In this document: one piece after another, positions 1 to 64,000 of the stretch
Position numbering within the stretch: position 1 is the stretch's first letter
Layout of the letters: every line of letters starts with the position of its first letter
The notes under the pieces: model-generated
The model's database searches: none
What the model saw: the letters and a program-made list of their open reading frames with translations, nothing else
What the model was told of the DNA's origin: nothing
Source: Steroidobacteraceae bacterium
Lineage (GTDB): Bacteria > Pseudomonadota > Gammaproteobacteria > Steroidobacterales > Steroidobacteraceae
NCBI GenBank assembly: GCA_035524595.1
Contig: DATKOP010000044.1
Location: 10,792-74,791, forward strand
DNA length: 64,000 bases
Direction of reading: 5' to 3'
Made by a program: the position numbers and the translations under genes

Positions 1-85
1 GATCCCGGAGAAGACCGTGAAGTCGCGCCTCTACAGCGCCCGGCAGCTGCTGCGCACGGACCTCGCCGCGCACGGAGCGCCCTGA
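1..85 (+). CDS. ECF-type sigma-70 family sigma factor, C-terminal fragment (5' end outside the window)
   Basis: Reading from nt 2 gives IPEKTVKSRLYSARQLLRTDLAAHGAP*, the region-4.2 HTH tail typical of ECF sigma factors. TGA 83-85 lies 1 nt before the ATG (87) of an anti-sigma-like gene. Confidence 0.75.
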   Translation, partial: IPEKTVKSRLYSARQLLRTDLAAHGAP

Positions 86-86
86 G

Positions 87-764
87 ATGGCGACCCCGGC
101 CGAGCTCGAGCTGCTCAACGCCGAGATCGACGGCGAGCTCGACGACCGGCAGCGCGCCGAGCTCGCACGGGCGCTGCTCGCCGACCCGCAGCTGCGGGCG
201 CTGCGCGAGGACCTGCGGCGGCTGTGCGCGGCGCTCGACGCGGTGCCGGCCCGCGAGCCGCCGGCGCAGCTGCGCGAGCAGATCCTTGCTGCGGTGCCGC
301 AGGACGCCGCCAGGGGCGCGGCGCCCGGGTGGTCGGCGCAGATGCTGCGCCGCGCCGCCGTGATCGCGGCGGTGGTGGCGGCCGGCAGCGTCGTCTACGC
401 GATCGTCGGCGGCGGCCGCCCGCCCGCCACGGAGCTCGCCGGGACGCTGGCGGGGAGGCAGGGCGCCGGGATCCTCGATGCGGTCAAGCTGCAGAGCGGG
501 CCGGTCACCGGCCGCGTCAGCCTCGCCCGCACCGCCGCGGGCCTCGAGCTCGACGGCGAACTCGTGGCCAGCGCGCCGCTCGACGTCGTCGTCACGCGCG
601 GCGAGCAGACGCTGCGGCTGCCGGCGGTCGGCGCGAGCACCGGTGCGCAGTTCGCGCTGGCGCTGCCCGGCGCCGCGGCCCCCGGCCAGGCGGTGGCGCT
701 CAGCTTCCTGATGGACGGCCGCGAGGTCGCCACGGCGACCCTGCGGGTGCCCGAATCGCGGTGA
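87..764 (+). CDS. anti-sigma factor, single-pass membrane protein
   Basis: 225-aa ORF coupled to the sigma gene. N-terminal helical 'ELELLNAEIDGELDDRQRAELARALLADPQLRALREDLRRL' domain, one TM helix (AAVIAAVVAAGSVVYAIV) and a periplasmic tail of about 110 aa. Confidence 0.8.
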   Translation: MATPAELELLNAEIDGELDDRQRAELARALLADPQLRALREDLRRLCAALDAVPAREPPAQLREQILAAVPQDAARGAAPGWSAQMLRRAAVIAAVVAAGSVVYAIVGGGRPPATELAGTLAGRQGAGILDAVKLQSGPVTGRVSLARTAAGLELDGELVASAPLDVVVTRGEQTLRLPAVGASTGAQFALALPGAAAPGQAVALSFLMDGREVATATLRVPESR

Positions 765-825
765 ACGAGGATTTGTTCGGGTGGCGACCAACTTTTTGCG
801 ACGGACGTGGTATTTCTGGTGAATA

Positions 826-849
826 GGAACTATTCCGTGGTGTCTCGAC
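826..849 (+). promoter_or_regulatory. candidate ECF-type promoter (GGAAC-N15-CGAC)
   Basis: GGAAC at 826-830 and CGAC at 846-849, in the relatively AT-rich spacer just upstream of the RBS GGGAGG (858-863) and ATG 868. Spacing is one nt shorter than the usual 16-17, and the leader would be very short. Confidence 0.3.
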
Positions 850-867
850 AGACCTCTGGGAGGATTC

Positions 868-1266
868 ATGGCTAGCAAGACTGTGTTGATTGCGGCAGCG
901 GTCGTGGTGGCGCTCGGCGCCGTCGCGTACCTGAGCTACAACTCCGCACCGGCGGGCAAGGACGCGGCCGGCACCATCGTCGAGGCGAAGCGCGCCCGGG
1001 CCGACGGCGCCAACGCCTCGGCGACCGCGCCCGCACCGACGGCGAGCGCGACCGACGCGAACGCGGCGGCCGAGGCGGCGAAGGGCAAGGCGGCGGCGGA
1101 TGCGGCGGCGGCGGCGGACGCGGCGGCGGCGGCCGGCTCGGGCGGTAATGGCGCCCGGTCCAACAACAAGGCCAACAACGGCAACAACAACGCCAACAAC
1201 GCGAACAAGGCCAACAACGCCAACAACGCCAACAACGCGAACAACGCCAACAACGCCAACAACTAG
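868..1266 (+). CDS. small membrane-anchored protein with Ala-rich linker and Asn-Asn-Ala repeat C-terminus (no recognisable family)
   Basis: ATG 868 preceded by GGGAGG. N-terminal TM anchor (VLIAAAVVVALGAVAYL), Ala-rich low-complexity linker, C-terminal SNNKANNGNNNANNANKANNANNANNANNANNANN. Followed by a strong hairpin terminator. Confidence 0.65.
   Translation: MASKTVLIAAAVVVALGAVAYLSYNSAPAGKDAAGTIVEAKRARADGANASATAPAPTASATDANAAAEAAKGKAAADAAAAADAAAAAGSGGNGARSNNKANNGNNNANNANKANNANNANNANNANNANN
1162..1263 (+). repeat. in-frame tandem 9-bp AAC-AAC-GCN (Asn-Asn-Ala) codon repeat
   Basis: Eleven or so consecutive 9-bp units (aacaacgcc / aacaaggcc / aacaacggc variants) run to the stop codon of the 868-1266 ORF. 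The A-rich codons are conspicuous in a genome that is otherwise GC3-saturated. Confidence 0.9.
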
Positions 1267-1308
1267 ACCGGCCGGCGCCGCCCGAGGCGGCGGCACGGCA
1301 GGCAACAG

Positions 1309-1344
1309 AGCGGCCCGCGCTCCAAAGGGCGGGCCGCTGTTTCC
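1309..1344 (+). terminator. Rho-independent-type terminator hairpin
   Basis: Perfect 10-bp stem AGCGGCCCGC (1309-1318) / GCGGGCCGCT (1329-1338) with a 10-nt loop, followed by GTTTCC. Lies 43 nt after the stop of the 868-1266 ORF. Confidence 0.6.
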
Positions 1345-1458
1345 CCGGGGACCAGCAGCGACGGGCACTGTCTGCGGCAGTTCTCCATACCACGCCGGCG
1401 CGAGCCGGCCGCGGCGGCGGCGCGGCCGGGAGTCCTGCTGTGCGCGGGCGCCGCGCTC

Positions 1459-4389
1459 GTGGCCGCGCTCGGCGTCGCGGCCGCGGCCCGTGCCGACCTC
1501 AAGTTCGTCGAGACCGACGAGCTTCGGCTCGTGTACCCGGACCCGGGCGCGACCTACCTGGTGCCGCACGCGACGCAGAGCTTCCTCGCGGGTCTCGCCG
1601 CCGAGCGGCGCCTCTTCGACTACGTGCCGGACGGGCGCGTCAACGTGCTGCTGCAGGACTTCAGCGACCGCGCCAACGCGAGCGCGATCGCGGCGCCGCG
1701 CAACCGGATCTTCTTCGACATCGCGCCGTCGAACGAGCCCTACGAGACCGTCTCGCCCGGCAACCGCTTCGACTGGACCGCGATGCACGAGCTGACGCAC
1801 CTCGCCCTCAACGACCGGGCGAGCCCCGCGGACGCGCGCTATCGCAGCCTGTTCCGCGGCAAGGTCGACGTCGACGCCGCCCATCCCGAGAGCCTCCTGT
1901 ACTACTACCTGACCGTGCCGCGCGCGACCGCGCCGCGCTGGTACCAGGAGGGCGGCGCGGTGTTCATGGAGACCTGGCTGAGCGGCGGCGTCGGCCGCGC
2001 GCAGGGCGGCTACGACGAGATGGTGTTCCGCGCGATGGTGCACGACGACGCCAGGTTCTACGACCCGCTCGGCCTCGTCTCCAAGGGCACCGAGATCGAC
2101 TTCAAGTCCGGCGGCAACGCCTACCTCTACGGCACGCGCTTCATGGACTACCTGGCGCTGACCTACGGCCCCGACCGGCTGCTCGCCTGGTGGCGCCGCG
2201 ATGACGGCAGCCGGCGCTACTACGCCGACCAGTTCCGGCAGGTGTTCGGCCTGCCGCTCGAGGAGTCCTGGCGCCAGTGGGTCGCCTTCGAGCACCGCTT
2301 CCAGCGGCAGAACCTCGAGGCGGTGCGCGCCCAGCCGCTCACGTCCTACCAGGACCTGACGCACCGCGACCTCGGCGCGATCTCGCGCGCCTTCCTGTCC
2401 GCGGACGGTGCGCGACTGTACGCGGCGGTCAAGTACCCGGGGCAGGTCGCGCACCTGGTCGCGATCGCGCGCGGCGACGGCGCGGTCACCGAGCTCAGGG
2501 AGATCAAGGGCGCGAGCGGCTACACGGTGACCTCGCTCGCCCACGACCCGGCGACGCAGACGCTCTTCTACACGACCAACAACGCGACCCACCGCAACCT
2601 CGAGGCCTTCGACCTGCGCTCGGGCCGCTCGCGGCTGCTGTTGCGCGCCGCGCGCATCGGCGACCTCGCCTTCAACGCCTCCGACCGGTCGCTGTGGGGC
2701 CTCAGGCTCAACAACGGCTTCGTGATGCTGGTGCGCATCCCGTACCCCTACGCCGAGTGGCAGACGCTCTACGTGTTCCCGGCCGGCGAGAAGGCCTTCG
2801 ACCTCGACCTGTCGGCCGATGGCGCGCTGGCGTCGCTGTCGGTGTCCGGCCCCGGCGCGACGCCGGGCGCGCCGCAGGTGACCCGCGTGCGGGTCTGGCG
2901 CGCCGAGGCGCTGGCCCGCGGCGAGGCGGCGCCGCTGCACGAGTTCGCGATGGGCAGCTCCGTGCCGGAGGGCTTCGTGTTCTCGCCCGACGGGCGCTGC
3001 CTGTACGGCAGCAGCTACTTCACCGGCGTCTCGAACATCTACCGCTACGACCTCGAGCGCGAGGCGCTCGATGCGGTCAGCAACGCGGAGATCGGCTTCT
3101 TCCGGCCGCTGCCGCTCGACGACACGCGCCTCATCGTGCTGCGCTACGCCGCCAAGGGCTTCGTGCCGACCGTGATCGAGGCGCGGCCGACCGAGGACCT
3201 GAGTGCGGTCACCTTCCTCGGCGAGCAGGTGTCGAGCCGCCATCCCGAGGTGCAGGACTGGGTCGCGACCGCGCCGACGACCATCGACGCCGAGCCCGAG
3301 GTCCGCCGCCGCGGCGCCTACCGGCCGCTCGGCGAACTGGCGCCGGAGTCGGTCATCCCGATGGTGCAGGGCTACAAGGACTCGGTGGCGCTCGGCGCCG
3401 CGGCGCGCTTCGGCGACCCGCTCGGCTTCGACTCGCTCGCGATCGAGGCGAGCTACAGCCCCGACCACGCGCTGCCCTCGAAGGAGCGCCTGCACTTCTC
3501 GGCCGACGCGCACCACGGCCGCTGGACCACCGGCGTCGCCTGGAACGGCGCCGACTTCTACGACCTGTTCGGTCCGACGAAGCGCAGCCGCGCCGGCTAC
3601 AATGGCTACGTCAGCTACGACCAGCCGCTCGTGTTCGACCCGCCGCAGTCGATGGACTTCCTGACCAAGGTCGCCTACTACGGCGACCTCGACGCGCTGC
3701 CGGGCTTCCAGAACGTGCCGTCGCCCTCGAAGAACCTGTTCACCGCCGACCTCGGCCTGGTCGGCATCGACACGCGCTACTCGGCCGGCGCCGTCGACGC
3801 CGAGACCGGCCACAGCTGGTCGGTCAACGCGCACGCCTACGGCGCCGCCGGCGAGCTGATCCCGAGCATCGCGGGAACCTTCGACGTCGGCTTCGCGCTG
3901 CCGCTCGACCATTCCTCGATCTGGCTGCGCAGCGGCGCGGCGCTGTCGGCGGGCGATCGCACCGACCCGCTCGCCAACTTCTACCTCGGCGGCTTCGGCA
4001 ACAACTACGTCGACAGCGGCGGCAACGGCGGCGCGCAGCGCTACCGCGACCTCCTGAGCATGCCGGGCTTCGAGCTCGACGCGCTCAACGGCCGCTCGCT
4101 CGTCAAGGCGACGCTGGAATGGTGCCTGCCGCCGCTGCGCTTCGAGGCGCTCGGCTCGCCCGGCTTCTACGTCAGCTGGGCGCGGCCGGAGCTGTTCGCG
4201 GGCCTGCTCGAGACCGACCCCGGCAGCCCGAGCTACCGGCGCGGCGCGCAGGACGTCGGCGCGCAGCTCGACTTCCAGCTGCACGTGATGCACCGGCTGC
4301 CGATGATGCTGTCGATCGGCGTGGCACGCGGCTTCGGCGGCGGCGGCGCCGGCACCAGCGAGTTCATGCTGTCGCTGCAGGTGCTGTGA
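1459..4389 (+). CDS. large secreted/outer-membrane protein: HExxH (Peptidase_MA-like) domain + PD40/TolB-like beta-propeller region + C-terminal beta-barrel-like (Omp85-like) region
   Basis: 976-aa ORF. Short hydrophobic N-terminus (AALGVAAAARA). Zinc motif 'MHELTHL' followed by 'WYQEGGAVFME'. Propeller-type repeats ('FVFSPDGRCLYGSS', 'LFYTTNN'). Last ~350 aa show alternating beta-strand patterning with 'NFYLGGFGNNYV...LSMPGFELDAL...'. The GTG start at 1459 is uncertain. Confidence 0.7.
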   Translation: MAALGVAAAARADLKFVETDELRLVYPDPGATYLVPHATQSFLAGLAAERRLFDYVPDGRVNVLLQDFSDRANASAIAAPRNRIFFDIAPSNEPYETVSPGNRFDWTAMHELTHLALNDRASPADARYRSLFRGKVDVDAAHPESLLYYYLTVPRATAPRWYQEGGAVFMETWLSGGVGRAQGGYDEMVFRAMVHDDARFYDPLGLVSKGTEIDFKSGGNAYLYGTRFMDYLALTYGPDRLLAWWRRDDGSRRYYADQFRQVFGLPLEESWRQWVAFEHRFQRQNLEAVRAQPLTSYQDLTHRDLGAISRAFLSADGARLYAAVKYPGQVAHLVAIARGDGAVTELREIKGASGYTVTSLAHDPATQTLFYTTNNATHRNLEAFDLRSGRSRLLLRAARIGDLAFNASDRSLWGLRLNNGFVMLVRIPYPYAEWQTLYVFPAGEKAFDLDLSADGALASLSVSGPGATPGAPQVTRVRVWRAEALARGEAAPLHEFAMGSSVPEGFVFSPDGRCLYGSSYFTGVSNIYRYDLEREALDAVSNAEIGFFRPLPLDDTRLIVLRYAAKGFVPTVIEARPTEDLSAVTFLGEQVSSRHPEVQDWVATAPTTIDAEPEVRRRGAYRPLGELAPESVIPMVQGYKDSVALGAAARFGDPLGFDSLAIEASYSPDHALPSKERLHFSADAHHGRWTTGVAWNGADFYDLFGPTKRSRAGYNGYVSYDQPLVFDPPQSMDFLTKVAYYGDLDALPGFQNVPSPSKNLFTADLGLVGIDTRYSAGAVDAETGHSWSVNAHAYGAAGELIPSIAGTFDVGFALPLDHSSIWLRSGAALSAGDRTDPLANFYLGGFGNNYVDSGGNGGAQRYRDLLSMPGFELDALNGRSLVKATLEWCLPPLRFEALGSPGFYVSWARPELFAGLLETDPGSPSYRRGAQDVGAQLDFQLHVMHRLPMMLSIGVARGFGGGGAGTSEFMLSLQVL

Positions 4390-4432
4390 TGGCGGCGCGG
4401 CGGCGGAGGCTCCGCTGAACACCGCGCTCCTC

Positions 4433-5431
4433 TTGCACGCGCCGATCGCGCTCGCACCGGTGGTGCTGTTCCTGCTCGGGCTCCTGCAGGGCGACAGCTA
4501 CAAGCTGCTGCGCCTGCGGACCGTGCTCGCGATCGGCGCCGCCGGCGTGCTCGCCGCCGGCGCCAGCTACCTCGTCAACGGCTACGCCTACGGCCGCTTC
4601 GCCGGCGACTTCGAGGCCTACGCGCGCTTCGTCTCGCCGTGGATCGAGGAGGCCCTCAAGGCCGCCTGCCTCGTGTTCCTGATCCGCACGCGCCGCGTCG
4701 GCCTCCCGGTCGATGCCGGCATCGCGGGCTTCGCGATCGGCACCGGCTTCGCGCTCGTCGAGAACCTCTACTACCTCGCCTCGCGCCCGGAGGCGACGCT
4801 CGCGGTGCAGGTGATCCGCGGCTTCGGCACGGCGATCATGCACGGCGGCACCGCGACCGTGCTCGCGATCATCTCGGTGACGCTCTACGAGCGGCGCCCG
4901 ACGGGCGGGCTGCAGCTGCTGCTGCCGGGCTTCCTGGCCGCGGTCGCGCTGCATTCCGGCTTCAACTTCCTGCTGCTGCGGCCGGCGCTCGCGACGCTGG
5001 CGATGCTGGTGGTGCTGCCGCTCGTGATCTATCTCGTGTTCCGCGAGAGCGAGCGCACGCTGCGCGCCTGGCTCGACACCGACCTCGATGCCAAGGTTGA
5101 GCTGCTCGGGCAGATCACCGGCGGCACCTTCCTCGACAGCCCTGCGGGCCGCTACCTCGGGTCGCTGCGCGACCGCTTCCGGGGCGAGGACCTCGCCGAC
5201 ATGCTCTGCTACCTGCGCCTGCACGGCGAGCTCGCGCTGCGGGCCAAGGGCGTGCTGCTGTTGCGCGAGAGCGGCATCGACGAGCCGCCGCTCGACCCCG
5301 AGACGGTCGACAAGCTCGCCGAGCTCGCCGCGCTCGAGCGGGCGATCGGACCGACCGGCGTCCTGGCACTGCGGCCGCTCGTGCTCGCGACCGGCAAGGA
5401 CCTCTGGCAGCTGACGCTGCTCGGCCGCTAG
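4433..5431 (+). CDS. prsW: PrsW-family intramembrane metalloprotease
   Basis: Polytopic membrane protein carrying the PrsW signature motifs 'WIEEALKA' (EExxK), 'FALVENLYY' and 'AIMHGGTATV'. C-terminal soluble extension of about 120 aa. Confidence 0.75.
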   Translation: MHAPIALAPVVLFLLGLLQGDSYKLLRLRTVLAIGAAGVLAAGASYLVNGYAYGRFAGDFEAYARFVSPWIEEALKAACLVFLIRTRRVGLPVDAGIAGFAIGTGFALVENLYYLASRPEATLAVQVIRGFGTAIMHGGTATVLAIISVTLYERRPTGGLQLLLPGFLAAVALHSGFNFLLLRPALATLAMLVVLPLVIYLVFRESERTLRAWLDTDLDAKVELLGQITGGTFLDSPAGRYLGSLRDRFRGEDLADMLCYLRLHGELALRAKGVLLLRESGIDEPPLDPETVDKLAELAALERAIGPTGVLALRPLVLATGKDLWQLTLLGR

Positions 5432-5563
5432 CCCGGAGGGCCGCAGGGGGGTGGGGCGGCGCGGGCGGCGCCTCGGGGGGAGGCGGCCGGCCGGTGCCGT
5501 CGGAGGGCTTTACAGCCGGGCGGCGGCCTCCAGAAACCACCAATATAATCAACGCATTGGGAT

Positions 5564-5580
5564 CTGGCATGGATCGTGCT
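5564..5580 (+). promoter_or_regulatory. candidate sigma-54 (-24/-12) promoter
   Basis: cTGGCATGgatcgTGCt versus consensus YTGGCACGrNNNTTGCW: GG and GC correctly spaced, two mismatches. About 60 nt upstream of the GTG of the PEP-CTERM gene. Confidence 0.45.
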
Positions 5581-5640
5581 TTGCATACCGGCAAGCAGCG
5601 CCGAGCGCCTGCATCTGGTCCTTCAAGGAGTAACGACGCA

Positions 5641-6309
5641 GTGCGAATTCACACCCGGGCCGCCCTCACCCTGATCCTGCTCGGCTGCGCCTCGCTGGCG
5701 CAGGCCGTCGCCATCACCTTCGCCGGCTGCGTGCCGGGCGACCTCAGCGGGCTCACGACCTGCCAGTCGAACGCGACGGTCGTCGACTTCAACAGTTCCA
5801 TCGGCGCTCTGCCGGGCGGCTACACGGGCACGGGCGGCGCCGGCGGCGTGGTCGTCGTCGGCTCGCTCGGCGGCCAGTTCGCGCAGCCGGGCGGCGCCGG
5901 CAGCGACCTGACCCCGTACCTGACGACGCCGACGCCCGGCAACAACGCGGTCGGCGAGGTGACGGCCACGATCGGCGGCAGCTACAACTACTTCGGCCTC
6001 TACTGGGGCTCGATGGACGCCTACAACACGCTCAGCTTCTACAACCAGGGCACGCTCATCGGCACGCTGACCGGCGCGCAGGTGATCGCGGCCGACACGG
6101 CACTCGGCAACCAGACCGCGGCCGGCTCGAACCAGTACGTGAACCTCTGGTTCGGCAGCCAGAGCTTCGACACCGTGGTGTTCGACTCGACGAACTTCGC
6201 CTTCGAGTCCGACAACCACGCCTATGCCCGGGTCCCGGAGCCGGCGACGCTCGGCCTGTTGGGCCTCGGGCTCGCGGCACTCGGCCTCGGCCGCCGCCGC
6301 CGGCGCTGA
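5641..6309 (+). CDS. PEP-CTERM sorting-domain secreted protein
   Basis: GTG 5641 lies 10 nt after AAGGAG (5625-5630). Signal peptide ending LAQA, Gly/Thr-rich body, C-terminal 'VPEPATLGLLGLGLAALGLGRRRRR' (PEP motif + TM + Arg cluster). Confidence 0.8.
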   Translation: MRIHTRAALTLILLGCASLAQAVAITFAGCVPGDLSGLTTCQSNATVVDFNSSIGALPGGYTGTGGAGGVVVVGSLGGQFAQPGGAGSDLTPYLTTPTPGNNAVGEVTATIGGSYNYFGLYWGSMDAYNTLSFYNQGTLIGTLTGAQVIAADTALGNQTAAGSNQYVNLWFGSQSFDTVVFDSTNFAFESDNHAYARVPEPATLGLLGLGLAALGLGRRRRR

Positions 6310-6328
6310 CCTGCACGCGGGCGCGCCC

Positions 6329-6358
6329 GCAGGACCCCGCGGTGCGGCGGGGTCCTGC
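6329..6358. terminator. bidirectional terminator-like hairpin between convergent genes
   Basis: Perfect 12-bp stem GCAGGACCCCGC (6329-6340) / GCGGGGTCCTGC (6347-6358) with a 6-nt loop, between the PEP-CTERM stop (6309) and the receptor stop (6401). Weak T tract (TTCA). Confidence 0.55.
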
Positions 6359-6400
6359 TTCATGGCGCCCGCGCGCGCCGGGGCGCGGCTGCGGCGCCGC

Positions 6401-8374
6401 TCAGCGGTCGATCGAGACGCTCAGCAGGAAGCGCCGGCCGAGCTCGGGGATCACCTGGCCGAAGGGCGTCAGGTGCAGGCCGCGCGCGTCGCTGAGATTG
6501 AGCGCATCGAGGCGCACCGTGAAGGGGTGATTGTGCAGCCGTGACTCGTAGCGCAGGCCCGCGCTCGCGGTGGTGAGCGGCGGCAGCGTCGCGTCGTTGG
6601 CGAGGGTCGCGGTGCGCTCCGAGAGGCGCGCGAGCTGCACCGAGCCCGCGAACGGCCGCAGCACGGGCGGCGCGTAGTCGACATTGAGCGACAGCGTCAG
6701 CGGCACCGGGCCGATCGGCACCGAGCCGAGCCCGGCGGCGGGCTCGGTGCGGTCGAGGTGCGGCTTCAGCCACACGCCGCCCGCCACGACCGTGAGCCCG
6801 GAGCCACCCGCGTAGGCGAGCGAGCTCTCGAGGCCGCGGTGGCGGACGGTGCCGAGCGCGCGGTAGGTGCCGGTCTCGTCGGTGTTGAAGTACACCTTCT
6901 GGATCTCGAAGCCGCCGAGCACCAGCGACAGGCCGTTCGCGGGCGCGTAGCGCAGGCCGCCGTCGACCTGGCGCGAGCGCGTCGCGGGCGGCGGCTGGCC
7001 GGGCACCGCGGAGTCGACCGGCGCGGGCGCCGAGTCCTCGAGGCCCTGCAGGAAGCTGCCGTACAGCGTCACCGCGTGCCCGGCCTCGACCGTGAACTTG
7101 AGGCTCGCGAGCCACGGCGTCGTCAGCTCGCCCTGCGCGATGCCGGGCGTCTCAATGACGGTGCGCCGGTAGTGGCTCTTCAGCAGCCCGACGCCGAGCG
7201 TGCCGACGCCCTTCCAGCGCTCCTCGTACACGGCGCCGAGGTCGAGCTGGCGGGTCTCGTCGAGGTAGCTCGGGATTGGTGGCATGTCGAAGGGCGGCGG
7301 GCAGGTCTCAGGCGGCGTGGTCGGCGGACCGGAGTCCAGCGTCGTCGTGCCGTAGCACGCCAGCTGGTCGCCGCCGTAGGCGTGGTCGGCGCTGCGGCCG
7401 CGCAGCGAGAGGTCGAGCCGGCGCGTGTGCAGCTCGCCGCCGAACTCGCGCGCGAGGCGGACCTCGCCCGAGGTCGAGCTCGAGGTCAGCGGCGGCAGCC
7501 GGTCGAGCCGGTGATCGACCGTGCGATCGGGCAGGACCGAGAGGTATTCCTCGATGTCGGAGGCGCGGTCCGCCTCGCGCGCGTGGAACAGGCCGGCGGT
7601 CAGCGTCCAGCGCGCGCCGAGGCCCTGGTGGACCACGACGCCGAGCGTCGTCGCGTGCCAGCCGTAGCTCGTGAACGGCTGCGAGGCGAGCGCGCGCGCA
7701 TCGAACAGCGGCGGCACCTCGACGCCGTCGCTGAACACGAACGGCAGCAGCGCATGCTGGCTGCCGTTCATCGTCGACCAGAACGGCACGATCTCGGTGC
7801 GCGCCGACGGGCGCCAGCGCAGCACCACCCCGGCGCTCGTGTTGCCGGCCGCGCGCGCCTGGTCGCCGGCGAAGTCCTTGCTGTAGCCGAGGCAGGCGGA
7901 ACCGGCGAGGTGGTCGCCGAGCGGCGTCTGGCCCTCGATCAGCGCGGTCGCCTCCTGGTACGGACCGCGGGTCGCGACCGCGCCGAGCGCGGTCGCATCG
8001 CCCGGCGTGAACAGCCTCAGGTCCGCGATGCCGGTCGGCGCGGGGAAGCTGTACGACTGCGCCGTGATGCCGATCCGCATCACGGTCGCGCGCGCGGTGC
8101 AGGGACCGACGTAGGCGCTCGGGTTGTCGAAATAGAGGCCCTCGATGCGCAGGTTGCCGGCCTGCTGCGGGCTGAAGCCGCGCGCGTCCGCGATCGAGTA
8201 GAGGCCGATCGCCTGGTTGCCGACCGCGAGCCCGAAGGCGTCCTCGGCGACCGAGACGGCGTTCTCCTGCACCGGCTCCGCGGCGGCGGCGGCCGCGGCG
8301 AGCGCCAGCACGAGCGCGCTGAGCGGCGCGCGCGCGCGCCGCCGCGCGCCCGCCCGCGATCCGCCCCCGCTCAC
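6401..8374 (-). CDS. TonB-dependent-receptor-like outer-membrane beta-barrel protein
   Basis: Start placed at GTG 8374 ([34 protein letters not shown] signal peptide). Plug-like 'GNQAIGLYSIADARGFSPQQAGNLRIEGLYFD', then about 550 aa of barrel-type sequence. The rest of the 1385-aa track ORF upstream is shadow reading over the neighbouring gene. Confidence 0.6.
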   Translation of the reverse strand: MSGGGSRAGARRRARAPLSALVLALAAAAAAAEPVQENAVSVAEDAFGLAVGNQAIGLYSIADARGFSPQQAGNLRIEGLYFDNPSAYVGPCTARATVMRIGITAQSYSFPAPTGIADLRLFTPGDATALGAVATRGPYQEATALIEGQTPLGDHLAGSACLGYSKDFAGDQARAAGNTSAGVVLRWRPSARTEIVPFWSTMNGSQHALLPFVFSDGVEVPPLFDARALASQPFTSYGWHATTLGVVVHQGLGARWTLTAGLFHAREADRASDIEEYLSVLPDRTVDHRLDRLPPLTSSSTSGEVRLAREFGGELHTRRLDLSLRGRSADHAYGGDQLACYGTTTLDSGPPTTPPETCPPPFDMPPIPSYLDETRQLDLGAVYEERWKGVGTLGVGLLKSHYRRTVIETPGIAQGELTTPWLASLKFTVEAGHAVTLYGSFLQGLEDSAPAPVDSAVPGQPPPATRSRQVDGGLRYAPANGLSLVLGGFEIQKVYFNTDETGTYRALGTVRHRGLESSLAYAGGSGLTVVAGGVWLKPHLDRTEPAAGLGSVPIGPVPLTLSLNVDYAPPVLRPFAGSVQLARLSERTATLANDATLPPLTTASAGLRYESRLHNHPFTVRLDALNLSDARGLHLTPFGQVIPELGRRFLLSVSIDR

Positions 8375-8463
8375 GTCCGTCCGCGCCACCGCACGCTCCC
8401 CGCTCAAGCGGCCGGAGCATACCGTGCCGGCCGTGCGGCCGGCGCGTGCGGCCGGCAGCGCGC

Positions 8464-10812
8464 TCAACGACTGCGCGCCAGCGCGTGCGGCGGCACCATG
8501 AGCACCTTGCCGTCGCTGAAGTGCACCGTCAGCGCCGCGTCGCGTGCGTTGTAGGCGAGGTAGCTGCGGCCGCGGCGCGCGTCGCCGAACACGGCAAAGA
8601 GCGGCGTGTCGGCCGCGACGCTCAGGTCCGGCGCGCCCGTCGCCGCGAGGCTCGCCAGCCAGAAGAAGGTGTGCGCGCGCGTCTCGCCGAACTCGACGTG
8701 GCCGTCCGGGTTCCAGGCGGCGCGGCCGGCGGCGGGGTCGGCGAGCGCGAGGAAGCCCGCGAGCAGGTCCTGCCAGATGTCGGGCGGCGTGCCGTCGGTA
8801 TGGCCGCGGGCGTAGTAGGCCTGCTGCTTGGCCGGCAGGGCCGCGATGATCCGGCGCACGGCCGCGGGATCGGCGCCGAGGTAGGTGGCAGCGGGCGTCA
8901 GCGGCAGGACGTTGATGCCGGCGATCTGCCGCGGCTCCTCGGTCCACCAGGTGTTGTAGGCGTACTTGCCGCCGAACACCATGCTCGCGAACGGCTCGCC
9001 GAACTCGGGCCTGATCACCTGGTGGTCGAGGTCGAACCAGTACTGCTGCACCGAGGCGATCTCGCTCGTGTACAGGTAGATGCCGAGGTCCCTGAGCCGC
9101 CGGTCGCCCGTGGCCTCGCCGAGCAGCACGAGGCTCGCCCAGGCGTTGACGGCCTCGGACGAGGACTCCTGGTTGTTGCCGGCGACGAGGTTCGCGGTGC
9201 CCGAGGCCCACGAGTGGCCCTCGTAGACGTCGAAGTTCCTGAGGAACGGGAAGTCGGCGCGGCCGCGCTCGGCGGTCGCGATGTCGGCGACGAGCTTGCC
9301 GACCATGCCGCCGTAGCGCGCCGCGCCGAGCCAGTCGCGATCGCGCAGCGCCAGGTGCGCCGCGGCACCCAGCCAGTAGCCGTAGTGGAAGTGGTGGTCG
9401 TTCATGTTCTGGATGCTGTTGTACTCCTGCGGGATGCCGACGAAGGTGCCGAGCCGCGCGTCCTCGACGAAGTAGCCGGCGTGGCGGCCGTCGAACCACG
9501 ACTCGAGCCGCGCCCGCACCGCCGCGAGCAGCGCATCGCGCGCCGCGAGCTCGCCCTCGGCCTCGGCGATGCCCGCGAGCTGCACGCGCGCGTTCAGCTC
9601 CTTGCCGGTCCAGTAGGTGCCCGCGGCGCCGGGCGCGGCCGGGCCGCCGAGCCGGGCGGCGTCGGCGGCGAGCAGCCGGCCGAGCGCGTCGCGATCGGCC
9701 GCGTCCTCGAGCCCGCCCCAGTAGGGCACGAAGCCGTGGTAGCGGCGCCGGACCACGAAGCGGTTCGCCGCGACGAGGCGGATCGGGCCGCGCACCGACT
9801 CGTACTGGTAGAGCGCCGCCGGCGGCGGCGCCGCCGCCGACCAGTGGTGCGGGTAGAGGCCCATGAAGGTCGTGAGGTTCTCGCCCTCGCGCGCCAGCGT
9901 CGTGACCGCGAAGGTCTCCGTCACGGTGCTCGCGCGCTCGTCGTACGCCCAGCTGACGCGGGTATCGGTGGGGAAGGCGTAGGCCCGGGCGAGGAAGTCG
10001 CGCACCGTCGCCTCGCGCCCGTCCGGCAGGCCCGCGACCGAGAAGTAGCGGGCGCCCTGCGGCAGGCGCAGCACGAACTCGGTGGCGCCGGCCCGCTCCC
10101 AGCGCGCGCCGTGCGGCGCGAACGCGGCGTAGGCGCGGCCGGCGACCGCGAAGGCGAGCGCGCGCGGGTCGCGGGCGGGATCCGCCGGGTCCCAGAGGAG
10201 GGCGGGCGCGGCCGCGAGCGTCAGGCGCACGTCGCCACGGCTGCACTCGAAGTAGCTGAACGGGCTGCCGTGCAGCACGGTCGCGCGCAGCGACTCGCCG
10301 GCGCCGGCCGCCAGCGTGATCTCCGCGAGCCAGTCGGCGTGGCGCGTCAGGCGCGCATCGCGCGGCGCGAACGCGAGCGGCGCGACCACGATCGCCGGCA
10401 CGTGCAGGTAGCGCATCTCCTTGCGGCCGCCGCCGTCCAGGACGGCGAGCTCGCGCGCCGGCAGGCCGATCTCGAAACCCGCCGGCCCCGCGGCGTAGCT
10501 CATCGGCAGCGCGTACAACGGCCGCGACCAGCGCTGGAACATCACCGACGAGTCCCACTGGTTGGTGGGCGCGGCGGCCCTCGCCGCCGCCCCGCCCCGA
10601 AACGGCGCCGGCGGCGGGACGAGGTCGATGCCGGTCGCGCCGTGGCGCGGCGCCGTGTAGTAGGTGCCGGCGCCGAGGTGCACGGACCCCGCCTCAGGCG
10701 CGTCGGCAGTCGCGACCGCGACGCCGCAGGCGCCGAGCAGCAGCGCGCCGCGCCACGGCGGTCGCCGCCGCCGCGTCCGGCCGTTGTCCTCGTGCGGCGG
10801 CGGGCGGGTCAT
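8464..10812 (-). CDS. glycoside hydrolase family 81 (endo-beta-1,3-glucanase)-like protein
   Basis: Start at ATG 10812 (MTRPPPHEDNGRTRRRRPPWRGALLLGACGVAVATA, Arg-rich signal). GH81-type motifs 'TNQWDSS', 'MNDHHFHYGYW', 'FDVYEGHSWASG', 'NQESSSEAVNAW'. Confidence 0.75.
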   Translation of the reverse strand: MTRPPPHEDNGRTRRRRPPWRGALLLGACGVAVATADAPEAGSVHLGAGTYYTAPRHGATGIDLVPPPAPFRGGAAARAAAPTNQWDSSVMFQRWSRPLYALPMSYAAGPAGFEIGLPARELAVLDGGGRKEMRYLHVPAIVVAPLAFAPRDARLTRHADWLAEITLAAGAGESLRATVLHGSPFSYFECSRGDVRLTLAAAPALLWDPADPARDPRALAFAVAGRAYAAFAPHGARWERAGATEFVLRLPQGARYFSVAGLPDGREATVRDFLARAYAFPTDTRVSWAYDERASTVTETFAVTTLAREGENLTTFMGLYPHHWSAAAPPPAALYQYESVRGPIRLVAANRFVVRRRYHGFVPYWGGLEDAADRDALGRLLAADAARLGGPAAPGAAGTYWTGKELNARVQLAGIAEAEGELAARDALLAAVRARLESWFDGRHAGYFVEDARLGTFVGIPQEYNSIQNMNDHHFHYGYWLGAAAHLALRDRDWLGAARYGGMVGKLVADIATAERGRADFPFLRNFDVYEGHSWASGTANLVAGNNQESSSEAVNAWASLVLLGEATGDRRLRDLGIYLYTSEIASVQQYWFDLDHQVIRPEFGEPFASMVFGGKYAYNTWWTEEPRQIAGINVLPLTPAATYLGADPAAVRRIIAALPAKQQAYYARGHTDGTPPDIWQDLLAGFLALADPAAGRAAWNPDGHVEFGETRAHTFFWLASLAATGAPDLSVAADTPLFAVFGDARRGRSYLAYNARDAALTVHFSDGKVLMVPPHALARSR

Positions 10813-11069
10813 CGGGCGGCGGGGCTCCGGGCGGTACGGGACGCGCCTCGGTCCGGGCGGGGGCGGAGCGCGAGCGCCCGGCGATGGTCGCACCGCGGCT
10901 CGGGGCGCGCCACGGGGGTCGCTTCGGCCGGGCCGCAAGGGTAGGGCAGAAGCCTAAGCGCCGGCACCCGCCGCGAGTGGGAAGTGCGCATAGTCGCGGG
11001 CGGGCGAGTCCGTGTCCACTGGCGCATCGGCAACCCTGGCATGACCCGGCCGCAGCGGGGAGACGCGCC

Positions 11070-11546
11070 ATGACGCTCGCCATCACTTCACCCGCGTTCG
11101 CGGCCGACGGCACGATCCCGGCGCGCTACACCTGCGACGGCGAGGACCTGTCGCCGCCGCTCGCCTTCAACGGGCTGCCGCCGGGGACCCAGAGCCTCGC
11201 GCTGATCATCGAGGATCCGGACGCGCCGGACCCGGCCGCGCCGACGACCGTCTGGGTGCACTGGATCGTCTACAACATCCCGCCGACGACCCGCGCCTTC
11301 GCCGAGAACGCCGCGCGTCGCGGGCTGCCGCCCGGGGCGCTCGGCGGCCGCAACGACTGGGGGCGCGGCGGCTACGGCGGCCCGTGCCCGCCGATCGGGC
11401 GGCACCGCTACGTGCACCGCCTGCTCGCGCTCGACACGCTGCTGCCGGACCTGAAGGGCCCGACCCGGGCCGATCTCGAGCAGGCCGCGGCCGGCCACGT
11501 GCTCGCCGAGGCCCGGCTCGTCGCGAGCTACGCCCGTCCGCCCTGA
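11070..11546 (+). CDS. YbhB/YbcL-family (PEBP / Raf kinase inhibitor-like) protein
   Basis: ATG 11070. 'ITSPAFAADGTIPARYTCDGEDLSPPL', 'LIIEDPDAP', 'VHWIVYNIP', 'GYGGPCPPIGRHRYVHRLLALD'. Confidence 0.85.
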   Translation: MTLAITSPAFAADGTIPARYTCDGEDLSPPLAFNGLPPGTQSLALIIEDPDAPDPAAPTTVWVHWIVYNIPPTTRAFAENAARRGLPPGALGGRNDWGRGGYGGPCPPIGRHRYVHRLLALDTLLPDLKGPTRADLEQAAAGHVLAEARLVASYARPP

Positions 11547-11574
11547 GCGGCGGCCCGAGCGCGCAAGCCCAGGG

Positions 11575-11595
11575 CCGGCGGCGTCGGGCCGCCGG
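11575..11595. terminator. GC-rich hairpin between convergent genes
   Basis: CCGGCGGC (11575-11582) / GCCGCCGG (11588-11595) with a 5-nt loop, between the ybhB-like stop and the cytochrome c4 stop. No T tract. Confidence 0.3.
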
Positions 11596-11625
11596 TCGCG
11601 GGCGTTCGGGCGGGGCGGCGGGCGC

Positions 11626-12249
11626 CTAGTGCTGCGCCTCGAGGTAGGCCGCGACCGCACGCATCTCCTCGAGCTTGAGCCCCTGCGCGACGCCGTGCAT
11701 GACGGCGACGTTGCGCATGTTGCTCTGGAAGGAGCCGAGCTGCTTCAGCACGTACTGCGCGTGCTGGCCGGCGAGCCGCGGGAAGTCGCCCATGCCGCGC
11801 GCATCCGGGCCGTGGCAGGCCGCGCAGGCGGGCACGCCCACCGCCTCGACGCCCTTCTCGTAGATCTGCCGCCCGCGATCGACGAGCGAGGCCTCGCCGG
11901 CATGGCCGGCGCCGGGCTTCTGCGCCGCGTAGTACTGCGCCAGCGCCTCGATCGTGTCGTCCTCGAGCGCGGCCGACATGCCCCACATGTAGCCGATCGC
12001 GTCGGCGTCGCCGCGCGTCTGGCTGCGGAAGGCCTTGAGCTGCGCGGCCAGGTAGTTGGCGTTCTGGCCGGCGAGCCGCGGGTACTTCGGCTGCTGGCTG
12101 ACGCCGGTGGCCCCGTGGCAGCTGCCGCAGGTGCCGACCGCGATGCGCACCGCGTGCTCGTGGGTGGCGGCGTCGATCGTGTCGGCGCGCGCGGCGCCGA
12201 GGCCGAGCGCGCACAGGAGCCCGAGGGCCATGGCGATTGGATGTCTCAT
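11626..12249 (-). CDS. dihaem cytochrome c4 (Cyc1-like periplasmic cytochrome)
   Basis: ATG 12249. Signal peptide MRHPIAMALGLLCALGLGAARA. Two CXXCH motifs (CGSCH, CAACH), each followed by 'PRLAGQ' and a distal Met (MWGM, VMHG). Confidence 0.85.
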   Translation of the reverse strand: MRHPIAMALGLLCALGLGAARADTIDAATHEHAVRIAVGTCGSCHGATGVSQQPKYPRLAGQNANYLAAQLKAFRSQTRGDADAIGYMWGMSAALEDDTIEALAQYYAAQKPGAGHAGEASLVDRGRQIYEKGVEAVGVPACAACHGPDARGMGDFPRLAGQHAQYVLKQLGSFQSNMRNVAVMHGVAQGLKLEEMRAVAAYLEAQH

Positions 12250-12278
12250 CAGATGCGCTCCTTCAGGTCCGGCGCGGG

Positions 12279-13667
12279 TCAGTAGGACAGCCAGGCAAGG
12301 ATGTAGAGCGTGTTGTTGTCGCTCGCCTTGCGCGGCAGCGTCACGCTGCCGGTGCTGTTGTTCCACAGGTAGCTGCTGCCGCCGTTGTACTTGTTGTAGC
12401 CCGTGTACTGGATCGAGAACTTCGTGTTCAGCCACGGCATGTAGTTGAGCTCGGCGACCCAGCCGTCCGTGTCCGGCGTCGTGTTGCCGTTGCCGCCGTA
12501 GAGCCCGGCGTCGGCGCTGCCGGTCGTGTGGAAGTAGCCGATCGTGCCGCCGATCTTGCGCTTGTAGTAGTAGGTCGCGAAGCCGCGGATCGTGGTCAGG
12601 TCGTCGCTCGCGTTGGCCGAGCCGCCCTCGCCGCCGGCGTAGGTCGCATCCAGCGTCTGCTTCTCGTGGATCCGCGTCGCGGTGAAGCTGACGAGGTGCT
12701 GGTCGCCCGCGTACTGGTACTGCACGTCCTCGGCGACGTCCTGGAACTGGTCGGTCGGGCCGCTGAGCGGCGCGCCGTTGGCCGGCAGCATCTTGAAGGT
12801 CGCGCCGTAGAGTCCGCCCTCGATCGAGTGCCGGCCCCAGTTGTGCTCGTAGGCGAGGCGCCAGTACGGCGCGCTGCCCGAGACCACCGCCGCGGTCTGC
12901 GTGCTGTCGAGCGGCCCGGCCGTGCCCTGGCGCGCGGTGCGATAGAGGCCGAGCTCGGCGTACAGCGACTCGTTCCAGAACACGTAGCCCGTGAGCCCGG
13001 CCACGTCCTGGCCGAGCGCGCCGTCGATCATCGTGCCGTAGGGGACCCCGGGCGCGCTGTTGGAGGCCGCGTACGGGAAGCCGAAGGCCGGCGTCGTGTT
13101 CCACAGGTCCTGGACCGTCGGGTTGTTGTTGAGCGACAGGCCGTAGATCAGGCTCTTGTCGCCCGGCAGCACCTTGAGGTCGGTGAAGCGGATGTCGGTG
13201 TTGTCGATGCCGATCGTGCCCGAGTCGTTGCCGTAGGTGAGCTGCAGGAACGCGCCGAGGTGCGGCGCGATCTTGCCGGCGTAGAAGAGGCTCACCTGCT
13301 GCGGGAAGGCGACCGTGCCGTTCTGCGACTGGCCGGTGCCCGAGTCGTCCGGCAGCGGCGTCGCGAGCTGGGTGAAGGAGACCTGCACCATCAGCGACAG
13401 CGGCGGCAGGCTCGCGAGCGAGAGCATCTCCTCCTTCTGCGCGGTGACGCCGCGGACCTGCTTGAGGTTGTCGAGGATGTAGCCGTTCGCCTTGAACACC
13501 CGGCCGAAGTGCGTCAGCTCCGGCCAGACCGTGTGGCAGGCCTCGCAGGCCATGCCGGTCTGCCGGGCGAAGCTCGGCACGGCCTCCGCCGCGGGAGCGG
13601 CCAGCACGACGAGGACCGGGACCAGTAGCCGGGCTGCCAGTCGAGCCCAATGACGATCGAGGTTCAT
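12279..13667 (-). CDS. cyc2: Cyc2-like fused monohaem cytochrome c / outer-membrane porin (candidate Fe(II) oxidase)
   Basis: AAGGAG 6 nt upstream of ATG 13667. Signal peptide. Its only two Cys form CEACH within '[32 protein letters not shown]'. About 410 aa of Cys-free beta-barrel-type sequence ending LAWLSY. Confidence 0.65.
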
Positions 13668-13900
13668 TTCCGCTCCTTAAGCAGCATCGCCCATCGCTTC
13701 GAAGTCGCGCAAAAGCTAACCGGCCGGATCGGCAATACCCAGCCGGCCAATTGCGTATTCAGTAAGGAGTTGCCGCCGGGCGGCGCCCCGTGCCTGCGGC
13801 CGGCCCGCTCTTGCGGCGCGCCCCGGCCCGTGCGTGGGCGGCTCCTGCGCCCGGCTCGCGCCGGCGGGCAGCGCGACCCGCGATCGGCGAGAATGCGCAC

Positions 13901-16068
<2,168 letters not shown>

Positions 16069-16072
<4 letters not shown>

Positions 16073-16245
16073 GCGCCGAGGTGCCCGTCCACGAGCCCAG
16101 GCCGGGGCTCTACGACCCGCTGCTGGCGCGCTTTCGGCTGTCGGGGCGCGAGCGGCTGGTGGGGCGGCTGCTGGTGTGGCTGGTGCGGGTGCCCGGGGCC
16201 GTCCGGCTGCTGACCCTGTGGCACGCGCGCCGCAGCCGCGACTGA
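16069..16245 (+). CDS. possible small ORF (58 aa) coupled to ygiQ; doubtful
   Basis: GTG 16069 overlaps the ygiQ TGA (GTGA). Encodes [58 protein letters not shown] with one hydrophobic stretch. No recognisable motif. Confidence 0.2.
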
Positions 16246-16260
16246 GCGCGCATCCGGCAC

Positions 16261-16291
16261 CTGGCGCTTGCCCCGGGCCGGCAGGCGCCAG
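16261..16291 (+). terminator. terminator-like hairpin downstream of ygiQ / upstream of thrA
   Basis: CTGGCGC..TGCC-ccgggcc-GGCA..GCGCCAG imperfect stem-loop. No clear U tract. Confidence 0.35.
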
Positions 16292-16327
16292 TAGATTGTG
16301 CGCCGCAACCAAAGAGGCTCAGGGTTC

Positions 16328-18841
16328 ATGACGCGTCCGAAGACCACGACCGCCGCGCGCGACCGGCGCTGGATCGTCCACAAGTTCGGCGGCTCCTCGG
16401 TGGCCGACGCCGAGTGCATCGCGCGCGTCGCCGGCATCATCGAGGCGGACCCGAACCCGCGCGTCGCGGTGGTGCTGTCGGCCTGCAAGGGCGTGACGGA
16501 CGCGCTCCTCGAGCTGGTCGCGCTCGCCGAGGCCCAGGACGCGACCTACCTGCAGCGGCTCGCGGCGCTTCGCACCCGCCACACGGCGATCGCCAACGCG
16601 CTCCTGCCGCGGGCCGCCGCCGCGAACCCCTTCATCGCGCAGCTCGAGGCCGACTGCACCGACATCGCCGGCATCCTGCACACCGTCAGCCTGATCCGCC
16701 TGGCCGCGCACAACATCCGGGACCTGGTCGCCGGCTACGGCGAGATCTGGTCGACGCGGATCTTCGCGGCGCTGCTTGCCGAGCGCTCGGCGACGCCGCC
16801 GCCGGTGCACTGGATCGACGCCCGCAAGGCGGTGGTGGTGGAGTGGGGGCCGCTCGGCCCGGCGGTGCAGTGGCGCGAGTCGCAGGCCGCGCTCGATGCG
16901 CTGGTGCCTGCCGACTTCGGCGGCACGCTCGTGATCACCGGCTTCGTCGCCGCCAAGAAGAACGGCGTGCAGACCACGCTCGGCCGCAACGGCAGCGACT
17001 TCTCGGCGTCGATCTTCGGCGCGCTCCTCGGGGCGCGCGAGATCGTGATCTGGACCGACGTCGACGGCGTGCTGTCGGCCGACCCGCGCCGCGTGCCGGA
17101 CGCCAAGGTCATCGACTCGCTGTCCTACAGCGAGGCGATGGAGCTCGCCTACTTCGGCGCCAAGGTGATCCACCCGCAGACCATGGCGCCGGCCGTGTCG
17201 CGCGAGATCCCGATCCTGATCAAGAACACCTTCGCCGCCGACCGGCCGGGGACGCTGATCTGCGCGCGCCCGACCTCGACGCTGAAGGTCAAGGGCATCA
17301 CCACCATCGACGCGGTCGCGCTCGTCAACCTCGAGGGCGCCGGCATGATCGGCGTGCCGGGCACGGCGCAGCGGCTGTTCGGCGCGCTCAACGAGGCCGG
17401 CATCTCGGTGATCCTGATCTCGCAGGGCTCGAGCGAGCACTCGATCTGCTGCGCGGTGCCGGACCGCGAGGCGGCGGCGGCCGAGGGCGTCGTGCGCCGC
17501 GCCTTCGCGACCGAGCTGCGCGACGGCCAGATCCAGCGCGTCGAGGTCAGCAAGGACTGCGCGATCCTGGCGGTGGTCGGCGACGGCATGGCCGGCAGCC
17601 ACGGCATCGCCGCCAAGGTCTTCGGCACGCTGGCCGACGCCGCGGTCAACGTGCGCGCGATCGCGCAGGGCGCCTCGGAGCGCAACATCTCGGTGGTCAT
17701 CGAGGCCAAGCACTCGACGCGCGCGCTGCGCGCGGTGCACGCCGGCTTCTACCTGTCGCCGCACACGCTCTCGATCGGCCTGATCGGCCGCGGCCACGTC
17801 GGCGGCGCGCTGCTCGGGCAGCTCGCCTCGCAGCTCGAGCGCCTGAGGCGCGACGCGCAGCTCGACCTGCGGGTGCGCGGCATCCTCGCCTCGCGCGAGA
17901 TGCTGCTCGCCGACCGCCAGATCGACCCCGGCGCCTGGCGCGAGGCCTTCCAGGCGCACGCCCGGCCGGCCGACCTCGCCGCGTTCACGCGCCACGTGCA
18001 CGCCGAGCACCTGCCGCACGCGGTGATCATCGACTGCTCGGCGAACGCCGAGGTCGCGCGCCACTACCGCGACTGGCTCGCGGCCGGCATCCACGTCGTG
18101 ACGCCCAATAAGAAGGCCAACAGCGGCGCGCTCGACTACTACGAGTCGCTGAAGGAGGCGCGCCGCGCCGGCGGCACGCACTACCTGTACGAGGCGACGG
18201 TCGGCGCCGGCCTGCCGGTGATCCAGACGCTCTACGACCTGCGCGAGACCGGCGACGAGGTGCGCTCGATCGAGGGCATCTTCTCGGGCACGCTCGCCTA
18301 CCTCTTCAACGTCTACGACGGCACGCAGCCGTTCTCGGCGATCGTGCGCGCCGCCAAGCAGAAGGGCTACACCGAGCCCGACCCGCGGGACGACCTGTCG
18401 GGCACCGACGTCGCGCGCAAGCTGATCATCCTGGCGCGCGAGGTCGGCCTCAAGCTCGAGCTCAGCGACGTCGCGATCGAGAGCCTGGTGCCGGCGGCGC
18501 TCGCCGACTGCACGGTGGAGGAGTTCCTGAAGCGCCTGCCCGAGTTCGACGCCGCGATCGCCGCGCGCCACGCCGAGGCGACCGCCGCCGGCGAGGTGCT
18601 GCGCTACGTCGGGCGCCTCGACGCCGCCGCCGGGCGCGCCCAGGTCGGGCTGATGCGCCTCGAGCGCCGCCACCCGTTCGCCAACATCGCGCTGACCGAC
18701 AACGTGGTGCGCTTCGAGACCCGCCGCTACTGCGACAACCCGCTGATCGTGCAGGGCCCGGGCGCCGGGCCGGAAGTGACCGCGGGCGGGGTGTTCGGCG
18801 ACCTGCTGCGCCTGTGCGCCTACCTCGGCGCCAAGATCTGA
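16328..18841 (+). CDS. thrA: bifunctional aspartokinase / homoserine dehydrogenase
   Basis: ATG 16328. 'VHKFGGSSVAD' kinase N-terminus, ACT region, C-terminal homoserine dehydrogenase ('YEATVGAGLPVIQTL'). 837 aa, the size class of enterobacterial ThrA. Confidence 0.92.
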   Translation: MTRPKTTTAARDRRWIVHKFGGSSVADAECIARVAGIIEADPNPRVAVVLSACKGVTDALLELVALAEAQDATYLQRLAALRTRHTAIANALLPRAAAANPFIAQLEADCTDIAGILHTVSLIRLAAHNIRDLVAGYGEIWSTRIFAALLAERSATPPPVHWIDARKAVVVEWGPLGPAVQWRESQAALDALVPADFGGTLVITGFVAAKKNGVQTTLGRNGSDFSASIFGALLGAREIVIWTDVDGVLSADPRRVPDAKVIDSLSYSEAMELAYFGAKVIHPQTMAPAVSREIPILIKNTFAADRPGTLICARPTSTLKVKGITTIDAVALVNLEGAGMIGVPGTAQRLFGALNEAGISVILISQGSSEHSICCAVPDREAAAAEGVVRRAFATELRDGQIQRVEVSKDCAILAVVGDGMAGSHGIAAKVFGTLADAAVNVRAIAQGASERNISVVIEAKHSTRALRAVHAGFYLSPHTLSIGLIGRGHVGGALLGQLASQLERLRRDAQLDLRVRGILASREMLLADRQIDPGAWREAFQAHARPADLAAFTRHVHAEHLPHAVIIDCSANAEVARHYRDWLAAGIHVVTPNKKANSGALDYYESLKEARRAGGTHYLYEATVGAGLPVIQTLYDLRETGDEVRSIEGIFSGTLAYLFNVYDGTQPFSAIVRAAKQKGYTEPDPRDDLSGTDVARKLIILAREVGLKLELSDVAIESLVPAALADCTVEEFLKRLPEFDAAIAARHAEATAAGEVLRYVGRLDAAAGRAQVGLMRLERRHPFANIALTDNVVRFETRRYCDNPLIVQGPGAGPEVTAGGVFGDLLRLCAYLGAKI

Positions 18842-18855
18842 GCGCGCCCGCCGGA

Positions 18856-19794
18856 GTGCAGCCCTTGCGTCACAGCGCCACCGCGTTCGCGCCGGCCACC
18901 GTCGGCAACGTCGGCATCGGCTTCGACATCCTCGGCCACACGGTCGAGGCGATCGGCGACCGGGTCACGGTGACCCGCAGCGCCGAGCGCGGCGTGCGGA
19001 TCCGCGCGATCGAGGGCGTCGCCACGGAGCTGCCGCTCGAGGCGGCGCGCAACACCGCCGGGCAGGCGCTGCTGAGCCTCGCCGAGGCCACGGCGCTCGA
19101 TCACGGCTTCGAGATGTCGATCGTCAAGGGGATCCCGCTCGGCTCCGGCCTCGGCGGCTCGGCGGCCTCGGCGGTGGCGGCGGTGGTCGCCGGCAATGCG
19201 CTGCTGTCGACGCCGCTGCCGAAGCTCGAGCTGCTGAAGTTCGCGATGCAGGGCGAGGCGGTGGCCTCCGGCTCGGTGCACGTCGACAACATCGCGCCGA
19301 GCCTGTTCGGCGGCCTGGTGCTGACGGTCGGCATCGACCACCCGCGCACCAAGCAGATCCCGGTGCCGCCCGGCATCCGCTGCGTGCTGGTGCACCCGCA
19401 CATGTTCCTGTCGACCAAGGAGGCGCGGCGCATCCTGTCGCGGACCGTCAGCCTCTCGGACCTGGTCTGGCAGTGCGCCAACCTCGCCGGCTTCATCTCG
19501 GCCTGCTACACCAACGACCTCGACATGATCCGCGACGCCTTCCTCGACGTCGTCGTCGAGCCGCAGCGCCAGGCGCTGATCCCGGGCTTCAAGGCCGTCA
19601 AGCAGGCGGCGATGTCGCACGGCGCGCTCGGCTGCTCGATCTCGGGCGCGGGCCCGACCACCTTCGCGTGGTGCCTCGCCGCCGACGCCGAGCGCATCCA
19701 GGCGGCGATGGCCGATGCCTTCGGCGCGCACGGGCTCGAGTGCGACCGCTGGATCTCCGCGATCGAGCCGACCGGCGCGCGGGTGATCGACTGA
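18856..19794 (+). CDS. thrB: homoserine kinase
   Basis: 'FAPATVGNVGIGFDILG' and GHMP kinase motif 'GIPLGSGLGGSAASAVAAV'. Start is GTG 18856 or TTG 18865. Confidence 0.88.
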   Translation: MQPLRHSATAFAPATVGNVGIGFDILGHTVEAIGDRVTVTRSAERGVRIRAIEGVATELPLEAARNTAGQALLSLAEATALDHGFEMSIVKGIPLGSGLGGSAASAVAAVVAGNALLSTPLPKLELLKFAMQGEAVASGSVHVDNIAPSLFGGLVLTVGIDHPRTKQIPVPPGIRCVLVHPHMFLSTKEARRILSRTVSLSDLVWQCANLAGFISACYTNDLDMIRDAFLDVVVEPQRQALIPGFKAVKQAAMSHGALGCSISGAGPTTFAWCLAADAERIQAAMADAFGAHGLECDRWISAIEPTGARVID

Positions 19795-21089
19795 TGCGCT
19801 ACGTCTCGACCCGCGACGCGGGCCATCGCGCCTCGCTGTCCGAGGCCCTCGGCCGCGGCCTCGCCCCGGACGGCGGCCTGTACGTCCCGGAGCGCTTCCC
19901 GGCGCTCACGGCCGCGGACTTCGAGGGCGCCGCCGGGCTCGGCGCGGTCGCCGCACGGTTCCTCGCGCCGTTCTTCGCGGGCGATGCGCTCGCGCCCGAG
20001 CTCGGCGCGATCGTCGCCGAGGCCTTCGACTTCGACGTGCCGCTGGTGCCGCTGCGGGTGACGGACGACGCGGCCGTGCTCGAGCTCTTCCACGGGCCGA
20101 CCGCGGCCTTCAAGGACTTCGGCGCGCGCTTCCTCGCCGCCTGCCTCGGCCGCCTGCAGCGCGACCCGGGGCGCACGCTGACCATCCTGGTCGCGACCTC
20201 GGGCGACACCGGTGGCGCGGTGGCGGCCGCCTTCCACGGCCGGCCGGGCATCGAGGTCGTGGTGCTCTACCCGCGCGGGCTCGTCTCGCCGCGCCAGGAG
20301 CAGCAGCTGACCTGCTGGGGCGGCAACGTCCGCTCGCTGTCGGTGGCCGGCACCTTCGACGACTGCCAGCGGCTGGTCAAGGCGGCCTTCGCCGATCCCG
20401 CGCTCGCGGCGCGGCGCGTGCTGTCCTCGGCCAACAGCATCAACGTCGGCCGGCTGCTGCCGCAGGCCTGCTACTACGCCGAGGCGAGCCTCGCGACCTG
20501 GCGCCGCACCGGCCGCGCGGCCAACTTCATCGTGCCCTCGGGCAACCTCGGCAACGTGCTCGCCTGCGTCTGGGCGCGGCGCATGGGCCTGCCGATCGGC
20601 GAGCTCGTGCTCGCCTTCAACGCCAACCGCACGGTGCCCGACTTCCTCGCGAGCGGCGAGTGGCGGCCGCGCGCCTCGGTCGCGACGCTGGCCTCGGCGA
20701 TGGACGTCGGCAACCCGAGCAACATGGAGCGCCTGCGGCACCTGCATCCGGAGTGGCGCGAGCTGGCCGGCGCCGTCAGCGCGGTCAGCGTCAGCGACCA
20801 GGCGATCCGCGCCCGCATCGCGGGCGATGCGGCGCGGCTCGGCGAGGTCTGGTGCCCGCACACGGCGACCGCGGCCGAGGCCTACGCGGGCCTGACGGCC
20901 GCGCAGCGCGCCGCGGGGCCCTGGGTGCTGGTCGCGACCGCGCATCCGGCCAAGTTCCCCGAGACCGTCGAGCCCCTGATCGGCCGCGCCGTGCCGGTGC
21001 CGCCGGCGCTCGCGCGGCTGCTCGCGCTGCCGCGCCAGGTCACCGAGATCCCGGCGACGCTCGCGGCGCTCGCGGCGGTGCTGCCGTGA
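19794..21089 (+). CDS. thrC: threonine synthase
   Basis: ATG 19794 overlaps the thrB TGA (TGATG). 'MRYVSTRD', PLP-lysine motif 'FHGPTAAFKDFGA'. Confidence 0.92.
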   Translation: MRYVSTRDAGHRASLSEALGRGLAPDGGLYVPERFPALTAADFEGAAGLGAVAARFLAPFFAGDALAPELGAIVAEAFDFDVPLVPLRVTDDAAVLELFHGPTAAFKDFGARFLAACLGRLQRDPGRTLTILVATSGDTGGAVAAAFHGRPGIEVVVLYPRGLVSPRQEQQLTCWGGNVRSLSVAGTFDDCQRLVKAAFADPALAARRVLSSANSINVGRLLPQACYYAEASLATWRRTGRAANFIVPSGNLGNVLACVWARRMGLPIGELVLAFNANRTVPDFLASGEWRPRASVATLASAMDVGNPSNMERLRHLHPEWRELAGAVSAVSVSDQAIRARIAGDAARLGEVWCPHTATAAEAYAGLTAAQRAAGPWVLVATAHPAKFPETVEPLIGRAVPVPPALARLLALPRQVTEIPATLAALAAVLP

Positions 21090-21679
21090 CGCTCGCCGAC
21101 GTGCCGCTCGACTGGCTCCTGGGCGGCGCCGCGGCGCTCGCCGCGATCGCCGCCGGCGCCGCCGGGCTCTGGCTCTGGCGACGCCACCGTGCGCGCCGCG
21201 CGCTCCTCGACCGCATCGAGTCGGTGGCCGCCGAGTACCTGCAGGACGTGCTGCTGCCGGACGGCGCCGGCGGCTGGTTCCACGTCGACTTCCTGCTGCT
21301 GACCGGCATGGGCCTGATCGTGGTCGACCTGCGCGACCTGCCGGGCGTGATCTTCGGCAGCGAGCAGATGACCGAGTGGACCGTGATGCAGAAGCACCGC
21401 CGCTACACCTTCCCGAACCCGCTCGGGCCGCTCTACGACCGCATGGCGGTGGTGCGCGCGCTGGTCGGGGAGAGCGTGCCGGTGGACGGCCGGGTCGTGT
21501 TCACCGACCGCGGCACCTTCCCGAAGGGCCACCCGCGGCCGGTGACGCGGCTCGCCTCGCTCGCCACCGAGATCCCGCCGCTCGGCGTCGCCGGGCGCGA
21601 GGAGCTGCTGGCGCGGCTCAGGCCCGCGTGGGAGCAGGTCAAGGCGGCCGCGAGCCCGAGCCCGCTGCGACGCCGCTGA
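21086..21679 (+). CDS. membrane-anchored NERD (nuclease-related domain)-like protein
   Basis: GTG 21086 overlaps the thrC stop (GTGA). N-terminal TM helix, then 'YLQDVLLPDGAGGWFHVDFLLLTGMGLIVVDLRDLPGVIFG', typical of NERD domains. Confidence 0.6.
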   Translation: MTLADVPLDWLLGGAAALAAIAAGAAGLWLWRRHRARRALLDRIESVAAEYLQDVLLPDGAGGWFHVDFLLLTGMGLIVVDLRDLPGVIFGSEQMTEWTVMQKHRRYTFPNPLGPLYDRMAVVRALVGESVPVDGRVVFTDRGTFPKGHPRPVTRLASLATEIPPLGVAGREELLARLRPAWEQVKAAASPSPLRRR

Positions 21680-21698
21680 GCCCGGCCGCCGCGGCAGG

Positions 21699-23108
21699 CT
21701 AGGCGCGGCGCGCGTGCGCGGCGAGCACGGCGGCGACGCAGCCGGTCACGCGCCGCACGCAGCCGAGGTGCAGGAACTCGTTCGGCCCGTGCGCGTTCGA
21801 CTGCGGCCCGAGCACGCCGGTCACCAGGAACTGCGTCCCGGGGTAGCGCGCCGCGAGCATGCCGATGAACGGGATGCTGCCGCCGGTGCCCATCGCGAGC
21901 GCCGGCCGGCCGAAGAAGGACTGCGAGGCCTCCTCGACCGCGCGCGCGAGCCAGGGCGCGAGCGGCGGCGCATCCCAGCCGGCGAGGCTCGAGCCGACCT
22001 CGAAGCTCACCCGCGCCCCGTACGGCGGGTCGCGCTCGAGCGCGGCGCGCACGCGCTCGGCGGCGAGGCCGGCGTCGAGCGTCGGTGGCAGCCTGAGGCT
22101 CAGCTTGAGCGCCAGCCGCGGCAAGAGCGTGTTGCCGGCGCTGCCGAGCGCCGGCAGCCCCTCGGCGCCGGTGACCGCGAGCGTCGGCTTCCAGGTGGAG
22201 TTGAGCAGCAGCTCGGTCGGGTCGTTGCTGACGGGCCTCACGCCCGCGGCCCACGGCAGCTTGCCGGCGACGCCCGCGCCCAGCACCTCGGCCGCGGCGC
22301 GCGCCTCGGCGACGCGGTGCGGCGGCGTCGCGACGTGCAGCTCCTCGAGCGCGACGTCGCCGGTGTGCACGTTCTCGATGCGCTCGAGGAGGCCGCGCAG
22401 GATCCGGAAGGGCGAGGGCGCGATGCCGGTGGCCATGCCGGAATGCACGCCCTCGGTCAGCACCTCGGCGCTCAGCGTGCCGACGAGGTTGCCGCGCAGG
22501 GAGCTCGTCAGCCAGAAGGTGTCGTAGCTGCCGCATTCGGCGTCGAGGCAGATCACGAGGTCGGGCGTGCCGAGCCGGGCGCCGAGGTGCTCGACGTAGA
22601 AGGGCAGGTCGACGCTGCCGCTCTCCTCGCAGCCCTCGATCAGGATCGCGCAGCGCGCGTGCGCCAGCCCCTGCTCCTGGAGCGCGCGGATCGCGAGCAG
22701 GCTCGCGTAGAGCGCGTAGCCGTCGTCGGCGCCGCCGCGACCGTACAGCCGCCCCTCGCGCACCACCGGCGTCCAGGGGTCGAGGCCGGCGCCCCAGCCG
22801 GTGAACTCCGGCTGCTTGTCGAAGTGTCCGTACAAGAGCACCTCGCCGGGCGCCGTGCCCGGCACCTCGGCGAAGATCACCGGTGTGCGGCCGGGCAGGC
22901 GCACGATCTCGACCTTGAGCCCCGCCACCGGCTGGCGGCGGCACCAGTCGACGAGCAGCGCCGCGGCGCGCTCCATGTGGCCGTGCGCCTCCCAGTCGGG
23001 GTCGAACAGCGGCGACTTGTTCGGCACCCGGATGTAGGACTCGAGGCTCGACAGGATGCTCCCGGACCATTCGAGGTCGATGCGGCGGGCGGCGGCGGCG
23101 GCGTCCAT
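21699..23108 (-). CDS. M20/M25/M40-family metallopeptidase (dipeptidase-like)
   Basis: 469 aa. 'LLYGHFDKQPEFTGW', 'GRGGADDGYA', 'IEGCEESGS'. Confidence 0.85.
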   Translation of the reverse strand: MDAAAAARRIDLEWSGSILSSLESYIRVPNKSPLFDPDWEAHGHMERAAALLVDWCRRQPVAGLKVEIVRLPGRTPVIFAEVPGTAPGEVLLYGHFDKQPEFTGWGAGLDPWTPVVREGRLYGRGGADDGYALYASLLAIRALQEQGLAHARCAILIEGCEESGSVDLPFYVEHLGARLGTPDLVICLDAECGSYDTFWLTSSLRGNLVGTLSAEVLTEGVHSGMATGIAPSPFRILRGLLERIENVHTGDVALEELHVATPPHRVAEARAAAEVLGAGVAGKLPWAAGVRPVSNDPTELLLNSTWKPTLAVTGAEGLPALGSAGNTLLPRLALKLSLRLPPTLDAGLAAERVRAALERDPPYGARVSFEVGSSLAGWDAPPLAPWLARAVEEASQSFFGRPALAMGTGGSIPFIGMLAARYPGTQFLVTGVLGPQSNAHGPNEFLHLGCVRRVTGCVAAVLAAHARRA

Positions 23109-23172
23109 GGGCTCTCCCGGTCTTGGTATACGTTATAGTTATCAGTGACTTAAGAGACGTTCATCACGCAGA

Positions 23173-23988
23173 TTATCGATCGAGGGCGGCAAGCTCTAGC
23201 CCGAAGAACCGCGCCGCGGTGCGCGAGGTCGCGAGCGCGAGCGCGGCGACGCTCTCGCCGCGCGCCTCGGCGACCGCGCGGCAGACCTCGGCAAGGTACA
23301 TCGGTTCGTTGCGGCGCGTGGCGGGCTTCGGCCGCAGCGTGCGCGGCAGCAGGTACGGCCCGTCGGTCTCGAGCATCAGGCGCTCCGCCGGGATCGCGCG
23401 CACCACCTCGACGAGGTGGCGGCCGCGGCGCTCGTCGCAGATCCAGCCGGTGATGCCGATCGCGAGCCCGAGGGCGAGGTATTCCTCGGCCTCGGCGCGC
23501 GTGCCGGTGAAGCAGTGCGCGACCGCCCGCGGCAGGCGCGCGCCGCAGGCCCTGAGCGCCGCGACGAAGTCGGCGTGCGCGTCGCGCTGGTGCAGGAACA
23601 GCGGCTTGCCGGTCTCGATCGCGAGCGCGAGCTGGCGCTCGAACGCGGCGCGCTGCGCCGGCCGCGGCGAGTAGTCGCGGAAGTAGTCGAGCCCGCACTC
23701 GCCGATCGCGACCACGGCCGGGTCGGCGGCCAGCGACCGCAGCCGCTCGAGCGCCCGCTCATCGAGCTCGAGCGCATGGTGCGGGTGGACGCCGGCGGTG
23801 GCCGAGAGGAAGCCCGGCTCGGCCGCCGCGAGCGCGGCGGCCGCGGCCGAGGAGGCGACCGACGAGCCGGTCACGACGAGGTGCACGAGCCCGGCGCGGC
23901 GCGCGCGCGCCAGCACCGCGTCGCGGTCGGCGTCGAAGCTGTCGTGGGCGAGGTTGATGCCGATGTCGACGAGCGGCGGGGCGGGCAT
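23173..23988 (-). CDS. tatD: TatD-family metal-dependent hydrolase/DNase
   Basis: ATG 23988. 'LVDIGINLAHDSF', 'GVHPHHA', 'AIGECGLDYFRD', 'LFLHQRDAH'. Confidence 0.88.
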   Translation of the reverse strand: MPAPPLVDIGINLAHDSFDADRDAVLARARRAGLVHLVVTGSSVASSAAAAALAAAEPGFLSATAGVHPHHALELDERALERLRSLAADPAVVAIGECGLDYFRDYSPRPAQRAAFERQLALAIETGKPLFLHQRDAHADFVAALRACGARLPRAVAHCFTGTRAEAEEYLALGLAIGITGWICDERRGRHLVEVVRAIPAERLMLETDGPYLLPRTLRPKPATRRNEPMYLAEVCRAVAEARGESVAALALATSRTAARFFGLELAALDR

Positions 23989-24133
23989 CGGGCTATGGTA
24001 ACGTCCGGCGGCCGCGGTTTTGTGACGGCGTGCGAGGCGCGCCGGCGCGGGCTCGCGTTGAATGCAGCTGGCGGCGCCGCGGACCGCCGCGCCGCCGTCT
24101 CCGCCCGCGCGACCGCCCACGACAGGCCCGACC

Positions 24134-24919
24134 GTGACCACGACCCGCCGCGCACGCCTCGCTCCCGCGCTCGCCACGCTGGCCCTCGCCCTGGCGGCGC
24201 TCGCCGGCACGGCGCGCGCCGCCGCGGCGACGCCCGAGGCGCTCGCCGACTTCGACGCCAAGGCCGAGTACGCGTTCTTCACGGCCGATGCGCGCGCACT
24301 CGCGGCGCTCGCCGCCGCCAACGCCGCCTGGGCGACGTCCGCGCAGCCGCTCGAGCGCTACCAGTACGCGCACGCGGAGTTTCGCCGGCTGCAGGTCGCG
24401 TACCGGCAGAAGAAGCCGCGCGAGGTCGAGGCGGCGGCGGGGGCCTGCCTCGACGCGCTCGAGAAGGCCAACGAGGCCGACCCGCGCTTCGCCGAGGGCC
24501 TCGTGCTCGAGGCCGCCTGCGCCGGCTACCTCGGCTCGCTCGGCGGGCTGCACGGCTCCTCGGCGCAGCGGCGCAGCGAGGCGCGCCTCGCCGCGGCCCG
24601 CGAGCTCGCACCGCGCAACCCGCGCGTGCTGCTGGTCACGGGCCTCGCGCGCTGGTTCCGGCCGGGCGCCGGCGCCGCCGAGCACGCCGAGGCCCGCCAG
24701 TCCTTCGAGGCGGCGACGCGCGCCTTCGAGACCGTGACCGCGAGCCGGCCGGGCGAGCCGTCGTGGGGCGAGGCCGAGGCCTGGCTGTTCGTCGGCCGCG
24801 CGCTCGAGGAGAGCGGCGACGGGCTCGGTGCGCGCAACGCCTACGAGAAGTCGCTCTTGATCGCGCCGGAGTTCGCCGCGGCGCGCCGCCGGGTCGCGGC
24901 GCTGCGCGCGCAGCCCTGA
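24134..24919 (+). CDS. secreted helical (TPR-like) protein of unknown function
   Basis: Signal peptide 'RRARLAPALATLALALAALAGTARA' after GTG 24134 (the track ORF starts at 24062). Ala-rich helical repeats, ending '...ARNAYEKSLLIAPEFAAARRRV'. Confidence 0.6.
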   Translation: MTTTRRARLAPALATLALALAALAGTARAAAATPEALADFDAKAEYAFFTADARALAALAAANAAWATSAQPLERYQYAHAEFRRLQVAYRQKKPREVEAAAGACLDALEKANEADPRFAEGLVLEAACAGYLGSLGGLHGSSAQRRSEARLAAARELAPRNPRVLLVTGLARWFRPGAGAAEHAEARQSFEAATRAFETVTASRPGEPSWGEAEAWLFVGRALEESGDGLGARNAYEKSLLIAPEFAAARRRVAALRAQP

Positions 24920-24944
24920 GCGGGGCGCCGCGCCCGGCGCGGGC

Positions 24945-27074
24945 TCAGCGGCGCCGGCTGCCCGCGGGGCGGCCCTCGGCCGCGCCCGCCGCGGCGCCCG
25001 CGCGCGGCGGGAAGCGGGCCGTGACGTCCGCTGCCGACAGCGGCCGTGACAGCAGGAACCCCTGGCCCTCGTGGCAGCCGCGGCGGCGCAGCCACGCCAG
25101 CTGCGCCGGGGTCTCGATGCCCTCGGCGGTGACGGTGAGGCGCAGGCTCTCGCCGAGCGACAGGATCGCGTTCGCGATCGCGGCGTCGCTCGGCGAGCGG
25201 TCGACGTTGCGCACGAACGCCTGGTCGATCTTGATCCGGTCGGGCGGGAAGCGCGTGATGTAGGCGAGCGAGGAGTAGCCGGTGCCGAAGTCGTCGAGCG
25301 CGATCCGGCAGCCCAGCCTGCGGAAGCGGTCGAGCGCGCCGCGCACCGTCGCCGAGTCCTTGACCAGCAGCGACTCTGTGAGCTCGATCTCGATCAGCGA
25401 GGCCGGGATGCCGGCGGCCTGGGCCTCCTGCTCGAGCGTCCGGGCCGGGTCGCCGTGCACCAGCTCCTTGGCCGAGACGTTGATCGCGACCGGGATCGCC
25501 CGGCCCTGGTCCAGCCAGGCGCGGACCTGGCGGCACGCCGCACGCATCACCCACGCGCCGAGGTCGATGATCAGGCCGCTGTCCTCGGCGATCGAGACGA
25601 AGCGCGCCGGCGGCACCTGGCCATGGTCGGTGTCGCACCAGCGCACCAGCGCCTCGAGGCCGACCACCTGGTCGTCGGCGAGGCGGAACTTCGGCTGGTA
25701 CTGCAGCTGCAGCTGCTCGCTGCGCAGCGCCTTGCGCAGCTTGGCCTCGAGGTCCAGCCAGTCGCGCAGCCGGCTGCTCATCGCCGGCGCATACACGGCG
25801 ATCGCGCCGGTGGCGGCGGACTTGGCCTGGTACATCGCGGTGTCGGCGTGCTTGAGCACGGTCGCGACGTCCGGGCCGTCCTCGGGATAGACCGCGATGC
25901 CGATGCTCGGCGTCGAGTGGAACTCGAGGCCGCGGTACGCGATCGGCTCCTTGAGCGTCGCGTAGCAGGCGTTGGCGATCTCGAGCGCGGGCGCGGCGGC
26001 CGCGGCGTGGCGCAGCAGCACCACGAACTCGTCGCCGCCGAAGCGCGCCAGCGACAGGTGCTCGTGCTGCCGCTCGAAGCGCGCGATCGTCGCGGCGAGC
26101 TTGGTGGCCACCGTCTGCAGCACCGCATCGCCGACCGGGTGGCCGAAGGTGTCGTTGATGCGCTTGAAGCCGTTGAGGTCGAGGTAGACGACCGCCACCG
26201 ACTCGCCGGCCGCGGCCGCCTCGGCGACCAGGCGGTCGGCGGTCTCGAGGCAGCGCTGGCGGTTGGGCAGCGACGTCAGCGGGTCGAAGTAGGCGAGCCG
26301 CTCGATGCGCTCGGCGGCGGCGGCGCGCTCGCTGGTGTCGCGACGCACGACCACGACGTCGCCGCCCTCGCGGCGGCTGAAGCGCAGCTCGTAGGAGCGC
26401 TCCTTGCCGGCGGCGCGCGCCTCGCGGTAGTCGAGCTTGCGGGCGACGCCATCCGCGGCCGTGGCCCGGATCGCGTCCAGCGCCCGCTCGAGCTGCTGCG
26501 GCGGCGCCATGCCGAGCCTGAGGTTGTGCGAGCTCGTGCTCGCGACGCCGGACGGGTCGCCGTCGAAGATGCGCGGGCTCCAGCGGATCTCGCCGTCCAC
26601 GGTCACGACCCAGAGGCGGTCCGGCAGCGCCTCGACCAGGGTGCGGACCTGGGCCTCGCGCTCGGCGAGCGCACGGATCTGGGCGGCGTTTCGCAGGATG
26701 TACTCGAGCCGGTACGGCAGCAGCGTCCAGTTGACGGGCTTCTGGACGAAGTCCGTGGCGCCGGCGTCGAAGGCGCGCGCCACCGCCTTCGAGTCGTCGT
26801 GGCCGGTGACGATCACGATCGGCAGGGTCGCGAAGCGCGGCTCGGCGCGCAGCCGCCGGCAGACCGAGTAGCCGTCGAGGCCGGGCATGTCGACGTCGAG
26901 CAGCACCAGCGCGGTATCGTCCTGCGCGAGCGCCGCCTCGAGCGCCGCCAGGCCGTTGTCGGTCGCGATCGGCACGAGCCCCGCGGCGGTGGCGGACTCG
27001 GCGAGCAGCAGCCGGCCGAGATCCTCGTCGTCGGCGATCACCGCGACCGGACCCTTGTCGGCGCGCGTGCTCAC
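24945..27074 (-). CDS. response regulator with REC-PAS-GGDEF-EAL architecture (c-di-GMP turnover)
   Basis: GTG 27074 overlaps the kinase stop (GTGA). REC ('VLLDVDMPGLDG'), intact 'RFGGDEFVVLL', intact EAL motifs 'GLEALVRW' and 'DDFGTGYSSL'. Confidence 0.88.
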   Translation of the reverse strand: MSTRADKGPVAVIADDEDLGRLLLAESATAAGLVPIATDNGLAALEAALAQDDTALVLLDVDMPGLDGYSVCRRLRAEPRFATLPIVIVTGHDDSKAVARAFDAGATDFVQKPVNWTLLPYRLEYILRNAAQIRALAEREAQVRTLVEALPDRLWVVTVDGEIRWSPRIFDGDPSGVASTSSHNLRLGMAPPQQLERALDAIRATAADGVARKLDYREARAAGKERSYELRFSRREGGDVVVVRRDTSERAAAAERIERLAYFDPLTSLPNRQRCLETADRLVAEAAAAGESVAVVYLDLNGFKRINDTFGHPVGDAVLQTVATKLAATIARFERQHEHLSLARFGGDEFVVLLRHAAAAAPALEIANACYATLKEPIAYRGLEFHSTPSIGIAVYPEDGPDVATVLKHADTAMYQAKSAATGAIAVYAPAMSSRLRDWLDLEAKLRKALRSEQLQLQYQPKFRLADDQVVGLEALVRWCDTDHGQVPPARFVSIAEDSGLIIDLGAWVMRAACRQVRAWLDQGRAIPVAINVSAKELVHGDPARTLEQEAQAAGIPASLIEIELTESLLVKDSATVRGALDRFRRLGCRIALDDFGTGYSSLAYITRFPPDRIKIDQAFVRNVDRSPSDAAIANAILSLGESLRLTVTAEGIETPAQLAWLRRRGCHEGQGFLLSRPLSAADVTARFPPRAGAAAGAAEGRPAGSRRR

Positions 27075-30000
27075 GCGCTCGCCCGCAGCGTGAGGCGGCC
27101 GAGCTCCTCGAGCAGCGCCGGGAAGGCGGCGTCGAGCCGGGCGTAGAGGCCCTGGCAGGCGGCCGGGTCGCCCTCGCCGCACCGCTGCTCGAGCTCGCGC
27201 AGCGCCGCGGCGAAGCCGCTGGCGCCGACGTTGCCCGCGCTCGCCCTGAGCTTGTGGCAGCAGGCGCGCGCCGCGCCGTAGTCGCCGGCCGCGAGCGCGG
27301 CGCGCAGCTCATCGAGCGCCTGCGTGCCGGAGGTCCGAAACAGCGCCACCAGCCGGCTGTAGAGGTCGAGCGGGCCGCGCACCGAGAGGTTGCGCAGACC
27401 GGCGACGATGCTCGCGTCGACGCCGGCGAGGGCGGCGCCGGGCGCCGCCGCGGCGGCGCGCCGCGGCACCCAGCGCTCGAGCATCGCGGCGCACTCCGCG
27501 AGCGTGTACGGCTTGCCGAGCAGGTCGTTCATGCCCGCCGCCTGGCAGCGCGTGCGGTACGCCGCCGAGTCGTGCGCGGTCAGCGCCACCACCGGCACGG
27601 CCTGGTTGGGCCCTGGCCGCTGGCGCAGCAGCGCCGCGGTCGCGAAGCCGTCCAGCACCGGCATGCTGATGTCGAGGAGCACCAGGTCGAAGCGCTGCGC
27701 GGCGCACTGCGCGAGCGCCGCGGCCCCGTCGGCGACCGCGACCGAGGTGCAGCCGAGCTCGGCCAGGTAGCCCTCGGCCACGGCGGAGTTGACGGGCTCG
27801 TCGTCGACGACCAGCACGTGGCCGCCGACCGCGGCGACGGGCGTGGCCGCCGCCGGGAACGGCGCTGCGGCCGGGGTGCCGGCGGCGGCGTCGGCCGCGG
27901 CGATGGCACGCTCGAGGTCGGCGCGCTGCACCGGCCGGCCGACGACCGGCGCGGCACCGACCAGCGACAGGAGCCCCGCGCCCTCGGCCTCGGCCTCCGA
28001 GGCGACCACGATCAGCGGCCGGCGCCGGCCCTCGGGCACCGAGAGCTGCGCGCGCAGGTAGTCGAGGTGGGTGCTGGCATCGAGGATCAGCAGCGCACCG
28101 TCGTCGGCCGCGGCGCCCGCCTCGGTCGCGCCGCCGTCGACGACGCGCAGGCCGAGCGCGCGCGCGTGCCGCGAGAGCGCCTCGGCGAGTGCCGGCCGCC
28201 GCGTGACGATGCGCACCGGCCGCGCCGGCACCGGCGCCCGCTGCGCGGCGGCGGCGTCGCAGCGCAGGCGCAGCGTCGCGCGGAAGGTGGAGCCGGCGCC
28301 CTGGCGGCTCTCGACCTCGATCCCGCCGCCCATCAGCTGCGTGAGCTCGCGGCAGATCGCGAGCCCGAGCCCGGTGCCGCCGAAACGGCGGCTGGTCGAC
28401 TCGTCGGCCTGCGTGAACGGCTCGAAGATCTTCTCGATCGCCTGCGGCGCCATGCCGATGCCGGTGTCGCTGACCGCGAACTCGACGTCGGCGGCGCCGG
28501 GCCCGGCCGGCCGCACGTTGGCCTCGACGACGATGTGGCCGCGGTCGGTGAACTTGACCGCGTTGCCGACGAGGTTCAGGAGGATCTGGCGGATGCGCAG
28601 CGGGTCGCCGACCAGCGTGTACGGGGCGGGTTGCGGCGGCACCACCGTCAGGTCGAGCCCCTTGCCGAGCGCGGCGCCGGCAAAAAGCGCGACCGATTCC
28701 TCGAGGATCGCCACCAGGTCGAGCGGCACCGCCTCGAGCTCGATCTTGCCGGCCTGGGCCTTCGACAGGTCGAGCAGGTCGTTGACGATCTGCAGCAGCA
28801 GCTCGGCCGAGGAGCGGATCGTCTGTGTCAGTCGCGCCTGCGCCGCCGACAGCCCGGTACGGTCGAGGAGCTCGGTCATGCCGACCACGCCGTTCATCGG
28901 CGTGCGCAGCTCGTGGGTCATGCGCGCGAGGAACGCGCTCTTCTCCTGTGCCGCAGCCTCGAGCAGCCGGTTGCTCTCGCGAAGGTCCTTGGTGCGCGAG
29001 GCGACCTCGTCCTCGAGCCGCTCGCGGGCCGCGACCGCCTGCGCGAGGCTGCGCTTCTGCCGCCACGCGGCCAGCACGGCGAGCGCGAGCGCCGCGGCGA
29101 TGTAGGCGGCGAACGCAGCCGGCGAGCGCCACGGCGCCGGCGCCTTGTGGATCGTGAGCCGCAGCGGCGCCGCGCTCCACACCGAGTCGGCGCTCGCGGC
29201 GCGCACCTCCAGCAGGTGGTCGCCGGCATCGAGGTTGGTCAGCGTCACGTGATGCTGCCCGCCGAGGTCGATCCACCGGTCGCTCAGGTCCACCATCCGG
29301 TAGGCGAGGCGGTTGCGCTTCGGCGAGGTGAAGTCGAGCGCGCCGAAGCCGAGCGAGACGATCGTCGCGTGCGAGCCGACGTCGATGCGCTCGAGCAGCC
29401 AGTAGGGCGTCGGGCTCGGCAGCGGCACGCCGACGACGTCGACCTGCAGCAGCGCGACCCGCGGCGGCCGGTCGTGCTCGTCGAGCCTCAGCGGGTCGAA
29501 GATGTTGAAGCCGCCGGGGCCGCCGAAGCAGAGCCGCCCGTCCGGCAGGCGCCGGTAGGCGCCGAAGTTGAACTCCTCGCCCTGCAGCCCCTGCTCGACG
29601 TGGAAGGTGCGCACCGCGCGCGTGCGCGGGTCGTAGCGCATCAGGCCCGAGTTGCCGCTCAGCCACAGGCGCCCGCCGGCGTCGACCAGCACCGCGTAGA
29701 TCGTGTCGCTCGTGAGTCCGTTGGCGCGCGACACGCTCTGGAAGTGCACCGCCTCCGGCGCGCTCGAGCTGCCGATCACGAGCTCGAGGCCGCCGCCGTC
29801 GGTGCCGAGCCAGACGCGGCCGTCGCCGTCGACGGTGATGCCGTAGACGGTGTTCGCCGAGAGGCTGCCTGGGTCGGCGGGGTCGTGGCGGTAGACCTTG
29901 ATGACGGAGCCGTCCGGCCGCGCGAGGTTGAGGCCGCCGCCGTCGGTGCCCATCCAGATGTTGCCGTGCAGGTCCTCGGCGAGCGCGGTCACGTTGCCCG

Positions 30001-31540
30001 CGCTGACGGCGCCGGGCGCCGAGCCGCCGTAGGGCAGCTGCTGCACGCGGCCGGTGAGCGGGTTCAGCACGTTGGCGCCGCCGCCGTGCGTGCCGATCCA
30101 GATGCGCCCGTCGCGGCCGGCGTGGATCGCCATGATGCCGGGCGCACTCAGGCCGCGGGCGTCGCCCGGCTGCGAGACGAACGTGTCGAGCCCGCCGTCG
30201 GGCCGCAGGCGCCTGAGTCCGCTCGCCATCGTGCCGATCCAGAGCGCGCCCTGGCGGTCGGTCTCGAGCGACATGACGCGGGCGTCGCCGATGGCGTTCG
30301 GCCGCCCGAGCAGCGTGTCGATGCCGGTCCGCTCGCCGCTCTCCGGGTCGAAGCGGACCAGTCCGCCGCCGAGCGAGGCCACCCAGACCGTGCGGTCGGC
30401 GGCGGCGGCGAAGGCGGTGACCAGCTTGCCCGCGAGCCAGTCCGGCCGGCGGCCGCCGAGCTCCCAGCTGTGCGGATTCCAGCGGCTGACGCCGCCGGAG
30501 CGGGTGCCGATCCACACGAGGCCGGTCGGGTCCTCGTACAGGGACATCACGAACGAGTCGCGCAGCGAGCCGGCGTCGCGCTCGTCGTGCCGGTAGTGCA
30601 GGAATTCGCCGCTCAGCCGGTTCAGCAGGTCGAGGCCGTTCGCGGTCCCGACCCAGAGGTTGCCGCTGCGATCCTCGAGCAGCGCCTGGACGTCGTCGTG
30701 GCCGATGCTGCCGGCGCGGCGCGGGTCGTGCCGGTAGCGCGCGAGCACGCGCCCGGACGGGTCGATGCGGTTCAGCCCGCCGGCGAAGGTCGCGACCCAG
30801 AGGCTGCCGTCGCGGTCCTCGCGCAGCTGCGTGATCTGGTCGCTGCCGAGCGAGCGGCGATCGCTGGCCGAGTGCCGGTAGTGCGCGAACGAGCGGCCGT
30901 CCGGCAGCAGCCGGTCGAGACCGCCCTCGGTCCCGACCCACAGCGTCCCGGAGCGGTCGAGCAGCAGCGTCTTGACCCGGTCGTCGATCAGCGAGTCCGC
31001 GCGCGCCGCGTCGTGGCGCAGGTGCTCGACGCGGCCGGTCGCGCGGTCGAGCACGTCGACGCCGGCATCGCGGCTGCCGATCCAGAGACGGCCGCGGCCG
31101 TCGAGCAAGAGCGCGCGCACCGCATCGCTCGCGAGCGAGTCCGCGCGCGCCGGGTCGTGGCGGAACACCGTGAAGCTGTCGCTGCCGCGGTTCCAGCGCG
31201 CGAGCCCGCCGTCGACCACGGCGATCCACAGGTCGTGCTGCGGGTCCTCGACGATGGCCTGGATGAAGTTGCCGGGCAGGCCGTCGTGCGCGGCGGGCGA
31301 GTAGCCGTAGCGAAACAGCTCGTGCCCCGTGTAGCGGACGAGACCGTCCTCGGTGCCGAGCCAGACGAAGCCCTGCGAGTCCTGCAGCGTCGCGTAGACG
31401 GTGCCCTGCGGCAGCCCGTCGGCGGTCGTCAGGTGCTCGAGCGCGAACGGCCGCGAGTCGGCGCCGAGCGCGGCGCCCGGCGCGCCGAGCGCGCAGATGA
31501 GCCCGGCCAGCAGATGAAGACGCCAACGGGTCGGGCCCAT
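27071..31540 (-). CDS. hybrid sensor histidine kinase with periplasmic two-component-regulator propeller/Y_Y_Y domain, HisKA-HATPase, receiver(s) and HPt
   Basis: 1489 aa. Signal peptide, many 'G.VW.GT..GL.R' propeller repeats, TM helix, H-box 'MTHELRTPMNGV', 'GTGLGLAICREL', REC 'DLVLLDISMPVLDG', C-terminal HPt 'CHKLRASAGNVGA'. Confidence 0.9.
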   Translation of the reverse strand: MGPTRWRLHLLAGLICALGAPGAALGADSRPFALEHLTTADGLPQGTVYATLQDSQGFVWLGTEDGLVRYTGHELFRYGYSPAAHDGLPGNFIQAIVEDPQHDLWIAVVDGGLARWNRGSDSFTVFRHDPARADSLASDAVRALLLDGRGRLWIGSRDAGVDVLDRATGRVEHLRHDAARADSLIDDRVKTLLLDRSGTLWVGTEGGLDRLLPDGRSFAHYRHSASDRRSLGSDQITQLREDRDGSLWVATFAGGLNRIDPSGRVLARYRHDPRRAGSIGHDDVQALLEDRSGNLWVGTANGLDLLNRLSGEFLHYRHDERDAGSLRDSFVMSLYEDPTGLVWIGTRSGGVSRWNPHSWELGGRRPDWLAGKLVTAFAAAADRTVWVASLGGGLVRFDPESGERTGIDTLLGRPNAIGDARVMSLETDRQGALWIGTMASGLRRLRPDGGLDTFVSQPGDARGLSAPGIMAIHAGRDGRIWIGTHGGGANVLNPLTGRVQQLPYGGSAPGAVSAGNVTALAEDLHGNIWMGTDGGGLNLARPDGSVIKVYRHDPADPGSLSANTVYGITVDGDGRVWLGTDGGGLELVIGSSSAPEAVHFQSVSRANGLTSDTIYAVLVDAGGRLWLSGNSGLMRYDPRTRAVRTFHVEQGLQGEEFNFGAYRRLPDGRLCFGGPGGFNIFDPLRLDEHDRPPRVALLQVDVVGVPLPSPTPYWLLERIDVGSHATIVSLGFGALDFTSPKRNRLAYRMVDLSDRWIDLGGQHHVTLTNLDAGDHLLEVRAASADSVWSAAPLRLTIHKAPAPWRSPAAFAAYIAAALALAVLAAWRQKRSLAQAVAARERLEDEVASRTKDLRESNRLLEAAAQEKSAFLARMTHELRTPMNGVVGMTELLDRTGLSAAQARLTQTIRSSAELLLQIVNDLLDLSKAQAGKIELEAVPLDLVAILEESVALFAGAALGKGLDLTVVPPQPAPYTLVGDPLRIRQILLNLVGNAVKFTDRGHIVVEANVRPAGPGAADVEFAVSDTGIGMAPQAIEKIFEPFTQADESTSRRFGGTGLGLAICRELTQLMGGGIEVESRQGAGSTFRATLRLRCDAAAAQRAPVPARPVRIVTRRPALAEALSRHARALGLRVVDGGATEAGAAADDGALLILDASTHLDYLRAQLSVPEGRRRPLIVVASEAEAEGAGLLSLVGAAPVVGRPVQRADLERAIAAADAAAGTPAAAPFPAAATPVAAVGGHVLVVDDEPVNSAVAEGYLAELGCTSVAVADGAAALAQCAAQRFDLVLLDISMPVLDGFATAALLRQRPGPNQAVPVVALTAHDSAAYRTRCQAAGMNDLLGKPYTLAECAAMLERWVPRRAAAAAPGAALAGVDASIVAGLRNLSVRGPLDLYSRLVALFRTSGTQALDELRAALAAGDYGAARACCHKLRASAGNVGASGFAAALRELEQRCGEGDPAACQGLYARLDAAFPALLEELGRLTLRASA

Positions 31541-31670
31541 CGTGTGACTCGGTTAGCCGCCTTTCTGGCCGCGCGCGCAGCGCCCCGGGGAGTGGCTACC
31601 GGCCGGCACCGCAGGCATTAAGGTTAATGACCCCCCGGCGGGCCACCGGCAACCCAGTTCTCAGTTCTCG

Positions 31671-32150
31671 CTACTGAGCTGCAATCCACGCCGCGATCGA
31701 CGCCAGCGCTTCAGCCGCGGGCTGCACGACGGCGGCGTTCAGCCAGGGGACGGACTTGCTCCACGCGAAATCCTTGCTCCAGGGGTGGCGCTTGGTCCAG
31801 CGGTAGCCCGACGACCAGGTGTAGCCGGCCGACCAGTCGTGGCCCGGCGACGCGGCCTGGCCCTCGTTCCACGTATAGCCCGCATTCCACGGGTAGCCGG
31901 CAGACCGGCTCAGGCCATCGCCGGCGAGCGGCGCGCCCGACCCTGAGCCTGCGACGCTCATCACGTAATGATTGCCGGCCGCATCGCGGTTCGCCGGCCC
32001 GCCCTCGCGGGCGGCGGTTGCGGCGCGGTTCGTGCCGGCGGTCGCTGCCTGTCCGCCGACCGACGTCGGCTCCGCCAGCAGCGCCGCGAGCACGCCGAGC
32101 AGCGCGCAGGCGGCGCCGGCGGTCAGCGAGACTCGAGTTCCAACACCCAT
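31671..32150 (-). CDS. small secreted protein with hexad tryptophan repeats (no recognisable family)
   Basis: 159 aa, GC3-rich codons. Hydrophobic N-terminus (LTAGAACALLGVLAALLA). Trp at residues 88, 94, 106, 112, 118, 124, 130, 136 (AGYPW/NAGYTW/SAGYTW/SSGYRW/TKRHPW/SKDFAW/SKSVPW). Confidence 0.55.
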   Translation of the reverse strand: MGVGTRVSLTAGAACALLGVLAALLAEPTSVGGQAATAGTNRAATAAREGGPANRDAAGNHYVMSVAGSGSGAPLAGDGLSRSAGYPWNAGYTWNEGQAASPGHDWSAGYTWSSGYRWTKRHPWSKDFAWSKSVPWLNAAVVQPAAEALASIAAWIAAQ

Positions 32151-32313
32151 CGTGACGATCCCGGCACAGGGGAGCCCGCGGCTCCGTGTCGGTAATTAGA
32201 GACCGGCAGGGGCTGCGCGGTCCGGGACCACCCGCCGGCCGGGACGGCGCCGAGCGTGACCGCGAGCACATAACGACCGGTCAAATGGCGCCGCCCGGCG
32301 GCGCCGCAGGCGG

Positions 32314-36302
<3,989 letters not shown>

Positions 36303-36309
36303 GGCCGCC

Positions 36310-37053
36310 GTGTTGCCGGCCACGATGACGCCGCAGCTGCCGCTCTTCGATGCCCGCGCCGGCGCCGCCGAGTTCGGCGTGCGCCGCAGCACCCGCGCGC
36401 GGCGCCTGACGGTGCGCGTCTATCCGGGCGGGCGGGTCGAGGTCACGGTGCCGGCCGGGGTCCGTCCGGCGACCGTCGCCGACTTCGTCGCCCGCCATCG
36501 GGCCTGGATCGACGCGCGGGTCGCGGAGCTCAGGACCCATGCGCCGCCGCAGCGGGAGGCGCTGCCGGAGCGCGTGTTCCTGCAGGCGCTCGACGCCGAC
36601 TGGCAGGTGCGCTACGTGGCGCGGCGCCGGCCGGGGCTGCGCGTCACGGCCGCGCGCGCGCTCGAGGTCTACGGCGACCCGGCCGAGGTCAGCGGCGCGC
36701 GCCGGCTGCTGCGCCGCTGGCTGGTGGACGAGGCGCGCGATGCGCTCGAGCCGTGGCTCGGGCGGCTCGCGCGGGACTCCGGACTCGACTTCGAGCGCCT
36801 CCAGCTCAGGCGCCAGCGCACGCGCTGGGGCAGCTGCTCGCGCTCGGGCACGATCAGCCTCAACGTCTGCCTGCTGTTCCAGCCGCCCGCGGTGGTGCGC
36901 TACCTGATGGTGCACGAGCTCTGCCACACGCGGCAGATGAACCACTCGCCGCGCTTCTGGGGCCTCGTGCGCGCGCTCGAGCCCGACTACCGCCTGCTCG
37001 ACCGCGAGCTGACCCGCGGCTGGCGCCACGTGCCCGCCTGGGTCTACGGCTGA
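36310..37053 (+). CDS. YgjP-like (DUF45) metal-dependent hydrolase
   Basis: 'TRWGSCSRSGTISLN', HExxH 'MVHELCHTRQMNHSPRFW'. Start is GTG 36310 or ATG 36325. Confidence 0.8.
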   Translation: MLPATMTPQLPLFDARAGAAEFGVRRSTRARRLTVRVYPGGRVEVTVPAGVRPATVADFVARHRAWIDARVAELRTHAPPQREALPERVFLQALDADWQVRYVARRRPGLRVTAARALEVYGDPAEVSGARRLLRRWLVDEARDALEPWLGRLARDSGLDFERLQLRRQRTRWGSCSRSGTISLNVCLLFQPPAVVRYLMVHELCHTRQMNHSPRFWGLVRALEPDYRLLDRELTRGWRHVPAWVYG

Positions 37054-37060
37054 GGCCCGC

Positions 37061-37945
37061 ATGGCCGCACCCGGCGAGCCGCCCGACCCCGAAGCGACCG
37101 AGCCGGCCGGCACGGTCGCCGTCGACGTCTCCGACGAGCCGGTGCACTGGGACGTGCCGCAGGCGCAGACCTACGGCGGCTACCTCGACCTCGCGCGCCT
37201 GCTCGGCGCGCAGCATCCGCGCTCGCCGGAGCACGACGAGATGCTGTTCATCATCGTGCACCAGACGAGCGAGCTGTGGATGAAGCTGTGCCTGCACGAG
37301 CTGAAGGCGGCAATCGCCTGCATCCGCCGCGACGAGCTGGCGCCGTGCTTCAAGATGCTGACCCGGGTCGGCCACATCCAGCGCCAGCTGGTGCACGCCT
37401 GGGACGTGCTGGCGACGCTGACGCCGTTCGACTACTCGAGCTTCCGCAACCAGCTGGGCCGAGCCTCGGGCTTCCAGTCGTGGCAGTACCGGCTGCTCGA
37501 GTTCACGATCGGCAACAAGAACCGCGACCTGATCGCGGTGCACCGCGCCGATCCCGCCGCCTACCAGCTGCTCGAGCAGGCGCTCGTGGCGCCGTCGCTG
37601 TACGACGAGACGCTGCGGCTCTTGTCGCGGCGCGGCTTCGAGATCCCGGAGGCGCTGCTCGACCGCGACTTTTCCGCGCCCTACGTCGCACACAAGCGGG
37701 TCACGGCGGCCTGGCTCGCGGTCTACCACAGCATCGACGCGCACTGGGACCTCTACGAGCTCGCCGAGAAGCTCGTCGACCTCGACCACCGCTTCCAGCT
37801 GTGGCGCTTCGCACACATGAAGACCGTCGAGCGCATCATCGGCTACAAGCGCGGCACCGGCGGCACGAGCGGCGTCGCCTACCTCGCCAAGGCGCTGGAG
37901 CTGCGCTTCTTCCCGGAGCTCTGGTCGGCGCGCACCTCGATGTAG
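37061..37945 (+). CDS. kynA: tryptophan 2,3-dioxygenase
   Basis: 'YGGYLDLARLLGAQHPRSPEHDEMLFIIVHQTSELWMKL', 'SGFQSWQYRLLEF', '[11 protein letters not shown]'. Confidence 0.9.
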   Translation: MAAPGEPPDPEATEPAGTVAVDVSDEPVHWDVPQAQTYGGYLDLARLLGAQHPRSPEHDEMLFIIVHQTSELWMKLCLHELKAAIACIRRDELAPCFKMLTRVGHIQRQLVHAWDVLATLTPFDYSSFRNQLGRASGFQSWQYRLLEFTIGNKNRDLIAVHRADPAAYQLLEQALVAPSLYDETLRLLSRRGFEIPEALLDRDFSAPYVAHKRVTAAWLAVYHSIDAHWDLYELAEKLVDLDHRFQLWRFAHMKTVERIIGYKRGTGGTSGVAYLAKALELRFFPELWSARTSM

Positions 37946-38571
37946 CCGGCGGCCGCGGCCGCCGCCGCGCGGCGGCGGCGCCAGGCGCCGAGCGCGCGCG
38001 GCAGCATCAGCAGCGCAAACACGGCCGCGTAGACGAGCGGCTCGCGCACGTCGCGCTTCACCTGCCAGTAGAAGTGCCAGCAGCCGAGCAGCGTCGCCGG
38101 GTAGATCGCGTAGTGCAGCCGCTGCCAGCGGCGCCCGAGCCGGCGCTGCGCCGCGTGCGTCGAGGTCGCGGCGAGCGGCGCGAGCAGCACGAAGGCCGCG
38201 GCCCCGAGCGTGATCCAGCGGCGCTTGGCGACGTCCTCGAGCAGCACGCGCCAGTCGAAGCCCTGGTCGACCGCGAAGTACATCGCGAGGTGCAGCGACA
38301 GGTAGCAGAACGCAAACAGGCCGAGCATGCGCCGGTACAGCAGCCAGCGCGGCTGGCCGGTCAGCCGCCGCAGCGGCGAGACCGCCAGCGTCGCGAGCAG
38401 GAGCCTCAGCGCCCACAGGCCGAGCGTGTCGGTGATCGCGGCCACCGGGTTCGCGCCGAGGCCGAGGCCGCCGAGCCCGAAGGCGCGCACCGCGAGGTTG
38501 GCGAGCGGCAGCAGCAGGGCGACGAACAGCGCCGTCTTGCCGGCGCGCCGCCACCAGAAGTCGGCGCTCAG
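37879..38571 (-). CDS. msrQ: protein-methionine-sulfoxide reductase haem-binding subunit MsrQ (YedZ); start uncertain
   Basis: Follows msrP with stop/start overlap. '[32 protein letters not shown]', '[17 protein letters not shown]', '[19 protein letters not shown]'. Only a CTG (38571) is available in frame near the expected N-terminus. The C-terminal tail overlaps the kynA 3' end. Confidence 0.75.
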
Positions 38572-39521
38572 AAGTTCCTCCCGAGGTCCATGCCGCGGTA
38601 CAGGTCCGCGACCTCGCGCGCGTAGCCGTTGAACGGCTGGGTCGGCTGGCGCGGCGCGAACACGCCGGCGCCGATGCGCCGCTCGGTCTTCTGGCTCCAG
38701 CGCGGATGGTCCACCGCCGGGTTGACGTTGGCGTAGAAGCCGTACTCCCCGGGCGCCGCGCGGTTCCAGCTCGTGGCCGGCATGCGCTCGGTGAAGTCGA
38801 TGCGCACGATCGCCTTGATGCTCTTGAAGCCGTACTTCCACGGCACCACGAGCCGCAGCGGCGCGCCGTTCTGGTTCGGCAGCACCCGGCCGTAGAGCCC
38901 GACCGCGAGCAGCGCGAGCGGGTGCATCGCCTCGTCGATCCGCAGGCCCTCGGCGTATGGCCAGTCGAGCACCGGCCAGCGCTGGCCGGGCATCTGCGCG
39001 GGATCGCGCAGCGTCGTGAAGGCGACGTAGCGCGCCTTCGAGGTCGGCCGGAAGCGCTTCAGCACCTCGCCGAGCGGCACGCCGACCCACGGGATCACCA
39101 TCGACCAGGCCTCGACGCAGCGCAGGCGGTAGACGCGCTCCTCGAGCGCGTGCGGCTTCAGCAGCTCCTCGAGCGGCACGCTGCCCTTCGCCTCGCACTC
39201 GCCGCCGATCGCGACGGACCAGGGCTGCACGCGCAGCCGGCCGGCGTTGGCCGCCGGGTCGGCCTTGTCGGTGCCGAACTCGTAGTAGTTGTTGTAGCCG
39301 GTCACGTCCTCCCAGGAGTTCGCCGCCTCGCTGGTGCTGAGGTCGGCGTTGCGGCGAAAGCTGAGGGCGGTGCCGGTCGGGCCGGTGGTCCCGAGCGCGG
39401 CCGGGGCGGCCGTCGCGGCGGCGAGCGCGAGGGCGCCGCCGAGGAAGCGCCGCCGCCCGGCATAGACCTCGGGCGGCGTGATCTCGGACGGGCGGATGGC
39501 GGCTGGGCGGCGTAGCAGCAT
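38568..39521 (-). CDS. msrP: protein-methionine-sulfoxide reductase catalytic (molybdopterin) subunit MsrP (YedY)
   Basis: ATG 39521. Tat signal '[23 protein letters not shown]'. '[11 protein letters not shown]', '[19 protein letters not shown]', '[13 protein letters not shown]'. Confidence 0.9.
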
Positions 39522-39629
39522 GGGCGGCTCCGAAAGCGGGCGGGGCGGCGGACGCCCGCTGGCGCCCGGCCACACTCTCAATCAGACCGGGCGGGACGCC
39601 CGAAAATTTCCGGCGCCCCGGCGGGGAGG

Positions 39630-39971
39630 CTAGCGCGGCCGGCGGCGGCGCCCGGCCGCGCCGGCGGCGCGCGGTGCAGGCTGCGGGCGGATGGCGAGGC
39701 GCAGGCCGAACGCGCGCAGCACGGTCGCGACGGTGCGCATCTCGGGATTCCCGGCCGGCGACAGCACCTTGTAGAGGAAGGTGCGATTCAGGCCGGTGGC
39801 GGCGGCGAGGCGGCCGACGCCGCCCGCGCGGCGCGCCAGCGCGCGCAGCGCATCGAGCACCTCCGCGTCAGCCGCGCGCTCGAGCAGGCCGTCGAGCTCG
39901 CGCGCGATCGATGCGAGTTCCGCCGGCGCGAACGGCGGGCTGGACGTGCGGCTGGCGGGCGTCTTCTTCAT
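39630..39971 (-). CDS. HigA/'addiction-module antidote'-type HTH DNA-binding protein (no cognate toxin gene)
   Basis: 113 aa. 'LDALRALARRAGGVGRLAAATGLNRTFLYKVLSPAGNPEMRTVATVLRAFGLRLAI' matches the antidote-protein HTH pattern. Its ATG overlaps the stop of the upstream membrane-protein gene (ATGA). Confidence 0.65.
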   Translation of the reverse strand: MKKTPASRTSSPPFAPAELASIARELDGLLERAADAEVLDALRALARRAGGVGRLAAATGLNRTFLYKVLSPAGNPEMRTVATVLRAFGLRLAIRPQPAPRAAGAAGRRRRPR

Positions 39972-40573
39972 CAGTGGATGCGCCCCGGCGCCTGCGGCTG
40001 ATCGCGGCCGCCGTCGGCCGGCTGCGGTGCGGCGGGCCGGGGACGGGACGCGGGCTGGCGGCGGCGGCTGCGTTCCTCGCCGCGGCCGCGGCCGATCGCG
40101 ACGTGCGCGACCACGAGCACGACCGCGCCGACGCCGATCAGCCAGTGCGTGAGGCTGATCAGCGGGCGCGCCTGCTCGCCGCCGAAGTAGTAGAGCGCGT
40201 AGCCGCTGCCGGCCAGCAGCGCCAGCGCCGTCGCGAGCGTGACGCCCGAGGCGCGGTTGCGACCGAAGGGCCAGGCGCGGCTGACGTGCGTCGTGAGCAG
40301 GGAGCCGAGCGCGACCAGGCTCAGCATGGCGGCGAGGCCGTGCAGCCGCAGCCACCAGGACTCGAGCGGGTGCGGGCCCTCGCCCCATTCGGTCGCGACG
40401 CGCACGAAGTAGTGGAACACGAGCCACAGCGCGCCGCTCGCCGCGAGCAGGCCGAACGCCGCGAAGACGAAGCGCCGCTGCCAGCGCTCGAGCCGGACCG
40501 GGGCGCCGCCGGCCGGCGGTGGCGCAGGACGGCGCCCGGCATGGCCGCGACGCGCGGCGTGGCGCCCGCTCAT
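39971..40573 (-). CDS. four-TM, histidine-rich membrane protein (DUF4405 / cytochrome b-like electron conduit, inferred)
   Basis: 200 aa. Four hydrophobic helices with His in TM1 (VFHYF), TM2 (LRLHG...TTHV) and TM4 (LTHW...VAHV). ATGA overlaps on both sides. Confidence 0.55.
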   Translation of the reverse strand: MSGRHAARRGHAGRRPAPPPAGGAPVRLERWQRRFVFAAFGLLAASGALWLVFHYFVRVATEWGEGPHPLESWWLRLHGLAAMLSLVALGSLLTTHVSRAWPFGRNRASGVTLATALALLAGSGYALYYFGGEQARPLISLTHWLIGVGAVVLVVAHVAIGRGRGEERSRRRQPASRPRPAAPQPADGGRDQPQAPGRIH

Positions 40574-41448
40574 GGCCGCACCCGCCGGTCGCGGCCGGCC
40601 GCGACGACCCGGGCGGCGGCGCCGAACGCGGCCAGCGCCGGGTGGCGCTCGTCGCCGCTCACGGCGACCACCTTGGTGAGCGCGTCCGCGGTCGCGCAGT
40701 CCGGTGCGACGACGCTGACGCTGAGGCCCTCGCCGCAGCAGGCGCCGCTCGTCGGGTCGATGCAGGCCGTCATCGCTGCTCCAGTCTCGGCACCGGGCTG
40801 CCGGTCGGGATAGTGGGCCGAGGTCGCGAGCGCCGCATCGTGGAGAGTCACGAGCGGCACGACCCGTGCCGGGTCCGCGGGCAGGCGCACGCGGATGGTC
40901 TCGGCGCATGCGCCGAAAACGCGCAGGTCGCCGCCGGCGTTGACCGTCGCCGCGGCGACGCCGTGGTCCCGCAGCGCCTCCAGCGCCCGGTCGACCGCGA
41001 AGCCCTTGGCGATGCCGCCGAGGTCGAGGAGCAGCGGCCCGCGGTAGCGGACCCGGCCGCCCTCGAGCAGCTGGAGGCGCTCGCGACTGCCGCCGTCGCC
41101 CGGCGGTCCCGCCGGCGTCGCGACGCCGGGCGGCGCGGGCAGCCGGCCGGCGCGCACCAGCGCCGGGGCCACCGCGCAGTCGAAGGCGCCGGCCGAGGCG
41201 GCCGCGACCTCGAGCGCGCGGCTGAGCACCGCGTAGGTCCACGGCGAGACCGCGACCGGCGCGCGCGCCGCGCCGCGGTTGAGCGCGCTCAGCTCGCTCG
41301 CCGGATCGTGAAAGCTCATCAGCGCCTGCACGCGCGCGACGGCGGCGAAGGCGGCGTCGCAGGCGGCGTGCGCGTCGGTACAGGCGCCGCCGTCCCTGAT
41401 GCGGATCGCGACCAGCGTGCCGAGCCAGGGTTGTGCGCGCGCCAGCAT
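40570..41448 (-). CDS. apbE: FAD:protein FMN transferase (ApbE family)
   Basis: 'FHDPASELSALN', 'LLLDLGGIAKGFAVDRALEAL', 'VNAGGDLRVFG'. Confidence 0.85.
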   Translation of the reverse strand: MLARAQPWLGTLVAIRIRDGGACTDAHAACDAAFAAVARVQALMSFHDPASELSALNRGAARAPVAVSPWTYAVLSRALEVAAASAGAFDCAVAPALVRAGRLPAPPGVATPAGPPGDGGSRERLQLLEGGRVRYRGPLLLDLGGIAKGFAVDRALEALRDHGVAAATVNAGGDLRVFGACAETIRVRLPADPARVVPLVTLHDAALATSAHYPDRQPGAETGAAMTACIDPTSGACCGEGLSVSVVAPDCATADALTKVVAVSGDERHPALAAFGAAARVVAAGRDRRVRP

Positions 41449-41449
41449 C

Positions 41450-41962
41450 TCAGTCCCTGAGCGCGACCGCGTACAGCGCGAGGATGCGGTTGACGCCGTC
41501 GGTGACGTGGCTGCACGACAGCGTCGCGCCGCTGATGTTCTGGATGTCGCGGTTGATGCCGAGCGCGGTGCGCTTGCCGACGAACTGCCGCCGCCAGCGC
41601 TCGTTGCGGATCTCGTAACCGTAGGATTCGCGGTAGGTCAGGATCTCGAGCTGGCGGACGCTGCCGTCGGCGTTCAGCCCGACCGCGTAGCTGATCAGCT
41701 CGTGCTTGCCGAGAACCTCGTCGACGACGAAGAAGCCGCCGCCCGCCACGCGCCAGACGTGCCAGGGGCGCGGCGGCGCCATGCCGCCGAGCGCGCGCGC
41801 GAGCTCCGCCTGCTGGGCGGCGCTGAGCGCCACCGGCAGCGCGGTCAGGGTCGCGCCCGGGAACATCAGCTGCTGCGCCTGCTCGACCGACAGGTAGGTC
41901 GTCGCGTAGACCGAGGTCGACACCGCGGCGACCGGCAGCCAGACCCAGGACGCGGGGCGCAC
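41450..41962 (-). CDS. periplasmic FMN_bind-domain protein (ApbE substrate type)
   Basis: Signal peptide MRPASWVWLPVAAVSTSVYA. 'INRDIQNISGATLSCSHVT' contains the [S/T]GA[T/S] flavinylation motif of NqrC/RnfG/PplA-type domains. Confidence 0.75.
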   Translation of the reverse strand: MRPASWVWLPVAAVSTSVYATTYLSVEQAQQLMFPGATLTALPVALSAAQQAELARALGGMAPPRPWHVWRVAGGGFFVVDEVLGKHELISYAVGLNADGSVRQLEILTYRESYGYEIRNERWRRQFVGKRTALGINRDIQNISGATLSCSHVTDGVNRILALYAVALRD

Positions 41963-41965
41963 CGC

Positions 41966-43279
41966 TCAACCCGCCACGCCGCGCAGCGCGGCGAAGACGC
42001 CGAAGCCCGCGGTCAGGAGGATCGTCAGCCCCACCAGCGCGGCGTAGCGGCCGCCGAGGCGGTGCGGCGGCGGCAGGCGCCGCGCCAGCAGGTACAGGAA
42101 GCCGAGCACGATCGGCAGCAACAGCGCGTTCATGACCTGCACCGCGACGCTGAGCTCGACGAGGTTGACGCCGGAGGTCACCAAGAGCGCGCCGGCCGCG
42201 AGCGCGGCGGTGTAGATCCCGTAGAACCACGGCGCCTCGCGCGGCGCGTGCGCCAGCGAGTGCTTGACCCCGAGCACCTCGCCGAGCGTGCGCGCGGCGG
42301 TCAGCGTGACGACGATGGTCGCGACCAGCGCCGAGCCGGTCATGCCGAGGGCGAACAGCACGCGGCCGGTGCGCTCGCCGAGGAAGGGCGTGATCGCCTC
42401 GGCGATCTGCTGCACGGTGTCGAGCGCGGCGCGGCGGCCGCCGCCGAGCGTCGCGGCGGTCGCGACCAGCACGCCCGCCATGATCACCTGCGTGACCACC
42501 GCGCCGACGGCGGTGTCCCAGCGCGCGGCGCGCAGGTCCGCGACCGTCAGCCCCTTCTCGACGACGGCCGACTGCTGGTAGAAGACCATCCACGGCATCA
42601 CCACGGCGCCGATGTTCGCGGCGACCAGGTACAGGTACCCGGGCTCGCGCCAGGGCACGCTGCCGAGGCCCGCCGCCATCGCCGCGGGGTCCGGCTGCGC
42701 CTGCCAGGCGACCACCAGGAACACGAGCTCGAAGGCGCCGATCGCCATCGCGATGCGCTCCACCGAGAGGTAGGAGCCGGTGTAGGCCATCAGCGTCAGG
42801 CCGCCGACCACGACCGCCATCGTCAGCCACGCCGGCACGCCGAACAGCAGCCCGACGCCGGCGAGCCCGCTCAGCTCGCTGAGCAGCGCGCCGACGCAGG
42901 CGAGCACCAGCGTCGCGACCGAGAGCCAGGCCCAGCCGCGGCCGAAGTGCAGCCGGATCAGCTCGCCGTGGCCCCGGCCCGAGACCACCCCGAGCCTGAC
43001 CGTCAGCTCCTGCACGACGTACAGGATCGGCACCAGCACGAGCTGCAGCAGCAGCAGCCGGTAGCCCCACTGCGCGCCGCTCTGCGCGGCCGTGATGATG
43101 CTGCCGGCGTCGGTGTCGGCCAGCATCACGACGATGCCCGGCCCGGCCACGAGCGCGAAGCGGCGGGCGCGCGCGCCGAGCGACGGCATCAGCGACGGGC
43201 GGCCGGCCGCGGCCGGCACGGCCACCCCGTCCGGCGCGCGGCGAGCGTCGTGCGGTAGTTCAAAAACTGTATCCGACAC
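41966..43279 (-). CDS. NRAMP-family metal transporter, divergent metal-site motifs
   Basis: 11-12 TM permease. 'GPGIVVMLADTDAGSIITAAQSGAQWGY' and 'NIGAVVMPWMVFYQQS' align with the NRAMP TM1 (DPGN) and TM6 (MPH) regions but read DAGS/MPW. The GTG 43279 start overlaps the porin end; an alternative ATG lies at 43188. Confidence 0.75.
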   Translation of the reverse strand: MSDTVFELPHDARRAPDGVAVPAAAGRPSLMPSLGARARRFALVAGPGIVVMLADTDAGSIITAAQSGAQWGYRLLLLQLVLVPILYVVQELTVRLGVVSGRGHGELIRLHFGRGWAWLSVATLVLACVGALLSELSGLAGVGLLFGVPAWLTMAVVVGGLTLMAYTGSYLSVERIAMAIGAFELVFLVVAWQAQPDPAAMAAGLGSVPWREPGYLYLVAANIGAVVMPWMVFYQQSAVVEKGLTVADLRAARWDTAVGAVVTQVIMAGVLVATAATLGGGRRAALDTVQQIAEAITPFLGERTGRVLFALGMTGSALVATIVVTLTAARTLGEVLGVKHSLAHAPREAPWFYGIYTAALAAGALLVTSGVNLVELSVAVQVMNALLLPIVLGFLYLLARRLPPPHRLGGRYAALVGLTILLTAGFGVFAALRGVAG

Positions 43280-44705
43280 CGAGGTTGAGCCCGTCCTTGC
43301 CGTTGTACGTCTGGTTGCGCTGGTAGTCCACCTTCAGCACCACGCCGCCGCTGATGAACAGGCTCGCGCCGAGCGTCCACACCTTGTCGTCCGGCAGCAC
43401 GACCGCACCGTCGGCGGCCGTCAGGCTGCCGAAGGCGGCCGCGTCGTTGTACTGCTCGTAGCGCAGGAACGGGTCGAGCGCGACGCGGTCGCCGCGCCAC
43501 AGGTGGTAGGCGGCCTGCAGGTAGCCGCCGCGAAACAGCGACGGCACGAGCGTCGGCGACTCGACCGACCCGAGATAGAGCTGGTTGAGCGCCTCGGTGC
43601 GGCTGATCGTGCCGCGGGCGTAGACCGCGGCGAGGTCCCAGCCGGCGACCGTGTAGCGTGCGTGCGCGTCCCACAGGACGAGGCGCGAGTCGTTGCCGGC
43701 GAAGCCCGGCGTCTGCTGCCCGACCTTGCCGCTGAAGAGCGCGGCACCGAGCTGCAGACCCGGCCAGCCCCGCCAGTTGAGCGCGCCGTAGCCGCTGAGA
43801 TCGCGGGCGGCGGCGAACTGGCCCTCGCCGTGAATCGCCTGCAGCGGGCCCTCGTCGCGGCCCTCGGTCGAGGTCGGGTCCCACTTGCTGAGGTTGAAGC
43901 CGGTGGTCAGCCCGACCTCCCAGCTGAGCGCCGCCTCGGTGGTGCCGGACACGCCGAGGCCGACCTCGCGCCAGGTGCTCGGGATCAGGACGCGCTCCAC
44001 CTGGTTGCGGAACACACCGTAGTAGGCGGTCGGCTCGTGGTTCTGGTTGATGAGCCCGAACGGCATCAGGAAGAGGCCGGCCTTGGCGCGCAGCCCGTTG
44101 CGGAACTCGTGCTCGACCCAGAGCTGCTCGACCTCCGCTTCGCCTTGGTCGGAGGCCGAGGTGACCGCGTGCTCCCACTCCCATTCGGCGACCATCTTGG
44201 TGGTGTCGTCGAAGCGGTGCTGCATGCCGATCACCGCCCGCTGCACGTCGGCGGTGGCGCCGGCGGGCGTCTCGGAGGGGCGGTTGTAGCCGATCTCGCC
44301 GTAGCTCGAGACCGTCGTGGTCGCGGCCCAGTCGGCGAGGGCGCTCGATCGGCTCGCCGACTCCGCGACCGCCTGCGCCTGCGCGACCGCCTGCGCCTGC
44401 TGCACGGCCTCGGCGGCCTGGGCGGTCTGCGCGAGCTCGAGGCGCCGCACCTTCGACTCGAGCTCGGCGTTCTGCCGCTCGAGCGCCTCGATCTTCTGCG
44501 CGAGTGATTCGAGGGTCACCGCCGAGGCGCGGGCGGGGGCGGCGGCGACGCTCGCGAGCAGCAGCAGGGCGATCGCGCCGAGGCGCAGCGGATTCGCCGG
44601 CGAGGACGGGCGCAGGATGCGGGCGCCTGAGGCCGGTCGCGGCCCGTCGCAGGCACCGATGGACGCGGACAGGGGCGCGGCGGCGCCGGTGAGACGATTC
44701 CGCAT
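43260..44705 (-). CDS. outer-membrane porin-like beta-barrel with N-terminal coiled coil
   Basis: Signal peptide ...AAPARASA. Coiled-coil 'LESLAQKIEALERQNAELESKVRRLE'. Barrel-type alternating sequence ending 'LNLGVGYSF' (C-terminal Phe). Confidence 0.7.
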   Translation of the reverse strand: MRNRLTGAAAPLSASIGACDGPRPASGARILRPSSPANPLRLGAIALLLLASVAAAPARASAVTLESLAQKIEALERQNAELESKVRRLELAQTAQAAEAVQQAQAVAQAQAVAESASRSSALADWAATTTVSSYGEIGYNRPSETPAGATADVQRAVIGMQHRFDDTTKMVAEWEWEHAVTSASDQGEAEVEQLWVEHEFRNGLRAKAGLFLMPFGLINQNHEPTAYYGVFRNQVERVLIPSTWREVGLGVSGTTEAALSWEVGLTTGFNLSKWDPTSTEGRDEGPLQAIHGEGQFAAARDLSGYGALNWRGWPGLQLGAALFSGKVGQQTPGFAGNDSRLVLWDAHARYTVAGWDLAAVYARGTISRTEALNQLYLGSVESPTLVPSLFRGGYLQAAYHLWRGDRVALDPFLRYEQYNDAAAFGSLTAADGAVVLPDDKVWTLGASLFISGGVVLKVDYQRNQTYNGKDGLNLGVGYSF

Positions 44706-44739
44706 CGAGAACCTCCCTGAAGCCAGTGGGAGGATCTTA

Positions 44740-44758
44740 AATGAGAATGGGTCTCATT
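44740..44758. promoter_or_regulatory. Fur-box-like palindrome upstream of the porin-NRAMP operon
   Basis: AATGAGA-ATGGG-TCTCATT, perfect 7-bp arms, 35-53 nt upstream of the porin ATG in a strikingly AT-rich spacer. Resembles the AT-rich 19-bp Fur/Mur-type operators. Confidence 0.45.
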
Positions 44759-44767
44759 ACCATATGG

Positions 44768-44782
44768 GAATAATACCTATTC
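44768..44782. promoter_or_regulatory. second short palindrome (GAATA-N5-TATTC) in the same leader
   Basis: GAATAATACCTATTC, 10 nt from the first palindrome. Could be a second operator half, or simply promoter AT-richness. Confidence 0.25.
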
Positions 44783-44842
44783 GTATTTGTCATAACGAGC
44801 GCCGGCGAGCCCGGCCGGGCGCCGTTGCCGCGGGGCGCCCGC

Positions 44843-45475
44843 TCAGCGCCAGTCGTCGGTAGCGATCCCGAGCTCGCGGGCCCGCCAGCGGGTCGCGGCG
44901 GAGGCGTTCACGAGGAGCGGGGCGTCGGCGCGCGCGAGGTGGGCGAGGTCCGAGCCGGAGTTGCCGTAGGCGATCAGCCGCGCGCCGGGATGGCGCGCCC
45001 GCAGCGCCTCGAGGCAATGGGTCTTCTCGGCGCCGCGCCGGTTGGGGGTCGCGAGCGCGCCGTCGAGCGCAGCGCCTTGCCACACGACCTCGGTGCAGAT
45101 CACCTCGTCGAAGCCGAGCCGCGCGCCGATCTCGCGCACGTAGAAGTCGGTGCTCGCCGACAGCAGCACCAGCCAGTCGCCCTGGGCACGGTGCCTCTCG
45201 ATCGCGGCGAGCGCCGCGGGCCGCGTCAGGCGCGCGAGGCGCTCATCGAGGAAGGCCCGTGTCAGGCTCGCGACCTCGTCGCGCTCGAGGCCGCCGAGCA
45301 CGGCGCGGATCAGGCGGCTCTTGATGCGGCCGCGGTCGCGGTCGAGGAGGAACCCGCCGACGATCGCCGGCAGCGGCCAGAGCCGCGGCACGCGGCGCGG
45401 GTGGACCCGGAGCGCGTGCACGAGGTACGGCAGCAGCGTGTCGCTCCAGGTGATCGTGCCGTCGAGATCGAACAC
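44843..45475 (-). CDS. HAD-IB family hydrolase (phosphoserine phosphatase-like)
   Basis: 'FDLDGTITWSDT' motif I directly at the N-terminus (GTG start), 'LLSASTDFYV', 'YGNSGSDLAHL'. Confidence 0.8.
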   Translation of the reverse strand: MFDLDGTITWSDTLLPYLVHALRVHPRRVPRLWPLPAIVGGFLLDRDRGRIKSRLIRAVLGGLERDEVASLTRAFLDERLARLTRPAALAAIERHRAQGDWLVLLSASTDFYVREIGARLGFDEVICTEVVWQGAALDGALATPNRRGAEKTHCLEALRARHPGARLIAYGNSGSDLAHLARADAPLLVNASAATRWRARELGIATDDWR

Positions 45476-45531
45476 CGCGACGCCGCGCGCACGCGCGCGC
45501 GGTGCCGGAGCCGGCGGTGGCGGCGGCGTCG

Positions 45532-48219
<2,688 letters not shown>

Positions 48220-48243
48220 GGGTCCTCCGGCGGGAAGCTCGCA

Positions 48244-48249
48244 ATTATA
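48244..48249 (-). promoter_or_regulatory. candidate -10 box (TATAAT) for acnA
   Basis: Perfect TATAAT on the minus strand, 25 nt upstream of the acnA ATG. No convincing -35 element. Confidence 0.35.
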
Positions 48250-48402
48250 GGCGCTCCCGGCCGGTGCCGGACTGTCGGCGTCCCCGGATGCGGCCGGCGC
48301 CGCGGCGCCCGCGCGATTGGCGGGCGGGCCGCCCGGCCGCGTAGGATCGTGCCGCCCGTCCTGCCCGTCCCGTCCATCGCCGTCGCCGGCGCGAGGTCAC
48401 GC

Positions 48403-49278
48403 ATGCGCATCGTCCCGAGCCCGCTCGCCGTCCTCGCGCTCGTCCTGGCCGCGGCGCCCGCCCTGGCGTCACCGCCGGTGCCGGCGGCGATCTACACCGA
48501 CCCGCCCGCGGACCGCGCCCACCCGGCGGCGATGACGGTGCTGCACATCCCCTCGCACGGACTGCTGATCAACGGCATCGTCTACTCGCCGCCCGGCGCC
48601 GGCCCGCACCCGACGCTCGTCATCTGCCACGGCCTGCCGGGCAACGAGAAGAACCTCGATCTCGCGCAGGCGGTGCGCCGCGCCGGCTGGAACGCGGTGA
48701 CCTTCAACTACCGCGGCTCGTGGGGCAGCCCGGGCGTGTTCCGCTTCGCGCAGAACCCCGAGGACGCCGCCGCGGTGCTCGCCTACCTGCGCGAGCCCGG
48801 CAACGCCACGCGGCTCGGCGTCGATCCCGCGCGCATCGTGCTCGCCGGCCACAGCATGGGCGGCTGGGTGACGGCGCTGACCGCGGCCCGCGATCACGGC
48901 CTCAGGGGCGCGGTGCTGATCTCGGCCGCGGACCTCGGCCGCATCGACGAGCGCGGCCACGCCGCGGCGGTCGCGGCGATGGCGGACGACATGGAGAGCC
49001 TCGCGGGCGTCAGCGCCGAGAGCATGGCCGACGAGCTGCACGCGCACGCGCAGGAGTTCCGGCTCGCCGGCGCCGCCGCCGGCCTCGCGCCGCTGCCGCT
49101 GCTGGCGCTGACCTCGGACGACGGCCTCGCCGCGCACACCGACGCGCTGGTCGCCGCGATCCGCGCCGCCGGCGGCACCCGCGTGACCAGCGAGCACGCC
49201 GCCACCGACCACGGCTGGTCGGATCACCGCATCGCGCTCGAGAGCACGATCCTGAGGTGGCTCGCGGCGCTGCGCTGA
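48403..49278 (+). CDS. secreted alpha/beta hydrolase (dienelactone hydrolase / prolyl oligopeptidase-like)
   Basis: ATG 48403. Signal peptide MRIVPSPLAVLALVLAAAPALA. Nucleophile elbow 'LAGHSMGGW'. The upstream 2.9 kb of the track ORF is antisense shadow over acnA. Confidence 0.8.
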   Translation: MRIVPSPLAVLALVLAAAPALASPPVPAAIYTDPPADRAHPAAMTVLHIPSHGLLINGIVYSPPGAGPHPTLVICHGLPGNEKNLDLAQAVRRAGWNAVTFNYRGSWGSPGVFRFAQNPEDAAAVLAYLREPGNATRLGVDPARIVLAGHSMGGWVTALTAARDHGLRGAVLISAADLGRIDERGHAAAVAAMADDMESLAGVSAESMADELHAHAQEFRLAGAAAGLAPLPLLALTSDDGLAAHTDALVAAIRAAGGTRVTSEHAATDHGWSDHRIALESTILRWLAALR

Positions 49279-49288
49279 GCAGGCGCGC

Positions 49289-50410
49289 TCAGGCGCCGCC
49301 GAGCCCGCGCGCGGGCAGCGCCGGCAAGGCCGCGGGCGGCGCGTGCTCGAGTATCGGCGCGCCGCCCAGGCACTCCTCGGCCTGGTAGAAGGCCGCGTAC
49401 TGGCCGGGCGCCACCGCGCGCATCGGCGTCGCGAGCGCGACCTCGGCGCCGGCGGCCGACCAGCGCACGCGCGCCGGCACCGGCGCCTGCCGGTGGCGCA
49501 CCTGCACCGCGCACTCGATCTCGGCCGGCGGCGGCGCGCCGAGCCAGCGCACCGGTGCGGTCGCGAAGCCCACCGACTGCAGCAGCGGGTGGTCGTGGCC
49601 CTGGACCACGACGAGCGCATTGCGCCGCGCGTCCTTGGCGGCGACGTACCAGGGCAGGGCGCTGCGGGCGCGCAGGCCGCCGATGCCGAGCCCCTGGCGC
49701 TGGCCGATCGTGTGGAACATCAGGCCGCCGTGCGTGCCGAGCCACTCGCCGTCCGGCGTCTCGATCGGCCCCGGCGCGGGCGCGAGGTAGCCGGCGAGGA
49801 AGTCGCGGAACGGCCGCTCGCCGATGAAGCAGATGCCGGTGCTGTCGGGACGGTCGTGCACCGCCAGCCCGGCCTGGCGCGCGAGCTCGCGCACCTCGCC
49901 CTTGAGGAGCTCGCCGAGCGGGAACAGCGCCGCGCCGAGCGCCGCCCGCGGCACCTGCTGCAGGAAGTAGCTCTGGTCCTTGTCGGCGTCGCGGGCGCGC
50001 AGCAGCCGCGGGCCGCCGGCGCCCGCCACGAGGCGCGCGTAGTGGCCGGTCGCGAGGCGCCCGGCGCCGAGCCGGCGCGCGTAGTCGAGGCAGACGCCGA
50101 ACTTGACCTCGCGGTTGCAGAGCACGTCGGGGTTCGGCGTGCGCCCGGCGCGGTACTCGGCGAGGAACTCGCCGAACACGCGCTCGCGGTACTCGGCCGC
50201 GAAGCTGACCCGGTGCAGCACGAGGCCGAGCTCCCCGGCCACCGCGCGCGCCGCCTGCCAGTCGGCCGCGGCGCTGCAGTAGCCGTCCTCGCCGGCCTCC
50301 CAGTTGGTCATGTGCAGCGCTTCGACCTGGTGCCCGGCGCGCTTCAGCAGCAGCGCCGCGACCGCCGAATCCACGCCGCCCGACAACGCCACGATGACGC
50401 GCTCGCCCAT
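49289..50410 (-). CDS. mnmA: tRNA 2-thiouridine(34) synthase
   Basis: ATG 50410. PP-loop 'VALSGGVDSAVAALLL', 'YCSAAADWQAARAVA', 'RTPNPDVLCNREVKF', 'DQSYFL'. Confidence 0.92.
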   Translation of the reverse strand: MGERVIVALSGGVDSAVAALLLKRAGHQVEALHMTNWEAGEDGYCSAAADWQAARAVAGELGLVLHRVSFAAEYRERVFGEFLAEYRAGRTPNPDVLCNREVKFGVCLDYARRLGAGRLATGHYARLVAGAGGPRLLRARDADKDQSYFLQQVPRAALGAALFPLGELLKGEVRELARQAGLAVHDRPDSTGICFIGERPFRDFLAGYLAPAPGPIETPDGEWLGTHGGLMFHTIGQRQGLGIGGLRARSALPWYVAAKDARRNALVVVQGHDHPLLQSVGFATAPVRWLGAPPPAEIECAVQVRHRQAPVPARVRWSAAGAEVALATPMRAVAPGQYAAFYQAEECLGGAPILEHAPPAALPALPARGLGGA

Positions 50411-50439
50411 CGGCGCAGTATAGCTAACGCGGCGCGGCC

Positions 50440-50955
50440 TCAGCCGGAGAGCACCTGCGCGCGCGGGGTCGCGCACTGGTTCCAGCCGGTGTCGAAGTGC
50501 TCGAGGTAGAGGCGCGCGACGCCGGGGTTCCTGAGCTCGCAGATGCCGTCCCAGCGGCTCGCCTGCAGCCGGTACAGCGTCGCGCGGTCGTCGGCGATCA
50601 TGTAGCTGCAGGGATTGTCGCGAAACGGCGCCAGCGCGTTGCGGATCTCGATGTAGCTGGTGAGCTTGCGCGCGATCGCGATGAACTCGTGGCGGCTGTA
50701 CATGATGCGCGCCGGGTTCAGCACCAGCACGCGCACCTTGGCGAAGCGCGGCCCGAGCACCAGGCGCTTGACGGCGTCGAGGAACGGCGGGTACTCGTAG
50801 ATCTCGGACTCGAGGCTGTGCGTCAGCAGCGTCAGCACGCGCTGCGCGCTCGAGGCGACCGTGGTCGCGGCGATGCGGGCCTCGTCAACCGTCGACAGGA
50901 TCGTGCGCGGCTCCGTCAGCCGCGGGATCAGCACGTTGCTCGGCGGAAAATGCAA
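50440..50955 (-). CDS. conserved hypothetical protein (purB-mnmA neighbourhood)
   Basis: About 171 aa with good GC3 bias and non-repetitive sequence ('YEYPPFLDAVKRLVLGPRFAKVRVLVLNPARIMYSRHEFIAIARKL'). Start is TTG 50955 or GTG 50937. The 5' end overlaps the GNAT gene tail. Confidence 0.55.
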   Translation of the reverse strand: MHFPPSNVLIPRLTEPRTILSTVDEARIAATTVASSAQRVLTLLTHSLESEIYEYPPFLDAVKRLVLGPRFAKVRVLVLNPARIMYSRHEFIAIARKLTSYIEIRNALAPFRDNPCSYMIADDRATLYRLQASRWDGICELRNPGVARLYLEHFDTGWNQCATPRAQVLSG

Positions 50956-51388
50956 GCCGCATCCTCCGGTGACGGAGTCCTGCCTCGTCGAACTCGGGGC
51001 CCTCGGCGACGAAGCCGTGCGCCGCGTAGAACCCGACCGCCTCCACCTGCGCGTGCAGGTAGACGCCTGAGAGGCCCCGTCGCCGCGCGAGCTCGACCAG
51101 CCGGCGCAGCACGAGGCTGCCCACGCCGTGCCCGCGAAAGGCAGCAAGCACTGCGAGGCGGCCGATCTTACCGGTGGGCAGCAGGCGCCCCGTGCCGACT
51201 GGTTCACGCTTCGTAAGGGCGAGAACGTGAACGGCGCCCGGATCGGCGCCGTCCCACTCGAGCGCCGCGGGTACGCCCTGCTCGATCACGAACACCTGCT
51301 CGCGGATCGGCCTGAGGCGCGCGCCGACCGCGGCCCAGTCGCCGACCAAGAGCTCCACCGCAGGCCGCGCGGCGCGGCGCTCAGGCAT
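50885..51388 (-). CDS. GNAT-family N-acetyltransferase
   Basis: 'IREQVFVIEQGVP', acetyl-CoA motif 'IGRLAVLAAFRGHGVGSLVLRRLVELARRRG', 'VGFYAAHGF'. Its start overlaps the purB stop. Confidence 0.85.
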   Translation of the reverse strand: MPERRAARPAVELLVGDWAAVGARLRPIREQVFVIEQGVPAALEWDGADPGAVHVLALTKREPVGTGRLLPTGKIGRLAVLAAFRGHGVGSLVLRRLVELARRRGLSGVYLHAQVEAVGFYAAHGFVAEGPEFDEAGLRHRRMRLAFSAEQRADPAADGAAHDPVDG

Positions 51389-52766
51389 CGCGGCCGAGGT
51401 CGCGCGCGAGGCCGAGGTAGTCGGCGGGGGTGAGGCGCGCGAGCCGCTCGCGCTCCTCCGCCGGCAGCGGCAGCTTGGCGACGAAGGCCGCGAGCGCCGC
51501 GGCGTCGATGCGCTGGCCGCGGGTCAGCGCCTTGAGGCGCTCGTAGGCGTTCGGCACGCCGTAGCGGCGCATCACCGTCTGCACCGCCTCGCCGAGCACC
51601 TCCCAGTTGGCGTCGAGGTCCGCCGCCATGCGCGCCGGGTCCGGCTCGAGGCGCCCGAGCCCGCGCTCGATCGACTTGAAGGCGAGCAGCGCGTGCGCGA
51701 GCGCGACGCCGAGGTTCCTGAGCACCGTCGAGTCGGTCAGGTCGCGCTGCCAGCGCGACACCGGCAGCTTGTCGGCGAAGTGCCGCAGCAGCGCGTTGGC
51801 GAGGCCGAGGTTGCCCTCGCCGTTCTCGAAGTCGATCGGGTTGACCTTGTGCGGCATCGTCGAGCTGCCGACTTCGCCGGCGACCACGCGCTGGCGGAAG
51901 TAGCCGAGCGAGACGTAGCCCCAGACGTCGCGCGCCAGGTCGATCAGGATCGTGTCGGCGCGCGCCAGCGCGTCGCAGTACTCGGCGATCCAGTCGTGCG
52001 GCTCGATCTGCACCGTGTACTCGTTGCAGCCGAGGCCGAGCCTCTCGACGAAGCGGCGCGTCGCGCCGCGCCAGTCGCGGTCCGGGTAGGCGGCGAGGTG
52101 CGCGTTCCAGTTGCCGACCGCGCCGTTCATCTTGCCGAGCGGCGCGACCGCGGCGAACGCGGCCTCGGCGCGCGCGAGGCGCCGCGCGACCACGCCGAGC
52201 TCCTTGCCGAGCGTGGTCGGGCTCGCCGCCTGGCCGTGGGTGCGCGACAGCATCGGCTGCGCCGCGTACTCGTGCGCGCGCGCGGCGAGCGCGGCGCGGA
52301 TGCGGCCGAGCGCCGGCAGCAGCACCTGCTCGCGCGCCGCGCGCAGCATCAGCGCGTAGGCGAGGTTGTTGATGTCCTCCGAGGTGCAGGCGAAGTGCAC
52401 GAACTCGAGCTCGGCGGGCGAGGCGCCCGCCGCCGCGAGCCGGCCGCGCACGAAGTACTCGACCGCCTTGACGTCGTGGTTGATCTGCTGCTCCTCGGCC
52501 TTGACCGCGGCCGCCTCGCCGGGCGCGGCGCGTGCGGCGAGCTCGGCGGCGGCGTCGAGCACCGGCCGCCTGAGCGATGCGAGCTCGGGCAGGCGCAGGT
52601 CCTCGGCCAGGAACAGGAACCACTCTGCCTCGACGCGGACGCGGTGCCGGATCAGGGCCGCCTCGCTGAACAGCGCGCGCAGCTCGCGGCAGCGGTCCGC
52701 GTAGCGGCCGTCGACGGGGGACAGCGCCTCGAGGGCGGCCGACGGCTCCGCAGTGCGATCGGTCAC
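51381..52766 (-). CDS. purB: adenylosuccinate lyase
   Basis: 'LSPVDGRYADRC', signature 'GSSTMPHKVNPIDFEN'. 461 aa, the size class of enterobacterial PurB. Confidence 0.93.
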   Translation of the reverse strand: MTDRTAEPSAALEALSPVDGRYADRCRELRALFSEAALIRHRVRVEAEWFLFLAEDLRLPELASLRRPVLDAAAELAARAAPGEAAAVKAEEQQINHDVKAVEYFVRGRLAAAGASPAELEFVHFACTSEDINNLAYALMLRAAREQVLLPALGRIRAALAARAHEYAAQPMLSRTHGQAASPTTLGKELGVVARRLARAEAAFAAVAPLGKMNGAVGNWNAHLAAYPDRDWRGATRRFVERLGLGCNEYTVQIEPHDWIAEYCDALARADTILIDLARDVWGYVSLGYFRQRVVAGEVGSSTMPHKVNPIDFENGEGNLGLANALLRHFADKLPVSRWQRDLTDSTVLRNLGVALAHALLAFKSIERGLGRLEPDPARMAADLDANWEVLGEAVQTVMRRYGVPNAYERLKALTRGQRIDAAALAAFVAKLPLPAEERERLARLTPADYLGLARDLGRDA

Positions 52767-52823
52767 GGGCAGGCCTCGTTCCGGTGCTAGGATTACAGGC
52801 CATCCAGTATAGCCCGCACCGGG

Positions 52824-54215
52824 ATGTCAGAAACGCAACCGAGGCTCGAACACGACAGCATGGGCGCCGTCGAGGTCCCGGCGGCGGCGCTGTGGGGCGC
52901 GCAGACCGAGCGCGCGCGCCGCAACTTCACGCTCAGCGGCCTCGTGCTGCCGGCGCGCTTCATCGAGGCGCTGGCGCTGACCAAGTGGGCCGCGGCCCGC
53001 GCCAACGCCGCGCTCGGCGGCCTCGAGCCGCGCCTCGCGGCGGCGATCGAGCGCGCCGCGCTCGCGATCGCCGGCGGTGCGCACGCCGACGCCTTCCCGC
53101 TCGACGTGTTCCAGACGGGCTCGGGCACCAGCACCAACATGAACGTCAACGAGGTGATCGCGCACCTCGCCGGCCGCGAGCTCGGCACCGCGGTGCACCC
53201 CAACGACGACGTCAACCGGAGCCAGAGCAGCAACGACTGCATCCCGACCGCGATCCACGTCGCCGCCGCGCTCGGCCTCGAGCGCGAGCTCGAGCCCGCG
53301 CTCGCGCACCTCGCCGCGACCATCGCCGCCCGCGAGCGCGAGCTCGCCGGCGTCGTCAAGACCGGCCGCACCCACCTGATGGACGCGCTGCCGCTGACGC
53401 TCGGCCAGGAGCTGTCGGCCTGGCGCACGCAGGTCGAGGATGCGCGCGCGCGCCTCGCGGCGGTGCGGCCGCGCCTCTACCGGCTCGCGCAGGGCGCGAC
53501 CGCGGTCGGCACCGGGCTCAACGCGCCGCCCGGCTTCGGCGCGCGGGTCGCCGCGGAGCTCGCGGCCCGCACGGGCCTCGCGTTCGTGCCGCACCCGAAC
53601 CCGTTCGCGGCGCTCGCCGCGCAGGACGCGGCGGTCGAGTGCTCCGGCCAGCTGCGCGCGCTCGCGGTGGCGCTGACCAAGATCGCCAACGACCTGCGCT
53701 GGATGAACTCCGGCCCGCTGGCCGGCCTCGGCGAGATCAGCCTGCCGGCGCTGCAGCCGGGCTCGTCGATCATGCCTGGCAAGGTGAACCCGGTGGCGCC
53801 GGAGGCGGTCGCGATGCTGGCCGCGCAGGTCGTCGGCCTCGACGCCGCGATCGCGCTCGCCGGCGCCTCCGGCAACTTCCAGCTGAACGTCATGCTGCCC
53901 TTGATCGCCTACGACCTGTGCGCCGAGATCACGCTGCTCGCGGGCGGCGCCCGGCTGCTCGCCGACGGCGCGATCGCCGGCTTCGTGGTCGACGCGGCCC
54001 GGCTCGCGGCGCCGCTCGCGCGCAACCCCATCCTGGTGACCGCGCTCAACGCGCTGATCGGCTACGAGGCCGGCGCCGCGATCGCCAAGGAGGCCTACGC
54101 GAGCGGCGCGCCGATCATCGAGGTCGCCGCGCGCCGCACCGGCATCGACCGCGCCGAGCTCGAGCGGCTGCTGGATCCCGCGCGCCTGACGCGCGCCGCC
54201 GGCGGGCCGGGATGA
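52824..54215 (+). CDS. fumC: class II fumarate hydratase
   Basis: 'EHDSMGAVEVPAAALWGAQTERA', signature 'GSSIMPGKVNP'. Confidence 0.95.
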   Translation: MSETQPRLEHDSMGAVEVPAAALWGAQTERARRNFTLSGLVLPARFIEALALTKWAAARANAALGGLEPRLAAAIERAALAIAGGAHADAFPLDVFQTGSGTSTNMNVNEVIAHLAGRELGTAVHPNDDVNRSQSSNDCIPTAIHVAAALGLERELEPALAHLAATIAARERELAGVVKTGRTHLMDALPLTLGQELSAWRTQVEDARARLAAVRPRLYRLAQGATAVGTGLNAPPGFGARVAAELAARTGLAFVPHPNPFAALAAQDAAVECSGQLRALAVALTKIANDLRWMNSGPLAGLGEISLPALQPGSSIMPGKVNPVAPEAVAMLAAQVVGLDAAIALAGASGNFQLNVMLPLIAYDLCAEITLLAGGARLLADGAIAGFVVDAARLAAPLARNPILVTALNALIGYEAGAAIAKEAYASGAPIIEVAARRTGIDRAELERLLDPARLTRAAGGPG

Positions 54216-54886
54216 GCGCCGCCGCGGACGCCGCCACCGCGCCGGCGGCGCTGCGCGCCCGGCTGCGCGCGCGCCTCGCCGGCACGCGACCGAGCGGCCC
54301 GGGCGAGGGCACGCTCGCGGGCCTGCCGCGCGAGATCAGCGACCGCTACCGCCACCTCCTGCCGGCGGCGCTGACCAAGGCCGCGGTGCTGGTGCCGATC
54401 CTCGACCACGCCGACGGGCTGACCGTGCTCCTGACCGAGCGCGCGCCGGACCTCAGGCACCACCCCGGCCAGATCTCGTTCCCGGGCGGGCGCCTCGAGA
54501 CGAGCGACGCGGGGCCGCTCGAGGCGGCGCTGCGCGAGACCGAGGAGGAGATCGGCCTGCCGCGCGGCGGCATCGAGGTGCTCGGCTTCCTGCCGGACCA
54601 CCTGATCGTCACCGGCTACTCGATCACGCCGGTGGTCGCGCTGGTGGCGCCCGGCCGGCCGCTTCGGCTCGACCCGGTGGAGGTGGCGTCGGTGTTCGAG
54701 GTGCCGCTCGCGTTCCTGCTCGATCCGGCCAACCACCGCCTCAGGCGGCGCCCGGTCGGCGACGGCTTCATCGAGCTCTACGACATCCCCTTCGGCCAGC
54801 GCAACATCTGGGGTGCGACCGCCGGCATGCTGCTGACGCTGTGCCGGCTGCTGGCGCCGCCGCCGGCCGCGGAGACTCCGGCATGA
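54212..54886 (+). CDS. NUDIX hydrolase, CoA pyrophosphatase type
   Basis: ATG 54212 overlaps the fumC stop (ATGA). Nudix box 'GQISFPGGRLETSDAGPLEAALRETEEEIGL'. 'LPILD'-like upstream motif ('VLVPILDHADG'). Confidence 0.85.
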   Translation: MSAAADAATAPAALRARLRARLAGTRPSGPGEGTLAGLPREISDRYRHLLPAALTKAAVLVPILDHADGLTVLLTERAPDLRHHPGQISFPGGRLETSDAGPLEAALRETEEEIGLPRGGIEVLGFLPDHLIVTGYSITPVVALVAPGRPLRLDPVEVASVFEVPLAFLLDPANHRLRRRPVGDGFIELYDIPFGQRNIWGATAGMLLTLCRLLAPPPAAETPA

Positions 54887-55653
54887 AGGAGCTGCTCGAG
54901 ATCATGGCTCGGCTCCGGGACCGCGAGCGCGGCTGCCCGTGGGACCTCGAGCAGACCTTCGCGACCATCGCGCCGTACACGATCGAGGAGGCCTACGAGG
55001 TGGCCGACGCGATCGAGCGTGGCGACCTCGGGGCGCTCGAGGAGGAGCTCGGCGACCTGCTGCTGCAGGTGGTGTTCCACGCCCAGATCGCTGACGAGCA
55101 GGGCGCCTTCGACTTCGAGCGGGTCGCGCGCGGCATCGCCGCGAAGCTGGTGCGGCGCCATCCGCACGTGTTCGGCGACGAGCGGCTCGCCGGCGCCGCG
55201 GCGCAGGCGGCGCGCTGGGAGGAGATCAAGGCCGCGGAGAAGGCCGCCGCGGGCCGGGAGGCGGGCCTGCTTGACGACGTGCCGCGCAACCTGCCGGCGC
55301 TCAGCCGCGCCGTGAAGCTCGGCCGGCGCGCGGCGCGCATCGAGTTCGACTGGAAGGACGCCGCCGGCGCCCGCGCCAAGGTCGCCGAGGAGCTCGCGGA
55401 GCTCGACGCCGCGATCGCGGGCGGGCGGCCGGAGCGTGTCGGCCACGAGGTCGGTGACCTCTTGCTCGCGGTTGCGAACCTCGCGCGCCACCTCGGCGTC
55501 GACGCGGAGGGGGCGCTGCGCGCCGCCAACCGCCGCTTCGAGTCGCGCTTCCGGCACGTCGAGGCGAGCGTCGCGGCGGGCGGCGGCCGCTCGGCCGAGG
55601 AGCTCGAGCGCTACTGGCAGGAGGCCAAGGCGGCCGAGCGCGGGCGCGGCTGA
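54883..55653 (+). CDS. mazG: nucleoside triphosphate pyrophosphohydrolase
   Basis: ATG 54883 overlaps the preceding stop. 'CPWDLEQTFATIAPYTIEEAYEVADAIE', 'ELGDLLLQVVFHAQ', second repeat 'EVGDLLLAVANLARH'. Confidence 0.9.
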   Translation: MKELLEIMARLRDRERGCPWDLEQTFATIAPYTIEEAYEVADAIERGDLGALEEELGDLLLQVVFHAQIADEQGAFDFERVARGIAAKLVRRHPHVFGDERLAGAAAQAARWEEIKAAEKAAAGREAGLLDDVPRNLPALSRAVKLGRRAARIEFDWKDAAGARAKVAEELAELDAAIAGGRPERVGHEVGDLLLAVANLARHLGVDAEGALRAANRRFESRFRHVEASVAAGGGRSAEELERYWQEAKAAERGRG

Positions 55654-55658
55654 GGCCG

Positions 55659-55680
55659 GTTCAGCGCCCGTTCAGCGCCC
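55659..55680 (+). promoter_or_regulatory. tandem direct repeat GTTCAG-N5-GTTCAG-N5 (candidate OmpR/PhoB-family operator)
   Basis: GTTCAGCGCCC repeated exactly twice head-to-tail (11-bp period), about 145 nt upstream of the PepSY-RR-HK unit. Confidence 0.3.
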
Positions 55681-55822
55681 GGGAGCGAGCCTCGCGGGGC
55701 GCCCGCAGTCCGGGCGCTGGCCCGTCCGGGCCCGCGGAGCCGTCATGCCGTACGCCGATCCCTGCCGCCACGCCGCCCCGCGCGCCGACGCGGGCCGCCC
55801 GGCGAGCCGCTAGACTCTCGCC

Positions 55823-56131
55823 ATGCGCGCCCGACTGCCGTTGCCAGCGCTCGCCGCGGTCACGCTCGCGCTCGCACTCGCGCCACCGCCGCCGGCCGCG
55901 GCGTCCGGCAGCGAGCCGGCGCCGCCGCCCGGCGCCGAGCGGCGACCGGAGGCGGCGCTGCTGACGCTCGACGCGGCGGTCGAGCTCGTCAAGCGGCGCT
56001 ACGAGGCGCGCGTGCTGCGCGCCGAGGAGGCGCACGAGGGCGAGGAGATCTACTACCGGATCCGCCTGCTCGCGGCCGACGGGCGGGTCTTCGACGTGCG
56101 GGTCAACGCCCGCACCGGCAGCCTGGAGTAG
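55823..56131 (+). CDS. PepSY-domain secreted protein
   Basis: Signal peptide. 'LTLDAAVELVKRRYEARVLRAEEAHEGEEIYYRIRLLAADGRVFDVRVNARTG'. Confidence 0.75.
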   Translation: MRARLPLPALAAVTLALALAPPPPAAASGSEPAPPPGAERRPEAALLTLDAAVELVKRRYEARVLRAEEAHEGEEIYYRIRLLAADGRVFDVRVNARTGSLE

Positions 56132-56133
56132 CC

Positions 56134-56832
56134 GTGCGCATCTGCATCATCGAGGACGAGCCGGCGCTGCGCGAGCAGCTCGCCGCGGCGCTGCGCCGCG
56201 CGGGCCACACGGTCGACGCCGCCGCCGACGGCACCGAGGGGCTGTATGCGCTCAGGGAGTACCCGGCGGACCTCGCGATCGTCGACCTCGGGCTGCCCGG
56301 CATCGCCGGACTCGAGCTGATCCGCACCGCGCGCAAGGAAGGCCGGCGGCTGCCGATCCTGATCCTGACCGCGCGCGACCGCTGGCAGGACAAGGTCGCC
56401 GGCCTCGAGGCCGGGGCCGACGACTACGTCACCAAGCCCTTCCAGGTGGAGGAGGTGCTGGCGCGCGTGCAGGCGCTGATCCGCCGCGCCGCTGGCCACG
56501 CGGATCCGGTGCTGAGCGCCGGGCCGATCGCGCTCGACACCCGCAGCCAGGCCGTGACCGTCGCCGGCCAGCCGATCGAGCTGACCTCCTTCGAGTACCG
56601 GCTGCTCGAGTACCTGATGCTGCACGCCGGCCAGGTGGTGTCGAAGGGCGAGCTGACCGACAAGCTCTACGAGCACGACGCCGAGCGCGACAGCAACACC
56701 ATCGAGGTGTTCGTCGGCCGCCTGCGCCGCAAGCTCGACCCCGACGACCGCTTCCGCCCGATCGAGACCTTGCGCGGCCGGGGCTACCGGCTGCAGCCGG
56801 AGGCGCCCGCCGCCGACCCCGCACGGGCATGA
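56134..56832 (+). CDS. OmpR/PhoB-family response regulator (PhoP-like)
   Basis: 'ICIIEDEPAL', 'DLAIVDLGLPG', 'LILTARD', 'GADDYVTKPF', winged helix 'FEYRLLEYLMLHAGQVVSK...TLRGRGYRL'. Confidence 0.9.
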   Translation: MRICIIEDEPALREQLAAALRRAGHTVDAAADGTEGLYALREYPADLAIVDLGLPGIAGLELIRTARKEGRRLPILILTARDRWQDKVAGLEAGADDYVTKPFQVEEVLARVQALIRRAAGHADPVLSAGPIALDTRSQAVTVAGQPIELTSFEYRLLEYLMLHAGQVVSKGELTDKLYEHDAERDSNTIEVFVGRLRRKLDPDDRFRPIETLRGRGYRLQPEAPAADPARA

Positions 56833-58187
56833 AGTCGCTCGGGGCCCGGCTGGTCGTCACGCTGTCCGCGTTGTTGGTAGTGGGTTTCGGGCTGACGATC
56901 GCCGCGCTCGACTTCTCGTTCCGCGGCCTCGCCGAGCGCGCGCGCCGCGACGTGCTCGAGGCCGACGTCGACGCGCTGATCGCGGCCGCCGAGTTCGACC
57001 GCCAGGGGCGGCTCGCGCCGGACGAGCAGCAGCTGTCGGAGCCGCGGCTGAAGACGCCGGGCTCGGGGCTGGTGGCGCTGGTTCGCGCCCGGCGCGGCGG
57101 CGAGAGCTGGCGCTCGGCCTCCGCGGTCGGCCTGACGCTCAGGGTGGACGATGACCTCAGGCCCGGCGAGCGGCGCGCACGGCGCCTCACGGCGCCCGAC
57201 GGCACGCGCTTCCTGGCGTTCTCGCTCGGCGTCGCCTGGGAGAGCTCGCGCGGCAAGAGCCGCGAGTACGTGTTCACGGCGGCCGAGAACCTCGAGCCCT
57301 ACTACTCGCAGCTGTATCGCTTCCGGGTCGAGCTGCTGGCCGGGTTCGTGGCCTTCACCGCGGTGCTGCTGCTCGGGGTCGTGCTCAGCCTCAGGCACCT
57401 GTTGCGGCCGCTCAGGCGCATCGAGTCCGAGATCGCCGAGATCGAGGCCGGCCGGCGCGAGCGCCTCGGCGATCACTGGCCGCGCGAGCTGGTCGGCGTC
57501 GCGCACAGCCTGAACGCGCTCCTGCGCGTCGAGCACGAGCGCCTCGCCCGCTACCGCAACACGGTCGGCAACCTCGCGCACAGCCTGAAGACGCCGCTGT
57601 CGGTGATGCGCGGCGCGCTCGGCGCCGGCGCCGCCCCCGACCGCGCGCTCATCGAGGCGCAGCTCGACCGCATGCAGGACATCGTCCGCCACCAGCTCGA
57701 CCGCGCCGCCGCCGCGGCGCCGGTGGTCGGCACGCACGCGCGGCCGGTGGCGCCGCTGCTGGCCGAGCTGGCCGCGGCGCTCGGCAAGGTGCACGCCGGC
57801 CGCGGCCTCGCGATCACGGTCGAGGCGGCGGCCGAGCTCGGCTACCCGATCGAGCGCGGCGACCTCCTCGAGCTCGCCGGCAACCTCGCCGACAACGCCT
57901 GCAAGTGGGCGCGCCGCGCGGTGGTCATCGCGGCCGGCGAGTGGGCGCGCGCCGACTGGCGCCGCCCCGGGCTCGTGCTCACGGTCAGCGACGACGGCCC
58001 CGGCATCCCGGCCGAGGCCCGCGCGCGGGTGCGCGGCCGCGGCGTGCGGCTCGACGAGCGGGTGCCGGGGCAGGGGCTCGGGCTCGCGATGGTCGACGAG
58101 ATCGTCAAGGCCTACGGCGGCGAGTTCGAGCTCGGCGAGAGCGCGGCCGGCGGGCTCGCCGCGATCGTGCGGCTGCCGGGCGCCTGA
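56829..58187 (+). CDS. sensor histidine kinase (PhoQ-like topology)
   Basis: ATGA overlap with the RR gene. Two TM helices flanking a ~150-aa periplasmic domain. H-box 'LAHSLKTPLSVMRG', 'NLADNACKW', 'DDGPGIP', 'GQGLGLAMV'. Confidence 0.88.
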   Translation: MKSLGARLVVTLSALLVVGFGLTIAALDFSFRGLAERARRDVLEADVDALIAAAEFDRQGRLAPDEQQLSEPRLKTPGSGLVALVRARRGGESWRSASAVGLTLRVDDDLRPGERRARRLTAPDGTRFLAFSLGVAWESSRGKSREYVFTAAENLEPYYSQLYRFRVELLAGFVAFTAVLLLGVVLSLRHLLRPLRRIESEIAEIEAGRRERLGDHWPRELVGVAHSLNALLRVEHERLARYRNTVGNLAHSLKTPLSVMRGALGAGAAPDRALIEAQLDRMQDIVRHQLDRAAAAAPVVGTHARPVAPLLAELAAALGKVHAGRGLAITVEAAAELGYPIERGDLLELAGNLADNACKWARRAVVIAAGEWARADWRRPGLVLTVSDDGPGIPAEARARVRGRGVRLDERVPGQGLGLAMVDEIVKAYGGEFELGESAAGGLAAIVRLPGA

Positions 58188-58188
58188 G

Positions 58189-61100
58189 GTGCGCCCCGCG
58201 CGGCCGCTGCCGCCCGTCAGCTACCCGGCCGAGCTGCCGATCGCCGCGCGCCGCGACGAGATCGTCGCCGCGCTGCGCGCGCACCGGGTGCTGGTGGTCT
58301 GCGGCGAGACGGGCTCGGGCAAGACCACGCAGCTGCCGAAGATGCTGCTCGAGGCCGGCGCGCTGCGCGCGGGCCTCATCGGCCACACCCAGCCGCGGCG
58401 GATCGCGGCGCGCGCGGTCGCGGCGCGGCTCGCGGCCGAGCTGCCGGCGGCGCCGCCGGGCTTCGTCGGCTACAAGGTGCGCTTCAGCGACGGCACCGCG
58501 CCCGCGACCGCGATCAAGGTCATGACCGACGGCATCCTGCTCGCCGAGGCGCGCACCGACCGCGAGCTCAGGCGCTACGACGCGCTGATCATCGACGAGG
58601 CGCACGAGCGCAGCCTCAACATCGACTTCCTGCTGGGCCTTCTCAAGCGGCTGCTGCCGCGACGGCCCGAGCTCAAGCTCGTGATCACCTCGGCCACCAT
58701 CGACCCGGCGCGCTTCGCCGACTACTTCGGCGGCGCGCCGGTCATCGAGGTGTCCGGCCGCGGCTACCCGGTCGAGACCCGCTACCGGCCGCTCGCCGCC
58801 GACGCCGACGACCCGGTCGACCCGGGCCTGACCGCCGGCATCCTCGCGGCGCTCGAGGAGATCGCGACCGAGCCGGGCGGCATCGGCGACGGCGACGTGC
58901 TGGTGTTCCTGCCGGGGGAGCGCGAGATCCGCGAGGCCGCCGAGGCCATCGAGCAGGCGTACGGCACGCGCCTCGCGGTGCTGCCGCTCTACTCGCGGCT
59001 CGCCTGGAGCGACCAGCAGCGGGTGTTCGAGCGGCGCGGCACGCGACGCGTCGTGCTCGCGACCAACGTCGCCGAGACCTCGCTGACGGTGCCCGGCATC
59101 CGCGCCGTGATCGACTCGGGCCTCGCGCGGCTCGCGCACTACAGCGCGCGCGCCAAGATCCTGCGCCTGCCGATCGAGCCCGTGTCGCAGGCGAGCGCGC
59201 GCCAGCGCGCCGGCCGCTGCGGGCGGGTCGGCGCCGGGCTCTGCATCCGGCTCTACGGCGCGGACGACCACGACGCGCGCGCGCCGTTCACGCCGCCGGA
59301 GGTGCTGCGCACCAACCTCGCGAACGTGATCCTGCAGATGGAGGTGCTCGGGCTCGGCAGCCCCGCCGAGTTCCCGTTCCTCGATCCGCCCGACACGCGC
59401 CTCGTCAACGACGGCTACCGGCTGCTGCAGGAGCTGGAGGCGGTGGACGGCGAGCAGCGCGTCACGGCGGCCGGCCGGCAGATGGCGCGGCTGCCGGTCG
59501 ACCCGCGGCTCGCGCGCATGCTGGTCGCGGCGACCCGCCACGGCGCCCTCAAGGAGACGCTGACGCTGACCGCGGCGCTCTCGATCCAGGACCCGCGCGA
59601 GCGCCCGGCCGAGCGGCTCGCGGCCGCCGACGCCGCGCACGCCGAGGGCGCCGACCCGCGCTCCGACTTCATGACGCTGCTCGCGCTCTGGGGCCGCTAC
59701 CAGGAGGCGCGCGCGACGCGCTCGCGCAGCGCGCTGCGGCGCTGGTGCGCGGCGGCGTTCCTGTCGGCGGCGCGCATGCGCGAGTGGGAGGACCTCGAGT
59801 CGCAGCTCGCGACCATCGCCGAGGAACTCGGCTGGCGGCCGAACGCGGCGCCGGCGCCGGCGGAGGCCGTGCACCGCGCGCTGCTCGCCGGGCTCCTCGG
59901 CCAGATCGGCGAGAAGACCGAGCGCGGCGACTACCTCGGGCCGCGCGGCCGCCGCTTCCTGATCGCGCCCGGCACGCCGCTCAGGAACCGCGCGCCGCGC
60001 TGGCTGATGGCGGCGCAGATCGTCGAGACGCAGCGCGTCTACGCGCGCACCGTCGCCGCCATCGAGCCCGCGTGGATCGAGGCGGCCGCCGCTCACCTGG
60101 TGCGCCGCGACTACGCGGAGCCGGAGTGGGACGCGACCCGCGGCATCGTCAGCGCGCGCGAGAGCGTGACCCTGTGGGGGCTGACCCTCGCCGCCGGGCG
60201 GCGCGTCAACTACGGCGCCGTCGCCCCCGCGGCGGCGCGCGAGATCTTCGTGCGCGAGGCGCTGGTGCACGGCCGCACGCGGCTCAAGGCGCGCTTCCTC
60301 GGGCACAACGCCGCGCTCAAGGACGAGATCCGCGCCGAGGAGGCGGCGCTGCGGCGCCGCACGCTGCTGATCGACGAGAGCGAGGAGGCGGCGCTCTACC
60401 TCGCGCGCCTGCCGGCGGGCGTCTGCTCGCTGGCCGCCTTCGAGCGCTGGCGAGGCGAGGCGGAGCGCAGCGCGCCGCAGCTCCTGTGGCTCTCGCGCGC
60501 GGAGCTGCGCCGTGCCGGCGAGCCGCCGCTCGACCGGGCGCGCTTCCCGGCCGCGCTCGAGATCGCCGGCAACCGGCTGCCGCTCGAGTACCGCTTCGAC
60601 CCCGAGTCGCCGGCGGACGGTGCGACCCTGCTCGTGCCGGAACCGCTGCTCGCGCGGCTCGCGGCCGGCGAGCTCGACTGGGGAGTCCCGGGCTGGCTCG
60701 AGGAGAAGCTGACGGCGCTGATCCGCGGGCTGCCGAAGGCGGCCCGCCGCAGGCTCGTGCCGGCGCCGGACGTGGCGCGGCGCTGCCTCGCGGCGCTCGG
60801 CACGGCGGGCGCGCGGCCGTTGCTGCCCGCGGTGGCCGAGTTCCTGACGCGCGAGGGCGGCGAGGCGGTCAGCGCCGAGGCGCTCGCCGCGGTCGCGCTG
60901 CCGCCGTACCTGAGCCTGAACCTCAGGGTGCTCGACGCCGACGGCCGCACGGTCGCCGAGGGCCGCGATCCCGCGGCGCTGCGGCGCGCGCGGCGCGGCG
61001 CGCGCCCGCCGCCGCCTTCGGCGGCCGACCCGTGGCGGCGCGACGAGGTGCGGCGCTTCGACTTCGGCGTGCTGCCGGAGACGGTGCGCGTCGAGCGCCA

Positions 61101-61920
61101 GGGCGTGACGCTCGACCTCCACCCGGCGCTTCGCGACTGCGGCACGCACGCCGCGCTCTCGCTCGAGGCCGACGCCGCCGCGGCCGCGGCGATCACGCGC
61201 CGGGGCCTCCTGAGGCTGCTCGCGCTCGAGCTCGCGCAGCCGCTGCGGCACGCGGAGAAGCTGCTCGGCGCCGACCGCGAGCTGCTGCTGCTGCACCAGC
61301 CGGTCGGGCCGGCGGCGCCGTTCGTGCGCGCCCTCGCCGAGCGCGCGCTCGAGCGCGCCTGCCTGCCCGAGCCCGTGGCCGCGCCGCGCGACGCCGCCGC
61401 CTTCGCCGCCGCCGCCGAGCGCGGCCGGCCGGTGCTGGTGGCGGCCGCCGAGCGCCTCGCCGGCACCGTCAAGGCCGCGCTGGCCGAGGCGCGCCTCGTG
61501 CGCGGCGCGCTCGCAGCGCTGCCGGCGGGGCTCGACGCGGTGCGGGTCGCGGACCTCAGGGACGAGTTCGCGACGCTCCTCTACCCGGGCTTCGTGGCCG
61601 CGACCCCGGATCCCTGGCTGGACGGGCTCGGGCGCTACCTGAAGGCGCTCGGGCGCCGCGCCGCGAAGCTCGGCGAGCCACGCCGCGCGGTCGCCGAGGC
61701 GCAGGCCGAGTACCAGGCGGCGCGGCGCCGCTACGCCGCGCTCGGCGCGCGGCTCGAGCCCGGCGAGCCGTGGCCCGCGCCGCTCGCCGAGCTCGGCTGG
61801 CTGCTGAGGGAGTACGGCGTGCAGCTCTTCGCCCAGGAGCTGCGCACGCGGGTGCCGGTCTCGGCCAAGCGCATCGCCGAGGCGTTCGCGGCGGCGGAGG
61901 GCGCGCTCGCCGCGCGCTGA
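58189..61920 (+). CDS. hrpA: ATP-dependent RNA helicase HrpA (DEAH box)
   Basis: 'VVCGETGSGKTTQLPK', 'IIDEAHERS', 'ITSATID', 'ATNVAETSLTVPGI', 'QRAGRCGR'. Long C-terminal extension of the HrpA type. Confidence 0.92.
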   Translation: MRPARPLPPVSYPAELPIAARRDEIVAALRAHRVLVVCGETGSGKTTQLPKMLLEAGALRAGLIGHTQPRRIAARAVAARLAAELPAAPPGFVGYKVRFSDGTAPATAIKVMTDGILLAEARTDRELRRYDALIIDEAHERSLNIDFLLGLLKRLLPRRPELKLVITSATIDPARFADYFGGAPVIEVSGRGYPVETRYRPLAADADDPVDPGLTAGILAALEEIATEPGGIGDGDVLVFLPGEREIREAAEAIEQAYGTRLAVLPLYSRLAWSDQQRVFERRGTRRVVLATNVAETSLTVPGIRAVIDSGLARLAHYSARAKILRLPIEPVSQASARQRAGRCGRVGAGLCIRLYGADDHDARAPFTPPEVLRTNLANVILQMEVLGLGSPAEFPFLDPPDTRLVNDGYRLLQELEAVDGEQRVTAAGRQMARLPVDPRLARMLVAATRHGALKETLTLTAALSIQDPRERPAERLAAADAAHAEGADPRSDFMTLLALWGRYQEARATRSRSALRRWCAAAFLSAARMREWEDLESQLATIAEELGWRPNAAPAPAEAVHRALLAGLLGQIGEKTERGDYLGPRGRRFLIAPGTPLRNRAPRWLMAAQIVETQRVYARTVAAIEPAWIEAAAAHLVRRDYAEPEWDATRGIVSARESVTLWGLTLAAGRRVNYGAVAPAAAREIFVREALVHGRTRLKARFLGHNAALKDEIRAEEAALRRRTLLIDESEEAALYLARLPAGVCSLAAFERWRGEAERSAPQLLWLSRAELRRAGEPPLDRARFPAALEIAGNRLPLEYRFDPESPADGATLLVPEPLLARLAAGELDWGVPGWLEEKLTALIRGLPKAARRRLVPAPDVARRCLAALGTAGARPLLPAVAEFLTREGGEAVSAEALAAVALPPYLSLNLRVLDADGRTVAEGRDPAALRRARRGARPPPPSAADPWRRDEVRRFDFGVLPETVRVERQGVTLDLHPALRDCGTHAALSLEADAAAAAAITRRGLLRLLALELAQPLRHAEKLLGADRELLLLHQPVGPAAPFVRALAERALERACLPEPVAAPRDAAAFAAAAERGRPVLVAAAERLAGTVKAALAEARLVRGALAALPAGLDAVRVADLRDEFATLLYPGFVAATPDPWLDGLGRYLKALGRRAAKLGEPRRAVAEAQAEYQAARRRYAALGARLEPGEPWPAPLAELGWLLREYGVQLFAQELRTRVPVSAKRIAEAFAAAEGALAAR

Positions 61921-61927
61921 GCGGCTT

Positions 61928-61940
61928 ATTGCACTGCAAT
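61928..61940. promoter_or_regulatory. palindrome ATTGCA-C-TGCAAT upstream of the DAHP synthase gene
   Basis: Perfect 6-bp arms in the 50-nt spacer between hrpA and the DAHP synthase ATG (61971). Possible operator or promoter element. Confidence 0.25.
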
Positions 61941-61970
61941 GAGCCCGGCCGGGGATGCTAGGATCGGCGC

Positions 61971-63323
<1,353 letters not shown>

Positions 63324-64000
63324 GGCTGGCGAGCGCGGCCCTAAGCGCCTCGAGCTCCGCGGCGCTCGCCGCGCGCAGCTCCCCGGGCGCGAGCCCGGCC
63401 ACCGAGAGCGGCCCGACGGCGGCCCGCACCAGGCGCAGCGTCGGCAGGCCCACCGCCGCGGTCATGCGCCGCACCTGGCGATTGCGGCCCTCGCGCAACC
63501 TGAGCTCGAGCCAGGCGGTCGGGATCCGCGCCCGGTAGCGGATCGGCGGCTCGCGGCTCCAGAGCCCGGCCGGCGGATCGATGCGCCGCGCGCCGGCCGG
63601 CCGGGTCCGGCCGTCGGGGAGCGCAACGCCGGCCGCGAGCCGCGCCACTTGATCGGCCGACGGCTCGCCCTCAACTTGGGCCCAATAGGTCTTCTCGAGC
63701 GCGTGCCGGGGATCGGTGATGCCGGCCTGCAGCCGGCCGTCGTCGGTCAGGAGCAGCAGCCCCTCGCTGTCGTAGTCGAGGCGCCCGGCGGGGTAGACGC
63801 CGGGCACCGGCACGTGGTCCGCGAGCGTCGGGCGGTCGTCCGACCGCGTGAACCGGGTCAGCACCCGGTAGGGCTTGTTGAGCAGGTAAAGGCGCATCCG
63901 TTGCGGCAGATCCTAACCAAGCGGACGGATTGCCGTGGGAGGGTCGCACCGCTACTATTGTGCGGTGCAAAAGATCCCTCTGGCGTGGACCCGGTGAGGG

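Follow-up and report, generated by a model that had tools for sequence, protein, structure and literature searches.

A Cyc2/Cyc1-type gene pair without a linked oxidase in a Steroidobacteraceae genome: a candidate Fe(II)-oxidation module

The stretch of Steroidobacteraceae DNA analyzed here (64,000 nt in full, referred to below as the 64-kb window) carries two adjacent genes on the minus strand that almost certainly constitute a true Cyc2/Cyc1-family pair. Judged by their sequences, they are arranged like an operon and are homologous to the Cyc2/Cyc1 module of Acidithiobacillus. The upstream gene, which is cyc2-like (12279..13667, minus strand), encodes a protein of 462 aa in which a monohaem cytochrome c is fused to a predicted 16-strand outer-membrane porin, an assignment based on the ORF, BLASTP, AF2, and Foldseek. 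The downstream gene, which is cyc1-like (11626..12249, minus strand), encodes a 207-aa periplasmic dihaem cytochrome c4, as indicated by Pfam, a PDB match, and sequence identity. The original prediction had put the pair forward as a candidate Fe(II)-oxidation module, and a candidate it stays, with homology suggesting Fe(II) oxidation as its function.

The N-terminus of the Cyc2-like protein can be sub-divided into a basic n-region, a hydrophobic core, and a cleavage site between AEA and VP, that is, by inspection, a Sec signal peptide. This predicted peptide covers residues 1–29 (13581..13667, minus strand) and ends in ...AAPAAEA; it was read from the sequence, and its cleavage site was placed by eye. 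Residues 5–22, which lie within it, form a helix in the AF2 model. Next comes the haem-binding N-terminal domain (13482..13580, minus strand). The only cysteines of the protein, C41 and C44, are found here and make up one haem c motif, C41-E-A-C44-H45 (nt 13547-13533), after which 417 Cys-free residues run to the C-terminus, ...ILAWLSY. A 462-aa protein with a signal peptide, two cysteines in a single haem c motif, some 410 Cys-free residues, and the aromatic ending LAWLSY had been described beforehand, and each of these features was found again (the signal peptide by inspection).

The cyc2-like ORF is not a chance ORF, because its GC3 (0.97) is the same as that of the neighbouring genes and because more than 7,000 homologues of its product were found; the family amounts to 3,289 clusters at 50% identity. 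The locus falls in the lowest-GC 2-kb bin of the window (0.699), which raised the possibility of a recent horizontal transfer. This was ruled out, since a GC3 of 0.97 is that of the host genes, and low GC1 and GC2 are in keeping with the amino-acid composition of a porin. The mature protein contains 11.5% Gly, 9.5% Thr, 6.2% Tyr, and 5.5% Asn. Neither Pfam nor NCBIfam assigned a family to the 462-aa protein, and PDB searches, either by the single sequence or by a profile, returned no solved relative; no structure of any Cyc2 is available for comparison.

Membership of the Cyc2 family was assessed as laid out by Keffer et al. 2021 (PMC8406198), who look for a signal peptide, a single CXXCH, the family motifs, a length of at least 365 aa, a 16-strand barrel, and a BLASTP E value of 1e-5 or lower. 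The Cyc2 consensus is AXPXFAR[Q/K][T/Y]...CXXCH...PXL, of which the AXPXFAR[Q/K][T/Y] part is said to be unique to Cyc2 (PMC8406198). The haem-binding domain matches this consensus throughout: A29-V-P-S-F-A-R-Q-T37, invariant in 58 homologues, is followed by G-M-A and C41, and PXL is found four residues past the haem motif (H45-T-V-W-P49-E-L51). In the same 58 homologues, C41, C44, H45, and about 20 flanking residues are invariant, and these are common to the Cyc2 of A. ferrooxidans; PEL after the haem site is retained in 115 of 116 close homologues. The protein has 462 aa, one N-terminal CXXCH, a signal peptide (by eye), and a 16-strand barrel (AF2), and BLASTP aligns it over its full length, at 36% identity and an E value of 1e-71, with the rus-operon Cyc2 of an A. 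ferrooxidans-type contig. The reference Cyc2 was taken from rus-operon contigs fetched with the 1H1O sequence, and the Cyc1 of the contig is 99% identical to PDB 1H1O. Signature motifs, identity, and predicted barrel together bear out the Cyc2-like architecture that had been proposed from the DNA.

Published identities among Cyc2 proteins are 27–35% inside the A. ferrooxidans cluster and 17–23% between clusters (PMC8406198 Fig. S7). As its identity to the A. ferrooxidans protein is 36%, against 17–23% between clusters, the Cyc2-like protein probably sits with Cluster 2, a placement that follows from identity levels and not from a tree. When the search was reversed and started from A. ferrooxidans Cyc2, the next-best matches after the Acidithiobacillus/Acidiferrobacter clade included P0064, P0052, P0039, P0050, and P0067, all of which are members of the Cyc2-like protein's own family. 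Of the non-acidophile relatives of A. ferrooxidans Cyc2 that were recovered when 5.8 billion proteins were searched by a word index, the Steroidobacteraceae-type Cyc2/c4 pair belongs with the nearest. For homologues far from the characterized Cyc2 proteins, Keffer et al. call for verification (PMC8406198).

The AF2 model predicts that the Cyc2-like protein folds as a 16-strand outer-membrane porin (pLDDT 73.9, pTM 0.76), which is the strand number, about 16, that the original prediction had led one to expect from a structure model. DSSP strands run from E90-101 through E453-461, and the porin barrel accounts for about residues 88–462 (12282..13406, minus strand), up to the C-terminal ...LAWLSY. 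The top Foldseek matches of the model are 16-strand general porins (OmpT, OmpF, PorB, and others), with E values of about 1e-10 to 5e-10. Model confidence is low in the N-terminal haem region because the model was built without haem.

Both genes have a GGAG ribosome-binding site 5' of their ATG. In the case of the c4 gene, this site lies in a 29-nt intergenic spacer (12250..12278, minus strand) indicative of operon-like coupling, the c4 ORF beginning exactly 29 nt past the stop codon of the cyc2-like gene. Pfam finds Cytochrom_C twice in the c4 protein, whose haem sites are CGSCH at residue 41 (nt 12129-12115) and CAACH at residue 142 (nt 11826-11812), with PRLAGQ at residues 57 and 157. Its best PDB match is 1H1O, the A. 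ferrooxidans c4 known as Cyc1 (E 3.1e-37, residues 39–204), with the c4 of P. stutzeri behind (1.8e-30), and it shares 43% identity with the rus-operon Cyc1 and 44% with Cyc1B. Where 1H1O has the Met of YMW and of LM, the c4 protein has Met as well, at both sixth-ligand positions, and by its sequence the gene product is a soluble periplasmic dihaem c4. A sub-threshold NCBIfam match to PdsA (44 bits, with a cut-off of 330) was set aside. The dihaem c4 had been anticipated 29 nt downstream with CGSCH, CAACH, and two PRLAGQ motifs, all of which are there, and its assignment to the Cyc1 class agrees with the 1H1O match and the 43% identity to Cyc1. The protein also resembles generic Pseudomonas c4, so it is gene linkage, more than sequence, that ties it to Cyc2.

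The pair is flanked by a YbhB/PEBP-family gene and ygiQ. A coding-frame scan of the 64-kb window located CXXCH only in the cyc2-like and c4 genes and detected no multihaem gene. The tblastn queries, namely a HiPIP together with rusticyanin, CoxA, CoxB, and the cupredoxin ORF from A. ferrooxidans, had no match in the window, and Pfam scans of 40 other window genes revealed no respiratory complexes, bc1 included. These 40 genes serve housekeeping, signalling, and TCA-cycle functions, and they include a GH81 gene, a TonB-dependent receptor, and amino-acid biosynthesis genes. The original prediction had called the pair a stand-alone module, without rusticyanin, terminal oxidase, or bc1, between unrelated flanking genes (ybhB-like and ygiQ) and in a heterotroph-looking context; the tblastn and Pfam results and the housekeeping surroundings agree with this description on every point, and in the relatives, too, the pair stands without linked cup or cox genes.

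These relatives are the 80 GTDB species genomes whose homologues matched best, from Steroidobacteraceae and other gammaproteobacterial MAGs. One MAG, GCA_035524495.1, has a homologue that is 85% identical. A c4 homologue lies directly 3' of cyc2, on the same strand and 14–171 nt away, in 80 of 80 loci, and Cup, CoxA, and CoxB have no match within ±5 kb in any of the 80. As a positive control, the same queries recovered the Cup, CoxA, CoxB, and rusticyanin genes in the control loci (L001–L008). A gene for HiPIP, another high-potential periplasmic carrier, occurs within 5 kb in 17 of the 80 loci. The genomic surroundings of the cyc2-c4 pair are of at least three unrelated kinds; it is the pair, and not its neighbourhood, that is the conserved unit. 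Hundreds of species from soil and peat have the pair, and, as judged by record titles, peat and soils rich in organic matter are the main sources of the related MAGs, which include MAGs from SPRUCE, palsa, and Microflora Danica sites.

How the pair compares with known systems is best seen with the rus operon of A. ferrooxidans (cyc2-cyc1-cup-coxBACD-rus). Its Cyc2 (Cluster 2; McAllister 2020/Keffer 2021) likewise has a signal peptide, a single CXXCH, PSFARQTG before the haem site, and PxL after it; both proteins are about 460–490 aa long, end in aromatic ...AW[LI]SY, and are encoded next to a dihaem c4 gene. However, cup-coxBACD-rus, which follows cyc1 there, is absent after the c4 gene in the window; several loops are shorter in the Cyc2-like protein according to the alignment; and H53-F54 is found beside the haem motif where the acidophile clade has P-M. 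The hosts also differ, A. ferrooxidans being an acidophilic lithoautotroph and the present host a high-GC (74%) Steroidobacteraceae-like organotroph. The layout has a closer counterpart in the stand-alone cyc2B-cyc1B of A. ferrooxidans (P0178 and the adjacent 213-aa dihaem c; L096/L097), which are likewise two genes on one strand without a nearby oxidase. Identity to these B copies is 36% for Cyc2B (E 1e-74) and 44% for Cyc1B (E 5e-48), which equals that to the rus-operon copies, so that neither can be called the orthologue. Cyc2B and Cyc1B have been detected in anaerobic sulfur-oxidizing, Fe(III)-reducing cultures of A. ferrooxidans at low pH (PMC8790237).

The c4 protein and 1H1O (Cyc1, CYC41) both consist of two class-I c domains with CXXCH, PRLAGQ after each haem site, and a conserved Met, though at an identity of only 43%. 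Cluster 1 Cyc2 proteins (Mariprofundus PV-1, Sideroxydans, and Gallionella), compared here by their published description, share the architecture and the consensus motif; the Cyc2 of PV-1 oxidizes Fe(II) at neutral pH and has a redox potential of 208 mV (PMC8406198). MtoAB, PioAB, and MtrAB also employ an outer-membrane barrel and c-type haem for moving electrons across the outer membrane, but these are made up of a separate 26-strand barrel and a decahaem cytochrome (PMC8406198), whereas here a single polypeptide has 16 strands and one haem.

Upstream of cyc2, the related loci share a sequence element. TA[C/G]GTA occurs at a fixed distance 5' of cyc2 in 50 of 87 loci, hexamer enrichment is 8- to 9-fold for TAGGTA as well as for TACGTA, and the palindrome TACCTA-N6-TA[CG]GTA, with at most two mismatches, is present in 21 of the 87 loci (2.35 expected). 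The window has a degenerate copy of this candidate operator or promoter (GAATACGCAATTGGCC; 13745..13760, minus strand), which is a weak one. Consensus scans of 86 upstream regions yielded no clear enrichment for FNR/CRP (4 found, 3.15 expected), Fur (3 and 0.2), or sigma-54 (13 and 10); with no Fur or FNR box enriched, these scans give no link between expression and iron or oxygen. A scan of the locus for sigma-70 promoters and terminators detected nothing above shuffled sequences. Linked regulator genes were considered, namely that for a NarL-type response regulator 5' in locus L012 and a Crp-family gene near L014, and were rejected, being unlinked to the pair in the other loci and absent from the window.

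His53 deserves separate mention. It is invariant in the close subfamily of the Cyc2-like protein, but the acidophile clade has Pro at this position and other homologues vary there, and for this reason it was rejected as a family-wide distal haem ligand. Given this variation at a candidate sixth-ligand position, the redox potential of the Cyc2-like protein should not be guessed. It is possible, if rather doubtful, that the pair is an active, regulated extracellular redox module, controlled via the TACCTA-N6-TAGGTA-type element and a regulator, in which His53 could be a second axial ligand that lowers the potential of the haem and so suits it to organically complexed iron or to Fe(II) under neutral or mildly acidic conditions. 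If this were true, abundant "heterotrophic" soil Gammaproteobacteria would be unrecognized iron cyclers.

As to function, the explanation that we prefer, and that we hold at about even confidence, is that the pair acts in the Fe(II)-oxidizing direction and role. Dissolved or complexed Fe(II) would reach the haem at or in the Cyc2-like barrel and be oxidized there, the electron would go to the co-expressed periplasmic c4, and c4 would hand it to a cbb3- or aa3-type cytochrome c oxidase whose genes lie in another part of the genome. The likely benefit would be supplementary energy (lithoheterotrophy), the confinement of Fe(II) oxidation to the cell exterior, or both; obligate iron lithoautotrophy of the host is unlikely. 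His/Met c4 haems are high-potential, so that, when the pH is near-neutral or mildly acidic, taking up electrons from Fe(II) is favoured over reducing Fe(III) minerals. Cyc2 representatives of all three clusters oxidize Fe(II) in vitro (PMC8406198). Against this role, the window lacks a downstream acceptor (oxidase, rusticyanin, cupredoxin, or bc1), the ±5 kb flanks of the 80 relatives lack cox and cup genes, the equally similar cyc2B-cyc1B of A. ferrooxidans has been connected with the reduction of Fe(III) (PMC8790237, PMC10715153), and the variation at His53 and the lack of enriched Fur or FNR boxes count on the same side.

The reading nearest in mechanism is that Fe(II) oxidation is protective, keeping Fe(II) and Fenton chemistry out of the periplasm at oxic/anoxic transitions without meaningful energy conservation. 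The organotrophic context (GH81, the TonB-dependent receptor, amino-acid biosynthesis, and TCA genes) is in keeping with this, as are the absence of linked genes for a dedicated oxidase, reverse electron transport, or carbon fixation, and the retention of the pair as a small, cheap accessory in hundreds of soil species. Its mechanism overlaps that of the preferred explanation to the point that sequence data cannot separate the two, but electrons on c4 would as a rule go on to an oxidase that pumps protons, which makes it difficult for the cell not to gain some energy, and a purely protective role appears unlikely. The donor might instead be something other than free iron, such as Mn(II), metals in organic complexes, a conductive surface, or reduced organic matter, be it humic or dissolved. 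Homologues have been proposed to work in this way in Tenderia (cathodes) and in Ca. Manganitrophus (Mn). A Cyc2 homologue occurs in the electrode-oxidizing Tenderia electrophaga (PMC7029218), others have been discussed for Mn lithotrophy (PMC9040806), the family is very large and diverse (with the cluster count given above) and extends across many non-iron-oxidizers (PMC10654088), and the related MAGs are mostly from organic-rich soils and peat. Nevertheless, every Cyc2 that has been biochemically tested oxidizes Fe(II), and a monohaem in a narrow 16-strand barrel has been argued to reach small dissolved species only (PMC8406198); with no Mn-oxidase or multicopper oxidase gene linked to the pair, we regard such a donor as quite unlikely.

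The electron flow could also be reversed, from the quinol pool or bc1 via c4 and the Cyc2-like haem to soluble or chelated Fe(III) or oxidized humics, as proposed for Cyc2B/Cyc1B when A. ferrooxidans respires Fe(III) anaerobically. The stand-alone two-gene layout is that of cyc2B-cyc1B, the likeness to the B copies is equal or marginally higher (E 1e-74 vs 1e-71; 44% vs 43%), Cyc2 isoforms have been proposed as terminal Fe(III) reductases (PMC8790237; PMC10715153), and many related MAGs come from peat or soil with fluctuating redox (record titles). The case for Cyc2B as a reductase is, however, a proteomic correlation only, and none of the loci examined has a bc1 or quinol dehydrogenase linked to the pair. 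At near-neutral pH, the potentials of Fe(III) minerals are far below those of typical His/Met c4 haems. Outward electron transfer to such minerals would therefore be uphill, and reversed flow strikes us as distinctly unlikely. Finally, the protein might be an ordinary diffusion porin with a structural or vestigial haem motif, the neighbouring c4 serving general respiration; its fold is like that of general porins (Foldseek), oxidases commonly receive electrons from c4 cytochromes, and the protein falls outside the curated Pfam and NCBIfam families. This is highly improbable, given that CXXCH and some 20 residues around it do not vary among the 58 homologues and are common to a functional A. 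ferrooxidans Cyc2 at only 36% overall identity, and that c4 stays linked in 80 of 80 genomes though the neighbourhoods change.

Several parts of this picture have precedents. Cyc2 homologues in organisms that are not known to oxidize iron have been published (PMC8406198, PMC10654088), as have cyc2-cyc1 pairs that stand alone (PMC10654088) and, from a MAG of the Steroidobacteraceae, a Cyc2-like gene (PMC8357290). PMC12442345 has nothing on Cyc2 homologues in heterotrophs. The pair confirms what the field already suspects (PMC8406198, PMC10654088) and opens no new question. Cyc2 is the main genetic marker by which microbial iron oxidation is inferred from genomes, and here a large radiation of Steroidobacteraceae from soil and peat has, as a fixed feature, a well-conserved Cyc2/Cyc1-type pair without a dedicated oxidase. 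Handles for testing function in this clade are offered by the strict linkage of cyc2 to c4 and by the element conserved upstream. If the pair is active, organotrophs in soils would carry out iron oxidation, or some other redox exchange outside the cell, more widely than cultured iron oxidizers suggest, and marker-gene surveys should read such matches as facultative lithoheterotrophy and not as classical iron lithotrophy.

Between ygiQ and a YbhB/PEBP-family gene lie two minus-strand genes that encode an exported monohaem-porin fusion and a periplasmic dihaem cytochrome c4, a pair that looks co-transcribed and is strictly linked. The first, cyc2-like, ORF (12279-13667) encodes 462 aa and is followed, after a 29-nt spacer carrying a GGAG ribosome-binding site, by the 207-aa c4 ORF (11626-12249). 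The N-terminus of the 462-aa protein is signal-peptide-like and ends AEA/VP; its only two cysteines (C41 and C44) together form CEACH, after which 417 Cys-free residues, rich in Gly, Thr, Tyr and Asn, lead to a C-terminal LAWLSY. The haem motifs of the 207-aa protein, CGSCH and CAACH, both precede a PRLAGQ, and it has two Pfam Cytochrom_C matches. Every feature of the two genes and their flanks that the original prediction listed is present.

The G+C content of the window is about 74%, and its lowest value (0.699), together with a strong AT skew (-0.143), falls in the 2-kb bin 12001-14000. This dip is explained by the amino-acid composition of the porin (GC1 0.60, GC2 0.48, GC3 0.97), and a foreign origin of the bin is ruled out by the GC3 of the cyc2-like gene. 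That GC3 is similar to the values of neighbouring genes, which argues that the gene is resident in the host genome and not a fresh acquisition.

No Pfam or NCBIfam model matches the 462-aa protein, and sequence-based searches of the PDB returned no relative with a solved structure. Cyc2 proteins are defined by a signal peptide, one CXXCH, a length of at least 365 aa and a 16-strand porin, with AXPXFAR[Q/K][T/Y], a motif said to be unique to Cyc2, just upstream of CXXCH and PXL four residues downstream of it (Keffer et al. 2021; PMC8406198); on inspection, the 462-aa protein matches these motifs exactly. For an authentic reference, the sequence of 1H1O was taken from the PDB alignment and used to fetch metagenome contigs, yielding L001, a rus-operon contig of the A. 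ferrooxidans type whose Cyc1 is 99% identical to 1H1O. The Cyc2 of this contig aligns with the 462-aa protein from the signal peptide through the last residue (36% identity, E 1e-71). Since recognised Cyc2 proteins share 27-35% identity inside the A. ferrooxidans cluster and 17-23% across clusters (Keffer et al. 2021), the protein would be placed comfortably with Cluster 2 (cluster names follow PMC7029218). When A. ferrooxidans Cyc2 served as the query instead, the Acidithiobacillus/Acidiferrobacter clade came out on top (at least 43% identity), and the next-best matches, at about 37%, included members of the family studied here.

An AlphaFold2 model built on a 58-sequence alignment has 16 beta-strands (pLDDT 73.9, pTM 0.76), with low confidence in the haem-binding N-terminal segment, as expected of a model containing no haem. 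Foldseek matched it to the 16-strand general porins OmpT, Omp-Pst, PorB and OmpF in the PDB (E ~1e-9 to 1e-10), so that the barrel anticipated by the original prediction is indeed the predicted fold and, with the motifs and the full-length similarity, the Cyc2-like call was right. Eight residues past the haem His, H53 (nt 13511-13509) forms a His-Phe that is invariant in 116/116 close-subfamily sequences. At the position of H53-F54, every Acidithiobacillus/Acidiferrobacter Cyc2 has Pro-Met, and the wider family varies (P/S/A/H); the haem environment or ligation may differ between clades.

The partner had been called a Cyc1-like dihaem c4, and its closest solved structure is A. ferrooxidans cytochrome c4 1H1O, that is, Cyc1/CYC41 (E 3.1e-37), with Pseudomonas c4 a weaker match (E 1.8e-30). 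Identity to rus-operon Cyc1 is 43%, and the protein keeps the Met residues that line up with the YMW and LM segments of 1H1O, which bear the ligands.

Homologues of the 462-aa protein are numerous: more than 7,000 proteins in a word-indexed search, and 3,289 clusters (50% identity) at E <=1e-3, or 443 at E <=1e-30, in an exhaustive HMMER search. A scan of GTDB species genomes gave at least 564 confirmed loci, and linkage was counted in the best 80 of these (56-84% identity), which belong to Steroidobacteraceae, Steroidobacterales or unclassified gammaproteobacterial MAGs, many of which stem from soil or peat projects. In 80/80, a same-strand c4 homologue begins 14-171 nt downstream, and a CoxA, CoxB or cupredoxin ORF lies within 5 kb in none of the 80. 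The other neighbours vary (ygiQ/PEBP, a NarL-type regulator, or Crp with HiPIP); the conserved unit is the two-gene pair itself. A gene for HiPIP (high-potential iron-sulfur protein), which is also discussed as a component of Acidithiobacillus iron redox chains, is found within 5 kb, upstream or downstream, in 17 of the 80 (e.g., 7576-7899 in locus L014; the other 16 fall among L016-L095). The closest named relative among the matches, Steroidobacteraceae MAG GCA_035524495.1 (85% identity), shares with the window the order thrABC, ygiQ, cyc2, c4, PEBP, GH81 and TonB-dependent receptor, so that the window very likely belongs to Steroidobacteraceae. In the closest relatives (L009-L011 and L017-L019), a gene of 262 aa for which no Pfam match is recorded (12038-12826 in L009) separates c4 from PEBP; the window lacks it and has a c4-PEBP gap of about 80 nt (11547-11625).

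Upstream regions of 87 related loci (L009-L095) share TA[C/G]GTA at a fixed position about 90-100 nt before the cyc2 start codon (50/87), TAGGTA and TACGTA each occurring at 28 loci against about 3 expected. The palindrome TACCTA-N6-TA[CG]GTA, with at most two mismatches, is present at 21/87 loci (2.35 expected) and perfect in 10; the window copy is degenerate (13760-13745, minus strand, GAATACGCAATTGGCC). Upstream of the relatives' genes, none of the known boxes for FNR, Fur or sigma-54 is enriched, and these identities were rejected for the element. No regulator gene is consistently linked among the loci examined. The element looks like a candidate operator of some regulator.

Scanned in frame, the window shows CXXCH nowhere but in the pair, and tblastn found no CoxA, CoxB, Cup, rusticyanin or HiPIP homologue, in agreement with the predicted absence of rusticyanin and oxidase genes. 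A Pfam scan of 40 further called genes gave thrA-thrB-thrC, aconitase, fumarase, adenylosuccinate lyase, DAHP synthase, MsrPQ, Nramp, GGDEF/EAL and hybrid kinase signalling proteins, HrpA helicase and further housekeeping genes. On the minus strand, a five-gene run (39971-44519), which might serve as a unit for metal uptake or as a reductive one, encodes a 419-aa protein whose N-terminus is coiled-coil and which lacks a Pfam match (43260-44519), a metal transporter of the Nramp type (41966-43279), a protein of the FMN_bind type (41450-41866), a flavin transferase of the ApbE type (40570-41448) and a second protein without Pfam match, of 200 aa (39971-40573). Also on this strand are a periplasmic methionine sulfoxide repair pair (37879-39305), comprising a molybdopterin oxidoreductase similar to MsrP (38568-39305) and a haem b membrane protein of the ferric-reductase type similar to MsrQ (37879-38490), and a dense signalling block (24945-34011) encoding a response-regulator-GGDEF-EAL protein, a second EAL protein and a hybrid histidine kinase of 1,489 aa that combines a beta-propeller with an Hpt domain. 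A 976-aa plus-strand protein (1459-4389) has no Pfam match.

The pair is a further member of an already described type. Keffer et al. reported numerous Cyc2 homologues in organisms not known to oxidise iron, and pruned their tree of over-sampled sequences from Burkholderia, Ralstonia and Xanthomonas (PMC8406198). Published work describes relatives of A. ferrooxidans Cyc2 and Cyc1 in Rhodanobacteraceae, Burkholderiales and acid-mine heterotrophs, as well as stand-alone cyc2/cyc1 in Acidithiobacillus (PMC10654088); in Acetobacteraceae, cyc2 often adjoins a mono- or dihaem cytochrome gene (PMC10715153), and a Steroidobacteraceae MAG carries a Cyc2-like gene (PMC8357290). The original identification of the pair stands.

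In homologue alignments, the haem sites of both proteins are under strong purifying selection. High-potential His/Met c4 haems are suited to taking electrons from Fe(II). This fit, and the Fe(II) oxidation seen in biochemically tested Cyc2 proteins representing all three clusters (PMC8406198), make it about an even chance that the Cyc2-like protein oxidises Fe(II) at its porin-held haem and that electrons would pass via c4 to a cytochrome c oxidase whose genes lie elsewhere in the genome. The pair might also operate in reverse, as proposed for A. ferrooxidans Cyc2B and Cyc1B, both detected in cultures reducing Fe(III) under anaerobic conditions (PMC8790237, PMC10715153). Like the window pair, cyc2B-cyc1B is stand-alone without a linked oxidase, and the two are as close to each other (36% to Cyc2B, E 1e-74; 44% to Cyc1B) as the window pair is to the rus-operon copies, so that, with the Fe(III)-reduction link, sequence decides no direction. 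Such c4 haems are, however, poorly suited to reducing Fe(III) minerals at soil pH, which speaks against reversal. Donors other than Fe(II), such as Mn, humics or electrodes, are conceivable given the diversity of the Cyc2 family. Should the pair oxidise Fe(II), its organotroph host would gain supplementary energy and/or protection.

Follow-up and report, generated by a model that had tools for sequence, protein, structure and literature searches.

The window analysed here, a 64-kb stretch of DNA from a Steroidobacteraceae bacterium, carries on its minus strand, between positions 39630 and 44705, six tightly packed ORFs with almost no spacers, which respectively code for an outer-membrane porin, an SLC11/NRAMP-family permease, an exported FMN_bind protein, an ApbE-family flavin transferase, a His-rich membrane protein with four transmembrane helices (4-TM protein) and a small HTH protein (Table 1). 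All six were confirmed where an earlier reading of this DNA from its letters alone (the sequence-only reading) had placed them, and most of the junctions it described are also seen: 3 nt (41963-41965) separate the NRAMP stop from the FMN_bind GTG, a single nucleotide (41449) lies between the FMN_bind stop and the ApbE ATG, and an ATGA overlap at 40570-40573 joins the ApbE and 4-TM genes. The 4-TM and HTH genes do meet at 39969-39973, as had been proposed, but the sequence there is TGATG with 1 nt shared and not ATGA. A 20-nt overlap of the porin with an NRAMP gene starting at a GTG at 43279 had also been claimed; public gene callers place the NRAMP start 20 codons later (417 aa). The longer form is backed by its N-terminus VSDTVFE, which fits the conserved M[S/W]DT start of homologues, and by the gene call of a related contig (L096), which shows the identical 20-nt overlap. 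The motifs that had been quoted, NISGATLS and, for ApbE, DLGGIAKGFAVD, are both present in the sequence. Pfam searches with the porin (cut-off 0.01) and the 4-TM protein recovered no match above threshold.

Table 1. Features of the locus, listed from the leader downstream (window coordinates).
Feature	Position	Strand	Details
Second AT-rich leader element ACAAATACGAATAGGTATTATTC	44768..44790	-	Conserved in relatives
Fur-box-like operator	44740..44761	-	37 nt upstream of porin ATG; palindrome overlapping consensus match
Outer-membrane porin, 481 aa	43260..44705	-	AF2 model, Foldseek
SLC11/NRAMP-family permease, 437 aa (alternative start 43219 = 417 aa)	41966..43279	-	Pfam Nramp 2.6e-67
Exported FMN_bind protein, 170 aa	41450..41962	-	Pfam FMN_bind 1.8e-09; Sec-type signal peptide ending VYA↓TT
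ApbE-family flavin transferase, 292 aa	40570..41448	-	Pfam ApbE 4.7e-47
4-TM His-rich membrane protein, 200 aa	39971..40573	-	Five invariant His; AF2/Foldseek
Small HTH protein, 113 aa	39630..39971	-	Pfam PF21716 5.5e-13, HigA-like dnstrm_HI1420 antitoxin family
MsrP (38568-39581) and MsrQ (~37879-38560)	37879..39581	-	Pfam Oxidored_molyb 2.6e-30, Ferric_reduct 6.9e-18

The FMN_bind protein scores 38.6 bits with the Pfam model (cut-off 22), and its predicted flavinylated residue, Thr147 (codon 41522-41524), lies within the NISGATLS motif, where A146 and S149 are invariant, as is T147 throughout the family. A profile of the family recovered RnfG (9eri_G, 1.7e-10; 7zc6_G, 2.4e-08) with the threonine in register, T147 falling on the TG[AS]T of RnfG, which bears out the equivalence proposed for its SGAT; scores with the NCBIfam RnfG/NqrC models are far under their cut-offs. 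The corresponding segment and domain of RnfG are located outside the cytoplasm in the Rnf and Nqr complexes. In 19 homologues of the FMN_bind protein a conserved AxA↓xQY junction is preceded by a short h-region, a configuration typical of signal peptidase I cleavage. The ApbE protein retains the motifs DLGGIAKG, NAGGDL, ATSA.Y and ADALTK and aligns from residue 7 onward with the Vibrio cholerae ApbE (6nxj, 1.3e-18), in which His257 is reported to be catalytically critical; the equivalent of this residue is absent, with C, P or A standing in its place. Neither a signal peptide nor a lipobox was detected in the window ApbE, and none of about 70 ApbE homologues from comparable cassettes has a hydrophobic N-terminus. 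Because the enzyme lacks both a signal peptide and the His257 equivalent while its presumed substrate bears a Sec signal, flavinylation in the periplasm is not straightforward and presents a topology puzzle.

This puzzle would disappear in an arrangement resembling NOX or Dcytb, with the FMN_bind leader as an uncleaved anchor and the flavin domain in the cytoplasm, where it would be flavinylated by the signal-less ApbE and pass electrons to the di-haem 4-TM protein, with Fe(III) being reduced directly at the outer haem of the latter. The lack of an ApbE signal peptide in every locus, an in-frame FMN_bind-ApbE fusion in one genome (L090) and the frequent want of net positive charge in the n-region of the leader all accord with such an arrangement; however, the short h-region and strictly conserved AxA↓xQY junction are signal peptidase I-like, the homologous RnfG segment and domain are non-cytoplasmic, and, with no NAD(P)H site in the FMN_bind domain, the arrangement would still want a donor on the cytoplasmic side. 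Its plausibility is raised by the existence of cytosolic ApbE enzymes whose substrates are likewise cytosolic (PMC12052999); on balance we regard it as rather improbable.

The His layout earlier read from the 4-TM protein holds, with H54 in TM1, H78 and H96 in TM2, and H143 and H157 in TM4, all invariant in 20 homologues. Its AF2 model (pLDDT 78.5) consists of four long helices, for which the top Foldseek matches in the PDB are cytochromes b6/b with a probability of 0.90-0.97, yet with an E-value of 0.13 and TM-scores of 0.42-0.47; no sequence match was found in the PDB. The Arg-rich N- and C-termini and TM2-3 loop suggest that these parts are cytoplasmic. The protein is predicted to be a di-haem b-type transmembrane electron conduit, in which H96/H157 would hold one b-haem near the cytoplasmic face and H78/H143, with H54 nearby, the other near the periplasmic face. 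It had been likened to both MsrQ and DUF4405: the former proposal is not supported, the hhalign probability to MsrQ being 0.4%, and the latter finds a marginal echo in sub-threshold matches to PF01292 (cytochrome b561) or DUF4405 in 7 of the 20 homologues. DUF4405 proteins adjoining apbE bind haem b (PMC11334425).

The permease belongs to the NRAMP family, as had been claimed, but to an NRMT-like clade and not to the canonical Mn/Fe transporters. Its NCBIfam MntH score is 91 bits against a cut-off of 430, its best solved relative is EleNRMT (7qia, 1e-46; DraNramp, 1e-20), like the NRMTs it has lost the proton-relay histidines, and proton coupling is probably absent as well; EleNRMT transports Mg2+ and Mn2+ without proton coupling (PMC8806188). 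With EleNRMT and CabNRMT (PMC8806188; PDB 7qia) it shares a DAG-type TM1, a P-W in place of P-H in TM6b and the loss of those histidines, but it differs from them in its binding-site signature, which is DxxS (TM1) and AxxM-PW (TM6) in place of DxxG-TxxA/T, so that the soft Met ligand has been retained; both the Asp and the Met of transition-metal NRAMPs are present. The Dxx[S/C]-AxxMPW signature, found in 49 of the full-length representatives at 50% identity, defines a large uncharacterised sister group of the Mg2+-transporting NRMTs. The relationship to a Mg2+/Mn2+ transporter and the missing histidines might be taken to mean that the permease is an NRMT proper, transporting Mg2+, and that its adjacency to the flavin module is mechanistically meaningless. 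This is very improbable, given that the NRMT signature is replaced by one keeping a thioether Met, which disfavours alkaline-earth ions (PMC8806188), and that in several lineages the gene is embedded in the operon with hardly any spacer.

The porin comprises a signal region, a long N-terminal coiled-coil helix and a 16-stranded barrel (helix 65-129 and 16 strands in the AF2 model, pLDDT 71). Foldseek relates it to OmpC, OmpF and OprP (E 3e-13, target TM-score 0.65-0.68), and its homologues give weak matches to Porin_4/Porin_O_P under the Pfam thresholds. While the 16-strand barrel is common to OprP/OprO and the general porins OmpC/OmpF, the long coiled coil sets the window porin apart from all of these, and invariant Glu/His clusters (EWEWEH, GEAEVEQ) stand in place of the Arg ladder. 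It is 30% identical to a Porin_O_P-like porin adjoining FeoB in another locus (L006).

Genomes of at least 276 species encode a homologue of the 4-TM protein; most of them are Betaproteobacteria and some are Gammaproteobacteria. Carriers of the FMN_bind-ApbE-4TM module are soil and water proteobacteria, with Sulfuriferula multivorans, Paraherbaspirillum soli and Collimonas among the cultured ones. We kept 80 loci for comparison, 68 of them flanked upstream by 3 kb or more and 56 flanked by that length on either side. FMN_bind is adjacent in 64 and ApbE in 61 of the 68, an outer-membrane protein lies upstream of the core in 47 of them, and FMN_bind and 4-TM genes occur without ApbE at L010, L012, L024, L028, L036 and L039. 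Judged from these neighbourhoods, the conserved core is FMN_bind-ApbE-4TM, usually accompanied by an outer-membrane protein. The complete porin-NRAMP-FMN_bind-ApbE-4TM order recurs in L011, L091/L092, L094, L095 and L096 with 47-86% protein identity, so that five genes of the proposed six-gene unit stand. The HTH gene does not: present in 2 of 56 loci, it is limited to the window and its close relatives L011, L095 and L096, and is missing from L091, L094 and 54 of the 56 other cassettes. No partner toxin was found for it at the locus, and it is a lineage-specific addition that may act as a local regulator. The MsrPQ genes follow directly downstream, with no terminator-like site found in between; this adjacency occurs only in the close relatives L011, L067, L095 and L096, and MsrPQ are neighbours outside the conserved cassette.

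FeoB is encoded in 23 of the 80 loci in three configurations, namely fused downstream of the 4-TM gene with overlapping stop and start, directly upstream, or convergent, and hemP is present in 18 of the 80. The 56 loci flanked on both sides include bacterioferritin (23), Bfd (23) and ExbB (10), with ExbBD being frequent, and 37 of them have at least one iron gene. In a Steroidobacteraceae-like clade, including the window, the NRAMP-like gene occupies the place that Feo has elsewhere. In about a third of the well-flanked cassettes no iron gene could be recognised within 9 kb, and copies of the permease with 81% identity stand alone in other Steroidobacteraceae. These observations, along with the presence of MsrPQ, another periplasmic redox system, immediately downstream, could also be accommodated if the redox module were a general supplier of periplasmic electrons, serving for example repair or detoxification enzymes or the export of electrons, that merely resides in Fur-regulated neighbourhoods with the NRAMP-like gene and porin as independent neighbours. 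We give this little credence, in view of the three independent Feo arrangements, one of them with stop/start overlap with the 4-TM gene, the placement of the NRAMP gene between porin and FMN_bind with junctions of 3-20 nt in a conserved five-gene order, and the failure of a search of the cluster for a conserved client oxidoreductase to yield any candidate.

The Fur-box-like palindromes that had been noticed in the AT-rich leader are supported by a 19-bp palindrome, AATGAGAcccATTCTCATT (44740-44758), overlapping a segment (44743-44761) that agrees at 14 of 19 positions with the Fur consensus GATAATGATAATCATTATC. Nowhere else in the window does a site reach 13/19, and none of 20 shuffles gave one of at least 14/19; L096 conserves the element and L091 has a similar one. 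In the 400 bp preceding the first gene, 26% of 65 cassettes contain a site scoring 14/19 or better, as against 1.9% of background windows, an enrichment of about 14-fold; the scoring used only the Escherichia coli consensus, and 74% of the cassettes have no such site by this measure. The GC content falls below 45% in just two stretches of the window, one of which contains the ACAAATACGAATAGGTATTATTC element. This element has a near-identical counterpart in L096 (TCAAATGCAAATAGGTATTACTC) and a related one in L091, and is possibly a second Fur-like site or a promoter element. No sigma-70 consensus match was found in the leader.

Fur-family boxes can also serve as Mur or Mn-responsive sites, and in Bradyrhizobium the porin MnoP is reportedly co-regulated with MntH, an outer-membrane channel and metal importer encoded together as in the window, a likeness of gene pairing alone. 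Since EleNRMT, the nearest relative of the permease to have been characterised, also carries Mn2+ besides Mg2+ (PMC8806188), the Steroidobacteraceae variant of the module might reduce Mn(III)/Mn(IV) or keep Mn reduced, with the NRMT-related permease importing Mn2+ that enters via a cation-selective porin. We consider a role in manganese uptake unlikely, as the module is accompanied in other lineages by iron-specific partners (FeoAB, Bfd/Bfr and hemP), the operator looks like a Fur box and no Mn-specific gene is found nearby.

Given the occurrence of the module beside iron-import genes in hundreds of proteobacteria, and its combination here with an NRAMP-type importer and a porin, it most likely serves to reduce ferric iron in the envelope for uptake. 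Hence, with a probability of about 0.6, we interpret the locus as a Fur-type, iron-starvation-controlled reductive iron-uptake operon, in which a conserved redox module is paired with an exchangeable importer. The metal-uptake function suggested by the sequence-only reading gains added support from the replacement of NRAMP by FeoAB in other lineages, the hemP, Bfd, Bfr and ExbBD neighbours and the upstream enrichment of Fur-like sites. In such an operon Fe(III), free or chelated, would enter via the dedicated acidic porin, while the 4-TM protein would move electrons, probably from quinol, outward over the inner membrane to the small exported FMN_bind protein, whose FMN would be linked to Thr147 by a phosphoester bond installed by the co-encoded ApbE. 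The flavoprotein would then reduce the Fe(III), and the resulting Fe(II) would be taken in by the NRAMP-family permease, with FeoAB in the equivalent cluster position in other lineages.

Several parts of this proposed system are reminiscent of known ones. RnfG and NqrC likewise combine an FMN_bind domain with an N-terminal export or anchor segment, an [S/T]GA[S/T] threonine in register and an ApbE encoded alongside; the window protein differs in appearing to be cleaved, soluble and periplasmic, and its cluster lacks the other subunits of RNF or Na+-NQR. In mammals the cytochrome b561 ferric reductase Dcytb reduces Fe(III) outside the cell and DMT1 (SLC11A2/NRAMP2) imports the Fe(II). The resemblance to this pair is one of functional logic alone, a di-haem cytochrome sending electrons outward and an SLC11-family permease importing Fe(II), whereas the window additionally has a covalent-flavin carrier and a porin, and its permease comes from the NRMT-related branch. 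In the flavin-based extracellular electron transfer of the Listeria type (PplA/FmnB/EetAB/Ndh2; PMC8238504) an ApbE-type enzyme similarly flavinylates an extracytosolic FMN_bind protein and ferric iron is reduced outside the cytoplasm, but the membrane route is Ndh2/DMK/EetAB, and that system is respiratory and not assimilatory, Gram-positive, and without porin or importer in the cluster. Further close parallels are with flavinylation clusters containing membrane cytochromes and ferrous-iron transporters, which have been proposed to be assimilatory iron reductases (PMC8238504); comparative genomics has linked MsrQ-like, PepSY-like and DUF4405 flavinylation-associated cytochromes to ferrous-iron transporters (PMC8238504, PMC11334425), with no mention of an Nramp or Feo association in the main text of either paper. 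These share with the window an ApbE, an exported FMN_bind substrate, a His-rich membrane protein of multi-haem type and an adjacent Fe(II) importer. The window differs from them in that its membrane protein belongs to a distinct 4-TM family, a signal peptide is lacking from its ApbE, FeoAB or an NRMT-like NRAMP serve as importers in place of VIT1 or FTR1, and the cluster includes a dedicated outer-membrane protein.

All six minus-strand ORFs that the sequence-only reading had grouped into one operon (39630-44705) are present at the coordinates it gave, and the junctions between them are as it described, with the single exception of the overlap between the genes for the HTH protein and the 4-TM protein (a His-rich membrane protein of 200 residues), which is TGATG and not ATGA. 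The GC content of the genome is 74%, and NCBI entries from a public Steroidobacteraceae MAG match the NRAMP and 4-TM proteins with 100% identity. The overlap of the porin and NRAMP genes requires a GTG start at 43279, and the public gene calls begin the NRAMP 20 codons further on. Since the N-terminus of the longer form (VSDTVFE) resembles a recurrent M[S/W]DT start among its homologues, and since an identical 20-nt overlap is called in a related contig (L096; handles of this form denote the compared loci or contigs), the GTG codon is likely to be the correct start. Pfam assigns the Nramp, FMN_bind and ApbE domains and an HTH domain of the dnstrm_HI1420 (HigA-like antitoxin) family, while the same scan recovered no family above threshold for the porin or the 4-TM protein.

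Features of the operon and its flanks (positions in the window)
Feature	Position	Strand	Details
MsrP-MsrQ	37879-39581	minus	directly downstream of the operon
HTH gene, HigA-like (dnstrm_HI1420)	39630-39971	minus	domain 49 bits vs 27; overlaps the 4-TM stop codon
ApbE	40570-41448	minus	PF02424, 161 bits vs 25.6
Permease	41966-43279	minus	Pfam Nramp, 2.6e-67
Porin	43260-44705	minus	AF2 pLDDT 71; N-terminal helix (residues 65-129) and 16 strands
Fur-box-like site	44743-44761		14/19 match; embedded in palindrome AATGAGAcccATTCTCATT
Second AT-rich element	44768-44790		beside the Fur-like site

The 4-TM protein was chosen as the search query as it is the least understood component of the operon. A scan of one genome per species recovered 276 genomes with a homologue, and the 80 loci that were kept derive mostly from Thiobacillus, Sulfuriferula, Hydrogenophilales, Sideroxydans, Burkholderiales, Collimonas and Paraherbaspirillum, along with some Gammaproteobacteria, among them another Steroidobacteraceae and a Nevskiaceae. 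These loci were annotated by tblastn with the window proteins and reference neighbours as queries. Among the 68 whose upstream flank spans at least 3 kb, ApbE lies directly upstream of the 4-TM gene in 61 and FMN_bind lies upstream of it in 64, while an outer-membrane protein of any kind is found upstream in 47, with one of the DUF6662 type in 38 and a homologue of the window porin in 11. A further porin from the same superfamily is frequently located just downstream. In six loci (L010, L012, L024, L028, L036 and L039) FMN_bind adjoins the 4-TM gene without ApbE, indicating that the minimal partnership is that of the flavoprotein and the 4-TM protein. The full order porin-NRAMP-FMN_bind-ApbE-4TM recurs in L011, L091/L092, L094, L095 and L096, the individual genes sharing 47-86% identity at the protein level. 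Two of the 80 loci (L071 and L087) come from bins labelled Hyphomicrobiaceae and Verrucomicrobia and carry betaproteobacterial-looking cassettes, representing either contaminated bins or horizontal transfer of the cassette.

The gene upstream of the HTH gene is that of the 4-TM protein, and a HI1419/RelE-type toxin partner is absent. This orphan HTH gene is kept only in L011, L095 and L096, which are also the only NRAMP-variant loci combining it with MsrPQ. The HTH gene and MsrP were found in just 2 of the 56 loci flanked by 3 kb or more on either side, and the two are therefore traits of close relatives rather than parts of a conserved system. The placement of MsrP-MsrQ after the operon brings together two periplasmic redox systems that are each built on a membrane cytochrome but are unrelated to one another, an adjacency again retained only in close relatives. 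No terminator-like site was found between the operon and MsrP-MsrQ, and scans for sigma-70 promoters and terminators yielded nothing useful.

The cassette is associated with iron genes. Among the 80 loci, 23 carry FeoB, in one of three arrangements: FeoA-FeoB directly downstream of the 4-TM gene (with a stop/start overlap in L006), FeoB directly upstream of the gene for the outer-membrane protein, and FeoAB convergent to the cassette; hemP was recorded in 18. Every ORF of the loci was also clustered in an unbiased manner and scanned against Pfam, and the recurrent neighbours so recovered were counted over the 56 well-flanked loci. Bacterioferritin and the ferredoxin Bfd each occur in 23 of these, TonB-like/ExbB/ExbD genes in 10, and at least one iron gene in 37. 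Many cassettes of Thiobacillus and Hydrogenophilales (L006, L020, L030, L035, L080 and others) sit within larger iron islands that contain a TonB-dependent receptor, TonB-like/ExbB/ExbD genes, Bfd, bacterioferritin and a CDF cation-efflux gene. A less likely rival explanation is that the cassette serves periplasmic redox chemistry in general, with no connection to metal uptake.

Of 65 loci, 17 have a sequence that agrees with the E. coli Fur consensus at 14 or more of its 19 positions in the 400 bp ahead of the first cassette gene, a 14-fold enrichment over the background of 1.9% in other 430-bp windows of the same loci. The Fur-box-like palindromes that had been proposed for the leader of the operon are borne out by a site that is the only one of at least 13/19 in the 64 kb, with none of at least 14/19 arising in 20 shuffles, and which together with the neighbouring AT-rich element is conserved in L096 and recognizable in L091. 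These observations point to induction of the operon by iron starvation, with the Fur-like site as its putative operator. The sole other stretch of the window with a GC content below 45% (23121-23180) carries a weak 12/19 Fur-like match and is flanked by unrelated genes, one M20-peptidase-like and one TatD-like.

The FMN_bind domain (PF04205; residues 85-161; 38.6 bits against a cut-off of 22) contains an NISGAT147LS motif that is invariant in 19 homologues. A profile of this family recovers RnfG (9eri_G, 1.7e-10; 7zc6_G, 2.4e-08), and in the profile alignment Thr147 is in register with the TG[AS]T motif of RnfG (...ITGSTITS / ...ITGATITS). The earlier equation of the SGAT threonine with the RnfG-type flavinylation position thus stands, and Thr147 is the predicted site of covalent FMN attachment. 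All members of the family possess a short hydrophobic leader with a conserved AxA|xQY junction, which resembles a Sec signal, with an often uncharged n-region. In L090, on a 2.1-Mb contig of a long-read Gammaproteobacteria MAG, FMN_bind and ApbE are read in one continuous frame of 459 aa, joined by a short Arg-rich linker (L090:7601-8980), which is either a genuine fusion or the result of a lost stop codon or assembly error.

The ApbE proteins of 68 cassettes conserve the motifs of the FAD/Mg site (DLGGIAKG, NAGGDL, ATSA.Y and ADALTK), and the position of the catalytic His257 of the Vibrio cholerae ApbE is occupied by Cys in the window protein and by Pro/Ala in the family consensus. The window protein has no extension ahead of the first β-strand of the mature fold, aligning with mature V. 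cholerae ApbE from residue 7, and across about 70 loci no signal peptide, lipobox or hydrophobic N-terminus was detected. A longer N-terminus is ruled out as no earlier start codon follows the in-frame stop upstream of the ORF, and the upstream extensions seen in other loci are Arg-rich out-of-frame artefacts. Thus, a predicted cytosolic ApbE would be faced with a predicted exported FMN_bind substrate, posing a puzzle as to the compartment of flavinylation, given that cytosolic ApbEs have been reported only with cytosolic substrates (PMC12052999). If the reductive reading of the operon is right, such a signal-less ApbE subfamily with an exported substrate, which is open to direct testing, would challenge the usual view of the site of flavinylation. 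This paradox would be resolved by a NOX/Dcytb-like topology, in which the flavin domain lies inside, but such a topology, a less likely rival, conflicts with both the cleavage-type leader and the homology to RnfG.

The 4-TM homologues, which are about 40-66% identical, share five invariant histidines (H54, H78, H96, H143 and H157), in agreement with the His layout that had been described from the window protein. Its AF2 model (pLDDT 78.5) displays four long helices and a conserved periplasmic hairpin; judging from the Arg-rich termini and the TM2-3 loop, H78 and H143 (along with H54) would lie near the outer face, and H96 and H157 near the inner face. The best PDB matches in Foldseek are to cytochrome b6/b, with probabilities of 0.90-0.97 but an E-value of 0.13 and TM-scores of 0.42-0.47. 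A search of the PDB with the family profile recovered nothing meaningful, leaving neither CybB/cyt b561 nor any other solved protein as a homologue by sequence. Of the two affinities originally offered, that to MsrQ is rejected, as the family profile and the window MsrQ are related with a probability of only 0.4% in hhalign, while that to DUF4405 (PF14358) persists only as weak similarity: the window protein scores 10.6 bits (E 0.89), below the gathering score of 26.7, and 7 of 20 homologues show weak matches to PF01292 or DUF4405 (best 7.5e-06 and 3.7e-04, respectively). As far as sequence and model allow, the most fitting description of the protein is therefore that of a new family, whose four-helix design resembles cytochrome b and features four to five histidines. 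By analogy with DUF4405, which has been demonstrated to bind haem b (PMC11334425), it may bind haem, and the family offers a testable new putative di-haem cytochrome. The NRxSG.. stretch of its cytoplasmic loop was also considered as a target of ApbE and rejected, as the Thr/Ser position is not conserved.

The permease contains the Nramp domain and was rightly termed atypical, lacking both the canonical MntH signature and the proton-pathway His. Its closest solved relative is the Mg2+/Mn2+ transporter EleNRMT (1e-46), with DraNramp at 1e-20. Canonical NRAMPs are typified by DxxN-A/CxxM with P-H and NRMTs by DxxG-TxxA/T (PMC8806188). In the window protein TM1 has DAGS (DxxS) and TM6 has AVVM (AxxM) followed by P-W, and in TM6b (MPWMVFYQQS) W and Q occupy the positions of the proton-pathway histidines. 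It is accordingly neither a canonical MntH, given the Asn to Ser replacement in TM1, the loss of the TM6b His and a score of 91 bits against the NCBIfam MntH cut-off of 430, nor an NRMT proper, given DxxS-AxxM in place of DxxG-TxxA/T. With 49 sequences, Dxx[S/C]-AxxMPW outnumbers every other signature when representatives are taken at 50% identity, and by this sequence criterion the group is a large uncharacterised sister clade of the NRMTs; neighbouring representatives carry another undescribed signature, DxxN-AxxN-PW. The retained Asp and thioether Met speak for a transition-metal substrate, and the loss of the TM6b His speaks against proton coupling. The Dxx[S/C]-AxxM-PW group, a sister clade of Mg2+-transporting NRMTs, is directly amenable to testing. 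Two less likely rival proposals are that the permease is a plain Mg2+ transporter adjacent by chance, or that the same scheme operates with manganese. Permeases of about 80% identity also occur singly in other Steroidobacteraceae, with none of the porin, FMN_bind and ApbE genes alongside (L001-L004, at about 6001-7254, and L093); the permease is therefore a mobile partner recruited into the cassette rather than an obligate one. Within the operon it occupies the locus where other lineages carry FeoAB, and no other finding argues as strongly as this exchange of Feo and NRAMP for a module that works with a divalent-metal importer.

The porin scores 14 bits against Pfam Porin_O_P, below the cut-off of 20.9, and shares 30% identity with the Porin_O_P-like porin of L006; its model matches OmpC/OmpF/OprP in Foldseek (E 3e-13 to 2e-11). 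Its N-terminal coiled coil shows weak sequence matches to trimeric coiled-coil peptides. Residues 169-200 present invariant alternating Glu/His (EWEWEH, GEAEVEQLWVEHE) on two adjacent predicted strands (E174, E176, E178, H179, E191, E193 and E198). These clusters may be an acidic counterpart of the arginine ladder of OprP, and they suggest that the porin is cation-selective.

Taken together, comparative genomics and inference from sequence and structure best support the reductive iron uptake first envisaged for this operon, with corrections to the HTH protein, permease, 4-TM protein and ApbE; we place its probability at roughly 60%. Under iron limitation the operon would be derepressed, and the 4-TM cytochrome would pass electrons outward from the membrane pool to the exported flavoprotein, which would then reduce Fe(III) entering via the dedicated porin. 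The resulting Fe(II) would be imported by the NRAMP-family permease in this operon and by FeoAB in other lineages. A far more speculative elaboration, which we regard as improbable, is that a cytosolic ApbE lacking His257 flavinylates the unfolded FMN_bind precursor before Sec export, so that periplasmic FAD would not be needed, and that the mature flavoprotein docks to or into the DUF6662 protein or the coiled-coil porin, reducing Fe(III) at or beyond the outer membrane and feeding the Met-containing NRMT-sister permease. Such a porin-coupled flavoprotein would be a flavin-based counterpart of the MtrAB porin-cytochrome conduit.

Méheust et al. 2021 (PMC8238504) and a 2024 mSystems paper (PMC11334425) established from genomics that ApbE/FMN_bind clusters pair with membrane cytochromes (MsrQ-like, PepSY-like and DUF4405), and in some cases with VIT1 or P19/FTR1 iron transporters. 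The main texts of these papers make no mention of Nramp, a Feo association, porins or the 4-TM family. Searches of the open full-text literature likewise found no account of ApbE flavinylation with Nramp, of ApbE with FeoB and FMN-binding, or of DUF6662. A flavinylated carrier acting with a membrane cytochrome in iron assimilation has already been proposed from genomics, and the current finding extends that proposal rather than establishing a new principle; the 4-TM family, the outer-membrane component, the exchange of Feo and NRAMP, the signal-less ApbE without His257 and the NRMT-sister permease are not described in the literature searched. If the reductive model is true, the module could account for a step that has been missing from iron uptake by aerobic Gram-negative bacteria, namely the reduction of Fe(III) that reaches the periplasm for Fe(II) importers of the Feo or NRAMP type. 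As a candidate for this step it would be widespread, since no fewer than 276 species carry it, among them Betaproteobacteria that oxidise sulfur and iron and Steroidobacteraceae from soil. The arrangement functionally parallels that of Dcytb and DMT1 in the mammalian gut.
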